From: Pseudomonadota bacterium
GTDB taxonomy: Bacteria > Pseudomonadota > Alphaproteobacteria > Rhizobiales > Beijerinckiaceae
Direction: 5' to 3'
Length of the DNA stretch: 64,000 nt
Assembly (NCBI GenBank): GCA_020161575.1
Contig: JAIUNR010000008.1
Span: 29,195 to 93,194 of the forward strand
In this document: positions 1-64,000 of the stretch, in pieces
Numbering within the stretch: position 1 is the first letter of the stretch
How the letters are laid out: the number at the start of each line of letters is the position of its first letter
Notes under the pieces: generated by a model
What the model saw: only the letters and a program-made list of their open reading frames with translations
Database searches by the model: none
Told to the model about the DNA's origin: nothing
Translations under genes and position numbers: made by a program

Positions 1-523
1 TGGGCTGGCGCTGGAGCGCGTCTTTGTTGGTCTCAAGCCCGCGCGGCACGATGGCGATCGCGGCGAGCGTCGCGAGGAAGGGCGCGGAAGCCTCCTTCAT
101 CGTGACAACAACCGTGCCGGCATCCGGCGCCTCGGCCTTTTCCATCGCCGCGAGGCGGCTGGCATTGGGAGAAGCGATATCCTTCGAGAGGACGCGGTTG
201 AAGCTCGAGACCACATCCGCCGCCTCGACAGGCTTGCCGTCATGGAAGGTGGCGCCGGAGACGAGCTTGAACGTATAGGTCTTGCCATCGGGCGAGACAT
301 TCCAGCTCGCGGCGAGCGCGGGGGTGACGCGCAGATCCTTGTCGATCGCGGTCAGCCCTTCATACAGCGTGCCGTTGACGATCTGGAACGAGGTGAAGGC
401 GGTGACGATATGCGGATCAAGCCCGGCGGGTGATCCATCAACCGCGACCTGGAGGACCTGGGCCTGTGCGGCGCCGAGGCCGAGGGCCAGCACCATCGCG
501 GTGGAATTCAGAAAGCGTTTCAT
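1..523 (-). CDS. Family 5 (peptide/nickel-type) ABC substrate-binding protein, N-terminal part; runs off the left edge
   Basis: Manual translation from ATG at 523: MKRFLNSTAMVLALGLGAAQAQVLQVAVDGSPAGLDPHIV...LYEGLTAIDKDLRVTPALAASWNVSPDGKTYTFKL. Signal peptide plus the SBP_bac_5 N-terminal signature; AGGGAG RBS upstream. Not in the ORF track because it has no stop in the window. Confidence 0.88.
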   Translation of the reverse strand, partial: MKRFLNSTAMVLALGLGAAQAQVLQVAVDGSPAGLDPHIVTAFTSFQIVNGTLYEGLTAIDKDLRVTPALAASWNVSPDGKTYTFKLVSGATFHDGKPVEAADVVSSFNRVLSKDIASPNASRLAAMEKAEAPDAGTVVVTMKEASAPFLATLAAIAIVPRGLETNKDALQRQP

Positions 524-583
524 GGCGATACTCCCTGTCGGTCTGTTGGTGTCCTGCACGTGGGCGGGATGTGTTTCCCTCGG

Positions 584-612
584 TTGCCTCCCGAGTGGTC
601 TCAAACTATGCT
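584..612 (+). promoter_or_regulatory. Candidate sigma70 promoter for the anmK operon
   Basis: TTGCCT (584-589), 17-bp spacer, TATGCT (607-612), about 50 bp upstream of the anmK start. Confidence 0.45.
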
Positions 613-661
613 AGCCCTCTAAGATACCAATTGCAAGGCAGGGACAGGAGCGACCAGCAGC

Positions 662-1756
662 ATGACGCAAAGGTTTTATACCGCGCTCGGCGCGATCAGC
701 GGCACCTCGATGGATGGAATCGATATCGCGATCGTCGAGACGGACGGGCGCGAGCATGTGCGGACCGGCGCGGGAGCGACGATGCCCTATCCGCCTGATC
801 TGCGTGCTGATCTGCTCGCGCTGCTCGAAGACCCATCCATCGCCGAGCGCGATCCGCTTTACGCGCTTGAGCAGCGCGTCACCGATGCGTTCACACAGGC
901 GATCCGCGATTTTCTCGCGAAAGAGAAGATCGCGCCGGAGTCGCTCGACCTCATCGGCCTTCACGGGCAGACCGTCTATCATCGGCCCGAAAAGCGCTTC
1001 ACCCGCCAGCTCGGCCTCGGCGGCGTGATGGCGGGCGCGCTCGGCGTGCCGGTGGTTGACGGGTTCCGGCAGGCGGATGTCGCGAGCGGTGGGCATGGCG
1101 CGCCTTTCGCCCCGCTTTATCATGTGGCGCTGGCGAGCAAGCTTGAAAAGCCGCTCATGGTGCTCAACTGGGGCGGTGTCGGCAATGTCACCTATATCGG
1201 CGAAGACAGCGTGATCGCGTTCGATACCGGCCCGGCTTCCGCGATGATCGATGATCTCGTGTTGCGCAAGTTCGGCAAGCCTTATGATGTCGGCGGCGCG
1301 ATCGCCAAAAGCGGCAACGTGCATCGCGAGACTCTTGCGCGGCTGATGGACAACCCGTTCTTCGCGGTAAAACCGCCGAAATCGCTTGATCGGCAGGATT
1401 TCCATGCCCGCGCGAAAATCGTCGAATCCCTGCCCGATGCGGATGCCGTGGCGACGCTCGCTACTTTCACGATTGAGGCGACGGCGGCGGCGCTCGCGCA
1501 TGTGCCGCAGGCGCCGAAGCGCTGGCTGGTGACGGGCGGCGGGCGGCATAACGCCTTCTTCATGGAGGGGCTCGCCCGGCGGCTGGGCGCTACGGTCGAG
1601 CCGGTCGAGGCGGAAGGCTGGAACGGTGATCTCATCGAGGCGCAGTGCTTTGGCTATCTCGCCGTGCGCTCGCGCTTCGAGCTGCCGCTCAGCTTGCCCA
1701 CGACGACCGGCGTGCCCGCGCCCATGCCCGGCGGCATTTACTGGAAAGCCGCATGA
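662..1756 (+). CDS. anmK: Anhydro-N-acetylmuramic acid kinase
   Basis: GAISGTSMDGIDIAIV, IGLHGQTVYHRP, DGFRQADVASGGHGAPFAP, LNWGGVGNVT, FDTGPASAMID, VTGGGRHN, IEAQCFGYLA and PTTTG are AnmK-family motifs. Confidence 0.92.
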   Translation: MTQRFYTALGAISGTSMDGIDIAIVETDGREHVRTGAGATMPYPPDLRADLLALLEDPSIAERDPLYALEQRVTDAFTQAIRDFLAKEKIAPESLDLIGLHGQTVYHRPEKRFTRQLGLGGVMAGALGVPVVDGFRQADVASGGHGAPFAPLYHVALASKLEKPLMVLNWGGVGNVTYIGEDSVIAFDTGPASAMIDDLVLRKFGKPYDVGGAIAKSGNVHRETLARLMDNPFFAVKPPKSLDRQDFHARAKIVESLPDADAVATLATFTIEATAAALAHVPQAPKRWLVTGGGRHNAFFMEGLARRLGATVEPVEAEGWNGDLIEAQCFGYLAVRSRFELPLSLPTTTGVPAPMPGGIYWKAA

Positions 1757-2718
1757 ACGCGACCTCTTCCCCTGTCCTGACGGTCGAGAACCTTTCGCTT
1801 GCTGCGGGAGATCTCGTCCTTACCGAGGATGTCACCTTTTCCATCGCGCCCGGTGAAATGCTGGGGCTGGTGGGCGAATCAGGCTGCGGCAAGAGCGTCA
1901 CCGCGCTCTCGATCCTGCGTCTGCTGCCCGAACCGCCTCTGCGGATCGCCGCCGGGCGCATCCTGTTCGGCGGGCGCGATCTTGCCGCGCTCTCCCCCGG
2001 CGCGATGGGGCGAGTGCGCGGCGGCGAGATCGGCATGATCTTCCAGGAGCCGATGACCTCGCTCAACCCCGTTTTCACCATCGGCGACCAGATCGCCGAG
2101 CCGCTGATCATCCATCGCGGCATGAAGCGGGCTGCGGCGCTCACCCGCGCGGCAGAGCTGCTTGATCTCGTGGGCATCGCCGAGCCACGCGCGGCGCTTG
2201 CGCGTTATCCGCACCAGCTTTCCGGCGGGCAGCGTCAGCGGGCGATGATCGCGATCGCGATCGCCTGCACGCCCAAGCTGCTGATCGCGGACGAGCCGAC
2301 CACCGCGCTCGATGTCACGGTGCAGGCACAGGTGCTGGGCCTGATCGCGAAACTGCGCCGCGAGCTGGGGCTTGCCTGCCTTTTGATCACCCATGATCTC
2401 GGCGTCGTCTCGCAGGTCTGCGACCGTGCGATGGTCATGTATGCCGGCCGCATCATCGAGGAAGGGCCAGTGAAGACATTGTTCTCATCGCCGCGCCATC
2501 GCTACACGCGCGCGCTGGTCGATACGATTCCCGCCCGCAATCTGCCCGGCGCGCGTCTGCCGGCCATTCCCGGCCAGGTGCCCGCGCCCGGCGCGCGCGG
2601 CAAGGGCTGCGCCTTCGTCGAGCGCTGCAATGCGCCGCTCCAGCGCTGCGCCACCTCCATGCCCCCGTTCGCGCGTGATCCGATCCGCGCGCTGGCCTGC
2701 TGGAATCCGGTCCAATGA
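1753..2718 (+). CDS. Oligopeptide/dipeptide ABC transporter ATP-binding protein (OppD/DppD type)
   Basis: GESGCGKS Walker A, LSGGQRQR signature, [11 protein letters not shown] Walker B, C-terminal oligopeptide-ATPase Cys motif; ATGA overlap with the anmK stop. Confidence 0.93.
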
Positions 2719-3494
2719 ACGGCGAACAGAAAGCAAAGCCGCTGCTCGCGGTTGCGGGGCTGAGGAAGCGCTATACCGATAAATCCGGTCGGCGCGTCGA
2801 GGCGGTGAAGGGCGTGGATCTCGCGCTTGCCCCCGGCGAGGTGCTCGGCATTGTCGGGGAATCAGGCTGCGGCAAGACGACGCTCGGGCGCTGCATCATG
2901 CGGCTCATGGAGCCGGATTCCGGCACCATCCTGCTCGATGGCGAGGATTTTACCGCGAAATCGGGCACGGCGCTCAAAACCGCCCGCCGTGCGATGCAGA
3001 TGGTGTTCCAGGACCCTTTCGGCTCGCTCAATCCGCGCCACAAGGTCGGCGCGATCATCGGCGAGCCGCTGGTCGTGCATGGAATCGGCGGTGTCGAGGC
3101 GCGGGTGGCGGAATTGCTCGATCTCGTCGGCCTGCCCGCCTCGGCGCGGGCGCGTTATCCGCATGAATTTTCCGGCGGACAGCGTCAGCGTATCGCGATC
3201 GCGCGGGCATTGGCGCTGAAGCCGAAGCTCATCATCGCGGATGAGCCGGTTTCCGCGCTCGATGTCTCGATCCAGTCGCAGATCATCAACCTGATCGCGG
3301 ATCTCAAAGCCACGCTCGGCCTCTCGATGATCTTCATCAGCCACGATCTTTCCGTCATCCGCCATGTCTCGAACCGCGTCGCGGTGATGAAGGGCGGCGA
3401 GATCGTCGAGACGGGCGCGGCGGAGGCGATCTTCCGTGCGCCGGCGCATGATTATACCCGCAGCCTGATTGCGGCGATCCCCATGTTGCGGTGA
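2715..3494 (+). CDS. Oligopeptide/dipeptide ABC transporter ATP-binding protein (OppF/DppF type, short C-terminus)
   Basis: [27 protein letters not shown]; ATGA overlap with the previous gene. Confidence 0.92.
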
Positions 3495-3595
3495 GATAAG
3501 GCGGTAGCTGCGGCTTGACAGGTCAAGTGGCATTTGATTGGCATTATAATATAAAGACCACATTGGGATCATCGAATCCTGTGGCAGGTGGGCGG

Positions 3596-4471
3596 ATGAA
3601 GACAGGCATGACATTTGCCGTCCGGCAGATCGCCAGCGCGGCGAGCGGACACGTCAACGACGACGCATCCGGCATGCGCGCGAATGCGATCTGGGTGCTG
3701 GACGGCGCTACCGGCGCAAGCGATGTCGCCTGTACGCCCGGCCCAAGCGATGCCGCCTGGCTCGCCTGCCATGTCTCGGACTGGCTCGGCGCAAAAGCCG
3801 ATCCGGCCCTGCCGCTGCTGGGCCAATTGCCGCAACTCCAGGCGGGCGTGATCGAGACCTTCACGCGCGAGGGCTATGGCGCGGGTATCGCGCAGGAGGA
3901 TACGCCCTCCACCTGCCTCGGCCTTGTCGAATATGACGCGGCGCGCGCCAAGCTCGAGATCGGGATTATCGGCGATATCTCTGTCATCGTCGCGACGCCG
4001 GACGGCATCATCCGCCATTTCACCGATCCCTCGGTGGAGGCTTTCTCGGCGAAATCGCTCGTGCTCTGGCAGGAGGCGCGTCGGCGTGGCGCCTCGCTCG
4101 AGGAAGCGTGGCGCGTCGTCCGGCCCGCGATCCGCGAGAACCGCCGCATGGTGAACCGTGCCGACGGCTATTGGGTGATCAACCCTGTCATGCCCTGGCT
4201 CGACGGCGTGCGCCGCCATTCCGTGCCGGTTCCGGCGGGCGCGCGCGTGCTGCTCGCGAGCGACGGGTATTTCCGCCTTGTCGATGTGTTCGAACGATAC
4301 GATGCCGGCGCGCTGCTCGAGCGCAGCTTCGCGCATGGGCTCGATACCGTGATCGCCGAATTGCGCGGCATCGAGACCGGGGATTCCGATTGCCGCACCT
4401 ATCCGCGGATGAAGCTGCACGATGACGCCACAGCGATCATCGCGGAACTTGTTCCGCCTCTAACCTTCTGA
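3596..4471 (+). CDS. PP2C-like (PPM-family) phosphatase domain protein
   Basis: Metal-binding motifs VNDD, WVLDGATG, LLASDG and C-terminal HDDATAII. Start may be 3596 or 3608. Confidence 0.75.
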   Translation: MKTGMTFAVRQIASAASGHVNDDASGMRANAIWVLDGATGASDVACTPGPSDAAWLACHVSDWLGAKADPALPLLGQLPQLQAGVIETFTREGYGAGIAQEDTPSTCLGLVEYDAARAKLEIGIIGDISVIVATPDGIIRHFTDPSVEAFSAKSLVLWQEARRRGASLEEAWRVVRPAIRENRRMVNRADGYWVINPVMPWLDGVRRHSVPVPAGARVLLASDGYFRLVDVFERYDAGALLERSFAHGLDTVIAELRGIETGDSDCRTYPRMKLHDDATAIIAELVPPLTF

Positions 4472-4502
4472 AGCCACAGAAAAATCCCCAGGGAGGATGA
4501 CC

Positions 4503-5759
4503 ATGAAAATCAGAAACCTACTCTCCGCCGCCGGAATCGCGGCGATGGCGCTGTCCGCCGGACAGGCTTTCGCGCAGAGCGTCGAATTGTCGTTCTGGAG
4601 CTGGCGTGTCGAGGACAAGGCGTTTTACGACGATATCGCCAAGGACTACGCCGCGAAAACCGGCGTGAAGGTGACATTCACGCCCTACAAGAACACCGAA
4701 TACCCGACCGTTCTTTCCGCCGCTCTGGCGGGCGGCGGCGGGCCGGACATCATCCATGCCCGTGCCTATGGCGCGCTCGCGACCCTCGCGGATGCCGGCT
4801 ATTTCCTGCCGCTGACGAAGGAAAACGTGCCGAATATCGTCAATTTCTCGGATCAGCTCCTCGCCGGCGCCAAGGGGCGCACGCCGCCGCATAACGCGAA
4901 TATCTATGGCGTGCCCTTCGCGACGCAGGCGCTCGGCATCTATTACAACAAGAGCGTGCTCAAGAGCGCGGGCATCGAGACCCTTCCCAAGACGTGGGAC
5001 GAGTTCAAGGCCCTGTGTAAGACACTGAAGGACAAGAACATCGCCTGTCTGTCCAACGGGTCCAACGACGTGCCGGGGCTTGAGCAGATGTTCGGCGTCA
5101 TCGGCCCGAACTTCTACGGCGGCACCGCCTTCTTCAACGACGTGATCGCGGGGAAGAAGAAGTTCACCGATCCCGCTTTCGTGCAGGCTATCGCCGAGAC
5201 GGCGGCGATGAAGGATTTCCTGCCGCGCAACCATCAGGGCGTGGGCGAGAACGAGGCGCGCACGCTCTTCGCGAACGGGCTCGCTGCGTTCTACATGTCC
5301 GGGACGTGGAATATCGACACGATCCGCACCCTCAATGCCAAGGCGGATTTCGGCATCATGGCCGCCCCGCCGCTCAAGGCGGATGGCGCGGCCTATGTCT
5401 CGAATTTCGCCGACGGCAATTATGCCGTGAACGCGAAGACGAAGCACGCCAAGGCCGCGGCGGATTTCGTGAACTATCTCGCGAGCAAGGAATATGGCCG
5501 CCGCTTCACCGATACGCTCAAGCAGAGCTCGGCGATCACCGGCGTCGCCCCTTCCGAGCCGCTGCTGGTGGCTCTGGGCGAACAGGCCTCGAAGAACGGC
5601 ACGCCGTTCCTGATGCTCGTCGGCTTCCGCTACCAGAATCCGAACGGCTCGGTGATGCTGCGCGACGGGATCCAGAAGATCATCCAGGGCGGCACGACGC
5701 CGGAGGCGCTCGCGCAGGAAATCCAGACCGGCATCGCGACTTGGCACAAATTCCAGTGA
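4503..5759 (+). CDS. Carbohydrate (CUT1) ABC substrate-binding protein
   Basis: Signal peptide MKIRNLLSAAGIAAMALSAGQAFA; GGGPDII, IYGVPF, IYYNK, LPKTWDEF and FANGLAAFY motifs; GGAGG RBS suits the ATG at 4503. Confidence 0.9.
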   Translation: MKIRNLLSAAGIAAMALSAGQAFAQSVELSFWSWRVEDKAFYDDIAKDYAAKTGVKVTFTPYKNTEYPTVLSAALAGGGGPDIIHARAYGALATLADAGYFLPLTKENVPNIVNFSDQLLAGAKGRTPPHNANIYGVPFATQALGIYYNKSVLKSAGIETLPKTWDEFKALCKTLKDKNIACLSNGSNDVPGLEQMFGVIGPNFYGGTAFFNDVIAGKKKFTDPAFVQAIAETAAMKDFLPRNHQGVGENEARTLFANGLAAFYMSGTWNIDTIRTLNAKADFGIMAAPPLKADGAAYVSNFADGNYAVNAKTKHAKAAADFVNYLASKEYGRRFTDTLKQSSAITGVAPSEPLLVALGEQASKNGTPFLMLVGFRYQNPNGSVMLRDGIQKIIQGGTTPEALAQEIQTGIATWHKFQ

Positions 5760-5821
5760 TTTGGCATAAAATCCAGTGACTTCTCAGAAGCGTGCGTAAC
5801 GGCGCGCTTCCCTGAAACGAA

Positions 5822-5845
5822 CGGGCGGGACACGAGCCCCGCCCG
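5822..5845 (+). repeat. GC-rich hairpin between SBP and permease genes
   Basis: CGGGCGGG-N8-CCCGCCCG inverted repeat with no U-tract; typical position for an mRNA-stabilising hairpin. Confidence 0.4.
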
Positions 5846-5867
5846 GCCTCTTGCCGAAAGCCGCAGC

Positions 5868-6779
5868 ATGTCCTCCCCGCCCCTTTCCCGCACGCTCTGG
5901 ATCGCGTTTTTCGTGGCGCCCGCGCTCGCGCTGATGGCGATTTTCATGCTGGCGCCGGCGCTCGCGGCCTTCTCCTACGCGCTTTACGACTGGAAGGCGT
6001 TCTCGCGCGGGGATTTCGTGGGCTTCAAACATTTCATCCGCTTGGCGGAGCCGCCCTATCGCGGCATGTTCCTTGCCGCTTTGGGGCATAACGCGATTAC
6101 CTTTCTGGTGAAGCTCACCATCCAGAACGGCATCGCCCTGCTCATCGCCTATGCGCTGTACCAGCGGCCGATCGGCGCGCGGTTCTTCCGCGGCACGCTG
6201 TTCCTGCCGGTGATCCTCTCGCTGGTGATCGTCGGCTATCTCTGGCAGCTTTTCCTGCACCCGCTTTTCGGGCCGATCACGCTGTTCATGATGGATATTG
6301 TCGGGCTTGAGCAATTCGCGCCGCTCGGCGACAGCCGTTTCGCGCTCGCGACCACGATCCTGATGTCGATCTGGCGCAATGTCGGCTTTCCGACCATTGT
6401 TTTCCTCGCCGGGATGAACGCGATCCCGGACGAGATCATCAAGGCCGCGCGGATCGACGGCGCCAATGACTGGCAGATCTTCCGGCGGATTATCCTGCCC
6501 AATCTCGGGCCGGCCTTCACCATCATCGTCATTCTCACCTTCATCGGTGCCTTCGAGTGGTTCGACCTGCCCTTCGTGATCGGCGGGGCGACGGGCAATC
6601 CGGCCAATTCGCTCGACACCATGGCGCTGATGTTCTTCCGCCTTTCCTTCGGGGATACGTCCTCGCCGGTCACGGATGTCGGGCTTGGCGGCGCGGTGAG
6701 CGTTGTCCTGTTCGCGATCGTGCTCGCGGGCTCGAAATTCGGCGCGGATTACCTGCGCAAGCGCGAGGTCAAGGCATGA
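5868..6779 (+). CDS. Carbohydrate ABC permease (MalF/UgpA type)
   Basis: Hydrophobic segments, LFLPVILSLV and the EAA-loop equivalent IIKAARIDGANDWQIFRRIILP. Confidence 0.92.
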   Translation: MSSPPLSRTLWIAFFVAPALALMAIFMLAPALAAFSYALYDWKAFSRGDFVGFKHFIRLAEPPYRGMFLAALGHNAITFLVKLTIQNGIALLIAYALYQRPIGARFFRGTLFLPVILSLVIVGYLWQLFLHPLFGPITLFMMDIVGLEQFAPLGDSRFALATTILMSIWRNVGFPTIVFLAGMNAIPDEIIKAARIDGANDWQIFRRIILPNLGPAFTIIVILTFIGAFEWFDLPFVIGGATGNPANSLDTMALMFFRLSFGDTSSPVTDVGLGGAVSVVLFAIVLAGSKFGADYLRKREVKA

Positions 6780-7618
6780 TCACGCGCGCGCTGAAAGCCC
6801 ACACGCCCTTCTCCATGCTGCTGATGGGCCTGTTGATCCTCAACACGGTGGTGGTGCTCGCGCCGCTTGGCGTGGCCGTCATCTCGGCCTTCAAGACGAC
6901 GGGCGAGATCATGGCCTCGCCCTTCGCGCTGCCCTCGGCCTGGGCCTTCGACAATTTCGTGAAAGTGTGGAGCGCGGGGCGCTTCGATCGCTACATCCTC
7001 AATTCGATCATTGTCACGCTTGGCGCCGAGATCATCATTCTCGTGACCTCCGCCATGGCGGGTTACGCTCTGGGGCGGTTCAAATTCCGCTTCCATGGGG
7101 CGATCTACACTTTGATCCTGATGGGGCTGATGGTCCCGGCGAAGCTGCTGCTGGTGCCGCTTTTCATCCAGCTCAAGGCGATGGGCCTGCTCAACAGCCA
7201 GTTCGGGCTGATCCTGGTCTATGCCGCGGGCGGCATACCGGCCGGCGTTTTCATCATGACCGGCTTCTTCCGCGCCCTGCCGGATGCGCTCGAAGGCGCG
7301 GCGCGCATCGACGGCGCGGGCGAATGGACGATCTTCTCGCGCATCATGCTGCCGCTGGTGCGCCCGCAACTCGCCATCGTCGCGATCTACACCGCGATTC
7401 CGATCTGGAACGACTTCCTCTTCCCGATGGTGTTCCTTTCCAGCCCTGAGCTGAAGACCATTCCGCAGGGGCTTTCCGTCTTCTTCGGCGAGCATGCGGT
7501 CGATATGGGCGCGCTCTTTGCCGGGCTGACGCTGGCGGCGCTGCCGCTGGTGCTGGTCTATCTCCTGCTCTCCGAGCAATTCATCAAGGGCCTCACCGCC
7601 GGCGCGGTGAAGGGATAA
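6776..7618 (+). CDS. Carbohydrate ABC permease (MalG/UgpE type)
   Basis: GYALGRFKFRF, LEGAARIDGAGEWTIFSRIMLPL, WNDFLFP, GLTAGAVKG; ATGA overlap at 6776. Confidence 0.92.
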   Translation: MITRALKAHTPFSMLLMGLLILNTVVVLAPLGVAVISAFKTTGEIMASPFALPSAWAFDNFVKVWSAGRFDRYILNSIIVTLGAEIIILVTSAMAGYALGRFKFRFHGAIYTLILMGLMVPAKLLLVPLFIQLKAMGLLNSQFGLILVYAAGGIPAGVFIMTGFFRALPDALEGAARIDGAGEWTIFSRIMLPLVRPQLAIVAIYTAIPIWNDFLFPMVFLSSPELKTIPQGLSVFFGEHAVDMGALFAGLTLAALPLVLVYLLLSEQFIKGLTAGAVKG

Positions 7619-7620
7619 CC

Positions 7621-8718
7621 ATGACAACGCTTGAGATCCGCAACGTTTCCAAGACCTTCGGCGATGTCGAGGTGCTCAGGGATATCTCGTTGGCCATCGA
7701 GGATGGTGAGTTTCTGGTGCTGGTCGGCCCCTCGGGCTGCGGCAAGACAACCTTGCTGAACTGCCTCGCGGGGCTCGAAAACGTGACCTCCGGCGATATC
7801 CTTTTCAACGGACGCCGCGTCAACGATGTCGCGCCCAAGGATCGCGATATCGGCATGGTGTTCCAGAATTACGCGCTCTACCCCAACATGGATGTGCGCG
7901 GGAACATCGCCTTCGGGCTTGAGATGCGGAAGGTTCCGAAAGCGGTACAGGCGGAAAAGATCGCCGAAGTGGCGCGGATGCTCCAGATCGAGCCTCTCTT
8001 GGGGCGCCGGCCCGGCCAGCTTTCCGGCGGCCAGCGTCAGCGCGTCGCGATCGGCCGGGCGCTGGCGCGCGAGGCGGGGCTCTTCCTCTTCGACGAGCCG
8101 CTTTCCAACCTCGACGCGAAACTGCGCGTGGAAATGCGCGCCGAGATCAAGCTGCTCCATCAGCGCACCCGCACCACCTCGGTCTATGTCACGCATGATC
8201 AGGTCGAGGCGATGACGTTGGGCAGCCGCATCTGCATCATGAAGGATGCGCGCATCCAGCAATTCGGCACCCCGCGCGACCTTTACCAGAACCCGGCCAA
8301 CCTCTTCGTTGCGGGGTTCATCGGCTCGCCCGCGATGAATTTCATTCCCGTTTCGCCGCGCCGCGCGGGGCAGGAACTCGCTTTCTCGCTCAATGCAGCG
8401 GAAACGCAGACGATCACCCTGCCCGCGCCCCCCGGCGCCGCGACGGCGGATCTCGTGCTCGGTATCCGCCCCGAGGAAATTACGCTCGCACCCGCGCAAG
8501 GGGCGGGCGAAGCCGGCCTTGATTGCGAGATCCTCATGGTCGAGCCGACGGGGCCGGATACGCTGCTGAGCGTCATGATCAACGGCGCGAAAGTGCAGGC
8601 GCGCGTGCCGCCGCATGTCGATTTCCGCCCCGGAGAGCGTGTCCGGCTGGCGCTGTCGCCGGCGCGGATGATGCTGTTCGATCCCGGTACCGGCGCGCGG
8701 ATCTCGGCTGATCGCTGA
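7621..8718 (+). CDS. Carbohydrate ABC ATP-binding protein (MalK/UgpC type)
   Basis: [47 protein letters not shown] and a C-terminal TOBE-like region. Confidence 0.94.
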   Translation: MTTLEIRNVSKTFGDVEVLRDISLAIEDGEFLVLVGPSGCGKTTLLNCLAGLENVTSGDILFNGRRVNDVAPKDRDIGMVFQNYALYPNMDVRGNIAFGLEMRKVPKAVQAEKIAEVARMLQIEPLLGRRPGQLSGGQRQRVAIGRALAREAGLFLFDEPLSNLDAKLRVEMRAEIKLLHQRTRTTSVYVTHDQVEAMTLGSRICIMKDARIQQFGTPRDLYQNPANLFVAGFIGSPAMNFIPVSPRRAGQELAFSLNAAETQTITLPAPPGAATADLVLGIRPEEITLAPAQGAGEAGLDCEILMVEPTGPDTLLSVMINGAKVQARVPPHVDFRPGERVRLALSPARMMLFDPGTGARISADR

Positions 8719-8723
8719 AGGGC

Positions 8724-9599
8724 CTATTCCTGGAACGTCCAGAAGAGTTTCGTGCTCAGCGCCTTCAGCGCTGCGGCGGAACCGGGTTGTTGCTGGGCGA
8801 TGGCGGCGACGAGGGCATCCGCGATCGCGAAAAGCGCGGTGGGGGAATTGGGCAAATGGCCGCCATCGGAAGGGGCGAAAAGCGTGAGGTCGCACACGCG
8901 CGCGACGGGGGATGTGGCGCTGTCGGTGATCGCGAGCAGGTGCGCGGTGCGTTCACGCGCAAAATGCAGCAATTCGGCGGTGAATTTCGAATAGCGGCGG
9001 ACCGAAATCCCGATGACGAGGTCCTCGGGCGTGACCGAGCCCAGGAAATGCACGGCGCGATCGAGGCCCCCGCGCGATGTCACCAGCACGATCCGCGGGC
9101 CGAGATAGAGCGAGAGCGCGTCCTCGAGATAGCTCGCGACATGATAGCTCGCGCCGGAAGCGACGACGTAGACCTGCCGCGCCGTCATCATCATCTCGAT
9201 CGCCCTGGCGACCTTTTCCCCTTCCACGAGGGAGCGGGTTTCGCGCAGGTTCTCGATCTGCCGGTCGAGCGCGGCGCAGAACACCGATGCCGGCGTCTGT
9301 GAAGCCTGTTCCGTGGCTTGGCTCAGCGTTTCCACCGGCGCCATGGCGATGCGCAGCGCATCGCCGAGCGCGGCGCGGAAATCGCCGAAATGATCGTATC
9401 CCAGAGTGCGCACGAAGCGTGTCGCCGTTGCGACCGAGGTGTCGCAGGCCTTGGCCAGTGCCTCGATGGTCATGGTCGCCGCGTCGAGCGGGTGATGGAT
9501 CACGTGATCGGCAAGCTGCCGGTGCCCCTTGGACAGCGCGGGATAGGCGCTCGCGATACGTTGCGAAAGTTCGGTGGTAGGTCTGAGAGAATGTGTCAT
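8724..9599 (-). CDS. MurR/RpiR-family transcriptional regulator
   Basis: N-terminal HTH (MTIEALAKACDTSVATATRFVRTLGYDHFGDFR) followed by a SIS domain (IGISVRRYS, LAITDSATSPVA). Confidence 0.9.
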   Translation of the reverse strand: MTHSLRPTTELSQRIASAYPALSKGHRQLADHVIHHPLDAATMTIEALAKACDTSVATATRFVRTLGYDHFGDFRAALGDALRIAMAPVETLSQATEQASQTPASVFCAALDRQIENLRETRSLVEGEKVARAIEMMMTARQVYVVASGASYHVASYLEDALSLYLGPRIVLVTSRGGLDRAVHFLGSVTPEDLVIGISVRRYSKFTAELLHFARERTAHLLAITDSATSPVARVCDLTLFAPSDGGHLPNSPTALFAIADALVAAIAQQQPGSAAALKALSTKLFWTFQE

Positions 9600-9718
9600 G
9601 CCGGGTTCCACCATATTGACAGGTCCAGCCTTTCATGGTCGGTTGATAATGAAAATGAACCCATCAAAAATTCCTTGCCGGGGATTGCCTGTCAAGAAAA
9701 ACAGCCATGGAGGAGTAG

Positions 9719-11335
9719 ATGCCCATGTTTTCACCGAAAATCGTACTCGGGTTGACCGCGGCTTGTCTTTACGCGCTGCCGGCCGCTTCGCAAAACCTGC
9801 GTGTCGCGCTTTCTTCCGAGCCGACGGCGTTGGATCCCCATTATCACGATCTCTCGCCCAACAACGCGTTGGCGATGCATATCTTCGACTCCCTCGTCCT
9901 TCAGGACGAGAAGCAGTTTCCGCGGCCCGGCCTTGCCCTTTCCTGGACCAGCGATGGCCAGAAGACCTGGACCTTCAAGCTCCGCCAGGGCGTGAACTTC
10001 TCGAACGGCAAGCCGTTCACGGCGGATGACGTGATCTTCTCCTTCTGCCGCACGTTGAAGAACGAAACCGCGGTCGCCGGCTCTTATGCCGATATCACCG
10101 CGAATTTCGTCTCCGTCCGCGCGCCGGATCCGCATACGGTTGTGATCGAGACCAAGGAAGTCGATCCCTTCCTGCCGAACTATCTCGCCGGCGTCGCGAT
10201 GCTTTCCTCGTCGATCGTGACCCATGACAAGCTCACCTTCGACGTGCCCAACAATTGCGGCGTCAAAGGTGCCTGGCCGACCATCGCGAACTTCAACGAT
10301 GGATCGATGGCGATCGGCACTGGCCCCTACAAGCTCAAGAGCTACGTCAAGGGTGCGCATATCGAGCTGGAGCGCAATCCGCGCTACTGGGGCAATGCCG
10401 AGCCGTGGGAGAACGTGCGTTTCGTGCCGGTCACCAATGCCGGTCCGCGTCTCGCGGGTCTTCTGGCGGGCGATTACGACGTGATCGAAAACCCGGCCGC
10501 GCGCGATCTCGGTCGCATTCGCGATGACCAGCGCTTCGGCCATATCATCACGCCCTCGACGCGCGTGATCTACTTCCAGCTCGATGTGGGACGCGACGAT
10601 TCGCCCTTCGTGAAGGCCGAAAAGGGCGGCAATCCGCTTAAAGATGCGCGCGTGCGCAAGGCCATGCTGATGGCGATTGACCGCGAGGCGATCATCAAGC
10701 GGATCATGGACGGCGCGGCGGAGCAGGCGCATCAGTTCCTGCCGACCGGCATGTCGGGCACGTTGCCCGCGCCGCCGGTCACGAAATACGATCCGCGCGC
10801 GGCCAAGGCGCTGCTGGCCGAGGCCGGTTATCCCAACGGCTTCTCGCTCACGCTCTCCTCGACCAACGACCGTTACATCAATGACGGGCAGGTTACGCAG
10901 GCGGTTGCGCAGTATCTGACGCAGATCGGCATCAAGACCGAAGTCGATGCGATGTCGCGCGCGCTGTATTTCCCGCGCCGTGCGAAGAAGGAATTCTCCG
11001 TGGCGATCGGTGGCTGGTCTTCCGGCACCGGCGAAGCCTCGAGCTTCCTGAAGCAGTGGGGTGCGACCCCCAATGCCGCGAAGACGGTGGGTGGCTCGAA
11101 CTATGGCGGCTATTCCGACAAAGCCTTCGACGAAGTGATCAACAAGGCGATCACGACCATGGATGTCACCCAGCGCGAAGTGCTGCTGCGCAAGGCGGGT
11201 GCACATCTGATCGAGGCCGGTGTCTTCATGCCGCTGCATTTCGAGAGCACGATCTGGGCCTACAAGGGTAACCTCAAGATTACGGGCCGGTTCGACCAGT
11301 ACACCCTTGCCATGTCCGTGCGTCCGGCGAAATAA
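9719..11335 (+). CDS. Family 5 peptide ABC substrate-binding protein
   Basis: Signal peptide, PTALDPH, GLALSW, WTFKLRQGVNFSNGKPFTADDV, IGTGPYKL, AKALLAEAGYPNGF; GGAGGAG RBS. Confidence 0.93.
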   Translation: MPMFSPKIVLGLTAACLYALPAASQNLRVALSSEPTALDPHYHDLSPNNALAMHIFDSLVLQDEKQFPRPGLALSWTSDGQKTWTFKLRQGVNFSNGKPFTADDVIFSFCRTLKNETAVAGSYADITANFVSVRAPDPHTVVIETKEVDPFLPNYLAGVAMLSSSIVTHDKLTFDVPNNCGVKGAWPTIANFNDGSMAIGTGPYKLKSYVKGAHIELERNPRYWGNAEPWENVRFVPVTNAGPRLAGLLAGDYDVIENPAARDLGRIRDDQRFGHIITPSTRVIYFQLDVGRDDSPFVKAEKGGNPLKDARVRKAMLMAIDREAIIKRIMDGAAEQAHQFLPTGMSGTLPAPPVTKYDPRAAKALLAEAGYPNGFSLTLSSTNDRYINDGQVTQAVAQYLTQIGIKTEVDAMSRALYFPRRAKKEFSVAIGGWSSGTGEASSFLKQWGATPNAAKTVGGSNYGGYSDKAFDEVINKAITTMDVTQREVLLRKAGAHLIEAGVFMPLHFESTIWAYKGNLKITGRFDQYTLAMSVRPAK

Positions 11336-11374
11336 CGCCGGACCCAGGGACAAGATCATCGCGAGCAGATCGAT

Positions 11375-12352
11375 ATGGCCGCCTTTATTCTTCAGCGCCT
11401 GATACAGAGCGTCTTTGTTCTGCTCGCGGTGTCGCTTGCCGTTTTCCTTGCGGTTTACGGCATCGGCGATCCGATTGAATTGCTGGTCTCGCCGCAGGTC
11501 GGCGCGGCCGAACGTGAGGCGATGATCCGGCGGCTTGGCCTCGATCAGCCGGTGCATATCCAATACCTGACTTTCCTTCTCGGTGCTCTGAAGGGCGATC
11601 TCGGTCGCTCCTTCGTGCACGGAATTCCGGCTGTAGAGCTGATCATCAGCCGTTTCCCTGCGACTTTCGAACTCGTTCTGGTGGCGATGTTCCTTGCGAT
11701 GGCCATCGGCATTCCGCTTGGTCTCGTCGCGGGGCTCGCCCCGGAGAGCCGCGGCGCGCGCGTCATCATGGCGGGTACGGTGCTCGGCTATTCGCTGCCG
11801 AGCTTCTGGAAGGGCATGATGCTGATGCTGCTCTTCGCGGTGGTGCTGCGCTGGTTTCCCACGGCAGGCCGCGGGGAAACCGTGATGGTGCTCGGCATGA
11901 AGACCAGCCTCTTCACGGCGGAAGGCTGGCGGCATCTGGCCCTGCCCGCCCTCAATCTCTCGATTCCCAACATGGCGCTCCTCGCGCGGCTTGTCGCGGC
12001 GGGTGCGAGCGAGGCGGCGACGCAGGATTACGTGCGCTATGCGCGTGCGAAAGGTGTCCGCCCCCGCCGGATCGTTGGACGGCATATCCTGCGCAATATT
12101 CTCATTCCCGTGGTGACGGTCGTCGGGATCGAGTTCGGCAGCCTTGTTGCCTTCTCGACGATCACCGAGACGGTTTTCGCCTGGCCGGGCATGGGTAAAT
12201 TGCTGATCGACAGCATCTACCAGCTCGATCGCCCGGTGGTGGTGGCCTATGTCCTGCTGGCCACGGCGCTGTTCGTCACCGTCAATCTGGTGGTGGATAT
12301 CCTTTATGCCGCGCTCGACCCGCGCGTGAAACTCTCCGGACAAACCTCATGA
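11375..12352 (+). CDS. Peptide ABC permease (DppB/OppB type)
   Basis: GLDQP, GDLGRSF, FPATFEL, DYVRYARAKG, HILRN, ETVFAWPGMG, DPRV. Confidence 0.93.
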   Translation: MAAFILQRLIQSVFVLLAVSLAVFLAVYGIGDPIELLVSPQVGAAEREAMIRRLGLDQPVHIQYLTFLLGALKGDLGRSFVHGIPAVELIISRFPATFELVLVAMFLAMAIGIPLGLVAGLAPESRGARVIMAGTVLGYSLPSFWKGMMLMLLFAVVLRWFPTAGRGETVMVLGMKTSLFTAEGWRHLALPALNLSIPNMALLARLVAAGASEAATQDYVRYARAKGVRPRRIVGRHILRNILIPVVTVVGIEFGSLVAFSTITETVFAWPGMGKLLIDSIYQLDRPVVVAYVLLATALFVTVNLVVDILYAALDPRVKLSGQTS

Positions 12353-13260
12353 CTTCGCTCCCGCGTGATGGCGCCCCGCCGCTTGCCATCGACACGCCGA
12401 TCCGCCGGCGCGTGCTTCTGCTGGCCCGACGCCGCCCAACGACGCGCGGCTCCCTGCTGGCATTGCTGGCGCTGGCCCTTGCCGTGATGCTTGCGCCGCT
12501 GCTCGCGCCGCAAAACCCGTATGACCTGGCAAGCCTTTCCGTTATGGACAACCGCCTCGCGCCCGGCGAACAGGGCATGGGTGGCATCACCTATTGGCTG
12601 GGCACCGATTCGCAGGGGCGCGACATGCTCAGCGCCATTCTCCACGGCATGCGCACGAGCCTGATCGTCGGCGTGGCCTCCACCGCGATCGCGCTCGCCA
12701 TTGGCGTGGCGGCGGGGCTTGTCGCGGCGCAGTTCGGCGGGGCCATTGATTCCGCGATCATGCGGCTTGTCGATTTCATGCTGGGCTTCCCCTCCATCCT
12801 CGTGGCGCTGGTGCTGCTCTCGGCGATCGGGCGCGGCGTGGACAAGGTGATCCTCGCCATCGTCCTCGTGCAATGGGCGCAATACGCCCGCCTGATGCGC
12901 GCCGCCGCGATGGTGGAGCGGCGCAAGGAATATATCGAGGCGGCGGTGAATTTCGGGCTGCCGACGCGCCACATCATGCTTGCGCATCTGCTGCCCAACT
13001 CCATCGGCTCGGTCCTCGTGGTGGCCACGATCTCCATCGCCTCCGCGATCGCGCTCGAGGCGACCTTGTCCTTTCTCGGGGTCGGCGTCCCCGTGACACA
13101 GCCCTCGCTCGGATTGCTGATCGCGAACGGGTTCGAATTCCTGCTCTCCGGCGAATACTGGATCGCGGTTTTCCCCGGCCTCGCGCTTGTGGCGCTGATC
13201 ATGTCCATCAACCTTATCGGCGACCGGCTTCGCCGCAGCCTGAACCGGCGCGCATTATGA
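12349..13260 (+). CDS. Peptide ABC permease (DppC/OppC type)
   Basis: WLGTDSQGRDM, EYIEAA, HLLPN, LSFLGVG. Confidence 0.93.
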   Translation: MTSLPRDGAPPLAIDTPIRRRVLLLARRRPTTRGSLLALLALALAVMLAPLLAPQNPYDLASLSVMDNRLAPGEQGMGGITYWLGTDSQGRDMLSAILHGMRTSLIVGVASTAIALAIGVAAGLVAAQFGGAIDSAIMRLVDFMLGFPSILVALVLLSAIGRGVDKVILAIVLVQWAQYARLMRAAAMVERRKEYIEAAVNFGLPTRHIMLAHLLPNSIGSVLVVATISIASAIALEATLSFLGVGVPVTQPSLGLLIANGFEFLLSGEYWIAVFPGLALVALIMSINLIGDRLRRSLNRRAL

Positions 13261-14252
13261 GCACGAAGAAGCGCGATACCGCCCTGATCGAGGTCCGGGG
13301 TTTGACCACCGTGTTTCATGCCGAAAACGGTGCCTGGCCTGCGGTGCAGGATGTCAGCTTCGTGCTGCGCCCCGGCGAGGTGCTCGGCCTTGTCGGCGAA
13401 TCCGGCTCGGGGAAATCCGTCACCGGCTTCTCCTTGGTCGGGTTGATCGACCCGCCGGGCGAGATCGTCGCCGGCGAGATCCGCTATGGCGGCGAGGATC
13501 TGCGCACGCTGGCGCCCGAGCGCCTGCGCGCCCTGCGCGGCGATCGCATCGCGATGATCTTCCAGGATCCGCTGATGACGCTCAACCCGGTCCTGACCAT
13601 CGGCGAGCAGATGGCCGAGGCGATTCTCGAACATCACGACGAAAGCCGCTCCGGCGCGCTCGCGCGTGCGGCGCAGGCGCTGGCAAGGGTGGGGATTTCC
13701 TCTCCGGATGCGCGGCTGAAGCAATATCCGCACGAGCTTTCGGGCGGCATGCGCCAGCGCGTCGCCATCGCCATCGCCATGCTCAACGGGCCGGACCTCA
13801 TCATCGCCGACGAGCCGACCACCGCGCTTGATGTCACGATCCAGAACCAGATCCTGCATGAAGTGCAAAAGCTCGCGCGCGAAAGCGGCACCGCCCTGCT
13901 CTGGATCACGCATGATCTCGCGGTCATCGCCGAACTCGCTGACCGCATCGCGGTGATGTATAGCGGCTATATCGTCGAGACCGGCCCGGTCGATGCCATT
14001 ATCGACCGGCCGCGCCATCCCTATACCGCCGGATTGCTCGCCTCCGCTGCGACCCATGCGCAGCCGGGCGAGCGGCTGCGCCAGATCGACGGCATGGCGC
14101 CGCGCATCGATTCGCGTCCCTCGGGATGTCCGTTCCGCACCCGCTGTGATCGCGCTTCCCCGGCCTGCGCCGGAGCGATGCCGCCACCCCAAGGGGATGA
14201 GACCCATCTCTTCCGTTGCCACAATCCCCTGCCCGCCGGAGGGACGCCATGA
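13257..14252 (+). CDS. Peptide ABC ATP-binding protein (DppD type)
   Basis: [31 protein letters not shown] and GCPFRTRC; ATG at 13257 overlaps the upstream stop. Confidence 0.93.
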
Positions 14253-15259
14253 GCGCGCCGCTTCTTGAACTCAAAGGGATCACGCGGCATTTCTCCGCCA
14301 AGCGCAGCCTTGCCGAGCATATTCTCGGCGCGTTCGGGCATGCTTCCGCGCAGCCGAAGATCCTGCGCGCGGTGGAGGGCGTCGATCTCGAGATCCGCAA
14401 GGGCGAGGTGCTGGGCCTCGTGGGTGAATCCGGGTGCGGCAAATCGACCCTCGCGCGCGTCGCGACCGGGATCCTGCCGCCGACAGCCGGCTCCCTCGCC
14501 TATGCCGGACGCGATGTCGCGACGCTGAGCCGCGCGCAACGCCTTGAATATCTCCTCAAGGTGCAGATGGTGTTTCAGGACCCCTATGCCTCGCTCGATC
14601 CGCGCATGAATGTCGAGCGGATTGTCGGTGAGGCGCTGGCTGTCCATAAGCTCGCGCCGCGCGGTGATATCGCGGCACGGGTCGAGAAAGCTTTGACCGA
14701 GGTCGGGCTCGATCCGGCCTATGCGAAGCGCTATCCGCATCAATTCTCCGGGGGGCAGCGCCAGAGGATCGGCATCGCCCGTGCGCTTGCCGTCGAGCCC
14801 GATCTTCTGGTTTGCGACGAGCCGGTCTCGGCGCTCGATGTCTCGATCCAGGCGCAGATCGTCAATCTGTTCCTCGATATCCGCGCGAAACGCGCCATGA
14901 CCTATCTCTTCGTCAGCCATGACCTGGGGATCGTGCGCCATGTCAGCGACCGCGTGGCGATCATGTATCTCGGGCGTATCGTCGAGATCGGTCCGGCGCA
15001 GGAGGTTTTTTCCAGCCCGGCGCATCCTTATGCTGCGGCGCTGATCGGCGCGATTCCCTCCCTTTCGCGGCGTAAACGCAGTTTCGAGCCGATTCCGGGT
15101 GAAATGCCCTCCCCGCTCGCGCCGCCTTCCGGCTGCCCCTTCCATCCGCGTTGCGCGCATGCATTGCCGGTCTGTTCCGAGCGGCGACCCGTTCTCGCGC
15201 CCATCGCCCCCGGCAGACAGGCCGCATGTCATCTCCACGCAGCAGAGGCCGCCTCATGA
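14249..15259 (+). CDS. Peptide ABC ATP-binding protein (DppF type)
   Basis: [34 protein letters not shown]. Confidence 0.93.
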   Translation: MSAPLLELKGITRHFSAKRSLAEHILGAFGHASAQPKILRAVEGVDLEIRKGEVLGLVGESGCGKSTLARVATGILPPTAGSLAYAGRDVATLSRAQRLEYLLKVQMVFQDPYASLDPRMNVERIVGEALAVHKLAPRGDIAARVEKALTEVGLDPAYAKRYPHQFSGGQRQRIGIARALAVEPDLLVCDEPVSALDVSIQAQIVNLFLDIRAKRAMTYLFVSHDLGIVRHVSDRVAIMYLGRIVEIGPAQEVFSSPAHPYAAALIGAIPSLSRRKRSFEPIPGEMPSPLAPPSGCPFHPRCAHALPVCSERRPVLAPIAPGRQAACHLHAAEAAS

Positions 15260-16119
15260 CGATTTCCCTCCCCCCGGCAGGGCGCAGCGCTTTCGCCTTC
15301 GTCGATCCGAATAATCCCGACCTGCCGCTGGTGGTGAACGTGTTCCGCTCCGAGGGGTATCGCCCCGGCGGCAAGGTCGTGTTCGTCCAGCATGGCATGC
15401 TGCGCAATGGCGACGAATACCGCGATTTCTGGATCGAGGATGCCAAGCGGCATGACCTGCTGATCGTCGCGCCGACTTTCGACAATACCCGCTTTCCCGA
15501 TGCGCGGAACTACAATGACGGCATGGTTCGCGCCGAGAATGGCGCGATCAGCCCGGTTTCCCATTGGCTCTACCGCATTCCGGCGCTGATTCTGGCCGCT
15601 TTGCGCGCCGGCGGCGCCGTGGAGGGTGACGCGATCTACCTTTACGGGCATTCGGCCGGCGGACAATTCGCGCATCGCCTTGTCGCGACGCAAGGTTCCC
15701 TGCCCTTCCGCGCGGTCATCGCCGCCAATGCGGGCTGGTATACCCTGCCCCTGCTTGAAAGGCCTTTCCCTGAAGGGCTGGCCGATCTCGGTTTTGCGCG
15801 CGCGGATCTCGCCCGCTGGTTCGCGGCGCCGATGACGCTTCTCGCCGGCGACAGGGATACGGATACCGCCGATCCCAATCTTCCCGCTTTGGCCGAGGCG
15901 CTGGCGCAAGGCCCGCACCGCTTCGCGCGCGCCCATTTCATGTTCGATCTCGCGCGCGCCGAGGCGCAGCGTCTCGGCTTGCCGTTCAACTGGTCGCTTG
16001 TTCCGGTTTCGGGTATCGGCCATGACGGCGCCGCGATGTCGCGCGTTGCCGCCGCGCATTGGTTCGGCGCGCCGGGTGATGTCGCCGCGGCGCGTCCATC
16101 GGCGGGCGCCGTTCTCTGA
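15256..16119 (+). CDS. Alpha/beta-fold serine hydrolase
   Basis: GHSAGGQ nucleophile elbow, HG oxyanion motif (VQHGMLRN), candidate Asp (AGDRD) and His (GIGHDG); coupled to the ABC operon. Confidence 0.78.
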   Translation: MTISLPPAGRSAFAFVDPNNPDLPLVVNVFRSEGYRPGGKVVFVQHGMLRNGDEYRDFWIEDAKRHDLLIVAPTFDNTRFPDARNYNDGMVRAENGAISPVSHWLYRIPALILAALRAGGAVEGDAIYLYGHSAGGQFAHRLVATQGSLPFRAVIAANAGWYTLPLLERPFPEGLADLGFARADLARWFAAPMTLLAGDRDTDTADPNLPALAEALAQGPHRFARAHFMFDLARAEAQRLGLPFNWSLVPVSGIGHDGAAMSRVAAAHWFGAPGDVAAARPSAGAVL

Positions 16120-16141
16120 TCCTGGGCGAACAAGGCGCAGC

Positions 16142-17152
16142 ATGCCCCGTCCCTTCATCATCGGCGATCTGCCGGCCGGACCGCGCAACAGCCTCGCCGA
16201 TGTGCCCGGCCTGCGCGTCGGCCACCGCACGATCATCCGGGGTGACCTGCGCACGGGCGTGAGCGCGATCCTGCCGCATGATGGCGACCTTTTCCGCGAG
16301 AAGGTGCCGGGCGCGGTGCATGTGATCAACGGTTTCGGCAAGAGCGCGGGGTTGATGCAGCTCGATGAGCTGGGCCAGATCGAAACGCCGATCCTGCTCA
16401 CCAACACGCTTTCCGTCCCCGCCTGTTCCGAGGCGCTGATCCGCCGCGCCATCGCGGCGAACCCGGCCATCGGCCGCGCGACCGGCACGGTGAATGCGCT
16501 CGTCGGGGAATGCAATGACGGGTATCTGAGCGATATCCAGGCGCTGGCCGTGACGCCGGAGGATGCCGAGGCCGCCCTCGCCGCTGCTTCGGAGGATTTC
16601 GCACGCGGCGCGGTTGGTGCAGGCACCGGCATGAGCTGCTTCGGCTTCAAGGGCGGCATCGGCACCGCCTCCCGCCGGCTCGATCTCGACGGCGCGCCCT
16701 ATCATCTGGGTGTTCTCGTCCTGTCGAATTTCGGTCGCCCCGGCGATCTGCGCCTGCCCGACGGGCGGCGGATCGCCCCGCCTGAGGCGCCCGCCCCTCC
16801 CCCGTCCGAGCGCGGTTCGATCATCGTTGTCATGGGCACCGATATTCCGCTCGATCACCGCCAGCTTCAGCGCGTCATCCGGCGCGCCGGCGTCGGGCTC
16901 GCGCGGCTGGGCTCCTTCTGGGGGCATGGCAGCGGCGATGTCGCGATCGGGTTCACGACCGCCTGGCGCATCCGCCACGCGGAAAAGGCGGATCTGATCC
17001 CGATCCGCATGCTCAACGAGAACCGCATCGATCTTCTTTTCCGCGCCATGAGCGACGCGACCGAGGAGGCGATCCTCGATTCGATGCTCTGCGCCCCGGC
17101 CATGCATGGCCGCGACGGCCATTTCCGGCCCTCCCTGGCCGATTCCATCTGA
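16142..17152 (+). CDS. DmpA-like P1/S58 aminopeptidase (L-aminopeptidase/D-esterase family)
   Basis: NSLADVPGLRVGH, NGFGKSAGL, ILLTNT, VGECNDG, GAVGAGTGM, GFKGGIGTASR, NFG, ERGSIIVV (autoprocessing G-S), HGSGD. Confidence 0.88.
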   Translation: MPRPFIIGDLPAGPRNSLADVPGLRVGHRTIIRGDLRTGVSAILPHDGDLFREKVPGAVHVINGFGKSAGLMQLDELGQIETPILLTNTLSVPACSEALIRRAIAANPAIGRATGTVNALVGECNDGYLSDIQALAVTPEDAEAALAAASEDFARGAVGAGTGMSCFGFKGGIGTASRRLDLDGAPYHLGVLVLSNFGRPGDLRLPDGRRIAPPEAPAPPPSERGSIIVVMGTDIPLDHRQLQRVIRRAGVGLARLGSFWGHGSGDVAIGFTTAWRIRHAEKADLIPIRMLNENRIDLLFRAMSDATEEAILDSMLCAPAMHGRDGHFRPSLADSI

Positions 17153-17181
17153 ATCCTGCTGATTTCCGCGCGAACCGGCTT

Positions 17182-17195
17182 TTGACAGCTGTCAA
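17182..17195. promoter_or_regulatory. Candidate parS centromere (perfect 14-bp palindrome)
   Basis: TTGACAGCTGTCAA about 180 bp upstream of repA; fits the inner 14 positions of the recalled repABC parS consensus GTTNNCNGCNGNNAAC. Confidence 0.55.
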
Positions 17196-17373
17196 TTTGC
17201 CCGAGTTATCCCCGCTCCCGATGGCCATGCTAGCCTGGGCTTGACTCGACTCAGCGGCTGAACCTTTCTTGTCACGCCAGTTTCCCGCGCAGCCCGGTTT
17301 TCGCGCGGTAACGGTTTGTGAGCGTTTCGTGCCCATTCTCCGTTATAAAGGGATTCCAACGCAAAGTGATTCG

Positions 17374-18591
17374 ATGAACCTTTCCGAGAGCAAGCCACAG
17401 CCCAGCGCCATCGACGCCGTCATCTCCGCGGATGCCGAGGGGTTGTCGCGTCAGCTTCAGGCGCTGCGGGCGCGCTTTTTCCCGCCCGAGGCGCAGAAGA
17501 CCCTGCGGCGTTTCACCTCCGGCGAGGCCGCGCGGCTGATCGGCGTTTCGGACAGCTACCTGCGCCAGCTCAGCCTGGCGGGAGAGGGGCCCGATCCCGA
17601 ATTGGGCGCGGGCGGACGCCGGCTCTACACGCTCGAGCAGATCAATCTCCTGCGCGAGAAGCTGGCGGGGCAGGGCGGCGCCAAGGCGCTTGGCTATTGG
17701 CCGCGCCGGCGCGACGGCGAACATCTGCAGGTGCTCGCCGTCGCCAATTTCAAGGGCGGCTCCGGCAAGACGACGACCACCGCGCATCTCGCGCAATATT
17801 TCGCCCTGCGCGGCTACCGTGTGCTCGCGGTGGATCTCGATCCGCAAGCCTCGCTCTCGACGCTGTTCGGCGTGCAGCCGGAATTCGATCTTTCCCCCAA
17901 TGACACGCTCTATGGCGCGATCCGCTACGATGAGGAAAGGCGGCCCTTGCGCGAGATCATCAAGCGCACCTATTTCGCGGGGCTCGATCTCGTGCCCGGC
18001 AATCTCGAACTGCATGAATTCGAGCATACCACGCCCAAGATTCTCGCCCAGCAGAAGCCCGGGGAAACGCCCTTCTTCGCCCGTATCGCCACCGCGCTCG
18101 CGGAAGTGGAGGCGGATTACGACATCGTGGTGATCGATTGCCCGCCCCAGCTCGGCTTTCTCACCCTGGGCGCGCTCTGCGCCGCGACGGGGCTGATCGT
18201 CACCGTGCATCCGCAGATGCTCGATGTCGCCTCGATGAGCCAGTTCCTGTTCATGACCTCGGATCTGCTCGCCGTGGTGCGCGAGGCGGGGGGCGATCTG
18301 AGCTTTGATTTCCTGCGCTATCTCATCACCCGCCACGAGCCCAATGACGGCCCGCAGGCGCAGATCGCGGCATTCCTGCGCACGCAATTCGGCGAGCGCG
18401 TGCTCACCAACGCCATGCTCAAATCCACCGCGATCGCCGATGCCGGGCTCACCAAGCAGACAATTTACGAGGTCGGCAGGGAGAATTTCTCGCGCCAGAC
18501 CTACGAGCGCGTGCTCGAAAGCCTCGATTCGGTCAATGGCGAGATCGAGGCGCTTGTGCGCCGCGCCTGGGGCAGGGGAGGGGAGAAATGA
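17374..18591 (+). CDS. repA: Plasmid partitioning ATPase RepA (ParA family)
   Basis: N-terminal HTH (FTSGEAARLIGVSDSYLRQL), deviant Walker A NFKGGSGKTTT, DLDPQASL, VIDCPPQLG; first gene of a repABC triad. Confidence 0.95.
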   Translation: MNLSESKPQPSAIDAVISADAEGLSRQLQALRARFFPPEAQKTLRRFTSGEAARLIGVSDSYLRQLSLAGEGPDPELGAGGRRLYTLEQINLLREKLAGQGGAKALGYWPRRRDGEHLQVLAVANFKGGSGKTTTTAHLAQYFALRGYRVLAVDLDPQASLSTLFGVQPEFDLSPNDTLYGAIRYDEERRPLREIIKRTYFAGLDLVPGNLELHEFEHTTPKILAQQKPGETPFFARIATALAEVEADYDIVVIDCPPQLGFLTLGALCAATGLIVTVHPQMLDVASMSQFLFMTSDLLAVVREAGGDLSFDFLRYLITRHEPNDGPQAQIAAFLRTQFGERVLTNAMLKSTAIADAGLTKQTIYEVGRENFSRQTYERVLESLDSVNGEIEALVRRAWGRGGEK

Positions 18592-19658
18592 ACCGCCGCC
18601 GCGATGATCTGCGTGCCCTGCTGATCGGCTCCGCCCCTGCGCCGGCGGCGGAAGCACCCCCTGCGCCGGAGGCGACGCCGCGCGCGGCGTCGGGGGCCGT
18701 CAAGGCGATGGGGTTGTCGCTGAGCCAACGGGCGCGCGAGGCGGAGGAAACCGCCCGCACGTTGGAGGAGACGCAAGCAGCCCTGACGCGGCTTCAGGCG
18801 GATATCGCGGCCGGGGCGCGCGTCGTGGAGCTTGATCCGGGGCTGGTCGATCCCTCTTTCGCGGCCGACCGTTTCGAGCTCGAGCCCGCCGAAGGCGCCG
18901 CCGATCCCGCTTTCGCGGCCTTCATCGAGGATATGCGGGTGCATGGCCAGCAGGTGCCGGTTCTCGTGCGTCCCAATCCGGGCGCCGAGGGGCGCTTCCA
19001 GCTCGCCTACGGGCATCGCCGCTGGCGCGCCGCGCGGGCTTTGGGCCAGCGTCTGCGCGCGGTCGTCAAGCCGCTTTCGGATGCCGATCTCGTGGTGGCG
19101 CAGGGCCAGGAAAACGCCCAACGGCGGGATCTGAGCTTCATCGAGAAGGCATTCTTCGCGCTCTCGCTGGATGACAAGGGGTTTGATCGCGCCACGCTCT
19201 GCGCCGCGCTCGCCGTGCAAAGCGCCGAAATCAGCCGGCTTCTGGCCGTGGCGCGGGCGGTGCCGCCTCGCCTCGTCGCGGCGATCGGGGCCGCGCCGAA
19301 GGCAGGCCGCCCGCGCTGGCTGGCGCTGGTCGACGCGCTGGCACAGCCGCGCGCGCAGACGCGCATCGATCGGGTTCTCGCCGATTCCGCCTTCCGGCGG
19401 GCAGAGAGCGACACGCGCTTTTCCATGGTTTTCGAAGCTTTGAGCCAGCCCGCGCCAATCGAAGCGCCGCAGGTCGTGCTGCGTACGCCCGGCGGCGCCC
19501 CGCTCGCGCGTCTCGATACGCGCGGGCGTGAGGCGCGTCTTGTCATCGATACGGCGCGGGCCCCTGATTTCGCCGCCCTGATCGCCGAACGCCTGCCCGC
19601 GCTTTATGCGGAATGGGCGCAGGCGCGCGGGGCAGATCCGTCAACCCAGAAAACCTGA
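18588..19658 (+). CDS. repB: Plasmid partitioning protein RepB (ParB family)
   Basis: GQQVPVLVRP, AYGHRRWRAA (ParB GxRR), QGQENAQRRDLSFIEKA; ATGA-coupled to repA. Confidence 0.94.
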   Translation: MNRRRDDLRALLIGSAPAPAAEAPPAPEATPRAASGAVKAMGLSLSQRAREAEETARTLEETQAALTRLQADIAAGARVVELDPGLVDPSFAADRFELEPAEGAADPAFAAFIEDMRVHGQQVPVLVRPNPGAEGRFQLAYGHRRWRAARALGQRLRAVVKPLSDADLVVAQGQENAQRRDLSFIEKAFFALSLDDKGFDRATLCAALAVQSAEISRLLAVARAVPPRLVAAIGAAPKAGRPRWLALVDALAQPRAQTRIDRVLADSAFRRAESDTRFSMVFEALSQPAPIEAPQVVLRTPGGAPLARLDTRGREARLVIDTARAPDFAALIAERLPALYAEWAQARGADPSTQKT

Positions 19659-19679
19659 AACCCAGGAGACCTGACCGGC

Positions 19680-19729
19680 AAAAGAAAAGGCCCCCGACGT
19701 TTCCACCGGAAGCCCTCTCATTGTGTAGC
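19680..19729 (-). ncRNA. Antisense counter-transcribed RNA (ctRNA/incA type) of the repABC replicon
   Basis: Lies in the repB-repC spacer; the minus strand reads GGGCTTCCGGTGGAAACGTCGGGGGCCTTTTCTTT (hairpin plus U-tract) downstream of a TTGACA/GATTCT promoter. Ends are approximate. Confidence 0.75.
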
Positions 19730-19735
19730 AGCTTG

Positions 19736-19764
19736 AGAATCCCACTTCCGCGAATCGCTGTCAA
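19736..19764 (-). promoter_or_regulatory. ctRNA promoter
   Basis: Minus strand TTGACA-GCGATTCGCGGAAGTGG(17)-GATTCT, the characteristic repABC ctRNA promoter layout. Confidence 0.8.
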
Positions 19765-19835
19765 GAGTCCCGTAAGGGAAACTGCCATTTCGGCGGGCGC
19801 TGATCCTTTGCCTCCTTTGATGAGGTAAAAGAACC

Positions 19836-21155
19836 ATGACGCGAGCAATGGTGACGACGCCTTTCGGGCGGCGATCGATCTCGCTTGGCCTGATCGCGAC
19901 GCAGGCGCAGGCGCGGGCGATCGAACCGGAGAAGACCATCCACAAATGGAAGGTTTTCCAGGCGATCACGGAAGCGAAGGACAGGCTCGGCCTGCCGGAT
20001 CGGGCGATCGCGGTGCTCTCCGCGCTTCTCTCGTTCCATCAGGAGACGACGCTTTCGGCGGGCGATCCGCTGATCGTCTTCCCCTCGAACGAGAAGCTCT
20101 GCCAGCGCGCCCATGGCATCGCCCCGGCGACGCTGAGGCGTCATCTCGCGGCGTTGGTCGAGGCGGGTATCGTCATCCGCCGCGACAGCCCGAACGGCAA
20201 GCGTTATGCGCGCCGCGGGCAGGATGGTGAGGTGAGCCTCGCCTTCGGCTTCGAGCTGACGCCCCTCGTCGCGCGCGCTGAAGAGTTCGAGGCGCTGGCG
20301 GCGGAAGTCGCGGCGGAGCGCCGCGTCCTGCGCCTTGCGCGCGAGCGCGTGACCCTCGCGCGACGGGATATCACCAAGATGATCCTGCTCGGTATGGAGG
20401 AGGCGCTGCCGGGGGATTGGGAGGGCCTGCACGCGCAATATCTGGCGCTTGTCGGACCTCTTCGGCGCTCCTCGACGGGGACTCAGTTGCAAGAGATTGC
20501 TGACGGGCTCGAAGGTTTCGCGCGGGAAATCCTCAATCATCTGGAACTCTTCGCGAAATCACGAAATCCAAGCGCCAATGAGTCTCAATCTGAGCGTCAC
20601 AAACAGAATTCAAATACCGAACCATCAGAATCTGAACCTGCTTTCGAAAAAGACAGGGGTGCGGAGCACGAGGCAGATCCTCAGAGTTCGGCGGTCCTGA
20701 AAAGCAGGGAAGGTGCCGAAGATATTCCGGCCGCGGATCCAGCATCGCCGGCAGAGATCTCACGCTCCGGCCTCGGCACGCCGTTGCCGATGGTGCTCGA
20801 AGCCTGCCCGGATATTCTCGATTACATTCCGGGTCGCGAGGGGCAGGGCGGCGATCCCGCGGGCTCCCGCGCGCCTGTTTGGGGCGAATTCCTCAAGGCC
20901 GCGGAGCTGGTGCGGGCGATGCTCGGGATTTCGCCGGATGCCTGGCGCGATGCGGTGGAAACCATGGGGCAGGCGGATGCCGCGATCGTCGTCGCGGCTA
21001 TCTTGCAGAAAGGCGACGAGGTGCGCTTCCCCGGCGGCTATCTGCGGGCGCTGACCGAGAAGAAGCGCGAAGGTCAGTTCTCCGTCGGGCCCATCCTCAT
21101 GGCGCTGATCGGCACAAGGCTCAAGGCGATGCGCGGCGGGCGGGGGCAGCCGTGA
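19836..21155 (+). CDS. repC: Replication initiator RepC; oriV expected in its internal AT-richer segment (~20520-20660)
   Basis: TTPFGRR N-terminus, LSALLSFH, VFPSNEKL, LRRHLAALVEAG, RRDSPNGKRYARR, NESQSERHKQNSN, LGISPDAW, GGYLRAL. Confidence 0.95.
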   Translation: MTRAMVTTPFGRRSISLGLIATQAQARAIEPEKTIHKWKVFQAITEAKDRLGLPDRAIAVLSALLSFHQETTLSAGDPLIVFPSNEKLCQRAHGIAPATLRRHLAALVEAGIVIRRDSPNGKRYARRGQDGEVSLAFGFELTPLVARAEEFEALAAEVAAERRVLRLARERVTLARRDITKMILLGMEEALPGDWEGLHAQYLALVGPLRRSSTGTQLQEIADGLEGFAREILNHLELFAKSRNPSANESQSERHKQNSNTEPSESEPAFEKDRGAEHEADPQSSAVLKSREGAEDIPAADPASPAEISRSGLGTPLPMVLEACPDILDYIPGREGQGGDPAGSRAPVWGEFLKAAELVRAMLGISPDAWRDAVETMGQADAAIVVAAILQKGDEVRFPGGYLRALTEKKREGQFSVGPILMALIGTRLKAMRGGRGQP

Positions 21156-21196
21156 GGAGCGTGGTCAGGCTGAAAGCGGGGCGCCTTGCAACAGGA

Positions 21197-21225
21197 TTGT
21201 CGCCGAACCGTCATCGAGCTGTTGC
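21197..21225 (+). promoter_or_regulatory. Candidate degenerate Pho box upstream of phnC
   Basis: TTGTCGC-CGAA-CCGTCAT-CGAG-CTGTTGC: three heptamers at 11-bp periodicity resembling CTGTCAT. Confidence 0.5.
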
Positions 21226-21272
21226 GCAGGCATCCTAACGAGAGGTCAACGATAGATGGACCGAGGCCTGCC

Positions 21273-22076
21273 ATGCTCGAAATACGGAACCTCACGCGGC
21301 GATTTGGCGACAAGAACGCCGTGGATGACGTATCCCTGACGGTGGAAAGGGGCAGTTTCGTTGGCGTGATCGGGCGCTCGGGCGCAGGCAAGTCGACCCT
21401 CCTGCGCATGGTCAACCGGCTGCAGGAACCTTCCTCGGGGGAGATCCATTGGAACGGCTTGCCGGTCACCGCGCTTTCGGGGCGGGCGCTTCGCCGCTGG
21501 CGGACCTCCTGCGCCATGATCTTCCAGCAATTCAACATCGTGGGGCGGCTTGATGTCCTCACCAATGTGCTGATGGGGCGCCTGCACGCCACCTCCATGA
21601 CGCGCTCGATGCTGAAACTCTGGGCGGAAGATGACCGCGCCCTCGCGATCTCGGCGCTCGAGCAGTTCGATATCGCGAGCCTCGCGAGCCAGCGGGTGGA
21701 AACGCTGTCCGGCGGTCAGCAGCAGCGCGTGGCAATTGCCCGCGCGCTGGTGCAGGAGCCGGAACTGGTGCTCGCGGATGAGCCGATCGCTTCGCTCGAC
21801 CCGCGCAACACCCGCATCGTGATGGATGCGTTGCAGCGGCTGAACAAGCATTTCGGCATCACGGTGATCTGCAACCTGCATGATCTCGATATCGCCAGGG
21901 ATTATTGCGACCGCCTCGTGGGCATGGCGCAGGGGCGCATCGTGTTCGATGGCGCGCCGGAAACCCTGACCGAAGCGACCGCGCGCGAACTTTATGGCCT
22001 TGAGGCCGAGGACGCGATGAACGTGCTCCCACCCCCCGTGCCGGTTCGCCTCCCGGAACTGGCAGCCGTCGCCTGA
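21273..22076 (+). CDS. phnC: Phosphonate ABC transporter ATP-binding protein
   Basis: [61 protein letters not shown]. Confidence 0.93.
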
Positions 22077-22105
22077 CCATACCCTTATCAGAAAAGGATC
22101 TGACC

Positions 22106-23014
22106 ATGACGCTTCCCCGTCGTGCGGTGCTTGCCGCCGCCATTCTCAGCCTTGCCGTCCCCGCTTTCGCGCAGGATTGGAAGGCGAAATACCCGGAACT
22201 CGTCTACGCCACTGTGCCATCCGAGAACGCTTCGGGTGTGACCGAGCGTTTCGGCCCGTGGATGGAATATCTGTCGCGTGAACTCGGGGTGAAGGTGACC
22301 CTGCGCATCGCCGCGGATTATGCCGCGGTGATCGAGGGCCAGCGCGCCGGCACGATTCATATCGGCGATTACGGCCCCTCTTCCTATGTGCGTGCCCATA
22401 CGGTCTCGAATGGCGGCGTCGACGCTTTCGCCACGATGCGCGCCTCGGACGGTTCGACCGGCTATTTCTCGGTCGCCTATACCCGCAAGGACGCGGCAGG
22501 CGCCAAGCTTGAGGATTTCAAGGGCAAGAACCTCTGTCTTGTCGATCCCAACTCGACCTCCGGCTTCAATGTGCCGATGTTCGCGATGAACAAGGCCAAT
22601 ATCGACCCCGCGAAATTCTTCGGCAAGGTCGTGAATGCCGGCAGCCATGAGAATGCGCTGATGGCGGTGCTGCAGGGAACCTGCGATGTCGCGTTCAACT
22701 GGTGGAACTCGGACGACGATTCCAACCTCACCCGCATGGCCAACAAGGGCATGGTGAAGAAGGAAGACTTCAAGATCGTCTTCCGTTCGGAGAAGATCCC
22801 CGGCTCGCCCTATGCCGTTCTGACCAGCCTTCCGGCTGACCTCAAGGCTGCCATCGCGAAAGCCTTCTTCGATGCGCCGGGCAAGGCGCCGGAGGCCTTC
22901 AAGCGCCTTTCGGACGGCAAGTCGGCGGGGTTCGCGCCGGTGAAGCACTCCGATTACAAGGTCACGGAAGACCTTCAGAAATTCGTCGATTCGCTGCGCA
23001 AGAAGGGCTCATGA
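22106..23014 (+). CDS. phnD: Phosphonate ABC transporter substrate-binding protein
   Basis: Signal peptide, DYAAVIEG, DPNSTSG, GSHENA; located between phnC and phnE. Confidence 0.92.
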   Translation: MTLPRRAVLAAAILSLAVPAFAQDWKAKYPELVYATVPSENASGVTERFGPWMEYLSRELGVKVTLRIAADYAAVIEGQRAGTIHIGDYGPSSYVRAHTVSNGGVDAFATMRASDGSTGYFSVAYTRKDAAGAKLEDFKGKNLCLVDPNSTSGFNVPMFAMNKANIDPAKFFGKVVNAGSHENALMAVLQGTCDVAFNWWNSDDDSNLTRMANKGMVKKEDFKIVFRSEKIPGSPYAVLTSLPADLKAAIAKAFFDAPGKAPEAFKRLSDGKSAGFAPVKHSDYKVTEDLQKFVDSLRKKGS

Positions 23015-23037
23015 CGCGCCGCATTGAGCCGCTAGAT

Positions 23038-23062
23038 GCCGGGGTTCGCCCCCGGCCTTTTT
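23038..23062 (+). terminator. Intrinsic terminator/attenuator-like hairpin after phnD
   Basis: GCCGGGG-TTCG-CCCCCGGC followed by CTTTTT. Confidence 0.6.
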
Positions 23063-23099
23063 CATGAGCTGCCGATTCCCGACCTTCGCGAGCACATCC

Positions 23100-23984
23100 A
23101 TGGCCACGGCTGTCACCCGCCTACCCGATCACCAGATCGCGCCGTATCTCGCCGCCTATGATCGCGAGCAGGCCGCGAAAAGCCGCGCCGGCCTGTTCGG
23201 GCTCGCCCTATTGCTTGTGCTTATCCTTGTCGCGAGCCATGTCGCGGAGGTCGAGCCGGCAAAATTCGCGGCGAATATCCATCAATTCACGAGCTACATC
23301 GCTCGCATTTTCTACCTCGATAACGGGCAGTTTGTACTCACCGACCCGGCCGAATGGTTCTGGGGTTGGAGGAAATGGCTCGTCCATATCGGCGATACGC
23401 TGCTCATCGCTTATCTTGGCACATTGCTGGGGGCTATCGCGGCGTTTCTCGTCTGTTTCGCCGCCTCCTCGAATCTCGCGCGCAATCCGGCGAGCCGCTT
23501 CGTGGCCCGCCGCCTGCTCGAATTCTGCCGCACCGTGCCGGAACTGGTTTTCGCGCTTGTTTTCGTTGTCGCCTTCGGGCTCGGGCCCATGCCCGGCGTT
23601 CTGGCCATCGCGATCCATACCTTCGGCGCCTTGGGCAAGCTTTTTGCGGAAGTCGTCGAGAACATCGACATGAAGCCGGTGGATGGCGCCATCGCGACCG
23701 GCGCGGGCCGCTGGCAGGTGATCCGCTATGCCGTGGTGCCGCAGGTGCTCTCGAATTTCGCGAGCTACAGCCTTCTGCGCTTTGAGATCAACGTGCGCGG
23801 CGCCTCGGTGATGGGGTTTGTCGGGGCTGGCGGCATCGGCCAGGAGCTGATCGAGGCCGTGCGTAAATTCTACTATTCGGATGTCTCCGCGATCCTCCTG
23901 CTCATCATCGCCACCGTGATGGTGATCGACCTCGTGACGGAGCGCATCCGCCATCGCCTGATTGCCGGGGAGGCGCGCCGATGA
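23100..23984 (+). CDS. phnE: Phosphonate ABC permease (first copy)
   Basis: RTVPELVFAL, GLGPMPGVLAIAIHT, LGKLFAEVVE, RFEINVRGASVMGFVGAGGIG. Confidence 0.93.
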   Translation: MATAVTRLPDHQIAPYLAAYDREQAAKSRAGLFGLALLLVLILVASHVAEVEPAKFAANIHQFTSYIARIFYLDNGQFVLTDPAEWFWGWRKWLVHIGDTLLIAYLGTLLGAIAAFLVCFAASSNLARNPASRFVARRLLEFCRTVPELVFALVFVVAFGLGPMPGVLAIAIHTFGALGKLFAEVVENIDMKPVDGAIATGAGRWQVIRYAVVPQVLSNFASYSLLRFEINVRGASVMGFVGAGGIGQELIEAVRKFYYSDVSAILLLIIATVMVIDLVTERIRHRLIAGEARR

Positions 23985-24835
23985 ACCCGAAAGCCTCGCT
24001 TCTGGACCGCGACAGCGCAAGGCGGAACCATCCCGGCCTGATCCGGCCCTCGCCGAAGACCCGCATCGTCACAACCCTTGTTCTCGCCGCGATGCTCGCG
24101 CTTGCCCTTTTCGCGCTGGCGCGGCTTGAGTTTTCCTTCGCCCGCATCGGCAATGGGCTGGGTCAGCTCGCGACCTTTCTGGGCCTGATGCTGCCACCCT
24201 CGGCGGGCGGACATGCCGGCCTGTTCCTGAAATCGCTGGGTGAAACGGTCGCGATCGCCTTTCTCGGCACCTTGCTGGCGGCAACCATCGCGCTGCCCCT
24301 GGGTTTCATGGCGGCGCAGGGCATGATCGGCGGCCGGGCGACGCGTTTCCTCACGCGGCGCTTCTCGGATACGATCCGGGGCGTCGATACGCTCATCTGG
24401 GCGCTGATCTGGATCAATGTGGTGGGGCTCGGGCCCTTCGCTGGGGTGCTGGCGATCATGACCAGCGATATCGGCTCCTTCACGAAGCTCTTCTCCGAGG
24501 CCGTGGAGGCGATTGATCGCAAGCCGGCGGAAGGCGTGACCTCCACGGGCGGCAACCGCCTGCATGTGATGCGTTTTGGGGTACTGCCGCAGGTAATGCC
24601 GGTGCTGATCAGCCAGACGCTCTATTATTTCGAATCCAATACCCGCTCCGCCACCATCATCGGCATTGTCGGGGCAGGGGGGATCGGGCTGCATCTCGCG
24701 GAGATGATCCGCACCTTCGAATGGGATCGCGTGGCCTTCATCATCCTGCTGATTCTCGCGGCCGTGGCCGTGATCGATTTCGTCTCGTCGCGCCTGCGCA
24801 TCCGCCTCATCGGCGCGCGGCGTGTGGAAGCCTGA
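23981..24835 (+). CDS. phnE: Phosphonate ABC permease (second copy)
   Basis: RGVDTLIWAL, GLGPFAGVLA, KLFSEAVE, FESNTRSATIIGIVGAGGIG. Confidence 0.93.
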   Translation: MNPKASLLDRDSARRNHPGLIRPSPKTRIVTTLVLAAMLALALFALARLEFSFARIGNGLGQLATFLGLMLPPSAGGHAGLFLKSLGETVAIAFLGTLLAATIALPLGFMAAQGMIGGRATRFLTRRFSDTIRGVDTLIWALIWINVVGLGPFAGVLAIMTSDIGSFTKLFSEAVEAIDRKPAEGVTSTGGNRLHVMRFGVLPQVMPVLISQTLYYFESNTRSATIIGIVGAGGIGLHLAEMIRTFEWDRVAFIILLILAAVAVIDFVSSRLRIRLIGARRVEA

Positions 24836-24839
24836 GACT

Positions 24840-24857
24840 CTGTCATCCAAGTGTCAC
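24840..24857 (+). promoter_or_regulatory. Pho box upstream of phnG
   Basis: CTGTCAT-CCAA-GTGTCAC, a near-consensus PhoB site starting 5 bp after the phnE stop and about 60 bp before phnG. Confidence 0.72.
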
Positions 24858-24915
24858 CGGAGCATCATCCGGGCGTCATCGCCAGGGTGGAAGAGACGGC
24901 ATCCTGAATGAGCGG

Positions 24916-25392
24916 ATGACAGACATGCCCGATACCGAGGCCGCGAGGCCTAATCTTGATTGCCGTGCCGTGACGATGGCGCTTCTGGCCCGCGCGGAGT
25001 GTGAAGAACTCTCCCGCCCCCTCGAGGTATTCTGGCCGGATCTCGCCTTCACGATGGTTCGCGCCCCGGAAACCGGCCTCGTGATGCTCCGCGGGCGGAT
25101 GGGCGGCGACGGCGCGCCCTTCAATCTCGGCGAAGCGACCGTGACCCGCGCCGTGGTGGAACTTCAAACCGGCGAACGCGGCTACGCCCAGCGCCTTGGC
25201 CGCGATATTTCCGGCGTGAAAAAGGCTGCGATCATCGAGGCGCTGGCGCAGCGGGACGCGGATCGCCCGCTTGTGGAACGCAACGTGCTGGTGCCGATCC
25301 GGCAGCGTCTGGCGGAGGAGGCAAGCCGGAAACGCGCCGAAACCGCTGCCACGCGCGTCGATTTCTTCACACTCGTGCGCGCGGAGGGCTGA
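24916..25392 (+). CDS. phnG: C-P lyase subunit PhnG
   Basis: PETGLVMLRGRMGGDGAPFNLGEATVTRA and TAATRVDFFTLVRAEG. Start 24916 or 24925. Confidence 0.93.
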   Translation: MTDMPDTEAARPNLDCRAVTMALLARAECEELSRPLEVFWPDLAFTMVRAPETGLVMLRGRMGGDGAPFNLGEATVTRAVVELQTGERGYAQRLGRDISGVKKAAIIEALAQRDADRPLVERNVLVPIRQRLAEEASRKRAETAATRVDFFTLVRAEG

Positions 25393-25393
25393 G

Positions 25394-25978
25394 ATGAGCC
25401 TCGCTGGTCTTCAAAATCCCGTTCTTGACCAGCAGGCGACCTTCCGCGCCGTGATGCAGGCGCTCGCCGAACCCGGCCACGCCGTGCCTGCCGGGGCTGT
25501 TGCGGGGGAAGCCTCCCCGCTTGGCCCGGTCGCCCGCGCCATCGCGCTGAGCCTGCTCGATTTCGAGGTGCAATTCCATTTGTCCCCGAGCCTCGCATCG
25601 GCTGAAGGCGACCTCACCTTCCATACCGGCTCGCGGCGCGCTGCCCGGCCTGATGAGGCGGAATTCGCCTTTCTCGATCTTCGCCACGATGCGCTGGATC
25701 TCGCCTCCTTCGCGCAGGGCACCCCGGAATACCCGGATCGATCGACCACGCTGGTCTTGCGTGTTGAGAGCTTCGCGGAGGGAAACCCGCTGACCCTCGC
25801 CGGGCCGGGGATTCCCGGTTCGCGCAAGTGCCGGATCGCCGGCCTGCCGGTTGATTTCGCCGCGCAATGGGGCGCGAACGCAGCCCGCTCGCCGCTGGGC
25901 GTCGATCTCATCTTCACGACCAGCGAGGCCGTTCTCGGCCTGCCGCGCTCCACGCGGATCATCGAGGAGGCGCGCTGA
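25394..25978 (+). CDS. phnH: C-P lyase subunit PhnH
   Basis: QQATFRAVMQALAEPG, FAQGTPEYPDRSTTL, LAGPGI, PLGVDLIF, GLPRSTRI. Confidence 0.93.
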   Translation: MSLAGLQNPVLDQQATFRAVMQALAEPGHAVPAGAVAGEASPLGPVARAIALSLLDFEVQFHLSPSLASAEGDLTFHTGSRRAARPDEAEFAFLDLRHDALDLASFAQGTPEYPDRSTTLVLRVESFAEGNPLTLAGPGIPGSRKCRIAGLPVDFAAQWGANAARSPLGVDLIFTTSEAVLGLPRSTRIIEEAR

Positions 25979-27078
25979 TGTATGTTGCTGTGAAAGGTGG
26001 CGAGCGCGCCATCGCCAATGCCCATCGCCTGCTCGAACACGAACGGCGCGGTGATCGGAGCGTGCCGGAAATCGGCACGGCGCAGATCGAGCAGCAGCTC
26101 AGCCTCGCGGTTGACCGCGTGATGAGCGAGGGCTCGCTTTACGATCGCGCCCTCGCTGCGCTTGCGATCAAGCAGGCGCGCGGAGACCTCATCGAGGCGA
26201 TTTTCCTCATCCGAGCCTATCGCACCACCCTGCCGCGCTTCGGCTTCTCCGTGCCGCTGGATACGGCGGCGATGGCCATCCGCCGGCGCATCTCCTCGAC
26301 CTACAAGGATCTGCCGGGCGGGCAGGTTCTGGGGCCGACCTTCGACTACACCCATCGCCTGCTTGATTTCGCGCTGGCGGCGGAAGGGGAGCCGGAGGCG
26401 CCTGCCACGGCGCCGGTGGATACGGAGCTGCGTTTTCCGCGCGTCACGGATCTCATCGCCGAGGATGATCTCATCGAGCGCAACCCGCCGGCTGATCCGG
26501 CTGGGCCCGTGGGCGATCTCACCCGCGAACCGCTGGCGTTTCCGGCGGAGCGCGACCTCAGGCTCCAGAACCTCGCGCGCGGCGACGAGGGGTTCCTGCT
26601 CGCCCTCGGCTATTCGACCCAGCGCGGCTATGGCCGCAACCACCCTTTCGTGGGGGAAATCCGCATGGGCGAGGTGGAGGTCGAGTTCGAGATCCCGGAA
26701 CTGGGCATCACCGTGTCGCTCGGCGCGGTGACGCTGACCGAATGCCAGATGGTGAACCAGTTCAAGGGCTCGCTCACCGAGCCCGCGAAGTTCACGCGCG
26801 GCTATGGCCTTTCCTTCGGCCATTGCGAGCGTCGGGCCATGTCGATGTCGCTGGTCGATCGCGCCCTGCGCGCGGACGAGCTGGGCGAGGAGCGCACCAG
26901 CCCCGCGCAGGACGAGGAATTCGTCCTCTCGCATTCCGACAACATCCAGGCGACCGGCTTTGTCGAGCACCTGAAGCTGCCGCATTACGTCGATTTCCAG
27001 GCCGAACTCGCCTTGCTCCGGCAGATGCGCCGCGAACACGAAGCACGTCAGAACACCTACCCGGAGGCCGCGGAATGA
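25978..27078 (+). CDS. phnI: C-P lyase subunit PhnI
   Basis: MYVAVKGGERAIANAH, KQARGD, LGPTFDYTHRLL, GYGRNHPF, GFVEHLKLPHYVDFQ. Confidence 0.96.
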   Translation: MYVAVKGGERAIANAHRLLEHERRGDRSVPEIGTAQIEQQLSLAVDRVMSEGSLYDRALAALAIKQARGDLIEAIFLIRAYRTTLPRFGFSVPLDTAAMAIRRRISSTYKDLPGGQVLGPTFDYTHRLLDFALAAEGEPEAPATAPVDTELRFPRVTDLIAEDDLIERNPPADPAGPVGDLTREPLAFPAERDLRLQNLARGDEGFLLALGYSTQRGYGRNHPFVGEIRMGEVEVEFEIPELGITVSLGAVTLTECQMVNQFKGSLTEPAKFTRGYGLSFGHCERRAMSMSLVDRALRADELGEERTSPAQDEEFVLSHSDNIQATGFVEHLKLPHYVDFQAELALLRQMRREHEARQNTYPEAAE

Positions 27079-27968
27079 GCCGGACAGCGGAAAACTATCG
27101 CGGATACAACTTCGCCTATCTCGACGAGCAGACGAAACGGATGATCCGCCGCGCGATCCTGAAAGCGATCGCCATACCCGGCTATCAGGTGCCCTTCGCC
27201 AGCCGCGAAATGCCCATGCCCTATGGCTGGGGCACGGGCGGCGTGCAGGTGACGGCGGCGATCCTCGGCCCCTCCGATGTACTCAAGGTGATAGACCAGG
27301 GCGCGGATGACACCACCAACGCGGTTTCGATCCGCCAGTTCTTCGAGAAGACGGCCGGCGTGGAAACCACTACCGAAACCGGGAAGGCGAGCGTCATCCA
27401 GACGCGTCACCGTATTCCCGAGGCGAAGCTTCAGGCCAACCAGGTGCTCGTCTATCAGGTGCCGATCCCCGAGCCCCTGCGCTTCCTGGAGCCGCGCGAA
27501 ACCGAGACCCGCACCCTCCATGCCCTCGCCGAATATGGCCTGATGCATGTGCGTCTCTACGAGGATATCGCCCAGCACGGCCATATCGCGAAGACCTATG
27601 CCTATCCGGTGCTGGTGGCGGATCGCTACGTGATGGACCCTTCGCCCATCCCGAAATTCGACAATCCGAAGATGCATGAAAGCGCGGCGCTTCAGCTTTT
27701 CGGCGCCGGCCGGGAGAAGCGGATCTACGCCGTTCCGCCACATACCAAGGTCGTGAGCCTCGATTTCGAGGACCACCCCTTCGAGGCGACGAAATTCGAG
27801 CAGCCCTGCGCGCTTTGCGGCGCGAAGGACAGCTATCTCGACGAGGTGATCACCGATGATCGCGGCGGACGGATGTTCGTCTGCTCCGACACCCATCATT
27901 GCGAAACCCGCCGCTGCGAGGGCCATCTCGGCCCGCTCGGCATGCCCGTGACGGAGGCTGCGGAATGA
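27075..27968 (+). CDS. phnJ: Radical-SAM C-P lyase PhnJ
   Basis: GYNFAYLDEQTKRMIRRAILKA, MPMPYGWGTGG, KVIDQGADDTTNA, CALC...FVCSDT Fe-S cysteines. Confidence 0.97.
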   Translation: MSRTAENYRGYNFAYLDEQTKRMIRRAILKAIAIPGYQVPFASREMPMPYGWGTGGVQVTAAILGPSDVLKVIDQGADDTTNAVSIRQFFEKTAGVETTTETGKASVIQTRHRIPEAKLQANQVLVYQVPIPEPLRFLEPRETETRTLHALAEYGLMHVRLYEDIAQHGHIAKTYAYPVLVADRYVMDPSPIPKFDNPKMHESAALQLFGAGREKRIYAVPPHTKVVSLDFEDHPFEATKFEQPCALCGAKDSYLDEVITDDRGGRMFVCSDTHHCETRRCEGHLGPLGMPVTEAAE

Positions 27969-28735
27969 ACCCGCTTCTCGTGGCCGAAGGCCTTTCGAAA
28001 TTCTATGGCGCGCGTATCGGCTGCCGCGATGTGCGCTTCGCGCTCGAACCCGGCGAGGTGCTCGCCATCGTGGGCGAATCCGGTTCGGGCAAGACAACGC
28101 TGCTCAACCTGCTTTCGGGCCAGCTCGCGCCCGATTCCGGCGCGGTGCGCTATCGCCTGCGCGACGGGCGGACGAAGAACCTGCTCGATCTCAGCGAGGC
28201 CGAAAGGCGGCTTCTCGCGCGCACCGATTGGGGTTTCGTGCATCAGGATGCGCGCAACGGCCTGAGGATGGGCGTATCCGCCGGCGGCAATATCGGCGAG
28301 CGCCTGATGGGCGTGGGCGACCGGCATTACGGGCGCATCCGCGAGAACGCGATGGCATGGCTTGGCCGTGTCGAGATCGATACGGGCCGCATCGACGACA
28401 AGCCGACGCAATTCTCCGGCGGCATGCGCCAGCGCTTGCAGATCGCCCGCAATCTCGTGACGCATCCGCGTCTCGTTTTCATGGACGAGCCGACCGGCGG
28501 TCTTGATGTCTCGGTTCAGGCGCGCCTGCTCGATCTCATCCGCGGTCTCGTGGCCGATCTCGGCCTCGCGGTGGTGCTGGTCACGCATGACCTCGCCGTC
28601 GCGCGCCTTCTCTCGCATCGCATCCTCGTCATGAAGGACGGCCATGTGATCGAGGCGGGGCTGACGGACCGCGTACTCGACGATCCGCAGGAAGCCTACA
28701 CGCAGCTGCTCGTTTCGTCCGTTCTCGCGGCATGA
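27965..28735 (+). CDS. phnK: C-P lyase ABC-type ATPase PhnK
   Basis: GESGSGKTT, RTDWGFVHQ, AGGNIGERL, FSGGMRQRLQIARNL, MDEPTGGLDVSVQARLLD. Confidence 0.95.
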   Translation: MNPLLVAEGLSKFYGARIGCRDVRFALEPGEVLAIVGESGSGKTTLLNLLSGQLAPDSGAVRYRLRDGRTKNLLDLSEAERRLLARTDWGFVHQDARNGLRMGVSAGGNIGERLMGVGDRHYGRIRENAMAWLGRVEIDTGRIDDKPTQFSGGMRQRLQIARNLVTHPRLVFMDEPTGGLDVSVQARLLDLIRGLVADLGLAVVLVTHDLAVARLLSHRILVMKDGHVIEAGLTDRVLDDPQEAYTQLLVSSVLAA

Positions 28736-29454
28736 GGCCTAAGATGAACCCCGTTTTGCAAGTCTCCGGCCTTTCCAAGGCCTTTCATCTCCACCTTCAT
28801 GGCGGCACGCGCCTGCCGGTGGTTGAGGGCGTTGATTTCGTTGTCCATCAAGGCGAATGCGTGGTGCTCGGCGGGCCTTCCGGCGCGGGAAAATCCTCGA
28901 TCCTCAAGGCGATCTACGGCAATTATCTCGCCAGTTCCGGCGCGATCATCCTCGATGACGGCGAAGCGCCGGTCGATGTGGTGACGGCTTCGCCCGGCGC
29001 TATCATCGCCTTGCGCCGGCACATGATGGGCTATGTCAGCCAGTTCCTGCGCGTCATTCCACGGGTGCCGGCGATCGAGATCGTCGCCGAAGCCGCCCGC
29101 GCCTCGGGGTTTTCGCCGGATGAAGCGGGCGGGCGCGCGGGTCGGCTTCTCGCGCATCTCAACCTTCCCGAACGGCTCTGGAACCTGCCGCCCGCGACCT
29201 TCTCGGGCGGCGAGCAGCAGCGCGTGAATATCGCGCGTGGTTTTGCGGGCGACCACCGTTTCCTGATCCTCGATGAGCCCACGGCCTCGCTGGATGCGGC
29301 CAACCGCGAGGCGGTGATCGCGCTCATCGCTGAAAGGAAGGCGGTCGGCACGGCCTTCCTCGGCATTTTCCACGATGCGGAGGTGCGCGAGCGCGTGGCG
29401 GACCGCACCATCGACGTCACCCGGTTCTCCCCGGTTCGGGAGATTGCCGCATGA
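28732..29454 (+). CDS. phnL: C-P lyase ABC-type ATPase PhnL
   Basis: [45 protein letters not shown]. Start 28732 or 28744. Confidence 0.95.
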
Positions 29455-30110
29455 GCGCCGAGATCCAGCCCATCCGCAAGACGAAACTCTCCGAGACGCC
29501 GCTCGTCCATCCGAGCGCGGAGATCCGTAACACGGTCCTCGGCCGCTATACCGAGATTTACGAGCGCTGCACGATCAGCGACAGCGCGATCGGCGATTAT
29601 TCGTATGTCGTGCGCGATGGCGAGATCTGGTGCGCCACGATCGGCAAGTTCGTGAACATCGCCTCGCATGCGCGCATCAACGCCCCGAACCACCCGACCT
29701 GGCGCGCGACACTCCACCACTTCACCTATCGCGCCGAGAATTACTGGCCGGATGCCGAAGCCGAGGCGGATTTCTTCGATTGGCGGCGTCAGCACGCCGT
29801 GACCATCGGCCACGATGTCTGGCTCGGCCACGGCGTCACGATCCTGCCGGGCGTGACCATCGGCAACGGGGCGGTGATCGGCGCCGGCGCGGTCGTGAGC
29901 CGGGATGTCGAGGCCTACACCATCGTGGCCGGCGTGCCGGCGAAACCCGTCCGCCGCCGCTTCCCCGAGGAGATTGCCGCCCGTCTCGAGGCGCTGGCCT
30001 GGTGGGACTGGAGCCATGCCCGCCTGCGCGCCGCGCTCGAGGATTTCCGCACGCTTTCGGTCGAGACCTTTCTCGATCGCCACGAAAACCAACCCCGCGA
30101 GGTTCCATGA
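29451..30110 (+). CDS. Hexapeptide-repeat acyltransferase (phosphonate-cluster associated, CAT/LbetaH-like)
   Basis: [59 protein letters not shown]. Confidence 0.88.
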
Positions 30111-31252
30111 TGAGCGAAACGCTCGTTCTTTCGAATGCCGAGATCGTCACGGCGGATCAGCAGTTCCGCGGTTATGTCGTGGTGCAGGATGGCCGCATCG
30201 CGGAGATCGGCGAAGGCCGCCCGCCCGAAAAGGGCATCGACCTTGACGGCGACTTCCTGCTGCCGGGGCTTGTGGAACTGCACACGGACCATCTCGAAGT
30301 GCATTTCATGCCACGCCCGAAGGTGGAATGGCCGGCCATTTCCGCCGTGCTCGCGCATGATGCGCAGGTGATCGGTTCCGGCATCACCACCGTTTTCGAC
30401 GCCCTGCGCGTCGGCAATGATTACGACGACGAGAAATTCGGCGCGCGCATGAAGAAGCTCGCCGAGGCCATCGCCGCCGCGAAGGGGCAGGGGCTCACCC
30501 GCGCCGAGCATTTCGTGCATCTGCGCTGCGAGATTTCCTGCGCGGATGCCGTCGAGGAGATGCAGCCTTTCCTGACCGATCCGCAGCTCAAGCTCGTCTC
30601 GGTGATGGATCATACGCCCGGCCAGCGGCAATTCACCGATGTTTCCAAGTGGAAAACCTATTACGCGGGAAAGCGCGGCGCGAGCGAGGCGGAAATGAAC
30701 GAACGCATTGTTCGCCGCCGCGCCATCCACGAACAATATGCCGAGATCAACCGCCGCGAAATCGTCCGCCTTTGCCGGAGCCATGGCGTCACGCTCGCGA
30801 GCCATGACGATGCGACCGTGGGTCATGTGCAGGAGGCCGTGGCGGATGGCATGCATATCGCCGAGTTTCCGACCACGCTCGAAGCCGCGCAGGCCTCGCA
30901 CGAGGCCGGACTCAAGGTGCTGATGGGCGCGCCGAATGTGGTGCGCGGGGGCTCGCATTCCGGCAATGTCAGTGCACGCACGCTGGCCGAGAACGGCGTG
31001 CTCGATGTCCTCTCCTCCGATTACGTGCCCACAAGCCTGCTGATGGGCGCCTTCGCGCTGGGGCATGTTCCGGGCATCGGCGGCTTGCCGGGCGCCATCC
31101 GTCTCGTGAGCAAGAACCCGGCCGAGGCATCCGGCCTTGCCGATCGCGGCGAGATCGCCTCGGGGAAGCGCGCGGATCTCATCCGGGTTGATGCGGCCTC
31201 CGGCCAGCCGGTTCTGCGCGCGGCCTGGCGCGAGGGATCGCGCGTCTCATGA
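30107..31252 (+). CDS. phnM: Alpha-D-ribose 1-methylphosphonate 5-triphosphate diphosphatase
   Basis: [68 protein letters not shown]. Confidence 0.96.
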
Positions 31253-31818
31253 GCGCGCCGGGGTTTTTCGTCGCCGTGGTCGGTCCGAGCGGCGCCGGCA
31301 AGGATAGCATCCTCGCGCGGCTTGAAACGGTGCTGCCGCCGGCACGATTTGCCTTTCCCCGGCGCATCATTTCGCGCATCGCGGATGGCAGCGAGGCCAG
31401 CACCTTTCTCGCGGCGAGCGCATTTCCTGCTGCGCGCGCGCGCGGCGATTTCCTCATCGACTGGGAAGCCCATGGCCTGTGCTATGCGATTCCGGCGAGC
31501 ACGCGCGGTGAACTCGATGAGGGGCGGCATGTCATCGCCAATCTCTCGCGTTCCGTGCTTCCGGTGCTGCGGATGAAGGGAATTCGTGTGTTTGTGGTGC
31601 ATGTCACGGCGCGGGCGGAGGTGCTGGAGCAGCGCCTGCGTCTGCGCGGCAGGGAGTTCGACGCGGATCAGCGCGCCCGGCTCGCCCGCGGCGAAGCACT
31701 GGACCGGGAGGTTGAAGCCGATCTGCGCATCGAGAATAACGGCTCGCTCGACAGTGCCGTGAGTGCCCTGGTTGCGGCGCTGGCGCCGCTTGTGGCGCAG
31801 GAGCGCCGATCCGCATGA
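31249..31818 (+). CDS. phnN: Ribose 1,5-bisphosphokinase
   Basis: VVGPSGAGKDS, RRIISR, WEAHGLCYAIP, NLSR, RGRE. Confidence 0.9.
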   Translation: MSAPGFFVAVVGPSGAGKDSILARLETVLPPARFAFPRRIISRIADGSEASTFLAASAFPAARARGDFLIDWEAHGLCYAIPASTRGELDEGRHVIANLSRSVLPVLRMKGIRVFVVHVTARAEVLEQRLRLRGREFDADQRARLARGEALDREVEADLRIENNGSLDSAVSALVAALAPLVAQERRSA

Positions 31819-32537
31819 ACCCCGAGCCGCGCTATGCAATCTATCTCGCGCCGGAGCCGCAGGAGAAGCTCTGGCAATTCGGCTCGGCATGGCTGGGGTA
31901 TGATGCCGCCTCGCGGGCGGATGTGAAGCAGCCGGCACTTCAGGGCATTCCGTCGGATGTTCTTCGCGAAGCGACGGCGCATCCCCGCCTCTACGGGCTG
32001 CATGTCACGCTGAAGGCGCCGTTCAGGCTTGCCGAAGGCATCGGGGTGGATGCGCTGGAACGGGCGGTGGCGGAACTTGCGCGCCGGCACGCGCCGATTG
32101 GCCCCTTCTCGCTCGCGCTTGAAGCGCGACAGGCGGGCGAAGACGCGGTTTTCCTTTGCCTCGTGCCCGCGCCGATGCAGCCGACTTTGCACCGGCTTGA
32201 GGCGGAAGCGGTGATCACGCTCGACCCTTTGCGCGCGCCTCTCACACCCGGTGAAATCGCCCGGCGTAGGCCGGATCGCCTCACGCGCAGGGAGCGCGCC
32301 CATCTCGAGCGCTATGGATATCCGTATGTGCTCGATTGCTTTCGCCCGCATCTCTCGCTCACCGGCCCCATCGCGGCGGATTCGCCGTTGCGCCCGGCTC
32401 TGGCCGATTATCTGACGGCGGAGCCGGCCATGATGCAGCTTTCCGTTCTGTCCTTGCTGCTTTTCGAGCAACCCGAGGCGGGTGCGCGGTTTCACATCCG
32501 CCAGCGATATCGCCTTGGCGGCGAGGCGGATGAATAG
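31815..32537 (+). CDS. DUF1045-family protein (2H phosphoesterase-like)
   Basis: RYAIYLAP, GSAWLGYD, two H-x-T/S motifs (YGLHVTLKAPF, FRPHLSLTG), YGYPYV; last gene of the phn operon. Confidence 0.85.
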   Translation: MNPEPRYAIYLAPEPQEKLWQFGSAWLGYDAASRADVKQPALQGIPSDVLREATAHPRLYGLHVTLKAPFRLAEGIGVDALERAVAELARRHAPIGPFSLALEARQAGEDAVFLCLVPAPMQPTLHRLEAEAVITLDPLRAPLTPGEIARRRPDRLTRRERAHLERYGYPYVLDCFRPHLSLTGPIAADSPLRPALADYLTAEPAMMQLSVLSLLLFEQPEAGARFHIRQRYRLGGEADE

Positions 32538-32554
32538 GCTGAGCAAGAAGGAAG

Positions 32555-33013
32555 CTATATCCCTTTCTGCATGTAGACGCGCCGGAAATTGTTTTCGGTT
32601 GCCCGGTATATTTCCTTGTACCCAAGCTTCTCATAGAGCGTGATGTTTTCCGTCATCGCTTCGTTTGTGTAGAGCTTGATGGCGTTTACGCCCATTTCGC
32701 GCGCCTTTTCTTCCAAGAAAGTCATGAGCCGGCGACCAAAACCACGGTGCTGATGGGCGGGGCTGACGGCAATGTTATCGAGAAGAAGCACATCCTGCTC
32801 CCGAACAAGAACGAGGAGCCCGGCAACCTGTCCTTGAGCTTCGAGCACATGCACCAAATGCCGCGCGATCAAGGCTTCGTAATTATCGAGCATGGGGCCG
32901 GGCGCCCGGCCTATTCGTGAAATATAAGGCGTGTAGGCCGCTTCCACGATTGTCGTGATCGCCTCGATATCTTCAGGGGTTGCGGGCCGGATGGGGAATT
33001 CGTCTGGCGACAT
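32555..33013 (-). CDS. GNAT-family N-acetyltransferase
   Basis: LLLDNIAVSPAHQHRGFGRRLM acetyl-CoA motif A and NITLYEKLGY motif B. Confidence 0.9.
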   Translation of the reverse strand: MSPDEFPIRPATPEDIEAITTIVEAAYTPYISRIGRAPGPMLDNYEALIARHLVHVLEAQGQVAGLLVLVREQDVLLLDNIAVSPAHQHRGFGRRLMTFLEEKAREMGVNAIKLYTNEAMTENITLYEKLGYKEIYRATENNFRRVYMQKGI

Positions 33014-33169
33014 GATTTCGCGACCTTTCAGATGCGCGCTGCAAAGACGTTTCCTTCGACCTGGTTCTTAAACTATTTGACCAAGATCGATCGGCATGTG
33101 TCAAATACCAGTCATGAGAAGATCGGGCGCTTGCGTGGCGGCTGCGCCCGTTGCCGGACAGGGTTTTCG

Positions 33170-33583
33170 ATGCTTTCGACCCGTTTGCGACAGATCGCCG
33201 ACGCGCTGCCGCTGCGGCGCGGAATGCGCGTGCTGGAAATCGGCTGCGGTCCCGGCGCTCTGGCGCGGGCGATCGCGGCGCGCCTTGGAGATGGCTATGT
33301 GCTGGGGATCGACCGATCCGAAGCCGCGATCTCGAAAGCAGGCGCCCTGGTGGCTGGTGCGGGCGCCCGCCTCGAATTTCAATGCATCGCCATCGAGGAT
33401 TTTCGATTGAGGGATAACGCGCCTCCTTTTGATCTCGCCATCGCCATTCGCGTCGGCGCTTTCGACGGAAGGCAACCGCGCGTCGCGGGTGAAGCACGGT
33501 TGCGTGTCTTCACGGCGCTGGCGCCGGGCGGGCGCTTCTTCATCGATGGCGGAGATCCGCTCAAGGAAGTGCCAAGGCCATGA
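33170..33583 (+). CDS. Small class I SAM-dependent methyltransferase
   Basis: RVLEIGCGPG motif I, LGIDRS motif II, FDLAIAIRVG, LAPGGRFFI. Start inferred at MLSTRL. Confidence 0.82.
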   Translation: MLSTRLRQIADALPLRRGMRVLEIGCGPGALARAIAARLGDGYVLGIDRSEAAISKAGALVAGAGARLEFQCIAIEDFRLRDNAPPFDLAIAIRVGAFDGRQPRVAGEARLRVFTALAPGGRFFIDGGDPLKEVPRP

Positions 33584-34689
33584 ACGGTGCAAGCATGCAA
33601 ATCCCGCAGCAGAGAGAGACACTATCAATCGGCGTTCTCGCGCCGTTGCGCAGTCCGGGCTGGGCGGAGGCCGGGCGCAATCTTCTGGCGGGGTTGCGTC
33701 TGGCGGCCGAAGACATCAACACGGCCGGCGGGCTCGCGGGGCGACGACTGGAACTGCTGGTCCGGGATACGGCGGCTGACCCTGCGCTTGCCGTCGCCGC
33801 CGTCGACGAACTTGACGATCTGGGCGTGTGTGCCCTGGCAGGCGAGTATCTCAGCGTTGTCGCTGGCGCCGTGGCGGCGCGCGCGCATGCCCGCCATATC
33901 CCCTTTGTATGCTCCTCGGCGGTGATGGACGCGCTGACGGAGGAAACAACCGATTGGGTCGCGCGCATCGCGCCGGTGCAATCCCGGGGATGGCGTTTTT
34001 TCGCGCAATATCTCGTGGATGCGGGACATCGGCGGGTCGCCCTGCTGGCGCAGGAGAGCCGTTACTGGTTGGCGGGCGCGAAAATCCTTGAAGAATCGCT
34101 CCGCGCTTATGGTGGCGAAGTCTTCATGCTCGATGCCTCGCGCGATGCAGGGGATTTGGCGGAGGCCCTGGCCGCGACCGGCGCGCGCTGCGCGCTCCTG
34201 CTCGCCGGGTTCCCGGACCCGGTAATCGACCTCGTTCATGCGCTGCGCGGTGATCCGCGCTTCGAGAAAATGCTTCTCGGCGCGCCCGCGGGGCAGCCGG
34301 AACTGGCGAGCTGGCTGGAGCGGCTTGGCGCGCAAGGCACGGGCGTTCCGTTTCTTCGCTACATGCCGCCCGCGCTGACGCAAACGGGCATCCGGGCCCA
34401 TCGGCGGCTTTCGGCGCAAATGCAGGGTGATCTGTCGTTTGTCGCGCTTGAGGGTTACGACACCCTGCTCGTGCTTTCGGAGATCATCCGCCGATGCGGG
34501 GCGGATCGTGCGGCTATCGCCGCGGGCTTCGGGAGATGTGAAGTCACGGGGACGCGGGGGAAGATCTCTTTCTCGCGCGTGCCCGGCGTGCCGGTCTGGC
34601 AATGGGCGTGGCCGGATATCCAGGTTGTCGCGCGCGCCGCCGACGATCCTGAAAGCTTCCTCGTGCTCGCGGAGCTTTCCGGGTCTTGA
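33580..34689 (+). CDS. Type 1 periplasmic-binding-fold protein (LivJ/K-like) with no evident signal peptide
   Basis: IGVLAPL, LAAEDINTAGGLAGRRLELLVRDT, ALAGEYLS, VALEGYD, GTRGKISF; the N-terminus is polar with no hydrophobic h-region. Confidence 0.75.
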   Translation: MNGASMQIPQQRETLSIGVLAPLRSPGWAEAGRNLLAGLRLAAEDINTAGGLAGRRLELLVRDTAADPALAVAAVDELDDLGVCALAGEYLSVVAGAVAARAHARHIPFVCSSAVMDALTEETTDWVARIAPVQSRGWRFFAQYLVDAGHRRVALLAQESRYWLAGAKILEESLRAYGGEVFMLDASRDAGDLAEALAATGARCALLLAGFPDPVIDLVHALRGDPRFEKMLLGAPAGQPELASWLERLGAQGTGVPFLRYMPPALTQTGIRAHRRLSAQMQGDLSFVALEGYDTLLVLSEIIRRCGADRAAIAAGFGRCEVTGTRGKISFSRVPGVPVWQWAWPDIQVVARAADDPESFLVLAELSGS

Positions 34690-34895
34690 AGCAGGATATT
34701 CCGGCACGACGGCCATGCCCGGAATTCCGGCCCAATGGCGAGGCCTTCATGACCGCCGACATCACCATGCAGAAGGAGGGAGGCGGAACGCGCTATCGCG
34801 CGCCGGTGCGCCACAAATCCGATGCGGATCGCAGCAAGCACGAGGAAATGGGCTTCCATGGAGGCTGGGGGACCTGGCTCGCCCGCCGCCTGTGA
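34686..34895 (+). pseudogene. C-terminal remnant of an SRPBCC/AHSA1-family gene
   Basis: FMTADITMQKEGGGTRYRAPVRHKSDADRSKHEEMGFHGGWGT matches the C-terminal strand/helix pattern of SRPBCC proteins (T-x-Y...H...H-E-E-M-G-F-H-x-G-W-G); the N-terminal two thirds are absent. Confidence 0.6.
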
Positions 34896-34902
34896 TCCGG
34901 CC

Positions 34903-35946
34903 TCACAACCCCGCCGCCTTGGTGAGGTTGACGCGGAAGCGTTCGCGCCGGCGCTGATAGCGGCGGGTCATTTCGGCGGAGGCATGGCCGAGCTGGCGTT
35001 GCGCATCGGCTTCATCGACCTCGGCGGATGAAGCAAGGCCGGCGCGCAGGGAATGTCCGCCAAACAGGGCGGCACGATCCTTCTCCGGCAGATCGGAACG
35101 GATGCCCGCCGCCAGCGCGGCCTGCTTGACAAGGCGGGCGATGTGCTTGTCATCGAGCCGCTCCGCTCCCACGCCGCCGTTCTTCTCCCGCACGCGGCGA
35201 AACACCGGCCCGTGCATGATGCGCGCGAGTTTCAGCCAGGTCTCCAGCGCATGAACGGGGCAGGAGCGCTCCGAGGAGCCGCGCCCGATCTCGATCTGCC
35301 GCCAGCCTGTCTTGCCGCGAATGCTCAGCAGGACGCCCTCCGCGACGATCTCGATCCAGCCGCCGGAATCGCCTGTCTGCTCCGGTCCGCAATCGAGGCC
35401 GGTGATTTCCGAACGCCTCAGGCCGCCCGCGAAGCCGATGAGCAGGATCGCGCGATCGCGATACCCCCGGAGGTTCTGCGGCAGGGTCGCGATCATCGCG
35501 AGAATATCCTCGGCGAGGAGCGCTTCCTTCTGGCGTGGCGGGCGGGCATGCTGGCGGCGGATGCCGGCCATGACATCGGCGATATGCCGGTCCTGCCGGG
35601 GCAGGGGCGTGCCGGCGGAAGCATAGGTGGTGGTGATCGCCGCGAGGCGTCGCTCGATGGTGGAAACGGCTGCCTTGGGCATGCCGTCGCCGGAGGCCGA
35701 GGCGGCGAGGAACAAGCCGACAATTTCCGGGCGCGGATCGTGGCTGTCGAAGCCTTTCCGGCGGCACCAGCGCGCGAATTGCGCCCAATCGGACGCATAG
35801 GCCTTGCGGGTATTGTCGCTTGAGCGCGCGGCGGCGTAATCACGCGCGGTCTGCGCGAGGCGAGCGAGGGCGGAGAGGGGAGCTGTTCCAGCAGGGTTGG
35901 GGAGGAGGGATGTACCCGCCGCCCGCTCGGTCTCGTCGGCGCTCAT
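34903..35946 (-). CDS. Tyrosine recombinase (site-specific integrase/resolvase)
   Basis: SAM-like N-terminus (NTRKAYASDWAQFARWC), RDRAILLIGFAGGLRRSEI (Arg I), GKT (Lys), GHSLRAG (H-x-x-R), QLGHAS, MTRRY (Tyr). Confidence 0.93.
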   Translation of the reverse strand: MSADETERAAGTSLLPNPAGTAPLSALARLAQTARDYAAARSSDNTRKAYASDWAQFARWCRRKGFDSHDPRPEIVGLFLAASASGDGMPKAAVSTIERRLAAITTTYASAGTPLPRQDRHIADVMAGIRRQHARPPRQKEALLAEDILAMIATLPQNLRGYRDRAILLIGFAGGLRRSEITGLDCGPEQTGDSGGWIEIVAEGVLLSIRGKTGWRQIEIGRGSSERSCPVHALETWLKLARIMHGPVFRRVREKNGGVGAERLDDKHIARLVKQAALAAGIRSDLPEKDRAALFGGHSLRAGLASSAEVDEADAQRQLGHASAEMTRRYQRRRERFRVNLTKAAGL

Positions 35947-35982
35947 GTTTCAAACTCCGTCGGCTTCTGGTACAACAAGCTT

Positions 35983-36279
35983 ATGAACCGGGACATCGCC
36001 ATCGCCGAGATCGCCGCCCACGCCCATGCGCTCCGAGCACGTGGCGTGACCGCCGCGTATCTCTTCGGCTCGACGGCGCGCGGCGAGGCGCGGGCCGACA
36101 GCGATCTCGATGTGTTCATTGACATCGCCCCCGACGCCAAATTCTCGCTGCTCGATCTGGCGGGTGTGCATCGAGTCCTCAACGAGGAGATCGGTCGTAG
36201 GGTTGATGTGATGACGCGGGAGAGCCTCCACCCCAAGCTCAGGGCCGCCATCGAGCGTGAAGCCGTGCGCGTGTTCTGA
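35983..36279 (+). CDS. Minimal nucleotidyltransferase (MntA-type antitoxin)
   Basis: YLFGSTARGEARADSDLDVFID = G-S-X10-D-X-D; 98 aa; overlaps the downstream HEPN gene by one base. Confidence 0.9.
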   Translation: MNRDIAIAEIAAHAHALRARGVTAAYLFGSTARGEARADSDLDVFIDIAPDAKFSLLDLAGVHRVLNEEIGRRVDVMTRESLHPKLRAAIEREAVRVF

Positions 36280-36623
36280 TGGGCCGCCGCCACGACGTTG
36301 TTCTGGAAGAGATCCTGCGGACGATTGATCTGGCGCAAAATGCAGTCTCCGGCATCGACAAGGCGGCGTTTGACAAGGATCTGTTCCGGCAGCTCGGTAT
36401 CGAGCGAACACTGGAAATCATTTCTGAAGCCGTGCGCCACCTGCCGGACGAGATGCTGGCGATGCACCCCGATATCTGCTGGGCGGATGTGCGTGCGATC
36501 GGCAATGTCATCCGGCACGAATACTGGCGTATCGACCCAACCATCGTCTGGCGTATCGTCCTGGATGATCTGCCTGCCCTGCGCGCTGCCGTCGACGCGA
36601 TGCTGAAGCGCGCGGGGACATGA
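36279..36623 (+). CDS. HEPN/DUF86 toxin (HepT type)
   Basis: IERTLEIISEAVRHLP, HPDICWADVRAIGNVIRHEYWRIDPTIVWRIV; 114 aa, paired with MNT. Confidence 0.88.
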   Translation: MGRRHDVVLEEILRTIDLAQNAVSGIDKAAFDKDLFRQLGIERTLEIISEAVRHLPDEMLAMHPDICWADVRAIGNVIRHEYWRIDPTIVWRIVLDDLPALRAAVDAMLKRAGT

Positions 36624-36807
36624 GCCCTTCTTGGTGGATTGGGCGCAACCCGGCGAACCGGCTTGCCTCAGCGCGATCATTGTAACCCAGGCGATGGAGG
36701 TGCTCGTTCAGAGCTTGGTGGATGGCCGCCGTCTTGCTGACACCTTGGCGGCGCGCGAGTTCATCGGCGAGGACGACGGTGGCCGGATTTTTGATGTTGA
36801 GAGACAC
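36624..36807 (-). pseudogene. VapB-like (Rv0623-type RHH) antitoxin remnant with no cognate toxin
   Basis: From GTG at 36807: MSLNIKNPATVVLADELARRQGVSKTAAIHQALNEHL. The frame continues antisense into the HEPN gene (stop at 36508) and no PIN toxin follows. Confidence 0.62.
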
Positions 36808-36869
36808 GAGAGGCCCCAAAAATCTACCATTTCCCCAAGATCTACCCCAAAAATCCGCCGCGTGTCAAA

Positions 36870-36898
36870 ATGTCCGATAAGGCAAACTTATTGGACAT
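36870..36898. repeat. Inverted repeat resembling a tyrosine-recombinase core site
   Basis: ATGTCCGATAA-GGCAAAC-TTATTGGACAT: 11-bp arms (one mismatch) ending TAA/TTA around a 7-bp asymmetric spacer. Confidence 0.65.
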
Positions 36899-36936
36899 AA
36901 ATTGCAAGATACGGATACGGCGTTTATTCATCGAAA

Positions 36937-36964
36937 GAGTAGCATAACCGCCGTTATGGTGTAG
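36937..36964. repeat. dif/Xer-like core site
   Basis: GAGTAGCATAA-CCGCCG-TTATGGTGTAG: GCATAA-N6-TTATG matches the inner core of dif sites; the outer arms diverge. Confidence 0.45.
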
Positions 36965-36973
36965 GCTGAATCC

Positions 36974-37960
36974 ATGGATTCGTCGGCACAACCCCTTTCC
37001 CCTGAACCGGAACGCGCCGTCGCACGTGCCTCCGGAGCGCGGCGGAAGCCGCGGCAAGGTAAAGGGCGTGACGCTGGTGATAACGCCTTGATGTTCCAGC
37101 CGCTTCCGCGCTGGGTGAATGCAGGCGATCATCGGGTGGCGGGGAGTTCCAGCCGGTCGAAAACGGCGGTCGGAGGCATCACCGGGCACGACGCCATCTC
37201 GGCCGGTGCCGCCCTTTTCGCGCTCGACCAGATTATCCGCGCCGAGCCTCCGTTTCTGGGGGCGTGGCGCATGCGGATCGCGCTTCAAGCCGCGGTTTCG
37301 GCTTCGCGCTTGCTGCGCGCCCGGGCCGATGAGGCTGAATTGCGCGACACCCTGCACCTCACCCGCGACGGCGACGAGCCGGGCCCGGCAGGGCGCGCGC
37401 ATCTTCTGCTCAGGCGCCTTGCTCACAATCCGGTGCGGCTGGCCTTGGCGCAGCTGGAAGCGCTGGGAGCGCTGAGCAAGGGTGATGGCGTGGCTGAGTT
37501 GCTGGCGCTGCTCCGGGAGGATATCGCGCTTGCCGAATGGCTGGGATGGCATCGCCCCCTGCCGCTGCATCTGATGGCGGCCTATGATCCGGCAATCCGA
37601 GGCGATGCGGAGGGGCGGCGCATCCGCGTCGGCGCGCCAGGATGGGAGCAGATCCGCCATGCGGTTGCCGCGCGGGCCGCGATCGCGGCGCATCAGATGG
37701 CGGTAACGCTCGCCGGGCGTGCGGAAAAGCTGATCGCCGCCGCCGAGACCTTGCGTACGCGCGATGGCGAGGCGGGCCTTGCATTGATCCTTGGCGATGA
37801 TTGCGTCGCGCCCTGGCGGATGGCGGGGGGGGAGGCCCGTGCCGCTTCCACCGGCATGGGCTCCGATCGCGCGGCGCGTCGCTTCTGCGAGAGCCTGCAC
37901 GCGAAGGGCGCGTTGCGGCTCCTTACCCCGCGCCCGACCTTCCGACTCTATGGGCTTTGA
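36974..37960 (+). CDS. DUF1403-family protein
   Basis: AGAALFALD, GAWRMRIALQAA, EAELRD...GDEPGPAG and the C-terminal RAARR...GALRLLTPRPTFRLYGL are recognisable DUF1403 features; typical integrase/ScpB neighbourhood. Confidence 0.78.
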   Translation: MDSSAQPLSPEPERAVARASGARRKPRQGKGRDAGDNALMFQPLPRWVNAGDHRVAGSSSRSKTAVGGITGHDAISAGAALFALDQIIRAEPPFLGAWRMRIALQAAVSASRLLRARADEAELRDTLHLTRDGDEPGPAGRAHLLLRRLAHNPVRLALAQLEALGALSKGDGVAELLALLREDIALAEWLGWHRPLPLHLMAAYDPAIRGDAEGRRIRVGAPGWEQIRHAVAARAAIAAHQMAVTLAGRAEKLIAAAETLRTRDGEAGLALILGDDCVAPWRMAGGEARAASTGMGSDRAARRFCESLHAKGALRLLTPRPTFRLYGL

Positions 37961-38018
37961 TGGAAGGCGCGGAGATGATATTCTTACGAATAGGTCATCG
38001 ATCTAGATGGAGAAAGAT

Positions 38019-38231
38019 ATGAGCGCCAAGGCAAAGCTCTCCGCGAAGTTCCAGATCAGCATTCCCAAGGAAGTGCGCGAGGCGCAAGCCTGGAAGGCGG
38101 GCCAGGAGTTCGTGTTCATCCCCAAGGGCAAGGGGGTGATGGTCATGCCTGTGCCGGAATTGGCTGAACTCGCCGGCCTCGCGCGTGGTGCCGCTCAGAC
38201 CGGCTACCGCGACCGCAATGACCGCTTCTGA
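38019..38231 (+). CDS. AbrB/MazE/SpoVT-family antitoxin
   Basis: AKLSAKFQISIPKEVREAQAWKAGQEFVF swapped-hairpin motif; GGAG RBS favours ATG 38019; coupled to the PIN gene. Confidence 0.9.
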   Translation: MSAKAKLSAKFQISIPKEVREAQAWKAGQEFVFIPKGKGVMVMPVPELAELAGLARGAAQTGYRDRNDRF

Positions 38232-38611
38232 TGCGCGTCGTCGACACCTCTGCCTGGATCGAGTGGCTGCTCGACAATCCGCTCAAGGCCGAGTTGGCCT
38301 TGCATTGGCCATCACGGGAGGCGACGCTGGTGCCGACCCTTGTGCAGCATGAACTCACAAAATGGCTCTGCCGTGAGGCTTCAGAGGCGGCGGCCGATCA
38401 GGCCATCGCCTACACGATGCGGTGTCATGTCGTGGCGCTGGACACGCGGATCGCGCTTCGTGCAGCCGAACTCGCCGGGGCGCACAAGCTCGCGACCGCC
38501 GACGCGATCATCTATGCGACGGCTTTGGAGCATGGTGCCGGGCTTCTAACCTGCGACGCGCATTTTGAAGGGCTGCCGGGGGTTGAGTTCATCCGTAAGC
38601 CGGCAGGGTAA
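38231..38611 (+). CDS. vapC: VapC PIN-domain toxin
   Basis: MRVVDTSAWIE, VQHEL, LATADAIIYATA, LLTCDAHF acidic PIN residues. Confidence 0.9.
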   Translation: MRVVDTSAWIEWLLDNPLKAELALHWPSREATLVPTLVQHELTKWLCREASEAAADQAIAYTMRCHVVALDTRIALRAAELAGAHKLATADAIIYATALEHGAGLLTCDAHFEGLPGVEFIRKPAG

Positions 38612-38617
38612 ATCGCC

Positions 38618-39226
38618 ATGGCGCGCGGCTCCAACCCGGAAACCCTCTCGCCGCTCGATACCGAACTTGGCGATCTGCCGCCCGAGCTGCGCTGGCGCGA
38701 ATGGATGGGGCGTGTGGAGGCGGCGATCTTCGCCAGTGCCGTCCCCGTGTCGCGCGCGGCCTTGGCGCGGCTGGTGGGCGAGGCATGTGTGCTTGACGAT
38801 CTGATCGCCGATATCCGCGACGAGTTGAAGACGCGGCCCTATGACCTCGTGGCCATCGCGGGCGGCTGGCAGCACCGCACCCGGCCGCGCTTCGTCGAGG
38901 CGATCCGCTCGGCGAGCCAATTGCCTGAACAGAAGCAGGTCGATCTCTCGAAGGCTGAAATGGAAGTGCTGGCGCTGATCGCCTATCGCCAACCCGTCAG
39001 TCGCGAGCGGCTCTGCGATCTCGCGGGCCGCAATGTCAGCCGCGATACCCTCGCCTGGCTCAAGCAGCAGGGCCTGATCGCCACCGGCCCGCGCCTCGCT
39101 CAACCCGGCGCGCCGGCAACCTATGTGACGACGGAGGCCTTCCTCGAGCGGTTCGGATTGAACACGATCGCGGATTTGCCGGAGGCAGGCGGAGAGGAGC
39201 GGACGGCCGGCGAAGCTCCGGCATGA
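38618..39226 (+). CDS. scpB: ScpB-like protein (SMC-Scp complex subunit B family), orphan
   Basis: RVEAAIFASAVPVS, IAGGWQHRTRP, LSKAEMEVLALIAYRQPVSR, GLIATGPR, YVTTEAFLERFGLNTIADLP tandem winged-helix signature. Confidence 0.9.
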   Translation: MARGSNPETLSPLDTELGDLPPELRWREWMGRVEAAIFASAVPVSRAALARLVGEACVLDDLIADIRDELKTRPYDLVAIAGGWQHRTRPRFVEAIRSASQLPEQKQVDLSKAEMEVLALIAYRQPVSRERLCDLAGRNVSRDTLAWLKQQGLIATGPRLAQPGAPATYVTTEAFLERFGLNTIADLPEAGGEERTAGEAPA

Positions 39227-39259
39227 ATTCGCGCCGTTTCGCCGCGCCCTGAAGCGGAG

Positions 39260-39285
39260 CCCTGCCCGCGCGAGGCCGGGCAGGG
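39260..39285. terminator. Hairpin between convergent scpB and DUF1428 genes
   Basis: CCCTGCCCG-N8-CGGGCAGGG inverted repeat. Confidence 0.5.
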
Positions 39286-39313
39286 GGTTGTCGTGATGCC
39301 ATGGCTTTCTGGC

Positions 39314-39667
39314 TCAGCTTTCCAGGGCGACCTCGAACCCGCCATAGATCATGCGCTTGCCGTCGAAAGGCATGGTGTGGGCGCCGGGTTGCATTCGAGG
39401 GTCCTGCATCATCCGCGCCCAGCCTTCATCCCGCACCGCCTTGGACGGCCATACGAGCCAGGCGAACACCACCGTTTCATCGGCTTCTTTCTTCACCGCC
39501 ATCGGGAAAGAGGTGAGCTTGCCGTCCGGCACATCGTCTCCCCAGCATTCCACGGATTTGAGCGCGCCGAATTCCTTCATGATCACGGCCATTTCGGCGG
39601 CGTGTTTGAGATAGGCTTCACGATTGGCTGTCGGCACGGCGGCAACGAATCCATCAATATAGGTCAT
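39314..39667 (-). CDS. DUF1428-family (YbaA-like) protein
   Basis: YIDGFVAAVP, ECWGDDVPDGKLTSFPMAVK, ETVVFAWLVWPSK, MPFDGKRMIYGGF. Confidence 0.9.
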   Translation of the reverse strand: MTYIDGFVAAVPTANREAYLKHAAEMAVIMKEFGALKSVECWGDDVPDGKLTSFPMAVKKEADETVVFAWLVWPSKAVRDEGWARMMQDPRMQPGAHTMPFDGKRMIYGGFEVALES

Positions 39668-39691
39668 GGTCTTTCTCCTCGGTGTGAAAGG

Positions 39692-40162
39692 TCAGGCGAT
39701 CGCCCGCTCGATGGCGGCGATGTCGATGCGCTTCATCTGCTTCATGGCCGTGAAGGCCCGGTTGGCGCGTGCTGGATCAGGGAGGGAGATCGCGCGCAGC
39801 AGCTGCCTCGGCACGATCTGCCAGGAAAGGCCGAAACGATCCTTCACCCAGCCGCATTGCTCGGCCTCGGGAACGGCCGACAGGGCATCGGAGAGCCGCT
39901 CGACCTCTGCCTGCGTCTCCACAGGGATCATGAGGGAAATGGCCTCGTTGAACTTGAAATGCGGACCGCCGTTCAGGCCGAGAAACGGGCGGCCCATCAG
40001 GGTGAACTCAACGGTGAAGACCTGGCCGGACTTGCCGGAGGGGTAATCGCCGGGCGCCAGGTGGACGCTATCCACGCGGCTATCGGGGATGACCGAGGCA
40101 TAGAAACGCGCGGCTTCCTCGGCATTGTCGTCAAACCACAGGCAGGGGGTGAGTGTTTGCAT
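39692..40162 (-). CDS. VOC-family protein (PhnB / 3-demethylubiquinone methyltransferase-like)
   Basis: MQTLTPCLWFDDNAEEAARFY, LNGGPHFKFNEAISL, CGWVKDRFGLSWQIVP, MKRIDIA. Confidence 0.9.
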   Translation of the reverse strand: MQTLTPCLWFDDNAEEAARFYASVIPDSRVDSVHLAPGDYPSGKSGQVFTVEFTLMGRPFLGLNGGPHFKFNEAISLMIPVETQAEVERLSDALSAVPEAEQCGWVKDRFGLSWQIVPRQLLRAISLPDPARANRAFTAMKQMKRIDIAAIERAIA

Positions 40163-40179
40163 GAATTGATCTCCGCGAG

Positions 40180-40623
40180 TTACTCGTTGATTTCGGGCAA
40201 GACGAGTTTTTCGAGCTTTTGCAGCGAGTCCTGCCACCCAAGGTAACAGGACTCGGGCGGGAACCTGTCAGGAATGCCGCTCTGCTCGATGGCGAGCTCG
40301 GTTCCCACGCAAACCGTCTTCAGCGTGACCGCGACTTTCATCTCGCCCGCCAGTTCCGGATCGTCGAACCGCTCCGTGTAGACGAGCCGCTCTCCGGGCA
40401 CGAGCTCGAGATAGGTCCCTTCGAAGGAATGGATCTGACCCGTGGTGAAGTTGCGGAACGACATGCGGTGAGTTCCGCCCGTTTTCGCCTCCAACGCATG
40501 GACCGTGCACAGAAACCCGTAAGGAGGAAGCCAGCTTGCAATGGCATCGGGCTCCAGAAACGCGCGGTAGATCTTCTCCGGCCGCGTCGCGAAGACGCGA
40601 TGTAAACGCACGATTCCCGGCAT
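40180..40623 (-). CDS. SRPBCC/AHSA1-family protein
   Basis: VRLHRVFATRPEKIYRAFL, GGTHRMSF, YLELVPGERLVYT, CYLGWQDSLQKL. Confidence 0.88.
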   Translation of the reverse strand: MPGIVRLHRVFATRPEKIYRAFLEPDAIASWLPPYGFLCTVHALEAKTGGTHRMSFRNFTTGQIHSFEGTYLELVPGERLVYTERFDDPELAGEMKVAVTLKTVCVGTELAIEQSGIPDRFPPESCYLGWQDSLQKLEKLVLPEINE

Positions 40624-40650
40624 GGCTTCCCCCATCGGTTAGTTCTGACT

Positions 40651-41283
40651 CTATGCCGCAGGCTCCGCCGGCGGCGCGCCGAACAGCATCCGGATGTAGC
40701 GGCTCAGATGATCGACGCTTTCCTCGGCGATGGCAGGCCCGCCGGAGCATTTGGCGAGAATGAAGGCGCCCTGCAGCACGGCCTGGGTGTGAAGCGCGAG
40801 GCTCGCTGCGCTCCAGCCCGTCATCGAGCCGTCCGGCGTCCATCCGCGCTTGCGCATCGCCTCGGCGATATCAGGCTCCAAGGTCGTGGCATGACCGGAG
40901 ATCGAGGCATTGCAGGCCGCGCCGATCGCGGGGTGCTCGGCATAGACCTCCTGCACCATTGTTCCGACCAGGCAGGTGAACTCGGCCAGTTCGCCGCGCA
41001 GAATGTCGCGGCGGAACTGGATATAGGCGAGCAATCTCTCCATCGGGTCGTCAACACGATGATAGGGCGCTGCCGCGAAGAAGGCGCTCGTCGTCGCCGA
41101 CCAATGCTCGGCCGCGGCGACGCCGAGGGCTTCCTTGCTGGCGAAATGGTGAAAGAAGGCGCCCTTGGTCACGCCCGCCGCCGTGCATAGGTCGTCCACC
41201 GTCGTGGCCGTGAATCCCTTTTCCCGGACCAGCTTCAGGGTGGCTGCCAATATCTTTTCTCGGGCTGTTCCGGTGCGGGCCAT
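40651..41283 (-). CDS. TetR/AcrR-family regulator (NemR-like)
   Basis: REKILAATLKLVREKGFTATTVDDLCTAAGVTKGAFFHHFASKE HTH; CLVGTMVQE; QGAFILAK. Confidence 0.93.
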   Translation of the reverse strand: MARTGTAREKILAATLKLVREKGFTATTVDDLCTAAGVTKGAFFHHFASKEALGVAAAEHWSATTSAFFAAAPYHRVDDPMERLLAYIQFRRDILRGELAEFTCLVGTMVQEVYAEHPAIGAACNASISGHATTLEPDIAEAMRKRGWTPDGSMTGWSAASLALHTQAVLQGAFILAKCSGGPAIAEESVDHLSRYIRMLFGAPPAEPAA

Positions 41284-41310
41284 GACGATGATTCTCTGTT
41301 GCGATCATCA

Positions 41311-41328
41311 ATACCAACTGGTCGGTAT
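41311..41328. promoter_or_regulatory. Candidate TetR operator overlapping the minus-strand promoter
   Basis: ATACCAACTGGTCGGTAT imperfect palindrome sitting between minus-strand TTGACA (41332-41337) and TATTGA (41308-41313), about 30 bp upstream of the tetR start. Confidence 0.7.
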
Positions 41329-41497
41329 GTATGTCAATCGAAACTTCGCAACCGCCCACGATCCGCCAAGCGCTGGGCCCCAAGCGCTGGGCCCATGCCC
41401 TGATCCGCCGAGCCGGCGCCATGCTGCCTCGCGAACCGCCGGTGGGTCTGGGCGCGTTTCAGCATTGCGCGCTGTGCCGGTGCTTCCCGCCCCGCCA

Positions 41498-41701
41498 CTA
41501 CGCCCGTTTCTGCTTCTTCGGCCCGATGGTGGTGGGTTGAAGCACGCTGACGGTGTCGCTCGCGGGGAAAGTCTCCTTCAACGCCTTTTCGAGCTTGCTT
41601 TTCAGCGCGGCCTGTTCGGGGTCGGGCACGACATGCTTCTCGGGGTGCGTGTCCTTGAGGTCGAAGACCGATTCGACACCTTTGAGGGGTTTGCGTTTCA
41701 T
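41498..41701 (-). CDS. Small protein with ETFPASD motif (67 aa)
   Basis: MKRKPLKGVES...LEKALKETFPASDTVSVLQP; the L-x-E-T-F-P-A-S-D motif recurs in small alphaproteobacterial hypothetical proteins; GAGAG RBS. Confidence 0.6.
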   Translation of the reverse strand: MKRKPLKGVESVFDLKDTHPEKHVVPDPEQAALKSKLEKALKETFPASDTVSVLQPTTIGPKKQKRA

Positions 41702-41818
41702 GATGCTCTCCCGGCACTGAACACTGTCTCGCCGACAGCGTTGGAGACAAACGAGCGTGTGATTGTTTGGTTCCGAAAAAGCTTCGCCATGCACCGCCTT
41801 CATGAATCCCGAGGTGGT

Positions 41819-42961
41819 TCAGCCTGGCCTGAAACCATGGGTCATGCTGCGCCATAGCCATTCGAACGGGCCGAATGCGTGCCGCCTTAGCCAGAGAAGG
41901 CTGGCGACGGCGAAGAGCGCGTAGATGCCTGATCCAATCAGGATTCCCGTGCTTGTACTGATCCTGCCCATCAGACCGAGGCCATAGCCATAGAACAGGA
42001 ATCCGAGGACGAGCGAATAGAGCAGGTAGTTCGTGAAAGCCATGCGCCCGACCGCGCTGGACCAGCCAAGGAAAGGCCGCACGTGGTGCTGCCGGGCAAG
42101 CCAGGCGAAGAGCGCCGCATAGCCCAGCGCCACCAGCATGGAGCCGAGCGTGGCGTTGGCGAGCGCGCCGATTTTGCCGGGAAGAAGACAAAGCGCAAAA
42201 CCGGCGGCTGTCAGAAGCAATCCCGCCAGCGCCACGCGTCGATCGGGGTGCGTGAAGAGGCGCGCCGCGCCCAGACGCCAGAGCACGGCGCCGAGCAGCA
42301 GGGTCGCGAGCGTGCGCGGAAGCTGGTAAAGGTGGAGCGGACCGAAGCGCAGGATTTCATCGATCCTGAACGACAGAACCGTGAGGTAATCGCCTCGGCC
42401 ATATGCCGCCGCGGCCGCGTCGACATGGGCGGAAAGCGCGTCAAGGGGCGGCAGCCGGAAGGGCCGGAAAACCATCGGCAGCAGGATATAGAGCGCCAGG
42501 CAGGCGCATAGCGCGACGATCAGACCTCGCAGGCGCAGATGCAGCATTGGAACGAAAAGCAGGCCCGCAAGCGCGTATTCCGTCAGGATGTCGCCGTTCC
42601 AGAGCAGGAACAGGTGAACAAGCCCGAAAACGAGCAGGGCGAGCATGCGGCGATAGAGCATGCCGGTCCCCCTGCCGCGGGCGGCGAGGGAGTCGAACTG
42701 CATGGCCAGGCCGAAGCCGAGCAGCATGGTGAAAAGCATCAGGGTCTTGATGTGGATCGCGCCGAACAGCACCATACGGATGGCTTGATCCAGCCCCGAT
42801 CCCGCGCCCGGCCTTATCCAATGCTCGAAGGCGGGAACGCGGAACATCATTTCCAGATTGGCCAGCAGGACACCGAACAGGGCTGCGCCACGCAGCATGT
42901 CGAGCGTCTCGATGCGCGTTCGGGTGCCCGAAGCGGAAACGGGGGCGGTGCGATCTGTCAT
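41819..42961 (-). CDS. DUF418 (YeiB-like) integral membrane protein
   Basis: RIETLDMLRGAALFGVLLAN, LFTMLLGFG, RRMLALLVFGLVHL...WNGDIL, VGRMAFTNYL, GPFEWLWRSMT. Confidence 0.88.
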   Translation of the reverse strand: MTDRTAPVSASGTRTRIETLDMLRGAALFGVLLANLEMMFRVPAFEHWIRPGAGSGLDQAIRMVLFGAIHIKTLMLFTMLLGFGLAMQFDSLAARGRGTGMLYRRMLALLVFGLVHLFLLWNGDILTEYALAGLLFVPMLHLRLRGLIVALCACLALYILLPMVFRPFRLPPLDALSAHVDAAAAAYGRGDYLTVLSFRIDEILRFGPLHLYQLPRTLATLLLGAVLWRLGAARLFTHPDRRVALAGLLLTAAGFALCLLPGKIGALANATLGSMLVALGYAALFAWLARQHHVRPFLGWSSAVGRMAFTNYLLYSLVLGFLFYGYGLGLMGRISTSTGILIGSGIYALFAVASLLWLRRHAFGPFEWLWRSMTHGFRPG

Positions 42962-43100
42962 CGTCGGTCCTTGGCTGTGCCCGGGATCAGTGCCAGGCTC
43001 CCGAATGGCGCGCGGCGCCGGCCAGCCTTTCCACCGGAAGGTGGCGCCGCGTCGGCGCCCGCGCCATTACGACACATGGGCTAGTACGCGGGCAGGCACG

Positions 43101-45266
43101 TTACCGGCCGGACGCTGCTCCCGGCGCGGATGCCGAAGTTGCGCGGAATCCTGCGGAATTCGCTGGCTGCAACCGAATGACGCGATCGGTCGCGGCCAGC
43201 GTCGAGGTGCGATGCGCGATCACGATCCGCGTCATGGGCAGGGCACGCACGGCCCTGTTGATCATGGCCTCGTTCTCGGGATCGAGATGACTGGTCGCCT
43301 CGTCGAGCAGCAGGATCGCGGGGCGGCGGTAGAGCGCGCGCGCGAGCACGATGCGCTGGCGCTGGCCACCCGAAAGAGAGCTGCCCATATCGCCCACCAG
43401 GGTTTCGTATCCCATCGGCATCGTGAGGATTTCGTCGTGAATCGCGGCGAGGCGGGCACAGCCGGTGAGATGTTCGATATCCGGCTCAGGATCGAAGGCG
43501 CAGATATTATCGGCGATCGAGCCGGCGAACAGACGGTCATCCTGCAGGACGCAGCCGATCCGGCGACGGTAAGCCGACATGGTCAGGGAGGAGACCGGGA
43601 CATTGTCGACCAGAACCTGTCCCTCGCTCGGCTGGGCGAGACCCGCGAGGATCTTGAGCAAGGTCGTCTTGCCTGCTCCTGACGGGCCGGCAATGCCGAC
43701 GCATTCGCCCGGCCTCACGTCAAAACTGAGATTGCTCAGGATATCGGGCTCGTTATCCGCATAACGGAAGCGGATGGCCCGCACGGAGAGGCTGGCAGCG
43801 CCACCGGATTTCCAGCCGGCGATGGGATTGTCCTGGCCTCCTTCGCTCCCTTCTGGCTCGGCAAGCGCGATATCGGCAATACGCTCGCCATGGAGGGAGA
43901 GCATCATGAATTGCTGCGCGGCATCGACGAGGCTGTTCATGCGCTGCGCGAACTGATCCTTGTAGGCCAGGAAGGCGATGAAGACGCCGACGGAGAAATC
44001 GGCTGCCACGACGCCGCGAATACCGAGATAGATGAGCAGGATCCGGTCGAGCCCGAAAATGACCTGTCCGGCGGCGTCGATGCCGGCATCGAGCTTGCCG
44101 ACCCGCATCTGCGCATTGATGTGCTCGACCAGATGATTGATCCATGCGCCGCGGCGGCGCTCCTCAAGGTTGAGCACCTTGACGCTCGCGATGCCGCGCG
44201 CGGTTTCCATGAAATGGGTTTGCTGAAGCGCGGCGTGGACGATCGCATCCTCGGATTTCGCGCGATACAGCAGATGTGTCGCAACGCGAATGCCGATGAA
44301 CAGCGAAACGCTGACAAGCGGGATGATGACCAGCCACCCCCCATAAAACGCCATCATGCCGAGGAGGGCGATGGACATGACGCCATCGAGCAGCGCGCTG
44401 ATCGTGCTCGAGGTCAGGGTCTGCCTTGCGGTATCGAGCGAGCCGAACCGGGATACGACATCACCGACATGCCGCCTTTCGAAAAAGCCCATCGGCAGGC
44501 GGAGCAGATGATCGAACAGCGCGACTTTCCATTGCAGGACCAGGCTGCTGCCGAATTTGAGGGTGGCCCAGCTTCGCACAAGCGTCGCGGCGACCTGAAG
44601 AAAGAGAAGCACGGCGAGGCTGAGCGCGATCAGGGTCAGCAGATCGAGATCCGCGGCGACCACGACCTCGTCGAGCGCGATCTGGAACCCGATCGGCATG
44701 GCGATGATCGCAAGCTCGATCAGCAGGGAAATCGCGAGCACCTGAACGAGCGTGGGGGTGATGCCGCGCGTGCGGCGAATGAGATCGAAAAAGCCGATCC
44801 CGGTCCGCTCATCCTTCTGCTCGAAGGTGCTGGTGGGCCAGGCTTCAAGCGCGACGCCGGTGAAGCGGCGCGACACCTCGTCGAGCTTCACCACTTTCCG
44901 GCCCACGGCAGGATCATGGATCACGACCTCGCGCGCGCGTACTTCCGTGAGGACGACGAAATGATTGTGATTCCAGTGCAGGATGCACGGAAGGCGGAGC
45001 CCCGCGAGATCGCCGATATCAAGGCGCACGGCGCGTGTCGCGAGTTTCAGCTCCGCGCCCAGCCGGACGAGATCGCGCAGGGTCATGCCCTTGAGCGAGG
45101 CGTTGAAGCGCCGCCTGAGGCCGGGCAGATCCAGCGCATGGCCGTGACGTCCCGCGATCATCGCGAGGCAGGCGAGGCCGCATTCCGCGGCTTCGCTCTG
45201 GCGTATGACCGGCGTATCGGCGAAAAGGCCGCCGGTAATGCGCCGGGCGAGATCAGCGCCGGTCAC
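43101..45266 (-). CDS. Peptidase-containing ABC transporter (C39 PCAT; CvaB/RaxB-like)
   Basis: QSEAAECGLACL (catalytic Cys), LPCILHWNHNHFVVL (His), TM domain, [26 protein letters not shown]; GTG start with GGAG RBS. Confidence 0.95.
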   Translation of the reverse strand: MTGADLARRITGGLFADTPVIRQSEAAECGLACLAMIAGRHGHALDLPGLRRRFNASLKGMTLRDLVRLGAELKLATRAVRLDIGDLAGLRLPCILHWNHNHFVVLTEVRAREVVIHDPAVGRKVVKLDEVSRRFTGVALEAWPTSTFEQKDERTGIGFFDLIRRTRGITPTLVQVLAISLLIELAIIAMPIGFQIALDEVVVAADLDLLTLIALSLAVLLFLQVAATLVRSWATLKFGSSLVLQWKVALFDHLLRLPMGFFERRHVGDVVSRFGSLDTARQTLTSSTISALLDGVMSIALLGMMAFYGGWLVIIPLVSVSLFIGIRVATHLLYRAKSEDAIVHAALQQTHFMETARGIASVKVLNLEERRRGAWINHLVEHINAQMRVGKLDAGIDAAGQVIFGLDRILLIYLGIRGVVAADFSVGVFIAFLAYKDQFAQRMNSLVDAAQQFMMLSLHGERIADIALAEPEGSEGGQDNPIAGWKSGGAASLSVRAIRFRYADNEPDILSNLSFDVRPGECVGIAGPSGAGKTTLLKILAGLAQPSEGQVLVDNVPVSSLTMSAYRRRIGCVLQDDRLFAGSIADNICAFDPEPDIEHLTGCARLAAIHDEILTMPMGYETLVGDMGSSLSGGQRQRIVLARALYRRPAILLLDEATSHLDPENEAMINRAVRALPMTRIVIAHRTSTLAATDRVIRLQPANSAGFRATSASAPGAASGR

Positions 45267-46554
45267 GCGCGGCTCCTTCCGAGTTCGAGACGGATTCCTT
45301 CAGGCTGTAGAGCGGTTCGAAGATCCATTGATAGAGGGGGCGTGTCTCCGCCAGGATATGGGCTTCCGCGAGCATGCCGCTTTGCAGCGCTTCGGGCCGG
45401 CCATAGGCGGTGACGAAGGGCTGATCAGGCTGGACCGTGATGCGGTAGAGGGATGCGCCGCGCGCGCCTTCCGCCATGGCCACGTTGAGCTGGGTCACCT
45501 CTTCCGGGAGCAGGGTGGCGCGCGAGATCAGCGTGACACTCCCCGGATACTGGCCGAATTTCTGATAGGGAAAGGCCTGATAGCGCAGCAGGACGCGGGC
45601 CTCTTCGCGCACGAACCCGATCGCGGTGCTCGGCGCGAGCAATTGCACGACAAGCGGGCGATCCGCAGGGACGATGGTGAGCAGCGGTTTGCCCACGGTG
45701 ACCGTCTGCCCGACCAGCGTCGAGATGCTCGTGATCCGCCCGTCGCGCGGCGCGACGATGCGCAGCTCGCGGCGCGCTTCGTTTTCGGAAATCTGCTGCT
45801 GGATATCGAGGATCTGGCGTCGGACTTCGGCGCGGCGCGTATCGGCTTGAAGATCGAAGCTCGCGAGCTGATTGCGCGCTTCCGCGAGCCGCATTTCCAC
45901 CTGGATGCGCTCGCGCCGCAGGGCTTCGAGCTGGACACGGTAGCTGGTGAGGGTTTCCTGCCGCGTCTCGTGGTCGCGGGCGGTGGCCATGCCACGCTCG
46001 GCCAGATTGCGGATACGCTCGGTGGTGATTTCCATCTGCGCGGTGGTGCGCTCGGAAAGCTGGATCTGCGCATCGGCCTGGGCCAGTTCCCGCGTGCCGC
46101 GGGCGATCCTGTCCTGCAGCGCCAGCTTGTCGGTACGGTCGAGGTTGGCCTGGCGCTCGAGACCCAATTCCAGCTCTTCGCCCTTCCGCCTGAGAAGGGC
46201 GGTTACCGCGCTTTGCGTGTTGCCGAGCGATGTCGTGCTGTCCACGGAGAGGACATAGAGAATGTCACCCCGCTTCACGAGATCGCCGTCGCGGACGCGC
46301 AGCTCGGAGATCCAGCCGCTCTGGGGGGCGGAAAGCCGCGCCAACCCCTCCGCGGGCAGGACGACGCCCGTGACACGCACGCGCCGGGTGTAGTTCCCGA
46401 ACACGAGCAGCAGGACAATCACCACGACAAAGAATAGCGACGCGATGGCAAAAGCCCTTCGCGATGGCGAGGCGTCGATCGACGGTTGACCGATCCAGGC
46501 GGTGCGCGCCGCTTCCATCGATTCGGGCCGGAACAGGGGCGGTCTGGTCGTCAT
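45253..46554 (-). CDS. HlyD-family membrane fusion protein (CvaA/RaxA-like)
   Basis: PPLFRPE N-terminus, single TM, YTRRVRVTG, coiled coil, IVAPRDG, LRYQAFPYQKFG, PLYQWIFEPL; overlaps the PCAT start. Confidence 0.94.
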   Translation of the reverse strand: MTTRPPLFRPESMEAARTAWIGQPSIDASPSRRAFAIASLFFVVVIVLLLVFGNYTRRVRVTGVVLPAEGLARLSAPQSGWISELRVRDGDLVKRGDILYVLSVDSTTSLGNTQSAVTALLRRKGEELELGLERQANLDRTDKLALQDRIARGTRELAQADAQIQLSERTTAQMEITTERIRNLAERGMATARDHETRQETLTSYRVQLEALRRERIQVEMRLAEARNQLASFDLQADTRRAEVRRQILDIQQQISENEARRELRIVAPRDGRITSISTLVGQTVTVGKPLLTIVPADRPLVVQLLAPSTAIGFVREEARVLLRYQAFPYQKFGQYPGSVTLISRATLLPEEVTQLNVAMAEGARGASLYRITVQPDQPFVTAYGRPEALQSGMLAEAHILAETRPLYQWIFEPLYSLKESVSNSEGAARDRR

Positions 46555-46651
46555 CCCGTCAACTCAAGCACTAAAAGCGGCGCATGGCGCGCCGCTTTCA
46601 TAGGAAGGACGCCGCGGGGTGGCAGCGGTCCTTTCACGCTCGCCTCGTGGA

Positions 46652-46849
46652 TCAGAGGCTGATTCCGTTGCGGTAGTCCCAGCGGACAATCGAAGCGCCC
46701 TGCGAATTGGTGCAGCGGGTGACGGTCACATTCGGCTTCACGGTCACGGTGCAGGTCCAGGTCTGGCCGGCGCCGCCAGCCACCAGGTCCAGCGCGTTCA
46801 TATCCAGTTCCTGGATCGCGCCGTCGGCGAAAGAGGTGTTGTTGGTCAT
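46652..46849 (-). CDS. Double-glycine leader precursor peptide B (26-aa leader + 39-aa core, 2 Cys)
   Basis: ELDMNALDLVAGG|AGQTWTCTVTVKPNVTVTRCTNSQGASIVRWDYRNGISL; L(-12), L(-7), V(-4), GG; GGAG RBS; directly upstream of the HlyD/PCAT genes. Confidence 0.85.
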   Translation of the reverse strand: MTNNTSFADGAIQELDMNALDLVAGGAGQTWTCTVTVKPNVTVTRCTNSQGASIVRWDYRNGISL

Positions 46850-46992
46850 TTCGTTTTCTCCAGTTTTTGGGGGGCTGTGCAGGTCTCGCCGCCCGGCCCG
46901 GAGACAACGCCTCCTGCGATCGCGGCAAGTTCAGCCTCCGTCAGGAGGTAAACGCCCAGGCTCTCGGCCTTGTCGTTGGGATGATCGGTCAA
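46846..46992 (-). CDS. Double-glycine leader precursor peptide A (probable TTG start; 28-aa leader + 20-aa core)
   Basis: GGAG RBS 7 nt before TTG; LLTEAELAAIAGG|VVSGPGGETCTAPQKLEKTK; its stop overlaps the ATG of peptide B. Confidence 0.7.
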   Translation of the reverse strand: MTDHPNDKAESLGVYLLTEAELAAIAGGVVSGPGGETCTAPQKLEKTK

Positions 46993-47351
46993 TGCTCTTC
47001 TCCATTCCGGGCGCCGGTTCTCCGGCACCATGCGGCAACCAGCGAATCCGAAATGGCCCGCTGGAGCACACGATTCCCCGGTAGAGAAAAGCGTTCCCCG
47101 GAGGAACTAGTGCAAATCGACTAGTGCGCCGCCGGAGGAGGAAAGCTCCCTGAATTCAAAGGGGTTTACGAAGCAACTAAGTCATCTGTACTAGCCGAGG
47201 CGGGTAATGAACCAGCCACGACCTGCGATCGCTCACCTGTGCTAATCGATCCCGGGGGCAGAGTTTCTTATGAATCGGGACGGATCTGCCCTCCGTTGGT
47301 CATTTTTCTCGGAGGATTGGGTTCCTGAATAACAAGAATGGGAGAGAAAAA

Positions 47352-47579
47352 ATGAAACATTCCAACATCATCGCGCTGACCGAGAACGACCTTGATGCCG
47401 TCAGCGGCGGCACGCTGACCTTCGGCAATGGCACCACTGGAGGGTATGGCTCCAACGGCGCTTTCGCGCGCGGCTCCGCGAGCTGGACGAACAGCAGCGG
47501 CTCGTTCTCCACCAGCGTATCGTTCAACTTCGATGGTGGCAGCGGCTTCAACAAGGTCTCCTTTACCTGGAGGTTCTGA
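47352..47579 (+). CDS. Double-glycine leader precursor peptide C (20-aa leader + 55-aa Gly/Ser/Phe-rich core)
   Basis: MKHSNIIALTENDLDAVSGG|TLTFGNGTTGGYGSNGAFARGSASWTNSSGSFSTSVSFNFDGGSGFNKVSFTWRF; GGAGAG RBS; own terminator. Confidence 0.87.
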   Translation: MKHSNIIALTENDLDAVSGGTLTFGNGTTGGYGSNGAFARGSASWTNSSGSFSTSVSFNFDGGSGFNKVSFTWRF

Positions 47580-47623
47580 TTTTAGCAGGGCTTCCCGCCC
47601 CGCGATTCCTGCCTTTGCCTGCG

Positions 47624-47658
47624 AACCACGCATCCCATGCGATGCGTGGTTTTTTCTT
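47624..47658 (+). terminator. Intrinsic terminator of peptide C
   Basis: AACCACGCATC-CCATGC-GATGCGTGGTT, a perfect 11-bp stem followed by TTTTCTT. Confidence 0.82.
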
Positions 47659-47976
47659 GCGGGGACCTTGCCGGCCGCGCGCTGTGGCGTTCTGATGATG
47701 GCGGAACCTTTTTCTTTGCGTTCCCGCTCAGCAGAGACAAGGATAGTTTGTAGCAAAACTAATCGTAAATCCTGGCGGCACGCACCCGGAACAAGGTATC
47801 TATTCTGATTCCGTACTTGCATCGGGAAGAGCGTTGGAGGAAAGGTAGCGCCGTAAACAGGCTCGCCTTTCCTGCCTTCTCCCGCATTTCGACACCGGAT
47901 GCTTCAGGGCATGGTCGCAGAAGGCCTGAAGACGAACAACCGGCCTTCCGGTCGGTAATCCGGCAGGGGAACCGAG

Positions 47977-49194
47977 ATGAATTTCCACACACAAAAAGAC
48001 CAGACAAACTCCAGGATCATCTCCAGCTTCGGCGATATCGAAGCCCTGCCGGACCGTGACATGCCGGTGGTGACGATGTTCAGCGGCGGGCTGGACAGCA
48101 CCTATCTCCTTCTGCGCCTCCAACAGGCAGGCTTCCGCAATGTCGAGGCTGTCGCGGTCAATATGGGCGAGCCGATCGACGCGGCCGCGATGAGCGGGAC
48201 CGCCGCGCGTTTCGGCGCGCGCTTCACCTATCTCGAAGCGCGCGATCTCTTCATCGAGAAGGCCGTCAAGCCCGCGATCCGCGCGCAGGCGAAGTATCAT
48301 GGCATGTATCCGCTCAGCAGTTCGCTGAGCCGCCCGGTGATCGCGGAAACCGTTGTCCGCCATGCCTCGGCGCTCGGCTCCACCCTGCTGCTGCATACCG
48401 CCAATCTCTCGCAGAACAGCCTGCCGCGCCTCAACAACAGCATTGTCCGCTTCGGCTTCAAGGGCGCTTTCGGCAGCCCCTACGTCTATTCCGCGCTCTC
48501 GCGCGAGCGCAAGGCGGAAGCTCTCGCCGGAGCCGGCCTGAGCTTCATCGCCGATCGCCGGCTGAGTGGTGACGAAAACCTCTGGTGCCGCGAATTCGAA
48601 TCCGGCCCGCTCGATGACCCCGAGGATTTCGTGATTCCCGAGGACAGTTTCCGCTGGACCCGCAAGGGCGAGCCTCCCGCGCCTGAAGAACTGGCGCTTC
48701 GCTTCGAAGATGGCGCGCTGGTCGCGGTCGATGGCAAGCCGGTCGCGCTCATCGACGCAATCGCCGCGCTCAACACGCGGGTCGGCAGGTTCGGTTTCGG
48801 TCGTTATGTCGGGCTCGAACATATCGCGAGCGGCGAGAAGGTGCTGGAGGTGCGCGAGGCGCCTGCCGCGATGATCATCATGGACGCCCTGCGCTTGCTC
48901 GAATGCGCCTCGCTGAGCGCCGAGGCGATCGCGCTCAAGCAGAAGCTGGAGCAGGATTGGGTGCAGGAAGCCATTGCCGGGCGTTGGGGCGGCAAGGTCC
49001 ATGCCATGTGCGAGGCCGCGATCGCCTCGGCCCTCGAAGGTGTGGGCGGCTCCGTCACCTATATGCTCGATGCGCAGCGCTTCATGCCTCGCGCCATCGT
49101 CGCCGATCGGCCGGTCTATATCCGCGACCGCGATCTATGGGAGTACCAGAAGGCGAAATCCGGCTGCGCGGGCGCCATGACCGGCGGTGCCTGA
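47977..49194 (+). CDS. Argininosuccinate-synthase-like (PP-loop) enzyme, divergent paralog
   Basis: [11 protein letters not shown]-loop; [53 protein letters not shown] are collinear with ArgG, but [13 protein letters not shown] replaces HGATGKGNDQVRF. Confidence 0.85.
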
Positions 49195-49212
49195 ATGACC
49201 GGCGGCGCCTGA
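49177..49212 (+). repeat. 18-bp tandem duplication at the ArgG-like stop
   Basis: ATGACCGGCGGTGCCTGA (49177-49194) followed immediately by ATGACCGGCGGCGCCTGA (49195-49212); one mismatch. Confidence 0.85.
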
Positions 49213-49232
49213 GCCGCCGCACCGCCCGTTAA

Positions 49233-50609
49233 TCACGGGGCGCGCCAGCTTTCCGGCCCCGACCAATCCAGCAGACGCTCGAAGCGGCGGGCATGGGCGA
49301 GCAGGCGTGCCTCCTCGCCGCGCCGCCCGACAAGCTGGACGCCAACGGGCAGGGAGTCGAACATTCCAACCGGCACGACGGCGACAGGGTGCCCCGTGAG
49401 CGAGAACGGGGCCGTGAGCCCGATCGTCGCCAGCGCATAGGGCACGCGCCGCCCCTCGATATCGATCATGCGCGCCCGCCCCCATTTCGGCGTGTCGAGA
49501 TGCGGGTAGGCCGCCGTGGCCGAGACCGGCAGCACAAGCGTGTGATGGCTTTCCAGCAGGCGGTCGAGCGCCGCGCCCAGCGCCTCACGCTCTGCCAGCG
49601 CATCGGCGAGCAGCCGCGGCGAGCCCCAGAGACCACGCGCGATATCGCGCTGGATGGGCTTGGTGGCCGAACGGATCACGCCATAAGCCGCCATGGCCTT
49701 GCCGAGCCAGACGGGGATGGTCGCCGCGCCTTCGCTGCCGAGAATGCGCCCGTAAGCCCGCCAGGCGGCGCGGAAATCCCACGCCTCCGGCTGAATGGGG
49801 GCGATCGGCCAGCCCGCGCCTTCCAGCCGGGCGCGCAGATGGGCGAGCGCGGCTTTGGTGCGATGGCACAAGGGAAGACCGGGAAAATCCGTCCAGAGCG
49901 CGATGCGCAGATCCGCGCCTTCTTCCGGCAGGGGCGCGGCGCGCGGCGCGCCTTCGAGTGCCGCCAGCCCCGCGGCAAGGCAGGTAGTCGAGCGCCCGAT
50001 CAGGCCGATACTCTGGAAGCGCGAGAGCGGATGGCCGGAGCCGGGAAGCGGCGGGATATGTCCGTCGAGCGGGAAGCGTCCCGCCGTGCATTTGAGCGCG
50101 GGAACGCCGCAGAAATGTGCAGGAATGCGTGTGGAGCCCGCGAGATCGCTCGCGAGGTCGATGTCCGAGAATCCCAGCGCGACCGCCGCGCCCCCGCCCC
50201 CGCTGCTGCCGCCGCTGGTGCGGCTCTCGTCCCAGGGATTGCTGGTGACGCCGAAAATCGGGCTTCGGCATTGCACATCACCCGCGAGCGGCGATGTGTT
50301 GGTCTTGCCGATGAGGATGCCGCCCGCGGCCCGGATGCGCGCGACCGCGGCGGCATCCTTCTCCGGCACGTGATCCTTGAGCGGCGGATAGCTCGCGGTG
50401 GAGCGCAGGCCGGCGGTCTCGAACGTATCCTTCACGCTGACGATCAGGCCGGAGAGCGGGCCTGATGCCGGTGTTTCGGCCATGGCCAGGGCCTCGGCGC
50501 GGTTCTCCGTCACGATGGCGTTGCAGCGCGGGTTGAAACGGTCGATCCGTGCGAAGGCTGTTTCGAGACGCTGGCGGATGGCCGGTTCGGGAACGGGGAA
50601 ATCGGTCAT
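49233..50609 (-). CDS. Amidase-signature family enzyme
   Basis: GPLSGLIVSVKD (Lys), GKTNT, NPWD...GGSSGGGGAAVA (cis-Ser), SDLAGSTRIPAHFCG (nucleophilic Ser), PVGVQLVG. Confidence 0.92.
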   Translation of the reverse strand: MTDFPVPEPAIRQRLETAFARIDRFNPRCNAIVTENRAEALAMAETPASGPLSGLIVSVKDTFETAGLRSTASYPPLKDHVPEKDAAAVARIRAAGGILIGKTNTSPLAGDVQCRSPIFGVTSNPWDESRTSGGSSGGGGAAVALGFSDIDLASDLAGSTRIPAHFCGVPALKCTAGRFPLDGHIPPLPGSGHPLSRFQSIGLIGRSTTCLAAGLAALEGAPRAAPLPEEGADLRIALWTDFPGLPLCHRTKAALAHLRARLEGAGWPIAPIQPEAWDFRAAWRAYGRILGSEGAATIPVWLGKAMAAYGVIRSATKPIQRDIARGLWGSPRLLADALAEREALGAALDRLLESHHTLVLPVSATAAYPHLDTPKWGRARMIDIEGRRVPYALATIGLTAPFSLTGHPVAVVPVGMFDSLPVGVQLVGRRGEEARLLAHARRFERLLDWSGPESWRAP

Positions 50610-50621
50610 GCTGCCTCCGTT

Positions 50622-51362
50622 TCAGGCTGGTCGGAGAAGGTCGCGCAGACGCGCGGCCACCGCCTCGGGCTGCGTATCGAGGAAGAAATGGTCGCCCTCG
50701 AACCAGTGGATCCCGCCGGGTCGCTCCGTCTCGGCGAGCCAGGGCGCGACCCGATCGGGCGGGACGATCGGATCGTTTGTGCCGGCAAAAACGTCTATCG
50801 GCTGGTCGAGCCGGATGCCCGCCCGGTAGGCATAGGTTTCCACGATGGCGAAATCGGCGCGGATCGCCGGCAGCACCAGCGCCATCAGCTCGGCATGGGC
50901 GAGAATGGCGGCGGGCGTGCCGTTATAGCGCCGGAGCTCCTCGATCAGCTCGGCATCCGGCAGGGTATGGAGCTGTTCGCGTGCCTGCCGGACGCTCGGC
51001 GCCTGACAGCCCGAGACGATGAGCCTTTCCGGCACCCTCAGGTGCATGAGCTTGCTAAAGCGCGCGAGTTCGAACGCCACCAGTGCGCCGAGGCTATGGC
51101 CGAAAAACGCGGCGGGCAGATCGCCCTCCCCCGCGATGACTTCCGCAAGCTGGCGCACGAGCGGGGCGAGGCGATCGATCGCCGGCTCGCCCATGCGCGT
51201 GCCGCGGCCGGGCAGCTGGATCGCGCAGACCTCGATTTCAGGCCCGAGCATCGGCTGCCAGTTGAGATAGGCGGCCGCGTTGCCGCCGGCATAGGGGAAA
51301 CAGAAAAGGCGCAGCCGCGCCTTGGCCGTGGGACGGCGCAGGAGCCAGTTGCCCGTTCTCAT
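50622..51362 (-). CDS. Type II (editing) thioesterase
   Basis: RLFCFPYAGG, IQLPGRGTR, FFGHSLGA, LPAIRADF, FEGDHFF. Confidence 0.94.
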   Translation of the reverse strand: MRTGNWLLRRPTAKARLRLFCFPYAGGNAAAYLNWQPMLGPEIEVCAIQLPGRGTRMGEPAIDRLAPLVRQLAEVIAGEGDLPAAFFGHSLGALVAFELARFSKLMHLRVPERLIVSGCQAPSVRQAREQLHTLPDAELIEELRRYNGTPAAILAHAELMALVLPAIRADFAIVETYAYRAGIRLDQPIDVFAGTNDPIVPPDRVAPWLAETERPGGIHWFEGDHFFLDTQPEAVAARLRDLLRPA

Positions 51363-52981
51363 GCCGGGCCGCTCCCGCAGGCGAGCTTTCCATCCACGAG
51401 TTTGACGATGCGGTCCGCCATGGCGAAATAGGCTTCGTCATGCGTGATCGCGATCACGGTCTTGCCGCGTGCCTTGAGTTCGGGAAGCAAGGTCTCGTAG
51501 AAGACGCGGCGGAAGGCGGGGTCCTGATCCGCCGCCCATTCGTCGAAGAGATAGATATCGCGATCCTCGAGATAGGCGGAAACCAGCGCGAGGCGCTTGC
51601 GCTGGCCCGTGGAAAGATCGAGCGTGGAGAAGGCGCCGTCGCGGATCGTGACCTTGTGATCCATTTTCAGCGCGGCGAGATAGCCGGCCGCGCGCGCCGC
51701 CGTGGCATCGTCTCCGGCATCCATGACCTGCTCGAACAGGTGGAAATCCGAGAAGACGGCCGAGAAATGCTGGCGATAGGCGTCGCGGTTGGCCTCCGTC
51801 ACCTCGACGCCACGAAAGCGGATCGTGCCCGCCTCGGGCGTGAAAAGGCCGAGCAGGATCATCGCGAAGGTGGATTTGCCGCTGCCATTGCCGCCCACGA
51901 GGAACAGCGTCTCGCCCGGCGCGATCTCGAGATCGAGCGGGCCGAGCACGAAGCCCGGCTCGTCGCCCCCGCCGGAATAGCGGTGCCGGATGCCGGAAAA
52001 AGCAAGGATCGGCGCTCCGCTGGCCGGGAATAGCGCTTTGGCCGGTACCTCGGGCTCGATGCGCGCGAGATCGCCGCTGATCTGCTCGATGCGTCCGAGC
52101 GCGATCCCCGCCTGCCTTACGACGGGGAGAATGATGATCAGCTCCGTCACCGGGCGGATGAGGTAGAGCAGGATCAGCGTCACGGCGACGATTTCGCTGC
52201 TGGGGATCGCGAGCAGGCGCGGCAGGCCGAAGACAAAGGCGCCGATCACGACATAGAACAGGATATTCGCCGTGTTTGTCACCCGGATATAGGTGCGCAT
52301 GCTCGCGACGAAATCGGTTTTCACGCCCTCCGTCACGGGGGCGATGACCTTTTCGAGAAAGCGCTCCGAACGCGCGCGGTTGAGCTGAAGCTCGCGGCTG
52401 CCTTCGATCAGTGCGCGGAAATGGGTGTAGAGCGTGTCGATCTGCTGGCGGACGGCGGCGAGGCGCGAGAGCGGCCGGCGCTCCGCCAGCCGGAACAGCG
52501 TGACCCCGGCGACGAGGATCGCGATGAAGACCAGGAACAGCTTCGGCGAAAGGCCGAGAAGATAGGCGAAACACGCGATCAGGATGACAAGATTGCCGAT
52601 CATGATCGGCATGAACTGGAAGGCTGTCGTGAACGAATCCACGTCGCGCGTCAGGATGTTGAGGAGCGGCTGCCTGCCGAGCACCTGAAGCTTCGCCTGC
52701 GGGGTCGCGAGGATACGCCGGCTCAGCGTCATCCTCAGATGCGCGATCGAGAGCTGGTTGAGCTCAAGAAGCCGCGTTTCCGAATAGATCTTCGCCACGA
52801 GATGGATAAGACAGCAGGCGAAGAACAGCAGACCAAGCAACGCCTCGGGTTTTTCCGCCGCCAGCGCCCGGCTGATGAGAACCGCGATTCCCGCTGCCGA
52901 AAGGCCGCTGACCAGCCCCGCCAGCGTCGCCACCAGCACGCGCAGCCGGAACTGGCGGAAGAGATAGAGGAACAGGTTCAT
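51359..52981 (-). CDS. Cyclic-peptide export ABC transporter (SyrD/PvdE/YojI family)
   Basis: TM domain plus GGNGSGKST, FSAVFSDFHLF, LSTGQRKRLAL, FDEWAADQDP. Confidence 0.93.
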   Translation of the reverse strand: MNLFLYLFRQFRLRVLVATLAGLVSGLSAAGIAVLISRALAAEKPEALLGLLFFACCLIHLVAKIYSETRLLELNQLSIAHLRMTLSRRILATPQAKLQVLGRQPLLNILTRDVDSFTTAFQFMPIMIGNLVILIACFAYLLGLSPKLFLVFIAILVAGVTLFRLAERRPLSRLAAVRQQIDTLYTHFRALIEGSRELQLNRARSERFLEKVIAPVTEGVKTDFVASMRTYIRVTNTANILFYVVIGAFVFGLPRLLAIPSSEIVAVTLILLYLIRPVTELIIILPVVRQAGIALGRIEQISGDLARIEPEVPAKALFPASGAPILAFSGIRHRYSGGGDEPGFVLGPLDLEIAPGETLFLVGGNGSGKSTFAMILLGLFTPEAGTIRFRGVEVTEANRDAYRQHFSAVFSDFHLFEQVMDAGDDATAARAAGYLAALKMDHKVTIRDGAFSTLDLSTGQRKRLALVSAYLEDRDIYLFDEWAADQDPAFRRVFYETLLPELKARGKTVIAITHDEAYFAMADRIVKLVDGKLACGSGPA

Positions 52982-52999
52982 GGGCGCATCTTCCGGGTT

Positions 53000-54310
53000 T
53001 CAGGCCATCTGCCCCGCCGCGCCGCGCGCGACGAGATAGGGATAGGCGGGCGTCGTCAGCAGCACGCGCAGGCGGTTGAGGGCGGGATCGCCCGGATCGC
53101 GCCCGTAACCGCCCGCGCCCGAGGCGAGGATATCGGCCATGCGCGTCCGTCCGTCGCAGGCGGCGAAGACTTCCCTCACGCGCGGATCTGCCGGCTGCGG
53201 CGGCATGGGCAGGCGGGTCGGGCGGCTCGCCTCCTGATAGCGCGATTGCGGGTTGAGCACGAAATTCGTGGAGCTGCCTTGCGCGGGCATGAAGACCGTA
53301 TCCAGGAACTGCGCCACGATCTCGCGCTGCGTCTTGCGCGGATGGCGTGAATCCCGCCGCTGCACATAGAACCAGAGCATCGGCGATTTCTCGACCAGCA
53401 GCAGGTTGCTTACCTGCCAGCGATCGAGATCACCCAGCGTTTCGTAGCGTGCCCGCGCTGCGCCTTGCGGCAGGTCGATTTCCCACTCGATCTGCCCGGA
53501 AAGCTTGTCGAACTGGTTGATGCAGGGCTGGAGCAGTTGCAGCCCGGCGCCATGGCAAAGATCGCGCAGGGTCTCGACCGTGTAGCTGAATTCCACGGGC
53601 TGGAGCAGCGAATCCGCGACGGCCGCCTCGGGCAGGTCGCGTTGATGCACGAGGAAGTCGCGCATCGAGTTCTGCACTTCGAATCCCGCGACCAGCTCCA
53701 TGGTGATGGGCAGTTCGACATCCACCGCCGGCTTGCCATCCTGCCCGCCGAGGAGGCGGATCGCCTTCTGATACGCGGTGGTATGGGTGCGATGATAGTA
53801 ATTATAGACCATCAATTCGAGGATGCCGTCCGGTTTCAGCCCGCGCGCGAGGGCGTTGAGCGGCACCGCCGGATCGGCGTTGTGATGGATGACGCCGGTG
53901 CAGATGACGTGATCGAAGCGCGCCTCGTGGCGCACTTCGTTGAGGCTCGCCTCCTCAAGCGTCAGGTTGGTGATGCCGAGCTGGGCGGCGATATCGCTGC
54001 ACACTTCGAGCGAACGCGTCGAGACATCGGTGCCGAGCACGCGCGCCTGGGGGTATTTCAGCGCGGTCAGCACCGCCTGGTTGGTGCCGCAGCCGGCGAC
54101 CCAGATCTCGCATTCGGGCGCCAGCCGCGCATGGGTGAAATCGCCGATCTCCTGATTGACGAAAGCCGGCCAGAAGGCGCCATCGCCCGCCTTCGGCAGC
54201 AGCAGCGGCAGCCATGGATAGTTGAACCGGCTGTAGAAATCACGGTTGAGGGCATCGACATCGCGCGCCGAGGTCGCCGCGCCGATGTTGAAGGAAACGG
54301 AATCACGCAT
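53000..54310 (-). CDS. Class I SAM-dependent methyltransferase with extended C-terminus
   Basis: IWVAGCGTNQA motif I variant, GTDVS, FDHVICTGVIHH, LKPDGILELMVY; its start overlaps the NRPS-PKS stop. Confidence 0.85.
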   Translation of the reverse strand: MRDSVSFNIGAATSARDVDALNRDFYSRFNYPWLPLLLPKAGDGAFWPAFVNQEIGDFTHARLAPECEIWVAGCGTNQAVLTALKYPQARVLGTDVSTRSLEVCSDIAAQLGITNLTLEEASLNEVRHEARFDHVICTGVIHHNADPAVPLNALARGLKPDGILELMVYNYYHRTHTTAYQKAIRLLGGQDGKPAVDVELPITMELVAGFEVQNSMRDFLVHQRDLPEAAVADSLLQPVEFSYTVETLRDLCHGAGLQLLQPCINQFDKLSGQIEWEIDLPQGAARARYETLGDLDRWQVSNLLLVEKSPMLWFYVQRRDSRHPRKTQREIVAQFLDTVFMPAQGSSTNFVLNPQSRYQEASRPTRLPMPPQPADPRVREVFAACDGRTRMADILASGAGGYGRDPGDPALNRLRVLLTTPAYPYLVARGAAGQMA

Positions 54311-57300
54311 GGGTGGCTTGCCTGCTGTCGTGGTTTGTCCGGTTGAGCGCCTCGGCGATGCGGGCGGCATGGACCGGTTCGAGGATGGAATAATGATCCG
54401 CCCGCAAGGTCGCGGCGTGGAAGGCGCCGGCCGCGACCTGACGCCATGTCCTCACCATCTCCTCGCGGATCGCGGCGGGGCGTTCGCGCCCGTCCGGCTC
54501 CTGCCCGGCCACGAAGAGCACGCTCTGCGCGACAAGGCGCTGGCGCGGCCGATAGCCCACGAGACTCCGGGAATTGCGCGCGCAGAGCGCGAGGATCTTG
54601 CGGATATAGGGGTGCGCGCCCGGATCCGGCCCTTCCGCGAGTTTCGGATCGAGCCTGCGACGCAGCTGCATTTCCGCGAGGAAGCTTTGCTTGAGCGCTT
54701 CGTCATCCTCGCGCAGCCGGTCGTCGAAGACGGGCGGATCGATCAGCACCAGCCGCGCGACGGTCGGCGATTCGCCGGTCAGAAGCCGGGCGATCTCATA
54801 GGCGATGGCGGCGCCGTAGGACCACCCCGCGAGGCGGATGTTCCCGGTGCGGGCGATATCGCGGATCCCCGCGAGATAGGCGCGCGCCGCCGCTTCGATC
54901 GTCCGGGGCGCGGCTGCGCCGCTCTCCAGATCCGGGTCCTCGATGCCATAGACCGCGCTGGCGGGATCGATCGCGCGCACGAGATCACGGTAGCATAGTA
55001 GATCCCCGCCCACGGGGTGGATGAGGAAGACGGGTTCTCCGCCGGCCCCCGCGCGTAGCAGGCGCACGCAATGGCCCGACGCGGCGCTTTCCTTCGATGC
55101 CCCGCCCGCCGCCGCCTCAAGCAGGTCGGCGAGCGAGAAATCCACCGGCAGCGCCGGCAGGGCGAGCCGGAGATCGAGGGCGGTATTGAGCGCATCGACA
55201 AGATCGAGCGCGGCGAGGGAATCGCCGCCAAGATCGTAGAAGGAGATGTCGCGCGCCGGGTCCGCCGTTCCGGTGAAGCGGGCGTAGATTTCGGCGATCA
55301 CGGCCTCGGGCGCACGTCCTTGCGAGGCGGACGCAGCCTCCGTGATATGGCGCTCCGACAGGAGCTTGCCGATTTCCTCGGGTGGCAGCGGCGAGACGAC
55401 GAGACGCGGCAGGCCGAGCGTGAGCGCGGTCTCGAGGATTTCCCAGCCTTCCTCCGTCGAGATCGCGTTGAGATCGGCGCGCGTGGCGAGATCGGCGAGT
55501 GCATTGCGCTGGCCGCCCAGCGCGGCGGACATGCCGATGCCCCGCCAGGCGGGCCAGTTGATGCTGATGACATCCGGCCCGCCCTCGCCCTTCGCCAGCG
55601 CGAGCGCGTCGAGGAAGGCATTCGCGGCGCTATAGCCATATTGTCCCGCGACCGGAATCAACGCCGAGAGCGAGGAGCACAGAATGATCGCGTCCTTGGT
55701 CAGCGGCGCGAGATGACGCATCAGCAGCCGCGCGCCCGTCACCTTCGCCGCCAGCGCCGCCTGGAGCATCGCCGGATTCTTGAGCGCGATCAGCCCGCCG
55801 CCGGCATCGCCCGCGGCATGGATGATGCCCGCGAGGGAGCCGAATTCCGCGCGGATCCGTTCGGCCAAGGCCGCTACGGCGGCCGGATCGGCGATGTCGC
55901 CGTCGATGCGGATGACGCGCGGATCGAGATCAGCCATACCCGCCCGGCGGGAAAAGGCGATGACCCGCCGCCCCGGCGCCTCAAGCAGACGGGTGATGAT
56001 CGCGCGGCCGATTCCGCCTCCGCCGCCGGTGACGAGATAGACGCCATCCGGTCGCAGCCGCGAGGGCAGCGTCGCGGGAATTTCCACCCGCTGGAGCCCA
56101 TGCTGCCAGATATGGCCGGCACGCAGGGCGAGTGGGCCTTCCGCCTCGAAGCCCTCTCTGCCTGCGAGGCAGGCCAGCATGGCGTCGTCCGGCGCTTCGG
56201 GCAGATCAATCAGGCGGAGACGGATCCGGGGATATTCGACGCGGATCGCGCGCATCGGCGCCGCGAGCATCTCCGCCCAGGCGCCCTCGCCCCGTTCGAA
56301 GGCGCCGTGCGTGAGCAATGTGAGATCAAGCGAACGCTTGCCGAAGGCCATCTCCCAGCCCTGAACCAGCACCATCAGCGTGGTGAAAAGCGCTTCGGCC
56401 CCTTCGCCATCCGGCTCGGGCAAGGGCAGGGTCTGCACGAGATGCATGTCTCCTTCGGCCGGGCAGTGGCGGCGCAAGAGATCCCCAACGGCTTGGGGAT
56501 TGGCCGGTGGCGCGTCCGGGAGGCGGAATGTCCTGATACCGGGCGCGCGCAGGGCCGCCTCGATCGGGGCGATGGCGCCGTTCTCGCCGCCGCGCGGAAT
56601 GCGCCGCAGGCGCGCCCAACCCGGCTGATGGAACCACGCGGCGCGTTCCTGCCGTGCGATGGCGGGCTTTCCGGCGCCTTGTCCGGCCTCGAGCCTGAAT
56701 GGCGCGAGATCGAACGGATATTCCGGCATGTCCCAGGGAATCGGGGCATGGGGCGCTTTCGGCAGCAGATGGGCCGATCCCCCCTGAAGCCAGAAGGCGG
56801 CGATCTGCATCGGCGTACCGCCCGGCGGCTGCGCGCCTGCTTCCGCCGGGGCGCAGGCGGTGGGGGCCAGCCCCTGAAGCAGGGCGATGGCCTCGTCGGC
56901 GCTGGAAACGACAAGCGCGCCGCGCCAGGAATCATCCGAGGCATTGCGCAGGCACCAGGCGGCGACGCCCGCGAGATGATGCGGATTGTCCTCGAGATAG
57001 CCGGCAAGATGCTGTGCGAGCGCGCGGAGCGCGCTTTCGCTGCGCGCGCCGAGCAGCAGGCAATGATGCGCGTGGCGGATGGTGGCTGGCGCCGCCGGAG
57101 GGGCCTGCCCGAGAATGACATGGGCATTGGTACCGCCCATGCCGAAGCTGCTCACGCCGGCATAGGGGCGCGTGCGCGGCCATTCGAGGGCGCGGGTCGC
57201 GACCTTGAACGGCGTCGCGGCGAAGTCGATGCCCGGATTGGGCGCGTCATAGCCGAGGCTGGGCGGAATCACGCCGTGATAGCGCGCCAAAGCCGCGCGG

Positions 57301-60300
57301 ATCAGCCCGGCGAGCCCCGCAGCGCTGCCCAGATGCCCGATCTGGCTCTTGAGCGCGCTGATCGCGCAGCTTCCGGGTTCGGTATGGGGGGCGAAAGCCT
57401 GCGTGAGCGCGGCGATCTCGATGGGATCGCCGAGGGCGGTCGCGGTGCCGTGGGTCTCGACATAGCCGATCTCGGCCGGCGAGATCGCGGCCCTCTCCAT
57501 CGCCGCCGCGACGACCGCCGCCTGTCCGGCGACGGCGGGAGCGGTGAACGCTACCTTGGCGCGCCCGTCATTGTTGATGGCGCTGCCCTTGATGACGGCG
57601 AGAACGCGGTCCGAATCCGCCAGGGCGGCGGCGAGCGGTTTGAGCACGACCAGCGCGTAGCCATTGGCGGGAACGGTGCCGCCGGCCTTGTCCGAGAAGG
57701 GCCGGCAATGCCCGTCCTTCGAGAAGATATGGCCGGGCTGGTAGGCATAGCCTTCGAGCACGTCGGCGTTGATGGTCGCGCCGCCGACCACGCACAGATC
57801 CGCCTCGCCCGCGCGCAGTTGCGCCAGGGCGAGATGAACCCCCACGAGCGAGCTTGAACAGCCGGTCTGGACCGTGAAGGCCGGGCCGCGCAGATCGAGC
57901 AGATGGGCGATGCGCGTAGCGAGAAAGTCCTTCTCGTGCATCAGCGAGAGGTTGAACGGCGTCGTGCCCGGCGGACGGGCATAGCCACCGTCGAGCAGGT
58001 GATGGTGGTGGCTGTTCTCGCTGCTCGAAAGGATCAATCCCACGCGCGCATGGCTGCGGTCTCGCCAGTAGCCCGCATTTTGCAGCGCATGGACCGTTCC
58101 CATCAGCAAATGGCGCTGCTGCGGGTCCATCACCAGCGCGTCGGCGGCGCTGATCCCGAAATAGCTGGGGTCGAAATCGAAGACGCCTTCAAGGCTCGCG
58201 CTTGCCTTGACCCAGCCCTCACGATCGGCGTCGCCGACCGTGATCCCTGGCTCGCCCCTGCGCGTCCTATCCCAGAATTCGGCGGGTGAGTTGGCGCCCG
58301 GAAACCGCAAGGTCATGCCGACAAGCGCGACATCGCCCTCGGCGTTGCCGGCGGCGCCGGCCTCGCGCGCTGCCGGCAGCGCAACCGGGGCCTGCCCCGC
58401 GATGAAGGCGGCGAGATCGTCCAGCGTGGGATGCGCGAAGAAGTCGACAAGGTTGAGCCCTTCGAAACGCTGCTTCAGCCCGGCATGGATCTTCATCAGC
58501 GCGAGCGAACCGGCGCCGGCCTCGAAAAAATGCTGATCGTTCTCGATGGGATAGCCGAGAACCGCCTCGAAGGCGCGGCCGAGTTCGGCGGCGATCGCCT
58601 CGGCCTGCGTTTCCGCCGCCGGGACGGCGGCAGGGCGGACCGGCGAGAGGTCCGGCGTGTCGTCGAGACGTCGGCGCAGGGCGGCACGATCGACCTTGCC
58701 GTTCTCGTTGAGCGGCAGCGTATCAAGAACGCGGATGCGGCGCGGGACCATGAAATCAGGCAGGCGCGCGGCGAGATGCGCCCGCAGCATCGCTTCGAGC
58801 GCGCTCGCCTCCCCGGAGGCGGCGGGGAGCACGAATCCCGCCAGCGCCTGGCCGCCGCCCGCCTCCTCGCTCACCAGCACCGCCGCGCCGTGCACGCCTT
58901 CATGCGCCGCGAGCGCGGCTTCGACCTCGCCCAGCTCGATGCGATAGCCGTTGACTTTGACCTGATCGTCGAAGCGGCCGAGGAAAACCAATTCGCCATC
59001 CGCCCGGCGCATCACCTTGTCGCCCGTACGGTAGAGCCTTCCGGCGCCTCCCGCGAAGGGATCGGCGACGAAACGCGCGGCGGTAAGGTTCGGCCGGGCG
59101 AGATAGCCGTCGGCCAGCCCCGCGCCGCCGATATACAATTCGCCGGCTTCGTCCGTCGCGCAGGGTTCCATCTCCTCGTCGAGGATGTGGAGGGTAGTGT
59201 TGCGGATGGGGCGGCCGATCGGCACCGCCTCTTCCGGCGCAATCGCATCCGCCGCCGTGAAGAAGAAGGTCGAACAGCCGACCGTGGTTTCCGTCGGCCC
59301 GTATTCGTTGACGAAGGTGGCTTCCGGCAGCAGCGCGGCCCAGCGCGCCGCGAGCGCGCCAGCCCATTGCTCGCCGCCCACGACCAGCACATGCGGTGTC
59401 TGGCTTGGCGCGCGGCTTTCGGCATAGGCGATGGCGCTGGCGAGATGCGCGGGAGTGAGCTTGAAAAGGCGCGGTTCCGCCTCGAAAAGGGCGGCGACGA
59501 TCGCCTCGATATCGTTGCCGTCCGGGCTGGGAAGATCCACCCGCCTGCCGGTGATGAGCGGCGCGACAAGGCTCGTGACCGTCGCGTCGAAATTGAGCGA
59601 GGTCGTCACCAATGCGGCGCGGATCGCGGGGAGGAAATAGGCGTCGCGCGCGTGGCACAGGTAATTGACCACCGCGCGATGGGGCAGCACCGTGCCTTTG
59701 GGCTGCCCGGTGGAACCGGATGTATAGATGACATAGGCCTCCCCCTTCGCTTTCATGGCATGCGGGAAGGGGCTGGCGGGCGCAGCGGCGAGGTCGGCCT
59801 CGGTTTCCGGCGTATCGATCAGCAATACCGGGCAAGGTGGCCGGGAGAGCGCGCCGCTCAGGCCAACACGCGAGACGATGAGCCGGAGCCCGGAATCGCG
59901 GATCATGAAATCGAGCCGTGCGGCGGGATAGGCGGGGTCGAGCGGGACATAGGCCGCGCCGGCTTTGAGGATCGCCAAAAGCGTGATGACCATTTCCGGC
60001 GAGCGGTCGAGCGCGATGCCGATGCGACCGCCCGGCCCGCCGGCGCGGGCCGCGATGAGATGGGCAAGCCTGTCGGAGGCTTCATCGAGCGCGCGATAGC
60101 TCAGGAGGCGGTCTCCGGCCTGCAGCGCGGGCGCGTCCGGCGTCCGGCGCGCCTGTTCGCGGAACAGGGTTTCGATGCGCGCATCCTCGGGAAAGGGCAT
60201 GGCGGTCGCGTTGCGCTCCCGCATCACCGCCTCGCGCGCCTCGGCGAGGCAGGTGGCGAGCGTTTGGGCGAGCGGCGCCTCTGGCGTGCTTGAGGCCCGC

Positions 60301-63300
60301 GCGATCAGGTCGGCATAGGCGCGCGCGAGACAGGCGATTGTTTCAGCGCTGAAAAGCGAGCTGTCATATTCCACGAGGCCGGCGAGACGCGCGCCTTCGG
60401 CATGGAGGAAGAAGGTCAGCGGGAATTTGGCGTCGCAGCGCGTCACCCAGCGGAAACGGGTGTCGAGCCCTTCAAGGTGCAAACGGGTGTGATCGGTGTT
60501 CTCGAGCACGAACATCGCCTCGAAAAGCGGGCCCGTGACGCCCGCCTGCCGCTGGTCGTCGGAGATGTGATCATAGCCGACGAGGTGGTTTGCGCGCAGC
60601 GTTTGCGCGCTCTCTTCCGCCTTCTCCATCCATTGCGCGAGGCTCATGCCGGGGGAAGGCGCGTAACGCGCGACGAGCGTATTGACGAACATGCCCGCCG
60701 CCCGGTCGAAATCGCGATGCGGCCGGGTTCCGAAGGGCACGCCGAGGGCGATCCCGGGCTTGCCGGCGTGATGCGCGAGCAGCGCCGCGAAAAGCCCCGA
60801 GAGCAGCGAGAACGGCGAAATCGACCGCGCCGCGCAGGTGCGCTCGAAAGCCGAGGCAACCGCAGGAGGAAGATCGAAGGCGTGATAGCGCCCGCTCATG
60901 GCATGTGGGAGATAGGCCGTGCCCGCCCCGCGCGGAAGGTCGGCGAGGCTTTCGCGCCAGAAAGCGCGTTGGCGGATGTAATCGGGTGTCCCGGTCAATG
61001 CGCGCTGCCACTCGGCATAGGCGCCGTAGCCGTGCGCCGGCAGGGATTCGGGGAGGCTCGCGCCTGATTTCAGCGCGGCGTAATCTCGGCTGATCTCCTC
61101 GAGCAGGATATTGAGCGACCAGCCATCGACCGCGATATGATGGAGGCACAGCAGCAGGGTGACCTTGCCCGCGGCGCCCGCGACAAGGGCGCCGCGCATC
61201 AGTGGCGCCTCGGCGAGATCGAAGGGCCGGGCGAAGAAATCCTGCTCGAAGCGCTGCCGCGCGACGGGAGCGAGATCGCGGCGCAGATCGAGCCCCAGCG
61301 GGGCGGCGGGCATTTCCTCCGCCCAAACCGTACCTTCCGCCTCGCGATAGCGCGTGCGCAGCGCGCCGTGGCGTTTCACGAGCGCCTTAAGGGCACCCTC
61401 CAGCGCCGGGATATCCGGCATGGCATCAAGATCGAAGACGAGCGGGATCGAATAGGCGGTCGAGCCGGGCTGCATGGCCTGCGCAAGCCACAGGCGGCGC
61501 TGTTCGCCCGAGACTTCGTAACGCGTGGGCGAAACCGCCGGCAAGGCGGGGAGCGCCTGCGCCTCCCCCCCTTCCTTTTGCGCCTTGAGGCTGGCGGCGA
61601 GATCGGAAAGGCTGGCCGCCTCGATCACCGCCTTGAGCGGGACCGCGATCCCGAGCCGCGCCGAAAGCGTGTTGGCGAGCTGGCTCGCTTTCAGCGAATC
61701 GCCGCCGAGCGCGATGAACCCCGCCGAGGGGTCGAGCGCGGCGCGACCGAGGATCGTGGCGCAATCCGCAAGGATCGCGCCGGTGAAAGCGTTGAGCGCT
61801 GCCGGGCTCGCCTGCCCTTCCCCGCCTGGTAGCTCCATGCCGGAACCCGCGAGCGCGGCGCGATCCACCTTGCCATTGGCGTTGATCGGCAGGGAATCGA
61901 GCTGAAGGAAACGATGCGGAATCATCGCCGCCGGCAGGGTTTCGGCCAGATGCGCGCGCAGGGCCGCCTGCGTCGTTGCCGCCTTGAGGACGAGATAGGC
62001 GCAAAGATCGCCCGCCACCAGCGCGAGCGCCGCGTGACGGATGGCGGGATGCGCGAGCAGCGCCTGCTCGATCTCGCCGAGTTCGATGCGAAAGCCGCGC
62101 AGCTTGATCTGGTCGTCGATGCGCCCGGCATGATGGAGATTGCCGGTCTCGTCGAACCATCCGAGATCGCCGGTGCGGTAATAGAGCCGCGCGGTGCCGT
62201 CCGCTTCCCGAAGCGTGACGAATTTCTCCGCGGTAAGGTCGGGCCGGCCGATATAGCCGCCGACAACCCCGCTGCCGCCGATGAGGATCTCGCCGGTGCC
62301 GTTTTCGCCTTCGCCGAGCCGGATGGGCGTATCACGCAGAGGGCGGCCGATCGGCAGCGATGGAACGCCCGCCTGCGCACGCAGCGCCGCCTGGTCAATT
62401 TCGTGGAAGGTCGCGAAGGTCGTCGCTTCCGTGGGGCCATATATGTTGACGAGGCGGCACCTCGCTTCGGGATGCGCGGCAAGGAAGGCGCGCACCAGGG
62501 CGCCGTTCGCGCTCTCGCCGCCGAACAGCACCTCGCGCATGGCGAGGATGATGTCGGGCCGCTCGACAAGGAGGAGGTTGAACAGACCTGTCGTGATGAA
62601 GGCGACATCGACCGGCGTTTCCGCCAGACTTTCGGCGAGACGCGGCAGATCGAGCATTTCTTCCTGCGGGATCGAGACAAGCGCGGCGCCGTTGAGCAGC
62701 GCGCCCCAGATCTCGAAGCTCAGAGCATCGAAGGCCGGATTCGAGAAATGGGCGACGCGGTCGCCGGGCGAGATCGTCACGTAATCGGGCCGCAAAGCCA
62801 TGCGGATCAACCCGGCCTGCCCCACGCGCATGCCCTTGGGCGTGCCTGTCGTGCCCGAGGTATGGAAGATGCAGGCGGGTCTTGCGGCATCGACCGGCGG
62901 CAGCACGCCGCTATCGGGAACGAGCGCCGCGAATTCGGCGGGCGCCAGCACGCGGCAGGGCGCAAGTGGCGCCTTCCGCGCCGAGATGAGAAGCGTGGCC
63001 TCGCAGATCGCGAGGATATCCGCGAGGCGCTTTTCGGGCATCCGCGTGCCGAGCGGCAGGAAGATTCCGCCTGCCTTGAGCACGCCGAGCACGAGGGTCA
63101 GTAGCGCCCAGGAGCGCTCGCGTTCGAGCGCCACGACATCGCCGGGGCGGATGCCCGCCGCGATCAGCCGGCGGGCGCAAAGCTCGGATTCGCGCGCCAG
63201 ATCGGCATAGGTGAAGCGCGCCGCCCCTTCGATGAAGGCGATGCGTCCGGGCGCCGCCGCGACCTGCGCGGCGAAGAGGCCGAGCAGCGATTGCTGGTTC

Positions 63301-63308
63301 CGGGTCAT
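54303..63308 (-). CDS. Hybrid NRPS-PKS megasynthase, A-T-C-A-T-KS-KR-T-TE (about 3001 aa, no AT domain)
   Basis: A1 (HTSGTTGTPKG, YGPTE, YRTGD), T1 (LGGDSL), C (HHIAVDG), A2 (YTSGSTGQPKG, YRTGD), T2 (AGAGSL), KS (QTGCSSSL, ETHGTAT, KSQIGH), KR (VTGGGGGIG, YSAAN), ACP (LGGDSL), TE (GWSYG, ADHY). Start MTRNQ at 63308 overlaps the upstream stop. Confidence 0.95.
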   Translation of the reverse strand: MTRNQQSLLGLFAAQVAAAPGRIAFIEGAARFTYADLARESELCARRLIAAGIRPGDVVALERERSWALLTLVLGVLKAGGIFLPLGTRMPEKRLADILAICEATLLISARKAPLAPCRVLAPAEFAALVPDSGVLPPVDAARPACIFHTSGTTGTPKGMRVGQAGLIRMALRPDYVTISPGDRVAHFSNPAFDALSFEIWGALLNGAALVSIPQEEMLDLPRLAESLAETPVDVAFITTGLFNLLLVERPDIILAMREVLFGGESANGALVRAFLAAHPEARCRLVNIYGPTEATTFATFHEIDQAALRAQAGVPSLPIGRPLRDTPIRLGEGENGTGEILIGGSGVVGGYIGRPDLTAEKFVTLREADGTARLYYRTGDLGWFDETGNLHHAGRIDDQIKLRGFRIELGEIEQALLAHPAIRHAALALVAGDLCAYLVLKAATTQAALRAHLAETLPAAMIPHRFLQLDSLPINANGKVDRAALAGSGMELPGGEGQASPAALNAFTGAILADCATILGRAALDPSAGFIALGGDSLKASQLANTLSARLGIAVPLKAVIEAASLSDLAASLKAQKEGGEAQALPALPAVSPTRYEVSGEQRRLWLAQAMQPGSTAYSIPLVFDLDAMPDIPALEGALKALVKRHGALRTRYREAEGTVWAEEMPAAPLGLDLRRDLAPVARQRFEQDFFARPFDLAEAPLMRGALVAGAAGKVTLLLCLHHIAVDGWSLNILLEEISRDYAALKSGASLPESLPAHGYGAYAEWQRALTGTPDYIRQRAFWRESLADLPRGAGTAYLPHAMSGRYHAFDLPPAVASAFERTCAARSISPFSLLSGLFAALLAHHAGKPGIALGVPFGTRPHRDFDRAAGMFVNTLVARYAPSPGMSLAQWMEKAEESAQTLRANHLVGYDHISDDQRQAGVTGPLFEAMFVLENTDHTRLHLEGLDTRFRWVTRCDAKFPLTFFLHAEGARLAGLVEYDSSLFSAETIACLARAYADLIARASSTPEAPLAQTLATCLAEAREAVMRERNATAMPFPEDARIETLFREQARRTPDAPALQAGDRLLSYRALDEASDRLAHLIAARAGGPGGRIGIALDRSPEMVITLLAILKAGAAYVPLDPAYPAARLDFMIRDSGLRLIVSRVGLSGALSRPPCPVLLIDTPETEADLAAAPASPFPHAMKAKGEAYVIYTSGSTGQPKGTVLPHRAVVNYLCHARDAYFLPAIRAALVTTSLNFDATVTSLVAPLITGRRVDLPSPDGNDIEAIVAALFEAEPRLFKLTPAHLASAIAYAESRAPSQTPHVLVVGGEQWAGALAARWAALLPEATFVNEYGPTETTVGCSTFFFTAADAIAPEEAVPIGRPIRNTTLHILDEEMEPCATDEAGELYIGGAGLADGYLARPNLTAARFVADPFAGGAGRLYRTGDKVMRRADGELVFLGRFDDQVKVNGYRIELGEVEAALAAHEGVHGAAVLVSEEAGGGQALAGFVLPAASGEASALEAMLRAHLAARLPDFMVPRRIRVLDTLPLNENGKVDRAALRRRLDDTPDLSPVRPAAVPAAETQAEAIAAELGRAFEAVLGYPIENDQHFFEAGAGSLALMKIHAGLKQRFEGLNLVDFFAHPTLDDLAAFIAGQAPVALPAAREAGAAGNAEGDVALVGMTLRFPGANSPAEFWDRTRRGEPGITVGDADREGWVKASASLEGVFDFDPSYFGISAADALVMDPQQRHLLMGTVHALQNAGYWRDRSHARVGLILSSSENSHHHHLLDGGYARPPGTTPFNLSLMHEKDFLATRIAHLLDLRGPAFTVQTGCSSSLVGVHLALAQLRAGEADLCVVGGATINADVLEGYAYQPGHIFSKDGHCRPFSDKAGGTVPANGYALVVLKPLAAALADSDRVLAVIKGSAINNDGRAKVAFTAPAVAGQAAVVAAAMERAAISPAEIGYVETHGTATALGDPIEIAALTQAFAPHTEPGSCAISALKSQIGHLGSAAGLAGLIRAALARYHGVIPPSLGYDAPNPGIDFAATPFKVATRALEWPRTRPYAGVSSFGMGGTNAHVILGQAPPAAPATIRHAHHCLLLGARSESALRALAQHLAGYLEDNPHHLAGVAAWCLRNASDDSWRGALVVSSADEAIALLQGLAPTACAPAEAGAQPPGGTPMQIAAFWLQGGSAHLLPKAPHAPIPWDMPEYPFDLAPFRLEAGQGAGKPAIARQERAAWFHQPGWARLRRIPRGGENGAIAPIEAALRAPGIRTFRLPDAPPANPQAVGDLLRRHCPAEGDMHLVQTLPLPEPDGEGAEALFTTLMVLVQGWEMAFGKRSLDLTLLTHGAFERGEGAWAEMLAAPMRAIRVEYPRIRLRLIDLPEAPDDAMLACLAGREGFEAEGPLALRAGHIWQHGLQRVEIPATLPSRLRPDGVYLVTGGGGGIGRAIITRLLEAPGRRVIAFSRRAGMADLDPRVIRIDGDIADPAAVAALAERIRAEFGSLAGIIHAAGDAGGGLIALKNPAMLQAALAAKVTGARLLMRHLAPLTKDAIILCSSLSALIPVAGQYGYSAANAFLDALALAKGEGGPDVISINWPAWRGIGMSAALGGQRNALADLATRADLNAISTEEGWEILETALTLGLPRLVVSPLPPEEIGKLLSERHITEAASASQGRAPEAVIAEIYARFTGTADPARDISFYDLGGDSLAALDLVDALNTALDLRLALPALPVDFSLADLLEAAAGGASKESAASGHCVRLLRAGAGGEPVFLIHPVGGDLLCYRDLVRAIDPASAVYGIEDPDLESGAAAPRTIEAAARAYLAGIRDIARTGNIRLAGWSYGAAIAYEIARLLTGESPTVARLVLIDPPVFDDRLREDDEALKQSFLAEMQLRRRLDPKLAEGPDPGAHPYIRKILALCARNSRSLVGYRPRQRLVAQSVLFVAGQEPDGRERPAAIREEMVRTWRQVAAGAFHAATLRADHYSILEPVHAARIAEALNRTNHDSRQATHA

Positions 63309-64000
63309 GCGCTTCTCCCGCGGGTGAGGATCGGGCTCGGCGCGTTGAGCACCTGTTCGATGATGGCGCCGACACGCCGGACATCCGCGCCTTCGAGGAT
63401 GGTCGCGTGGTCGCCTTCGGTGCATTTCACCCACATGCCGCCCTGGGCGCGCTGGCGCCAGAAATGCCGGAGGTAATGCAGCTGATACTTGTTGCGGCCC
63501 TTCATCGCCTGCACGAGCACGAAAGGCGCCGGGCTCGGCTGGCAATCATAGGTGCGCGTGCACAGCGTGTTGTGGTTGTAGAGGCGGTGATATTGCTCGA
63601 TCTGGGCATTGTCGATGCCCGGATACATGCCGTTGTACTTCACCAGTTTCTCGCGGAATTCCTCCAGATTGGTGGTGGATTTGTCGTTGCGGATGGCGGG
63701 ATCGTCCATGCCCATGCTGTCGAGCAGCACCGCGACGGAGTTGCGGTTCCCCGCCATGTGCAGCCGCCGCGACATCTCATAGGAGACGAAGCCGCCGAAG
63801 GAGGCGCCGGTGAAGACGCAGGGGCGGTCGAGCAGCGGCTCGACCAGCTTGAGATAGTAATCCGCCATGGCGCCGACATCGGGCAGGAACTCCTCGCCCG
63901 GCAGCACGCCGACCGATTGCACCCCGTAGACCCCGAATGCCTCCGGCAGCTCCTTCGCCAGCGAGAGATAGCAGAAGGCCGTGCCGCCCGCCGGATGGAT
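63305..64000 (-). CDS. Type I thioesterase domain, C-terminal part of a gene starting beyond the right edge (probably another NRPS/PKS)
   Basis: The frame is open to the window edge: IHPAGGTAFCY...FTGASFGG (G-x-S-x-G)...LLDS...EGDHATIL. Confidence 0.85.
   Translation of the reverse strand: MHPAGGTAFCYLSLAKELPEAFGVYGVQSVGVLPGEEFLPDVGAMADYYLKLVEPLLDRPCVFTGASFGGFVSYEMSRRLHMAGNRNSVAVLLDSMGMDDPAIRNDKSTTNLEEFREKLVKYNGMYPGIDNAQIEQYHRLYNHNTLCTRTYDCQPSPAPFVLVQAMKGRNKYQLHYLRHFWRQRAQGGMWVKCTEGDHATILEGADVRRVGAIIEQVLNAPSPILTRGRSA

What the first reader, a model, noticed from the sequence alone, without database searches (positions are those of the whole stretch)
41819..47658. Three dissimilar double-glycine peptides served by one C39 transporter: candidate new microcin/bacteriocin-like system
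Seen: PCAT with intact catalytic Cys/His, HlyD adaptor, two precursors in the same operon and a third divergent one with its own RBS and terminator. All three leaders share L(-12)/L(-7)/[IV](-4)/GG while the cores are unrelated. No recognisable RiPP maturase or small immunity gene is adjacent. Established: CvaAB/RaxAB-type systems cleave GG leaders and export through TolC. I do not recognise these cores as known peptides. Inference: a multi-peptide antibacterial or signalling arsenal in an alphaproteobacterium.
Basis: partly seen in the sequence, partly recalled or inferred. Interest (0 to 1): 0.8.

Follow-up and report, generated by a model that had tools for sequence, protein, structure and literature searches.

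The report
Regulated three-peptide export locus on plasmid
A plasmid of this alphaproteobacterium carries a pump that cuts and exports three small double-glycine peptides. Two of them belong to rare, undescribed peptide families that recur in other Alphaproteobacteria beside the same pump, a sensor kinase/regulator pair and a shared DNA control site.

Summary
Window 41819-47658 holds a C39-peptidase ABC transporter with intact Gln/Cys/His/Asp. It also holds a HlyD adaptor and three real small genes with canonical double-glycine leaders. Their cores are 39 aa (pepA), 20 aa (pepB) and 55 aa (pepC). No curated family or known bacteriocin matches the cores.

New here:
- pepA and pepB are not orphans. 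pepA belongs to a rare two-Cys family (GG|xT[WY]TCTV...C). pepB belongs to a family with a near-invariant box just after the cleavage site (GG|VTEGPDGxGCTEP) and a variable tail.
- The two families lie side by side next to orthologous exporters in Phyllobacterium, a Hyphomicrobiales MAG and a metagenome contig.
- These loci normally also carry a histidine kinase and a LuxR-type response regulator, and share an 18-bp palindrome, CTAGTNCA-N2-TGNACTAG.
- Three copies of that palindrome lie between pepB and pepC. These are 3 of only 5 strong matches in the 3.2-Mb genome.
- The kinase/regulator orthologues sit unlinked on another contig. Like the pump, they are absent from 40 relatives.
- pepC has no homologue, but its substitutions show purifying selection.
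- The adjacent argininosuccinate-synthase-like gene is not peptide-linked elsewhere.

Most likely this is a regulated, microcin-like multi-peptide export locus. Antibacterial activity is untested.

The parts
41819..42961 (-). DUF418 (YeiB-like) polytopic membrane protein, 380 aa. It lies downstream of the PCAT on the same strand. Candidate self-protection or accessory protein; membership of the system is inferred only.
   Evidence: Pfam DUF418 E=1e-30. About 8-9 hydrophobic segments. It is the only DUF418 in the genome and is absent from all related PCAT loci.
43067..43084 (.). Weak operator-like palindrome TTACGACACATGGGCTAG, between the PCAT stop and the DUF418 start.
   Evidence: PWM score 12.5 bits. 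In locus L114 a strong site occupies the same position, right after the PCAT and in front of a 76-aa membrane protein.
43101..45266 (-). Peptidase-containing ABC transporter (PCAT), 721 aa: C39 peptidase, six-helix ABC membrane domain and ATPase.
   Evidence: Pfam C39, ABC_membrane and ABC_tran. Best NCBIfam model is the NHLP bacteriocin exporter, below its cut-off. Catalytic Gln23/Cys29/His/Asp align with 6mpz and ComA.
45253..46554 (-). HlyD-family periplasmic adaptor, 433 aa.
   Evidence: Pfam HlyD_3 and Biotin_lipoyl_2. NCBIfam type_I_hlyD E=6e-36.
46572..46600 (-). 12-bp G+C-rich hairpin followed by UUUU, between pepA and hlyD. Probable attenuating terminator that raises the precursor:transporter ratio.
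   Evidence: RNA fold of 46555-46651(-): -44.3 kcal/mol, z=-3.0. The hairpin is unchanged in the 98%-identical strain although its flanks carry 11 substitutions.
46652..46849 (-). pepA precursor, 65 aa. Leader 1-26 ends LDLVAGG. The 39-aa core is AGQTWTCTVTVKPNVTVTRCTNSQGASIVRWDYRNGISL, with the two family-invariant Cys at 33 and 46.
   Evidence: ORF and GGAG ribosome-binding site. Homologues in L025 (58% identity), L021, L028, L113, L114 and protein-library clusters P0029-P0039. The AF2 model has a leader helix plus a three-stranded sheet, with core pLDDT 74-79.
46846..47031 (-). pepB precursor. The likely start is the TTG at 46992 (48 aa); the ATG at 47031 would give 61 aa. The leader ends ELAAIAGG. 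The 20-aa core is VVSGPGGETCTAPQKLEKTK, with one Cys. It is a divergent member of the GG|VTEGPDGxGCTEP-box family and is translationally coupled to pepA (ATGA).
   Evidence: Family of about two dozen clusters. Adjacent to pepA-family genes in L021, L025 and L114.
47107..47124 (.). Operator palindrome CTAGTGCAAATCGACTAG, about 115 nt upstream of the pepB TTG.
   Evidence: 15.3 bits with a PWM built only from other taxa.
47177..47194 (.). Operator palindrome CTAAGTCATCTGTACTAG, in the middle of the divergent intergenic region.
   Evidence: 17.1 bits; rank 3 in the whole genome.
47228..47245 (.). Operator palindrome ATCGCTCACCTGTGCTAA, about 107 nt upstream of the pepC ATG.
   Evidence: 16.6 bits; rank 4 in the whole genome. 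None of 20,000 dinucleotide shuffles of the 359-bp spacer gave two or more such sites.
47352..47579 (+). pepC precursor, 75 aa. Leader MKHSNIIALTENDLDAVSGG. The 55-aa core is rich in Gly/Ser/Asn/Thr and aromatic residues, has no Cys and ends KVSFTWRF. It is restricted to this species.
   Evidence: ORF, ribosome-binding site and GC3 0.82. 6 of 7 substitutions against strain L009 are at third codon positions. No homologue found.
47623..47658 (+). Intrinsic terminator of pepC: 12-bp stem followed by TTTTTT.
   Evidence: z=-3.8.

Best explanation
This is a plasmid-borne, transcriptionally regulated export locus for three ribosomal peptides. It is the Gram-negative, class II microcin-type counterpart of a multi-bacteriocin island.

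Proposed mechanism:
1. pepB and pepA are transcribed together and translationally coupled. A leaky terminator reduces read-through into hlyD, the PCAT gene and possibly DUF418.
2. pepC is transcribed divergently from the same control region.
3. The PCAT recognises the amphipathic leader (L-12, L-7, V/I-4). Its C39 domain cuts after Gly-Gly, and the ATPase drives the cores through the HlyD adaptor and one of the two TolC-like channels encoded elsewhere in the genome.
4. Transcription is probably switched on by a LuxR/GerE-type response regulator. It would bind the three 18-bp palindromes between pepB and pepC. A membrane-embedded hybrid histidine kinase would phosphorylate it. In this genome both genes sit unlinked on contig C4, whereas in related loci they sit beside the exporter.
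5. Secreted pepA is a small disulfide-stapled beta-sheet peptide. pepC is a Gly/Ser/aromatic beta-rich peptide. pepB carries the family's conserved N-terminal box and a short cationic tail.
6. The cores most likely act against competing bacteria. pepB is either the partner of pepA in a two-peptide toxin or the secreted signal that feeds back on the kinase.

What is shown: gene content, catalytic residues, leaders, family membership, linkage patterns, operator enrichment.

What is inferred: cleavage, export route, regulation by the C4 pair, disulfide, antibacterial activity, and the roles of pepB and DUF418.
For: Exporter and substrates:
- Domains and catalytic residues are intact.
- All three peptides have canonical leaders, ribosome-binding sites and a coding signature.
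- Two TolC-family genes are present in the genome.

Peptide families:
- The pepA family appears in 6 independent loci plus protein-library clusters, with invariant TCTV and two invariant Cys.
- The pepB family comprises about two dozen clusters sharing GG|VTEGPDGxGCT(E/D)P.
- pepA-type and pepB-type genes are adjacent in the window, L021, L025 and L114.
- pepB-type genes overlap or abut Gly-rich '...VRYVWK' peptides in Paracoccus pFER3 and L107.

Context of related loci:
- Eleven of the twelve related loci read for context (L019, L021, L023, L025, L105, L106, L107, L110, L111, L113, L114) carry HlyD plus a PCAT. The twelfth (L112) has an outer-membrane factor, an adaptor and an unscored 679-aa gene.
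- Nine have a histidine kinase together with a response regulator with a GerE domain. L114 shows the kinase only, at the end of the locus.
- L113 and L112 show no such pair. L113 has only a lone GerE-domain gene and a distant PAS kinase.
- Several also hold hydrophobic Gly/Ala-rich class-II-like peptides and small membrane proteins that look like immunity genes.

Regulation:
- The own genome has an orthologous kinase (57% identity) and regulator (68%) on C4.
- Neither the kinase nor the PCAT occurs in 40 relatives, including 22 congeners.
- A PWM built only from non-window sites finds strong palindromes beside peptide, HlyD or regulator genes in loci not used for training: L020, L023, L024, L028, L114.
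- In the own genome, 3 of the 5 hits at or above 15 bits fall in the 359-bp pepB/pepC spacer. None of 20,000 shuffles gave two or more.
- The attenuator and terminator hairpins are conserved.
Against: - No experiment or transcript data.
- No small immunity gene lies next to any of the three peptides. DUF418 is unique to this locus, so its role is a guess.
- The three operator copies here score 15-17 bits, against 20-26 bits in other taxa. No site lies near the C4 kinase/regulator genes.
- The operator sites were first picked by eye.
- The kinase/regulator pair is unlinked. Its assignment rests on orthology and co-occurrence only.
- pepC has no relatives, so nothing comparative supports its function.
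- The AF2 models are of moderate (pepA, 64) or poor (pepC, 53) confidence.
Confidence: 0.6

Rival explanations
1. The peptides are primarily signals, not toxins. On this reading the locus is a peptide quorum-sensing or cell-cell communication system. The exported cores, especially the conserved-box pepB family, are sensed by the membrane kinase and control other traits.
For: - Tight linkage of these peptide/exporter loci to a histidine kinase plus LuxR-type regulator across taxa.
- No immunity gene lies beside pepA/pepB in the window, L021 or L025.
- The pepB cores are short and often cationic, like Gram-positive inducing peptides.
- The kinase has a membrane-embedded sensor with no large periplasmic domain.
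Against: - Three to eight different peptides per locus is more than signalling needs.
- Related loci contain typical hydrophobic bacteriocin-like peptides followed by small membrane proteins.
- A signal is expected to vary at its receptor-contacting part, yet pepB's most conserved part is invariant across orders.
- The two readings are not exclusive. Bacteriocin loci commonly include one pheromone.
Confidence: 0.2
2. The locus is a modified-peptide (RiPP) cluster. The adjacent argininosuccinate-synthase-related PP-loop enzyme (47977-49194), or enzymes of the neighbouring NRPS-PKS operon, would modify pepC or the Cys/Thr-rich cores before export.
For: - argG_rel lies 397 bp downstream of pepC on the same strand, and the arrangement is kept in all near-identical contigs.
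- pepA's leader weakly resembles lantibiotic leaders. L_biotic_typeA scores 19.4 bits, below its cut-off.
- The cores are rich in Thr, Ser and Cys.
Against: - A strong terminator separates pepC from argG_rel.
- In Rhizobium and Agrobacterium plasmids argG_rel pairs with a DMT transporter and a 2OG-Fe dioxygenase and has no peptide or PCAT nearby.
- None of the pepA- or pepB-family loci has an argG_rel, LanM/LanB, radical-SAM or YcaO gene as a constant neighbour.
- No operator site lies near argG_rel.
Confidence: 0.07
3. The exported peptides act on a eukaryotic host or partner rather than on bacteria. The model would be RaxX-type peptides, which are secreted by a PCAT and perceived by plants.
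For: - Several homologous loci come from plant-associated Rhizobiales: Phyllobacterium, Rhizobium and Ensifer nodule isolates.
- The RaxX system also combines a PCAT, an adaptor and a two-component system (from my own knowledge).
Against: - Other members come from Paracoccus (bioreactor), Erythrobacter, Halomonas and farmland or unnamed metagenomes.
- There is no sulfotransferase or other host-mimicry hallmark.
- There is no similarity to RaxX/PSY.
Confidence: 0.05
4. One or more of the small ORFs are chance open frames in a G+C-rich genome, and the transporter exports something else.
For: High-GC genomes produce many spurious ORFs. pepC has no homologue.
Against: - All three have ribosome-binding sites, canonical leaders and gene-like GC3.
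- 9 of 11 substitutions are at third codon positions.
- pepA and pepB are conserved as proteins across orders.
- pepC has its own terminator and a proximal operator.
Confidence: 0.02

Closest known systems
Class II microcin systems of Enterobacterales (colicin V/MccV: cvaC-cvi-cvaA-cvaB plus TolC)
   Same: - Unmodified or disulfide-only peptides under 10 kDa with a double-glycine leader.
- A C39-ABC exporter, a HlyD-type adaptor and a TolC supplied in trans.
- Plasmid location.
- The N-terminal domain of this PCAT closely resembles CvaB (from memory). By test it aligns with the LahT and ComA proteases.
   Different: - No sequence similarity of any core to known microcins.
- No small immunity gene next to the structural genes.
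- Three unrelated substrates.
- Control by a two-component system with a dedicated palindromic operator, rather than the iron or stationary-phase control typical of microcins.
- Alphaproteobacterial host.
Three-component (peptide pheromone / histidine kinase / response regulator) class II bacteriocin loci of Gram-positive bacteria (pln, blp, spp, cbn)
   Same: - Several double-glycine peptides, often in translationally coupled pairs.
- One PCAT plus an accessory protein.
- A kinase with a polytopic membrane sensor.
- Regulator-binding repeats upstream of every peptide operon.
- One short cationic double-glycine peptide that could serve as inducer.
   Different: - The regulator is LuxR/GerE-type, not LytTR.
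- The kinase is a hybrid HisKA kinase, not HPK10.
- The operator is an 18-bp palindrome rather than direct repeats.
- Gram-negative envelope, hence HlyD and TolC.
- In this genome the regulators are unlinked.
- The pheromone role of pepB is untested.
Cyanobacterial double-glycine 'bacteriocin' clusters (Wang, Fewer & Sivonen 2011, PMC3140520; NCBIfam NF038167 CTB family)
   Same: - Multiple double-glycine-leader peptides with Gly-rich cores beside a C39-ABC/HlyD exporter.
   Different: pepC matches NF038167 only weakly (16 bits against a cut-off of 32, mostly in the leader). The peptide families, regulator type and operator are different.
Moraxella catarrhalis McbABCI plasmid bacteriocin (PMC2761928) and the Xanthomonas RaxX-RaxAB system
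   Same: Gram-negative, PCAT plus adaptor with a double-glycine-leader substrate. Plasmid-borne in the case of Mcb. Associated with a two-component system in the case of Rax.
   Different: Single substrate in each. McbC has a cognate immunity protein McbI. RaxX needs tyrosine sulfation. No sequence similarity to pepA, pepB or pepC.

Membership tests
Peptidase-containing ABC transporters (PCAT; CvaB/ComA/LahT type) | N-terminal C39 papain-like domain with catalytic Cys and His (plus Asp and the oxyanion Gln), not the inactive C39-like domain of HlyB | tested here: met
   Pfam Peptidase_C39 E=2e-35 over 131 of 133 positions. In the alignment to 6mpz and ComA, Gln23, Cys29, the His of NHFVVL and the Asp of IHDP fall on the catalytic columns.
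Peptidase-containing ABC transporters (PCAT; CvaB/ComA/LahT type) | ABC exporter membrane domain and nucleotide-binding domain in the same polypeptide | tested here: met
   ABC_membrane E=3e-28 and ABC_tran E=7e-34. Full-length matches to PCAT1 and ComA structures.
Peptidase-containing ABC transporters (PCAT; CvaB/ComA/LahT type) | Cognate substrates with a double-glycine leader encoded nearby | tested here: met
   Three ORFs with L(-12), L(-7), V/I(-4) and GG lie within 2.3 kb.
Peptidase-containing ABC transporters (PCAT; CvaB/ComA/LahT type) | Leader cleavage coupled to export | not testable with these tools
   Needs biochemistry or LC-MS.
Class II microcins | Gram-negative producer; PCAT plus membrane-fusion protein plus a TolC-like outer-membrane factor | tested here: met
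   PCAT and HlyD are adjacent. Two OEP-family genes lie at C1:606.7 kb and C2:7.8 kb. Which one is used is unknown.
Class II microcins | Dedicated immunity gene adjacent to each structural gene | tested here: inconclusive
   No small membrane ORF lies beside pepA, pepB or pepC. The only membrane protein is DUF418, downstream of the PCAT and unique to this locus.
Class II microcins | Sequence relationship to a characterised microcin | tested here: not met
   No Pfam or NCBIfam bacteriocin/microcin family reaches its cut-off. The weak hits are confined to leaders.
Class II microcins | Antibacterial activity against related bacteria | not testable with these tools
   Needs a bioassay.
Pheromone-regulated (three-component) bacteriocin loci | Histidine kinase and response regulator dedicated to the locus | tested here: inconclusive
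   Not in the window. Orthologues of the locus-linked pair of L025/L021 lie on C4:378031-380300. Like the PCAT, they are absent from 40 relatives.
Pheromone-regulated (three-component) bacteriocin loci | Shared regulator-binding element upstream of the peptide operons | tested here: met
   Three 18-bp palindromes lie in the pepB/pepC spacer. The same element is found in 9 other loci. Binding itself is not shown.
Pheromone-regulated (three-component) bacteriocin loci | LytTR-type regulator and HPK10-type kinase, as in pln/blp/com | tested here: not met
   The regulator is Response_reg plus GerE. The kinase is HisKA plus HATPase_c plus a receiver domain.
Pheromone-regulated (three-component) bacteriocin loci | A secreted peptide that induces the locus | not testable with these tools
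   pepB is a candidate only.
RiPPs with a leader-dependent maturase (lanthipeptides, sactipeptides, etc.) | A modifying enzyme conserved next to the precursor genes | tested here: not met
   No LanM/LanB/rSAM/YcaO gene lies in the window region or as a constant neighbour in related loci. argG_rel is linked to DMT and dioxygenase genes elsewhere.
pepA family (defined here) | Double-glycine leader, then x-T-[WY]-[TSN]-C-T-V, 9-11 residues, a second Cys, [VYT]-[ND]-x-[QET]-x-G, and an aromatic-rich tail; 30-42 aa core | tested here: met
   Alignment A1: invariant T, TCTV, two Cys and Tyr. The profile search retrieves 7 small-peptide clusters.
pepB family (defined here) | Double-glycine leader followed at once by V-T-E-G-P-D-G-x-G-C-T-[ED]-P, then a variable tail | tested here: met
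   The window copy reads VVSGPGGETCTAP. G, P, G, C, T and P are kept, but the acidic residues are lost. It scores 73 bits against the family profile. It is a divergent member.

The most novel reading that the evidence does not exclude
Alphaproteobacteria may possess a Gram-positive-style peptide quorum-sensing circuit that has not been described.

The proposed circuit:
- The conserved-box pepB family (GG|VTEGPDGxGCTEP plus a variable tail) would be an exported autoinducer.
- It would be sensed by the membrane-embedded (or CHASE2) histidine kinase.
- The LuxR-type regulator would then activate the CTAGTNCA-N2-TGNACTAG operators in front of a changing cargo of bacteriocin-like peptides (the pepA family, the '...VRYVWK' family, orphans such as pepC) and their exporter.

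In this genome the circuit would be split between the chromosome (sensor and regulator) and a repABC plasmid (signal, toxins, pump).
Probability: 0.25. Interest if true: 0.8.

Novelty: new variant of a known kind. Interest (0 to 1): 0.6.

Why it matters
Double-glycine peptide export through a PCAT, HlyD and TolC is well known. Almost all characterised Gram-negative examples are enterobacterial microcins, of which only about ten are validated.

What this locus adds:
- It points to two conserved, unnamed peptide families. It also points to a conserved regulatory module (kinase, LuxR-type regulator, 18-bp operator) spread across Hyphomicrobiales, Rhodobacterales and Sphingomonadales. I found no description of it in the searchable literature or in Pfam/NCBIfam.
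- It offers small, synthesisable peptides (20, 39 and 55 aa) whose activity, partner dependence (pepA with pepB) and possible autoinducer role can be tested directly.
- It offers a ready-made promoter/operator system for regulated peptide secretion in Alphaproteobacteria.
- If pepB proves to be a signal, it would be a rare case of peptide-based quorum sensing in Gram-negative bacteria.

Tried and rejected
- **Word-index protein searches with pepA and pepC alone.** They returned only the window's own cluster and near-identical strains.
- **Six-frame search of 60 relatives with pepC.** No match was better than E of about 0.07.
- **tblastn of pepC against 72,556 plasmids.** No match.
- **pepC core against 112 double-glycine peptides from related loci.** Nothing significant. 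The best was 30% over 53 aa to a Gly-rich '...VRYVWK' peptide, at E=0.06 without composition correction. I therefore rejected homology and keep only a compositional likeness.
- **argG_rel as a peptide maturase.** Rejected on context.
- **Rhizobium leguminosarum 'hits' to pepB (E=5-9).** At the locus examined (H21) the match lies inside a 233-aa hypothetical protein. I discarded all of them.
- **Two of three class-level hits to the pepB profile (G795).** Judged spurious on inspection.
- **Foldseek of the pepA model against the PDB.** No match below E=1.
- **AF2 model of pepC.** Too poor to use, pLDDT 53.
- **Rfam scan of 41200-48100.** Nothing.
- **Sigma-70 promoter scan.** Found none.
- **Six literature searches.** None found a paper on these peptides, motifs or this alphaproteobacterial module. 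The library excludes most subscription journals, so absence there is weak evidence.
- **A second PCAT or peptide cluster next to the C4 kinase/regulator.** None. The neighbours are PNPase, an MFS transporter, a chemoreceptor and FadB-like genes.

Full report
**1. What is there**

The region 41819-47658 contains, on the minus strand:
- pepB (46846-46992, or to 47031 if the upstream ATG is used).
- pepA (46652-46849).
- A HlyD-family adaptor (45253-46554).
- A 721-aa ABC transporter with an N-terminal C39 peptidase (43101-45266).
- A DUF418 membrane protein (41819-42961).

On the plus strand, divergent from pepB, lies pepC (47352-47579), followed by a strong terminator at 47623-47652.

The transporter has Peptidase_C39, ABC_membrane and ABC_tran domains. 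Its first 160 residues align with the solved double-glycine proteases LahT150 (6mpz) and ComA. Gln23, Cys29, the His of NHFVVL and the Asp of IHDP fall on the catalytic columns. It is therefore an active-type PCAT, not a HlyB-like exporter with a dead domain.

The three leaders each have L(-12), L(-7), V/I(-4) and GG.

For pepB I prefer the in-frame TTG at 46992, which has GGAG 7 nt upstream, over the ATG at 47031, which has no Shine-Dalgarno sequence. The pepB stop overlaps the pepA start (ATGA).

**2. Are the small genes real?**

- GC3 is 0.85 (pepA), 0.69 (pepB) and 0.82 (pepC), close to the roughly 0.8 of neighbouring genes.
- A contig from another sample (L009) is 98% identical. Of 7 substitutions in pepC, 6 are at third codon positions. 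Of 4 in pepA, 3 are. The flanking spacers change at up to 11%.
- pepA and pepB are conserved as proteins in other orders (section 3).
- A 12-bp hairpin followed by UUUU lies between pepA and hlyD (46572-46600, z=-3.0). It is untouched by the strain differences around it. It looks like the attenuator commonly found between bacteriocin structural genes and transporter genes.

**3. The cores are not known peptides, but two of them have families**

No Pfam or NCBIfam model reaches its cut-off on any of the three. The weak hits (lantibiotic leader, CTB bacteriocin, class IIb leader) lie in the leaders. Single-sequence searches found only this species.

Reading the flanks of orthologous PCAT genes changed the picture.

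*pepA family.*
- Homologues: a Hyphomicrobiales MAG (L025, 58% identity), the Phyllobacterium zundukense plasmid (L021), Rhizobium sp. HT1-10 (L028), two metagenome contigs (L113, L114) and clusters in the protein library.
- All share GG|x-T-[WY]-x-C-T-V, a second Cys 12-14 residues on (13 in the window copy), and a Tyr-rich tail.
- Only 7 small-peptide clusters turned up among 1.84 billion representatives, so the family is rare.
- An AF2 model from a three-sequence alignment gives a leader helix and a three-stranded sheet. The two Cys sit on neighbouring strands (overall pLDDT 64, core 74-79). That fits a disulfide staple but does not prove one. Foldseek found nothing similar.

*pepB family.*
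- A profile search found about two dozen clusters in Paracoccus, Phyllobacterium, Erythrobacter insulae and metagenomes.
- They share an almost invariant box directly after the cleavage site, GG|VTEGPDG(K/R)GCT(E/D)P. A tail of 8-43 residues follows, variable in sequence and often cationic or Pro-rich.
- The window's copy (VVSGPGGETCTAP...) is a divergent member.
- Sampling 400 alphaproteobacterial species found one further convincing member, so the family occurs in well under 1% of species.

*pepC.* It has no detectable relative. It resembles in composition only the Gly/Ser/Asn/aromatic peptides of related loci.

**4. Linkage patterns**

- pepB-type genes sit next to pepA-type genes in the window, L021, L025 and L114.
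- In Paracoccus ferrooxidans pFER3 and L107 they overlap or follow Gly-rich peptides ending ...VRYVWK or ...YYRW.
- In Sphingomonadales-type loci they occur singly or in tandem among other peptide genes. In three of these four loci the gene just upstream encodes a '...PPEPTxQDYID' peptide.
- pepB is therefore a recurrent companion of varied cargo peptides.
- Eleven of the twelve related loci read for context (L019, L021, L023, L025, L105, L106, L107, L110, L111, L113, L114) have HlyD plus a PCAT. The twelfth (L112) has an outer-membrane factor, an adaptor and an unscored 679-aa gene.
- Nine carry a histidine kinase together with a response regulator with a GerE (LuxR-type) domain. L114 shows the kinase only, at the end of the locus.
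- L113 and L112 show no such pair. L113 has only a lone GerE-domain gene and a distant PAS kinase.
- The kinase is a hybrid with about five transmembrane segments in the Hyphomicrobiales/Rhodobacterales-type loci, and a CHASE2 kinase in the Sphingomonadales type.
- Several loci also hold hydrophobic Gly/Ala-rich class-II-like peptides and small two-helix membrane proteins that look like immunity genes.

**5. The missing regulators and a shared operator**

The window has no kinase or regulator next to the exporter. The genome does encode orthologues of the L025 pair (57% and 68% identity) in the same divergent arrangement on contig C4:378031-380300. Their neighbours are chromosomal-type genes: PNPase, MFS, a chemoreceptor and FadB. 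Neither this kinase nor the PCAT is present in 40 relatives, 22 of them in the same genus. The two appear to have arrived together.

In the spacers of the related loci I noticed an 18-bp palindrome, CTAGTNCA-N2-TGNACTAG.
- A weight matrix was built from 8 sites in L019, L021, L025 and L107 only.
- It finds strong sites (17-25 bits) next to peptide, HlyD or regulator genes in loci not used for training: L020, L023, L024, L028 and L114.
- In the window's 3.19-Mb genome only 5 positions score 15 bits or more. Three of them lie in the 359-bp spacer between pepB and pepC, at 47107, 47177 and 47228.
- In 20,000 dinucleotide shuffles of that spacer, 16 gave one such site and none gave two.
- The outer sites lie about 115 nt and 107 nt upstream of the pepB and pepC start codons. 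That is within the 87-167 nt range I measured by hand in seven other loci from the site positions and the gene starts.
- A weaker match (12.5 bits, 43067) lies between the PCAT stop and DUF418. In L114 a strong site occupies the equivalent position, before a 76-aa membrane protein.

Caveats: the sites were first chosen by eye, the window's copies are weaker than those elsewhere, and no site lies near the C4 genes.

**6. Neighbours that are probably not part of it**

- The gene after pepC (47977-49194) belongs to NCBIfam NF038212, 'argininosuccinate synthase-related protein' (538 bits against a cut-off of 425). The true argG is on C7.
- In Rhizobium and Agrobacterium plasmids this enzyme sits with a DMT transporter and a 2OG-Fe dioxygenase, and in some it is fused to the dioxygenase. 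No peptide or PCAT is nearby. It occurs in 4 of the 400 other sampled genomes of the phylum.
- It is separated from pepC by the terminator and has no operator. I read it as a small-molecule enzyme, perhaps tied to the NRPS-PKS operon that starts at 49233.
- DUF418 is unique to this locus and to this genome. It is a candidate immunity or accessory protein by position only.
- The replicon is a repABC plasmid. RepA, RepB and RepC lie at 17269-21155.
- Two TolC-family genes lie elsewhere in the genome.

**7. Mechanism and comparison**

The best-supported model is a microcin-type export locus under two-component control. Details are in the Best explanation section.
- It works like CvaAB/TolC-dependent class II microcins and, in its regulation, like the pln/blp loci of Gram-positive bacteria.
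- It fails membership tests for both on specific points: no relationship to known microcins, no adjacent immunity gene, and a GerE-type rather than LytTR-type regulator.
- It is not a recognisable RiPP cluster.
- Whether the peptides kill, signal or both cannot be decided here.
- The role of pepB is the most interesting open point. It could be the second half of a two-peptide toxin or an autoinducer. Its conserved N-terminal box with a variable tail recalls the conserved N-terminal box of pediocin-like bacteriocins (a comparison from my own knowledge).

**8. Limits**

The literature searches found nothing on these families, but the library omits most subscription journals. The organism's name is not known to me. 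The kinship tables place it in the same order as Rhizobium-like genomes.

Noticed in passing
window 47977-49194 (+): Argininosuccinate-synthase-related protein (NCBIfam NF038212, 538 bits); the true argG is on contig C7. In Rhizobium, Mesorhizobium and Agrobacterium plasmids the same family sits in a DMT transporter / argG_rel / 2OG-Fe dioxygenase module, fused to the dioxygenase in Rhizobium sp. 007. Its product is unknown. Here it stands alone between the peptide locus and the NRPS-PKS operon.
   Followed up: partly
own genome, contig C4:378031-380300 (locus L108 10032-12301): A hybrid histidine kinase (about 5 transmembrane segments, HisKA, HATPase, receiver) and a divergent GerE-type response regulator. 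They are orthologous to the pairs that flank PCAT/peptide loci in other Alphaproteobacteria. They are embedded among chromosomal genes and absent from 40 relatives.
   Followed up: yes
own genome, C1:37795-37812 and C11:49985-50002: The two best genome-wide matches to the operator matrix (21.8 and 18.5 bits) lie outside the window in AT-rich spacers. One is upstream of a 213-aa membrane protein. The other lies between a small hydrophilic ORF and a superoxide-dismutase-like gene. They could be further regulon members or chance hits.
   Followed up: partly
window 47352-47579 (core end KVSFTWRF): The C-termini of pepC (..VSFTWRF) and of Gly-rich peptides in related loci (..YQVTYYRW, ..GIEVRYVWK) are alternating aromatic/hydrophobic strands with a basic residue. 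This is reminiscent of outer-membrane-protein beta-signals. An earlier first-stage note raises the BamA-mimic idea. I did not test it.
   Followed up: no
L019 12167-12883; L107 2781-3120: A further undescribed double-glycine peptide family: Gly-rich, with ...NGWSL...G(I/V)xVRYVWK at the C-terminus. It is found in Paracoccus ferrooxidans pFER3 and a metagenome contig. Each copy is overlapped or followed by a pepB-family gene.
   Followed up: partly
L112 3314-10434: Short-box pepB variants (GG|VTEGGCI.., GG|IIDGGCI..) lie next to a 381-aa protein with no Pfam hit, an NHLP-like 110-aa precursor, an outer-membrane factor, a HlyD and a PCAT. This may be a modified-peptide version of the system.
   Followed up: no
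window 41498-41701 (-): A 67-aa Lys-rich hydrophilic ORF (GC3 0.81) between the TetR gene and DUF418. It is called as a gene in a near-identical contig, has no family hit and is absent from related loci.
   Followed up: partly
window 17269-21155 (+): A repA-repB-repC replication/partition operon. This confirms that the 101-kb contig is a repABC plasmid carrying both the peptide locus and the NRPS-PKS cluster.
   Followed up: yes

Follow-up and report, generated by a model that had tools for sequence, protein, structure and literature searches.

The window, by which we mean the whole stretch of 64,000 nucleotides that was analysed, encodes a 75-aa precursor peptide beside a double-glycine peptide exporter. 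Judged from its sequence, this peptide, called here peptide C, is an orphan and adds a new member to the class II microcin-like peptides; its predicted features are best explained by a peptide of the class II microcin type that is made ribosomally and left unmodified. Tentatively, we read peptide C as a toxin that would act from outside on BamA through mimicry of the beta-signal of outer-membrane proteins (OMPs). BamA is one of the few essential and surface-exposed targets of Gram-negative bacteria, and its known natural inhibitors are the cross-linked RiPP darobactin, the lectin-like bacteriocins (Llps) of 25-30 kDa and the bacteroidetocins. To our knowledge, no class II microcin-like peptide has been characterised from the Alphaproteobacteria.

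The peptide C gene and the adjoining exporter

The gene of peptide C is separated by a divergent spacer from an operon that encodes two further peptides and the exporter. The features of this region of the window are the following:

47340-47346, + strand: ribosome-binding site of peptide C (GGGAGAG), 5 nt ahead of its ATG, read from the letters
47352-47579, + strand: peptide C ORF, 75 aa by translation, consisting of MKHSNIIALTENDLDAVSGG and TLTFGNGTTGGYGSNGAFARGSASWTNSSGSFSTSVSFNFDGGSGFNKVSFTWRF
47352-47411, + strand: double-glycine leader MKHSNIIALTENDLDAVSGG, 20 aa, compared with the consensus L(-12)xxxE/D(-8)L(-7)xxI/V(-4)xGG
47623-47658, + strand: intrinsic terminator of peptide C, an inverted repeat with a 12-bp stem, a 6-nt loop and a T tract
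47032-47351, no strand: divergent spacer between the A/B-exporter operon and peptide C, 320 bp, 54% G+C
46846-47031, - strand: peptide A, double-glycine precursor with the core VVSGPGGETCTAPQKLEKTK; homologues in L015 and L016
46652-46849, - strand: peptide B, double-glycine precursor whose core has two Cys; homologues in L016 (61% identity) and, with weaker similarity, in L019
45253-46554, - strand: HlyD-family membrane-fusion adaptor (Pfam HlyD_3, TIGR01843)
43101-45266, - strand: peptidase-containing ABC transporter, PCAT (Peptidase_C39 2e-35, ABC_membrane and ABC_tran domains; TIGR03796/TIGR01193-like)

These signals indicate that peptide C is a real gene, equipped with its own ribosome-binding site and terminator. 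The leader (LTENDLDAVSGG) carries L at -12, D at -8, L at -7, V at -4 and G at -2 and -1, so that every defining position of the consensus is occupied as expected, and the leaders of peptides A and B can be aligned with it. Because the gene has an intrinsic terminator of its own, peptide C would constitute a one-gene transcription unit. No sigma-70-like site was found in the spacer 47032-47351, and the Rfam search recognised no RNA family there. The spacer contains a direct repeat, ACTAGTGC-N6-ACTAGTGC, at 47106-47127, which might be the operator site of a common regulator.

The search for relatives returned peptide C itself only, both from the word-indexed search of 5.8 billion protein clusters and from an exhaustive phmmer search of 1.84 billion representatives. 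No homologue above chance level was detected by six-frame search in 61 related genomes, a two-sequence profile gave nothing above chance-level matches in 400 genomes from the order, a profile run on the cluster database recovered the two input peptides only, and the PDB sequence search and Pfam provided neither a relative nor a family. The same 75-aa protein with the same neighbours occurs on one Logan contig and on one JGI metagenome contig; both copies are 100% identical in DNA, and thus carry no evolutionary information on peptide C. One weak look-alike was found in Brucella daejeonensis (L015:8723-8935), a 70-aa ORF with a double-glycine leader and a core of 55 residues that adjoins a homologue of peptide A. 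The similarity between the two cores beats 99.3% of shuffles (p about 0.007) and, if they are related, they would have in common an FGxG motif, a D-G turn and a Trp located two residues before the end of peptide C.

An ORF that is a total orphan among these 5.8 billion clusters and 1.84 billion representatives, and whose other copies have identical DNA so that they give no evidence of purifying selection, might be a young, strain-specific reading frame that is unexpressed or functionless. We consider this very improbable given the perfect leader consensus, the strong ribosome-binding site, the terminator and the matching intact exporter that the ORF adjoins. The codon statistics point in the same direction: GC3 reaches 0.82 in the ORF (the window has 65% G+C), and a codon-usage model trained on the genome gave a clearly positive score, corresponding to host-like codons, in the frame of peptide C only.

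On the strand opposite to peptide C, the genes follow in the order peptides A and B, HlyD adaptor and PCAT. The C39 domain of the PCAT retains its Cys (ECGLAC), His (NHFVVL) and Asp (HDP), and genes for TolC-type channels are present at other places in the genome. It is near-certain, as a prediction from the locus, that peptide C is made as a 75-aa precursor of the substrate type cut after Gly-Gly by the adjoining C39-ABC transporter; export of a basic, beta-prone peptide of 55 aa and 5.7 kDa after cleavage at Gly20 is predicted with the same near-certainty. The transporter, the HlyD adaptor and a chromosomal TolC-type channel would deliver the core directly to the cell exterior. No RiPP maturase gene was found between 41.8 and 47.9 kb, and no radical-SAM gene in the neighbourhood. 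The genes located beyond peptide C (ArgG-like, amidase, thioesterase, NRPS-PKS) belong to a separate cluster.

The closest transporters, with 50-69% identity, are found in Brucella, Rhizobium, Ensifer, a Hyphomicrobiales MAG and Halomonas, and these scattered hosts suggest a mobile cassette. Homologues of peptides A and B lie beside homologous HlyD and PCAT genes in a Hyphomicrobiales MAG, in Rhizobium sp. HT1-10 and in Brucella daejeonensis; the coordinates of the homologues, to be compared with 46652-47031 of the window, are L016:4223-4620, L019:4291-4449 and L015:8995-9108. As judged from these homologues, peptides A and B are a conserved pair. Since the related loci contain homologues of A and B and none of peptide C, the latter would be a strain-specific addition to a conserved A/B-exporter cassette.

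We also looked for an immunity gene. Neither strand of 47032-47351 or of 47580-47976 contains a small membrane-like ORF. The sole membrane protein encoded nearby is a polytopic DUF418 protein (41819-42961, - strand), whose gene is located 139 bp downstream of the PCAT gene on the same strand. Its role as a conserved immunity gene is not supported, as it is absent from every related PCAT locus; it could be a chance neighbour, or it might confer protection at this locus only, for peptide C alone.

Composition and predicted strands of the mature core

Cleavage after the double glycine would release a core in which the following segments were distinguished:

47412-47576, + strand: predicted mature core, 55 aa, 5,675 Da, pI about 10, GRAVY -0.28, no Cys, no Pro
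47502-47531, + strand: predicted penultimate strand SFSTSVSFNF, aa 51-60, with the faces F-T-V-F-F and S-S-S-S-N
47532-47546, + strand: predicted turn DGGSG, aa 61-65, of which D61-G62 is common to the Brucella daejeonensis look-alike
47547-47576, + strand: predicted last strand FNKVSFTWRF, aa 66-75, with the beta-signal-like tail K-V-S-F-T-W-R-F

The sequence-only reading had described the core as rich in Gly, Ser, Asn, Thr and aromatic residues, free of Cys and endowed with a single acidic residue, and it had singled out the strings GSASWTN, SFSTSVSFNF and KVSFTWRF. The residue counts bear out this description and the three strings are all present in the translation. The core comprises 11 G, 11 S, 8 F, 7 T and 5 N (G, S, T and N make up 62%), with 11 aromatic residues, three basic ones and one acidic residue, D61. 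No window of the core is hydrophobic enough for a membrane helix, the highest 19-residue Kyte-Doolittle mean being 0.03. The core contrasts in this with the Gly/Leu-rich cargo that is common beside the PCATs of the same order.

The core had also been likened to outer-membrane strands, and the analysis supports this likeness. Its composition is more OMP-like than that of 99.98% of the non-OMP 55-mers of this genome, and it contains two non-overlapping, strongly dyad-amphipathic 10-residue windows (aa 52-61 and 66-75), a feature reproduced by 3% of composition-preserving shuffles. The segment SFSTSVSFNF has the highest 180-degree hydrophobic moment of peptide C and forms a strand in one low-confidence AF2 model. 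Clear amphipathicity is confined to the last 25 residues; the N-terminal 30 residues are Gly-rich and have a low beta moment. The AF2 models themselves are unreliable, with pLDDT values of 41 (two-row alignment) and 46 (core alone) and a strand placement that differs between them.

The sequence-only reading had offered three different functional guesses, namely that peptide C jams or hijacks BAM, forms a barrel pore or forms amyloid. A peptide of this kind could insert into the outer membrane by itself, several copies forming a small barrel or disordering the membrane, and would then kill directly or help peptides A and B through, with or without a need for BAM. The OMP-like composition, the two 10-residue dyad-amphipathic strands with their tight turn, the aromatic residues placed as in the girdles of OMPs and the fact that peptide C is encoded together with two further cargo peptides of one exporter are in line with such an action. 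We nevertheless regard it as rather unlikely, because the amphipathic part is restricted to the last 25 residues and the monomer models are unreliable, because BAM inserts its substrates from the periplasm, which this export route bypasses, and because perforation of the outer membrane by itself rarely kills. Moreover, peptides A and B are found without peptide C in the related loci.

Amyloid-prone segments typically have such a low complexity of Gly, Ser, Asn, Thr and aromatic residues, and amyloid formation is established for microcin E492. Peptide C might accordingly be no toxin and serve as an exported amyloid- or matrix-forming peptide, or as a signal; for the latter, the sub-threshold NCBIfam matches, which lie mainly over the leader, include a weak one to a peptide pheromone model (E 0.02, far below the cut-off). 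However, no sensor kinase or regulator is encoded nearby, a core of 55 aa is long for a pheromone, and the core has no repeats and the locus no machinery of the Fap or curli type. A tail that is specific to OMPs would furthermore be left without explanation, and we give this non-toxin reading little credence.

The C-terminal tail and the OMP beta-signal

The Omp25/31-type proteins (PF13505) of the genome encoding peptide C end in RAG[IL]NY[KR]F, and its BamA (contig C6:220047-222497) ends in GGARF. For 22 further genomes of the genus 25 tails were readable, of which 23 end in [YW][KR]F, one of these being AGLSWKF, and genome and genus together define the Omp25/31-type pattern G-[VLI]-[NS]-[YW]-[KR]-F. 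Peptide C terminates in S-F-T-W-R-F, its last five residues being hydrophobic, small polar, Trp, basic and Phe. A C-terminal [FWY][KR]F is present in only four of the 2,708 crude gene calls of the genome (74 of them have a terminal F), and these are three Omp25/31-like OMPs and peptide C. Likewise, the ending aromatic-x-aromatic-x-F-COOH was observed twice among the 2,708, in peptide C and in a 614-aa protein terminating in GSTFRFGF. Composition-preserving shuffles produced the [FWY][KR]F tail in 0.15% of cases (p 0.0015) and aromatic-x-aromatic-x-aromatic in 0.6%; peptide C had been chosen for its tail, so a look-elsewhere effect applies to these values. The 614-aa protein (C4:52224-54068, - strand) may be an outer-membrane protein.

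The cargo of other exporters was sampled twice: 80 PCAT loci of all phyla gave 43 candidate double-glycine cores, and 56 PCAT loci within the order gave 35 of high confidence. None of the 43 and none of the 35 cores, coming from these 136 other exporter loci, ends in [FWY][KR]F or in aromatic-x-aromatic-x-aromatic. Across the 78 cores, the OMP-like tail does not recur at the level of a family of PCAT cargo.

The general beta-signal consensus has been formulated as zeta-x-G-x-x-[aromatic/hydrophobic]-x-[aromatic/hydrophobic]-COOH (bioRxiv 10.64898/2026.09.25.754295). Peptide C fits three of its four defined positions, the Gly being replaced by Ser. Counting from the end, where F75 is the last residue, the third, fifth and seventh positions are W73, F71 and V69, all of them aromatic or hydrophobic as they should be, and the eighth, K68, is polar as in the consensus; the sixth is S70 instead of Gly, in a part of the tail where the OMPs of the genus have R-[AF]-G. 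The penultimate R74 matches the Lys or Arg typical of the genus, and these two residues are the commonest at the penultimate position of OMP tails, exceeding 60% in a few alphaproteobacteria (PMC3582582). With an exact-letter weight matrix derived from the genus tails, peptide C ranks only 34th of the 2,708 gene calls. What matches is thus the class of the residues at the last five positions, and the R-A-G part is not included. The sequence-only reading had called the terminus beta-signal-like; this can be retained for the last five residues, with the basic penultimate residue and the terminal Phe, but not for the sixth position, which is Ser, nor at the level of exact letters, where the rank is low.

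The look-alike of Brucella daejeonensis ends in ...RYDWK and has no terminal Phe, and the OMPs of its host end in YKF. Since homologues are absent, conservation of the tail cannot be shown. The origin of peptide C from an OMP gene was considered and rejected, the search of its own genome having yielded only weak Gly-rich matches in a 1,150-aa ORF (E 0.16).

Possible action on BamA and comparison with known systems

The reading that we tentatively prefer is that peptide C is an antibacterial toxin directed against relatives of its producer, which would kill without entering the cell. The Gly-rich N-terminal half would dock on the target surface, and the C-terminal hairpin would reach into the open barrel of BamA. 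Its last strand, with the pattern F71-x-W73-x-F75 and an R74 that recalls the OMP tails of the genus, could then pair with strand 1 of BamA in the polarity of a substrate's last strand, which is indeed the polarity of a tail entering from outside. Occupation of the beta-signal site would block the assembly of OMPs. The absence of an immunity gene beside peptide C fits a surface target, as for the lectin-like bacteriocins and the bacteroidetocins. Somewhat more doubtful is the narrower proposal that peptide C reproduces the last hairpin of an OMP as a free-standing molecule, exported by means of a bacteriocin leader, which would kill related alphaproteobacteria from outside by placing its F-x-W-R-F tail on strand 1 of BamA.

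Several observations count against an action on BAM. The sole possible relative has the same core length and no terminal Phe, the Gly of the beta-signal is Ser in peptide C, and the exact-letter rank is 34th of 2,708. The Llps known so far depend on a lectin domain for locating BamA, whereas peptide C has none according to Pfam. In addition, the OMP tails of the producer itself, and so presumably the site on its own BamA, are of the type that is imitated, and the model does not account for how the producer would protect itself.

Also tentative, and nearly as likely as the inhibition of BAM, is an ordinary bacteriocin resembling the class II microcins that has some other target. Such a peptide would bind an outer-membrane receptor, enter the periplasm and then attack an inner-membrane protein or a periplasmic beta-rich protein; thanatin acts on LptA by strand addition. 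The OMP-like tail would be due to chance, or would serve in receptor binding or uptake only. The leader, the exporter and the size of peptide C are all class II microcin-like, the only look-alike does not share the tail, and the look-elsewhere effect weakens the argument from the tail. This reading also follows the pattern of the characterised class II microcins, which all use receptors (CirA, FhuA, OmpF), have targets beyond the outer membrane and carry their uptake domain in the C-terminal part (PMC12219008). On the other hand, the core lacks a hydrophobic segment for helix insertion, and no immunity gene of the kind carried by inner-membrane-acting microcins adjoins it. Finally, the class-level match with OMP tails is rare (p 0.0015; 0 of 78 peers), being found otherwise only in OMPs of the proteome.

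The class II microcins (MccV, MccL, MccN, MccPDI and the set of PMC12219008) resemble peptide C in their Gram-negative producers, in being unmodified peptides of less than 10 kDa with a Gly/Ser-rich core, and in their 15-20-aa double-glycine leader and adjoining PCAT and HlyD-type adaptor using TolC. Peptide C differs from them in having no sequence relative, no adjoining immunity gene and no hydrophobic helix; it is alphaproteobacterial, its tail would copy the OMP beta-signal, and it is known from sequence alone. Microcin E492, of class IIb, is likewise a Gly/Ser-rich secreted microcin, but its Ser-rich siderophore-carrying tail and its hydrophobic pore part are both absent from peptide C, and no siderophore-attachment genes are located nearby.

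The bacteroidetocins have leaders cleaved at Gly-Gly and mature forms of 42-53 residues, they target BamA, and their producers lack immunity and are sensitive to them (PMC8546649). Like Bd-A to Bd-D (PMC8546649), peptide C has a double-glycine leader, a similar size (55 residues) and a Gram-negative producer with Gram-negative targets presumed, and surface BamA, their target, is the one proposed for it. The bacteroidetocins come from another phylum, are class IIa-like, and resistance to them maps to the external loop 3 of BamA; they have no sequence similarity to peptide C in the phmmer search of 1.84 billion representatives. The portion of the PMC8546649 text that was consulted does not mention a beta-signal for them.

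The lectin-like bacteriocins of Pseudomonas kill without entry, their C-terminal peptide being located in the BamA lumen and pairing with strand 1 (bioRxiv 10.64898/2026.09.25.754295; PMC13463100). The inhibitory motif that binds strand 1 of BamA is [aromatic/hydrophobic]-x-[aromatic/hydrophobic]-x-[aromatic/His] (bioRxiv 10.64898/2026.09.25.754295), and F71-T-W73-R-F75 of peptide C (F-x-W-x-F-COOH) has this form. LlpA-C16 ends in W-x-W-x-F-COOH, and removal of its last two residues abolished the activity (bioRxiv 10.64898/2026.09.25.754295; PMC13463100). LlpA/LlpB and the L-type pyocins have further traits in common with peptide C: they are ribosomal and unmodified, they possess an amphipathic C-terminal strand with an aromatic dyad and a cap, and they have no immunity gene. 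External action without entry is established for the Llps and would apply to peptide C under the BAM reading. In contrast to peptide C, the Llps are proteins of 25-30 kDa whose lectin domains bind loop 6 of BamA; they use another export route and are known only from Pseudomonas and its relatives. Pfam found no monocot mannose-binding lectin domain in the 75 aa of peptide C, which is far too short to contain one.

Darobactin and dynobactin are also peptides that mimic the beta-signal on strand 1 of BamA and have an aromatic end (W-N-W-S-K-S-F in darobactin). They differ from peptide C, which has 55 residues and is presumably unmodified, in being RiPPs of 7-10 residues cross-linked by radical-SAM enzymes (DarE).

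If the BAM reading is true, peptide C would be the first beta-signal mimic among unmodified peptides of the class II microcin type, and would extend the BAM-directed bacteriocins for the first time beyond Pseudomonas and Bacteroidota. It would act on BAM without a lectin domain or cross-links, with a tail tuned to the OMP signal of the target genus; a leader-exported linear peptide carrying that signal would be a new variation on the known BAM-directed antibacterials. Its linear scaffold of 55 residues would be far simpler, and accessible by synthesis or through any microcin secretion chassis. A genus-tuned tail would give a handle on the species specificity of beta-signal recognition and on the way in which a peptide without lectin domain finds BamA. 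If the idea fails, peptide C would provide a calibrated example of an OMP-like tail on a secreted peptide that is statistically rare yet non-functional.

Other double-glycine peptides were observed beside related exporters. The Brucella daejeonensis locus (L015:2558-9108) contains six ORFs with double-glycine leaders around one PCAT/HlyD pair, and the ORF at L015:8563-8712 ends in ...SQARF, which resembles the own-genome BamA tail GGARF. Beside the PCATs of at least six genomes of the order we noted a Gly/Leu-rich double-glycine family, LSLGLDLDLSSELGAVSG...VGGLVGGLLGAVGG (L167:10441-10650, L169:9841-10335, L173:4930-5163, L174:10268-10465, L185:5970-6158, L187:5970-6158), whose members are probably membrane-active, microcin-like peptides of wide distribution. 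Two genomes of the order carry arrays of 3-6 paralogous double-glycine peptides beside PCATs (L146:9949-12716, L156:13387-14440), with Ser/Thr/Gly-rich cores of the GDPVPYPDV type.

What the first reader, a model, noticed from the sequence alone, without database searches (positions are those of the whole stretch)
47977..49194. Argininosuccinate-synthase paralog with a rewired aspartate-binding loop
Seen: the PP-loop and citrulline-side motifs (S-x-D-x-N-L-W, E-S-G, R of the loop) are retained, but canonical TGKGNDQVRF is [11 protein letters not shown] and ENR...KSRGVYE is EHI...KVLEVRE. Established: ArgG adenylates a ureido oxygen and condenses it with the Asp amine; the Thr/Asn/Asp loop binds Asp. 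Inference: a secondary-metabolism ligase forming a guanidine, amidine or amide with a different amine. It lies between the peptide locus and the NRPS-PKS operon, so either could be its client; the terminator after peptide C favours the NRPS-PKS.
Basis: partly seen in the sequence, partly recalled or inferred. Interest (0 to 1): 0.75.

Follow-up and report, generated by a model that had tools for sequence, protein, structure and literature searches.

The report
Nitrile-synthetase-type ArgG paralog beside Asn-NRPS-PKS
The gene is not a new amine ligase: it is a bacterial member of a recently characterised enzyme family that uses ATP to dehydrate a primary amide to a nitrile, and it sits next to an assembly line that builds an asparagine-containing product.

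Summary
The ORF 47977-49194(+) is real and the motif observation is correct. The PP-loop and most citrulline-side motifs are kept. The aspartate loop TGKGNDQVRF reads [11 protein letters not shown], and ENR..KSRGVYE reads EHI..KVLEVRE.

The chemical interpretation is not supported. The protein passes NCBIfam NF038212 (argG_rel, 537.6 bits, cut-off 425) and fails every true-ArgG model. It is 63% identical over residues 15-396 to the crystallised "nitrile synthetase" ArtA (PDB 9LEH/9LEI, E 1e-153). It keeps ArtA's three amide-contacting residues at the same numbers (Q146, S197, D199).

According to the literature, ArtA/NitB only dehydrate an amide to a nitrile with ATP. No second amine is needed, which explains the lost aspartate site. 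The genome has a genuine argG elsewhere, and none of 60 relatives has this gene.

Among 83 bacterial homolog loci, most are a cassette with an amino-acid-type 2OG dioxygenase and an EamA exporter. About 20 lie near NRPS or adenylation genes. None is linked to a PCAT or a double-glycine peptide.

Here the neighbouring NRPS-PKS has an Asn-specific A domain. Orthologous clusters elsewhere lack both this gene and the amidase. The verdict is a new member of a known kind. The substrate is unproven, and the Asn carboxamide is the best guess.

The parts
47977..49194 (+). ArtA-type (argininosuccinate-synthetase-like) nitrile synthetase homolog, 405 aa
   Evidence: NF038212 scores 537.6 bits against a cut-off of 425, and the true ArgG models are all below their cut-offs. 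PDB 9LEI/9LEH 'nitrile synthetase' matches at E 1e-153 over residues 15-396. It falls in a 99% SH-aLRT clade with ArtA.
48082..48099 (+). PP-loop ATP pyrophosphatase motif SGGLDS (residues 36-41)
   Evidence: Invariant in the family alignment and shared with true ArgG.
48394..48435 (+). Loop [14 protein letters not shown] (residues 140-153), which replaces the ArgG aspartate loop HGATGKGNDQVRFE and contains Q146
   Evidence: Alignments are. Q146 is named as an amide-interacting residue of ArtA in PMC13060819. The column is invariant.
48565..48606 (+). Motif [14 protein letters not shown] (residues 197-210), containing S197 and D199
   Evidence: S197 and D199 are ArtA's other amide-interacting residues. 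Both are invariant in 16 homologs.
48814..48864 (+). Motif [17 protein letters not shown] (residues 280-296), which replaces ArgG VENRFVGMKSRGVYETP
   Evidence: Alignment. E281, K288, R293 and E294 are invariant in the family.
47623..47652 (+). Intrinsic-terminator-like hairpin plus T-run, between peptide C and the nitrile-synthetase gene
   Evidence: 12-bp stem with 6 GC pairs, followed by TTTTTTCTTG.
47352..47579 (+). Double-glycine-leader peptide C (75 aa), the upstream neighbour; probably not the client
   Evidence: ORF. No family hit. No look-alike near any of 83 homolog loci.
49233..50609 (-). Amidase-signature enzyme, convergent with the nitrile-synthetase gene (stop codons 38 bp apart) and last gene of the NRPS-PKS operon
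   Evidence: PF01425 at 4e-70. Only generic amidase models match, all below cut-off. Absent from orthologous NRPS-PKS clusters.
50622..51362 (-). Type II thioesterase
   Evidence: PF00975. 48-57% identical orthologs in L091 and L094.
51359..52981 (-). Cyclic-peptide-type ABC exporter
   Evidence: TIGR01194 scores 433.7 bits, above its cut-off.
53000..54370 (-). SAM-dependent methyltransferase conserved in the NRPS-PKS cluster family
   Evidence: Pfam hit. Orthologs at 52-60% identity lie in Gemmobacter, Kiloniella and others, always next to the hybrid synthetase.
54303..63545 (-). Hybrid NRPS-PKS with domain order A-T-C-A-T-KS-KR-T-TE (the true start is probably near 63308)
   Evidence: Pfam domain order.
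58695..60164 (-). Second adenylation domain with specificity code DATKVGEVGK (Asn-type). It supplies a primary carboxamide.
   Evidence: The code was read from the sequence. The same code is found in the orthologs L091, L092 and L094.

Best explanation
The gene encodes an ArtA/NitB-type nitrile synthetase, a descendant of argininosuccinate synthetase.

Proposed mechanism:
- The enzyme still binds ATP through the PP-loop.
- It adenylates a carbonyl oxygen, but that of a primary carboxamide rather than the ureido group of citrulline.
- The aspartate site is gone, so no amine attacks. AMP is eliminated from the O-adenylyl imidate and the product is a nitrile (R-CONH2 + ATP -> R-CN + AMP + PPi).

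What is shown: family membership, retention of the ATP motif, retention of the three amide-contacting residues, and loss of the Asp-specific residues.

What is inferred: the reaction itself, by homology to ArtA, and the substrate. The most likely substrate is an Asn/Gln-type side-chain carboxamide. In this locus the best candidate is the asparagine handled by module 2 of the adjacent NRPS-PKS. The amide could be dehydrated on free L-Asn, giving a beta-cyanoalanine building block, or on the released Ile/Val-Asn-ketide. The product would then be exported by the operon's ABC pump.

My odds are about 0.85 that it is an amide-to-nitrile dehydratase, and about 0.45 that its substrate belongs to the NRPS-PKS pathway.
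For: Family membership:
- NF038212 argG_rel scores 537.6 bits against a cut-off of 425. The ArgG equivalogs score 169 against 334 and 154.6 against 268.
- PDB 9LEI/9LEH 'nitrile synthetase' matches at E 8.9e-154 over residues 15-396, with 63% identity.
- PMC13060819 identifies 9LEH as ArtA. It states that ArtA/NitB catalyse only the amide-to-nitrile step and that Q146, S197 and D199 contact the amide.
- Those three residues carry the same numbers in the window protein and are invariant in 16 bacterial homologs.
- In a tree rooted on the true ArgG, the window protein lies in a 40-row clade with ArtA at 99% SH-aLRT.

Extra, acquired gene:
- A genuine argG lies elsewhere in the genome (467.5 bits).
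- The gene is absent from 60 relatives.

Precedents for the context:
- The A. lentulus ortholog, 90.5% identical to ArtA, lies 2.7 kb from a multimodular NRPS.
- About 20 actinomycete homologs lie beside A-T, ATP-grasp ligase and thioesterase genes.

Local context:
- The A2 code DATKVGEVGK is Asn-type.
- A terminator separates the gene from peptide C.
- The gene abuts the 3' end of the NRPS-PKS operon, convergently and 38 bp away.
Against: - No activity data exist for any bacterial member.
- I could not read the ArtA and NitB primary papers, so ArtA's exact substrate (free Gln or an NRPS-bound or released intermediate) is unknown to me.
- The link to the NRPS-PKS rests on adjacency plus the Asn code only.
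- Three orthologous NRPS-PKS clusters with the same Asn code work without this gene.
- A2 shows no code change that would suggest adaptation to a cyano amino acid.
- The gene is convergent with the operon, not inside it.
- Every other bacterial member of its clade sits in an EamA/PF10014 cassette that points to free-amino-acid chemistry.
- Most ASS residues that I recall as contacting the amino-acid end of citrulline are retained (Y111, S116, N147, R151, E281). That would fit a free amino acid better than an acylated, chain-extended Asn.
Confidence: 0.6

Rival explanations
1. It is the same enzymology (amide to nitrile), but a stand-alone enzyme acting on a free amino acid such as L-Gln or L-Asn. 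In this reading it is a detached remnant of the widespread EamA-nitrile synthetase-PF10014 cassette and has no functional tie to either neighbouring locus.
For: - 59 of 83 bacterial homolog loci carry an adjacent PF10014-type dioxygenase and 57 carry an adjacent EamA exporter.
- All nearest relatives, including Methylobacterium P0015 and P0004, are in that cassette.
- Sulfobacillus pY0017 has the analogous trio. Its only TauD-family gene is probably AEP14369, a characterised hydroxylase of free L-Gln and L-His (PMC11611013).
- Streptomyces 'NRPS-type' loci also carry TauD/PhyH dioxygenases and L-amino-acid ligases.
- The gene has its own transcription unit.
- Orthologous NRPS-PKS clusters lack it.
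Against: - The window copy has lost both cassette partners.
- The genome has no PF10014 gene at all.
- No dedicated exporter is adjacent.
- It sits 38 bp from an operon that handles Asn and that has also gained an amidase, a second enzyme acting on amides.
Confidence: 0.28
2. This is the first reader's model: an ATP-dependent ligase that adenylates a ureido or carbonyl group and condenses it with an amine other than aspartate, giving a guanidine, amidine or amide.
For: The ASS scaffold, the PP-loop and several citrulline-side residues are retained. No bacterial member has been assayed.
Against: - The closest characterised relative, at 63% identity and in the same clade, does dehydration without an amine.
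- The residues that replace the Asp loop include ArtA's amide-contacting Q146. They are invariant between the fungal nitrile synthetase and this protein.
- No amine-supplying gene is conserved next to family members.
Confidence: 0.05
3. It is a RiPP tailoring enzyme that converts Asn/Gln side chains, or a C-terminal amide, of the neighbouring double-glycine-leader peptides into nitriles before export by the PCAT.
For: It is co-oriented with peptide C and 400 bp downstream of it. The peptide C core is rich in Asn. Nitrile-bearing RiPPs now exist, though they are made by an unrelated AS-like enzyme (PMC13060819).
Against: - A strong terminator lies between peptide C and the gene.
- 0 of 83 homolog loci have a PCAT plus HlyD pair or a peptide C-like ORF.
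- ArtA's active site is described as enclosed by two beta-strands, unlike the open site of the peptide-modifying PesC.
Confidence: 0.04
4. It is a second, divergent argininosuccinate synthase acting in arginine biosynthesis.
For: Pfam ASS domains are present.
Against: - It scores below all ArgG equivalog cut-offs.
- The Asp-binding Thr and Asp are replaced.
- A true argG is present elsewhere in the genome.
- The gene is absent from 60 relatives.
Confidence: 0.01

Closest known systems
ArtA, ASS-like nitrile synthetase (PDB 9LEH/9LEI; Zeng et al., ACS Catal 2025, known to me only through PMC13060819), and its homolog NitB of auranthine biosynthesis (Kishimoto et al., JACS 2025)
   Same: 63% identity over about 380 residues. 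It has the same PP-loop and the same Q146/S197/D199 amide-contacting residues at the same numbering. The ArgG aspartate loop is replaced in the same way. It falls in the same 99%-supported clade. It also neighbours a non-ribosomal assembly line that uses an amide-bearing amino acid (Gln there, Asn here).
   Different: It is bacterial and sits in a region with plasmid-type genes, whereas ArtA is fungal. The assembly line is an NRPS-PKS with Asn rather than an anthranilate/Gln NRPS. The gene is convergent with the operon rather than inside it. Substrate and activity are untested.
EamA exporter - argG_rel - PF10014 2OG dioxygenase cassette (NCBIfam NF038212 members of Rhizobiales, Burkholderiales and actinomycetes)
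   Same: Same protein family. The nearest bacterial sequences, at 64-67% identity, come from this cassette.
   Different: The window copy has neither the dioxygenase nor the EamA gene next to it, and the genome has no PF10014 gene at all.
Argininosuccinate synthase ArgG (for example T. thermophilus 1J1Z; the genome's own copy at G000:C7:108271-109461)
   Same: Same fold and same PP-loop adenylation chemistry on a carbonyl oxygen. Y111, S116, N147, R151, S197 and E281 occupy positions equivalent to those I recall as citrulline contacts.
   Different: Only 26% identity. The Asp-binding Thr and Asp are replaced (N143, S148). It fails the equivalog cut-offs. No second substrate is expected.
QueC/ToyM (preQ0/toyocamycin nitrile synthetases) and PesC (asparagine-synthetase-like peptide C-terminal nitrile synthetase)
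   Same: These are PP-loop-type ATP-dependent enzymes that form a nitrile through an adenylated amide.
   Different: They belong to different families. They start from a carboxylate and also perform the amidation step. PesC has an open, peptide-accepting site.

Membership tests
ASS-like nitrile synthetase (ArtA/NitB; NCBIfam NF038212 argG_rel) | Scores above the curated cut-off of the family HMM | tested here: met
   537.6 bits against a cut-off of 425, covering model positions 1-380 of 381.
ASS-like nitrile synthetase (ArtA/NitB; NCBIfam NF038212 argG_rel) | Full-length similarity to the crystallised, characterised member ArtA | tested here: met
   E 8.9e-154 over residues 15-396. 63% identity.
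ASS-like nitrile synthetase (ArtA/NitB; NCBIfam NF038212 argG_rel) | Amide-contacting residues Q146, S197 and D199 | tested here: met
   All three are present at identical numbering and are invariant in 16 homologs. The residue list comes from PMC13060819.
ASS-like nitrile synthetase (ArtA/NitB; NCBIfam NF038212 argG_rel) | Intact PP-loop SGGLDS for ATP binding and adenylation | tested here: met
   Residues 36-41.
ASS-like nitrile synthetase (ArtA/NitB; NCBIfam NF038212 argG_rel) | Groups with ArtA to the exclusion of true ArgG in a phylogeny | tested here: met
   A 40-row clade with ArtA at 99% SH-aLRT. The true ArgG outgroup sits on a very long branch.
ASS-like nitrile synthetase (ArtA/NitB; NCBIfam NF038212 argG_rel) | ATP-dependent conversion of a primary amide to a nitrile | not testable with these tools
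   This needs an enzyme assay.
Canonical argininosuccinate synthase (ArgG) | Passes the ArgG equivalog HMM cut-offs | tested here: not met
   NF001770 scores 169.3 against 334, and TIGR00032 scores 154.6 against 268.2.
Canonical argininosuccinate synthase (ArgG) | Aspartate-binding loop T-G-K-G-N-D-Q-V-R-F | tested here: not met
   It reads [10 protein letters not shown]. The Thr and Asp are replaced.
EamA - nitrile synthetase - PF10014 dioxygenase cassette | Adjacent PF10014 dioxygenase and EamA/DMT exporter | tested here: not met
   Neither lies next to the window gene. The genome has no PF10014 match. 59 and 57 of 83 other loci have them.
RiPP maturase of the neighbouring double-glycine peptide/PCAT system | Co-transcription with the precursor, and recurrent co-occurrence with a PCAT or precursor in relatives | tested here: not met
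   A terminator lies at 47623-47652. 0 of 83 loci have a PCAT plus HlyD pair or a peptide C-like ORF.

The most novel reading that the evidence does not exclude
The enzyme turns the asparagine carboxamide of the adjacent NRPS-PKS pathway into a nitrile, either as a beta-cyanoalanine building block or on the finished Ile/Val-Asn-ketide. The result would be a bacterial peptide-ketide with a nitrile warhead. The co-acquired amidase would act on the same amide as a competing or gating step. This would be the first bacterial assembly-line product tailored by an ASS-like nitrile synthetase. It would also be a natural example of adding a nitrile to an otherwise widespread (Gemmobacter/Kiloniella-type) scaffold by plugging in a single gene.
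Probability: 0.35. Interest if true: 0.55.

Novelty: new member of a known kind. Interest (0 to 1): 0.4.

Why it matters
The enzyme family was only characterised in 2025, in fungi. Bacterial members are still annotated "argininosuccinate synthase(-related)" and none has been assayed.

This copy is unusual within its clade. It has left the dioxygenase/exporter cassette and now sits against an Asn-incorporating NRPS-PKS. That gives a concrete, testable prediction: a nitrile-bearing peptide-ketide, or free cyano amino acid production.

Nitriles are valued protease-inhibitor warheads, so a small ATP-dependent amide dehydratase with a defined client would be useful for genome mining and biocatalysis.

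For the scan, the main lesson is corrective. The "rewired aspartate loop" marks loss of the second substrate, not a new amine specificity.

Tried and rejected
1. A-domain codes at other loci. I tested whether NRPS-linked homolog loci in actinomycetes and Mesorhizobium carry Asn/Gln-specific A domains. The extracted codes (for example DAFMQGLTGK, DMIYLGLIYK, DAFLLGL-GK, DIWQSVHDGK) are not Asn/Gln-like. That would-be supporting pattern was not found. HSP-based extraction may also misplace positions 278-301.

2. First tree. It used a wrong outgroup ORF, a spurious long frame in L004. I repeated it with the real ArgG and cite only the rooted clade.

3. Other strains or samples. I looked for copies that might separate the gene from one of its neighbours. 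All seven contigs carrying the identical protein show the same arrangement, so this was uninformative.

4. Plasmid megablast. A search with the 23-kb region gave only short NRPS-motif hits.

5. Primary papers. Those on NitB (PubMed 40099513) and AEP14369 (PMC8478450) are not held. The ArtA paper is not in the library. ArtA's exact substrate therefore remains unknown to me.

7. Structure prediction. I judged it redundant, given 63% identity to a solved structure, and did not run it.

Full report
**Observation.**
The ORF at 47977-49194(+) is a genuine 405-aa gene with an AGGGGAA ribosome-binding motif upstream. Pfam finds both argininosuccinate-synthase domains. I aligned it with the genome's own ArgG and with T. 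thermophilus ASS.
- The PP-loop SGGLDS (residues 36-41) is kept.
- The S-x-D-x-N-L-W and E-S-G motifs and the loop arginine (R151) are kept.
- HGATGKGNDQVRFE has become [14 protein letters not shown] (residues 140-153).
- VENRFVGMKSRGVYETP has become [17 protein letters not shown] (residues 280-296).

These replacement motifs are invariant in 16 bacterial homologs. They are a selected family signature, not drift.

**What it is.**
- NCBIfam places the protein in NF038212, "argininosuccinate synthase-related protein". It scores 537.6 bits against a cut-off of 425. All ArgG equivalog models fall far below their cut-offs.
- The Protein Data Bank holds two entries named "nitrile synthetase" (9LEI, 9LEH). 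They match at E 8.9e-154 over residues 15-396, with 63% identity.
- A 2026 preprint (PMC13060819) identifies 9LEH as ArtA, the ASS-like enzyme of Zeng et al. (ACS Catal 2025).
- It names Q146, S197 and D199 as the residues that contact the substrate amide. It also describes the ArtA site as enclosed by two beta-strands, unlike the open site of the peptide-modifying PesC.
- The window protein has Q146, S197 and D199 at exactly those numbers.
- ArtA itself is fungal. The printed 9LEI sequence is 90.5% identical to an Aspergillus lentulus protein. That gene lies 2.7 kb from a multimodular NRPS. This is consistent with the auranthine pathway; that A. lentulus makes auranthine is from my own memory.

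**Mechanism.**
ASS adenylates the ureido oxygen of citrulline, and aspartate's amine then displaces AMP. In this family the positions equivalent to the Asp-binding Thr and Asp of ASS are N143 and S148 (Tth T116 and D121). The glycine before the conserved Asn has become Q146, an amide contact.

With no amine bound, an O-adenylated carboxamide can only collapse by eliminating AMP, which gives a nitrile. So the lost aspartate loop reflects the loss of a substrate, not a change of amine.

Several positions that I recall as contacting citrulline in ASS (from UniProt/structure annotations, not checked by a tool) are retained: Y111, S116, N147, R151, S197 and E281. This hints that the substrate still resembles an alpha-amino acid. 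That step is inference.

**Genomic status.**
- The genome (3.19 Mb) has a bona fide argG on another contig (467.5 bits).
- None of 60 relatives, including 22 species of the same genus, has a homolog at E <= 1e-60.
- The identical protein occurs on seven public contigs with the same neighbours.
- The gene is therefore an acquired accessory gene.

**Family contexts.**
A scan of bacterial genomes returned at least 269 loci. I examined 83: 80 from the genome scan and 3 from the plasmid collection.
- 59 have an adjacent PF10014-type 2OG dioxygenase and 57 have an adjacent EamA/DMT exporter, often with an AraC regulator.
- The PF10014 partner's nearest solved relatives include L-isoleucine-4-hydroxylase, an enzyme that acts on a free amino acid.
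- Sulfobacillus plasmid pY0017 has an analogous trio. Its dioxygenase is the plasmid's only TauD-family gene. It is very probably AEP14369, a characterised beta-hydroxylase of free L-Gln and L-His (PMC11611013).
- About 20 actinomycete loci lack these partners. They sit instead near A-T didomains, ATP-grasp L-amino-acid ligases, thioesterases, TauD/PhyH dioxygenases and efflux pumps.
- A Botrytis homolog lies beside a nitrilase-family gene, an AlaX-like gene, a 2OG oxygenase and an MFS pump.
- No locus has a C39-peptidase ABC transporter with a HlyD partner, or a peptide C-like ORF.
- In a tree rooted on the true ArgG, the window protein lies in a 99%-supported clade. That clade contains ArtA, all sampled fungal members and the Rhizobiales/Sphingomonad cassette members.
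- Within that clade it is the only bacterial member without the cassette partners. The genome has no PF10014 gene.

**Local context.**
- Upstream, peptide C (47352-47579) is followed by a strong terminator-like hairpin at 47623-47652. The gene therefore has its own transcription unit.
- Downstream, its stop codon is 38 bp from the stop codon of a convergent amidase. The amidase is the last gene of the operon NRPS-PKS - methyltransferase - cyclic-peptide ABC exporter - type II thioesterase - amidase.
- The hybrid synthetase has the domain order A-T-C-A-T-KS-KR-T-TE.
- I read the A-domain specificity codes directly from the sequence. A1 is DAFFLGITFK (aliphatic, Ile/Val-like). A2 is DATKVGEVGK, 9 of 10 identical to the classical Asn code DATKLGEVGK (from my own knowledge).
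- The pathway therefore handles a primary carboxamide.
- Orthologous clusters in Gemmobacter, Kiloniella and a MAG were found through the methyltransferase (52-59% identity). They have the same architecture and the same Asn code. They carry a PPTase and in most cases MbtH, and have neither the amidase nor the nitrile-synthetase gene.
- So in this lineage two enzymes that act on amides have been added at the end of a conserved Asn-containing scaffold pathway. That is suggestive, but it is adjacency evidence only.

**Verdict.**
- The interpretation as an amine ligase is not supported. The protein is best read as a bacterial ArtA-type nitrile synthetase (about 0.85).
- Its client is unresolved:
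  - the Asn of the NRPS-PKS pathway, about 0.45;
  - a free amino acid with no link to the neighbours, about 0.3;
  - the double-glycine peptides, less than 0.05.
- It is a new member of a known kind.
My survey reproduces that result.

Noticed in passing
L001 8090-10986; L098 5986-10242; L007-L086 (match at about 10001 in each): A widespread cassette, uncharacterised as far as I could find: (AraC) - EamA/DMT exporter - ArtA-like nitrile synthetase - PF10014 2OG dioxygenase. It occurs in Rhizobiales (often on symbiosis or conjugative plasmids), Burkholderiales (Collimonas, Variovorax), Thiotrichaceae and many actinomycetes. The enzyme and dioxygenase are sometimes fused (660-aa proteins). It probably makes and exports a hydroxylated cyano amino acid.
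   Followed up: partly
L087 5998-9193 (Sulfobacillus thermotolerans pY0017): An ASS-like gene, a TauD/TfdA dioxygenase and a DMT exporter lie in a row. The dioxygenase is the plasmid's only TauD-family gene and is probably AEP14369, the characterised L-Gln/L-His threo-beta-hydroxylase. If so, its physiological partner would be a nitrile-synthetase-like enzyme, pointing to beta-hydroxy-Gln as a pathway intermediate.
   Followed up: partly
Tree (P0022-P0105 fungal rows): All sampled ascomycete homologs, including ArtA, nest inside an alphaproteobacterial clade at about 60-70% identity to Rhizobiales proteins. This suggests gene transfer from bacteria to fungi. Aspergillus section Nigri carries fusions to an AlaX-like tRNA-editing domain (P0088-P0093).
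   Followed up: no
L097 10001-14484 (Botrytis): The fungal homolog is flanked by an AlaX-like gene, a CN_hydrolase (nitrilase family) gene, a 2OG oxygenase and an MFS transporter. A nitrilase next to a nitrile synthetase fits nitrile metabolism or self-protection.
   Followed up: no
L091, L092, L094 (Gemmobacter serpentinus, Kiloniella laminariae, a MAG): A conserved cluster family: a C-A-T-TE NRPS, an A-T-C-A(Asn)-T-KS-KR-T-TE hybrid and a 420-430-aa methyltransferase, followed by a PPTase, an ABC or MFS pump, a type II thioesterase and MbtH in varying combinations (L092 has only an MFS pump and the PPTase). It is orthologous to window 50622-64000. The methyltransferase has hundreds of homologs at 45-60% identity, so the scaffold is widespread. 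I do not know its product.
   Followed up: partly
window 49194-49233: The 38-bp spacer between the convergent stop codons holds a GC-rich inverted repeat (GGCGGC..GCCGCC) without a T-run. It may be a bidirectional terminator or RNA-stability element.
   Followed up: no
L046 and L056 (Streptomyces), match at about 10001-11185: The tblastn matches to the nitrile-synthetase homolog contain in-frame stop codons. These could be pseudogenes or sequencing errors.
   Followed up: no
L069 6897-12706; L044 5242-9871: Streptomyces homologs sit with a stand-alone A-T didomain, an ATP-grasp L-amino-acid ligase, a TauD or PhyH dioxygenase, a type II thioesterase and MatE/MFS pumps. These are candidate small cyano-amino-acid peptide clusters.
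   Followed up: partly
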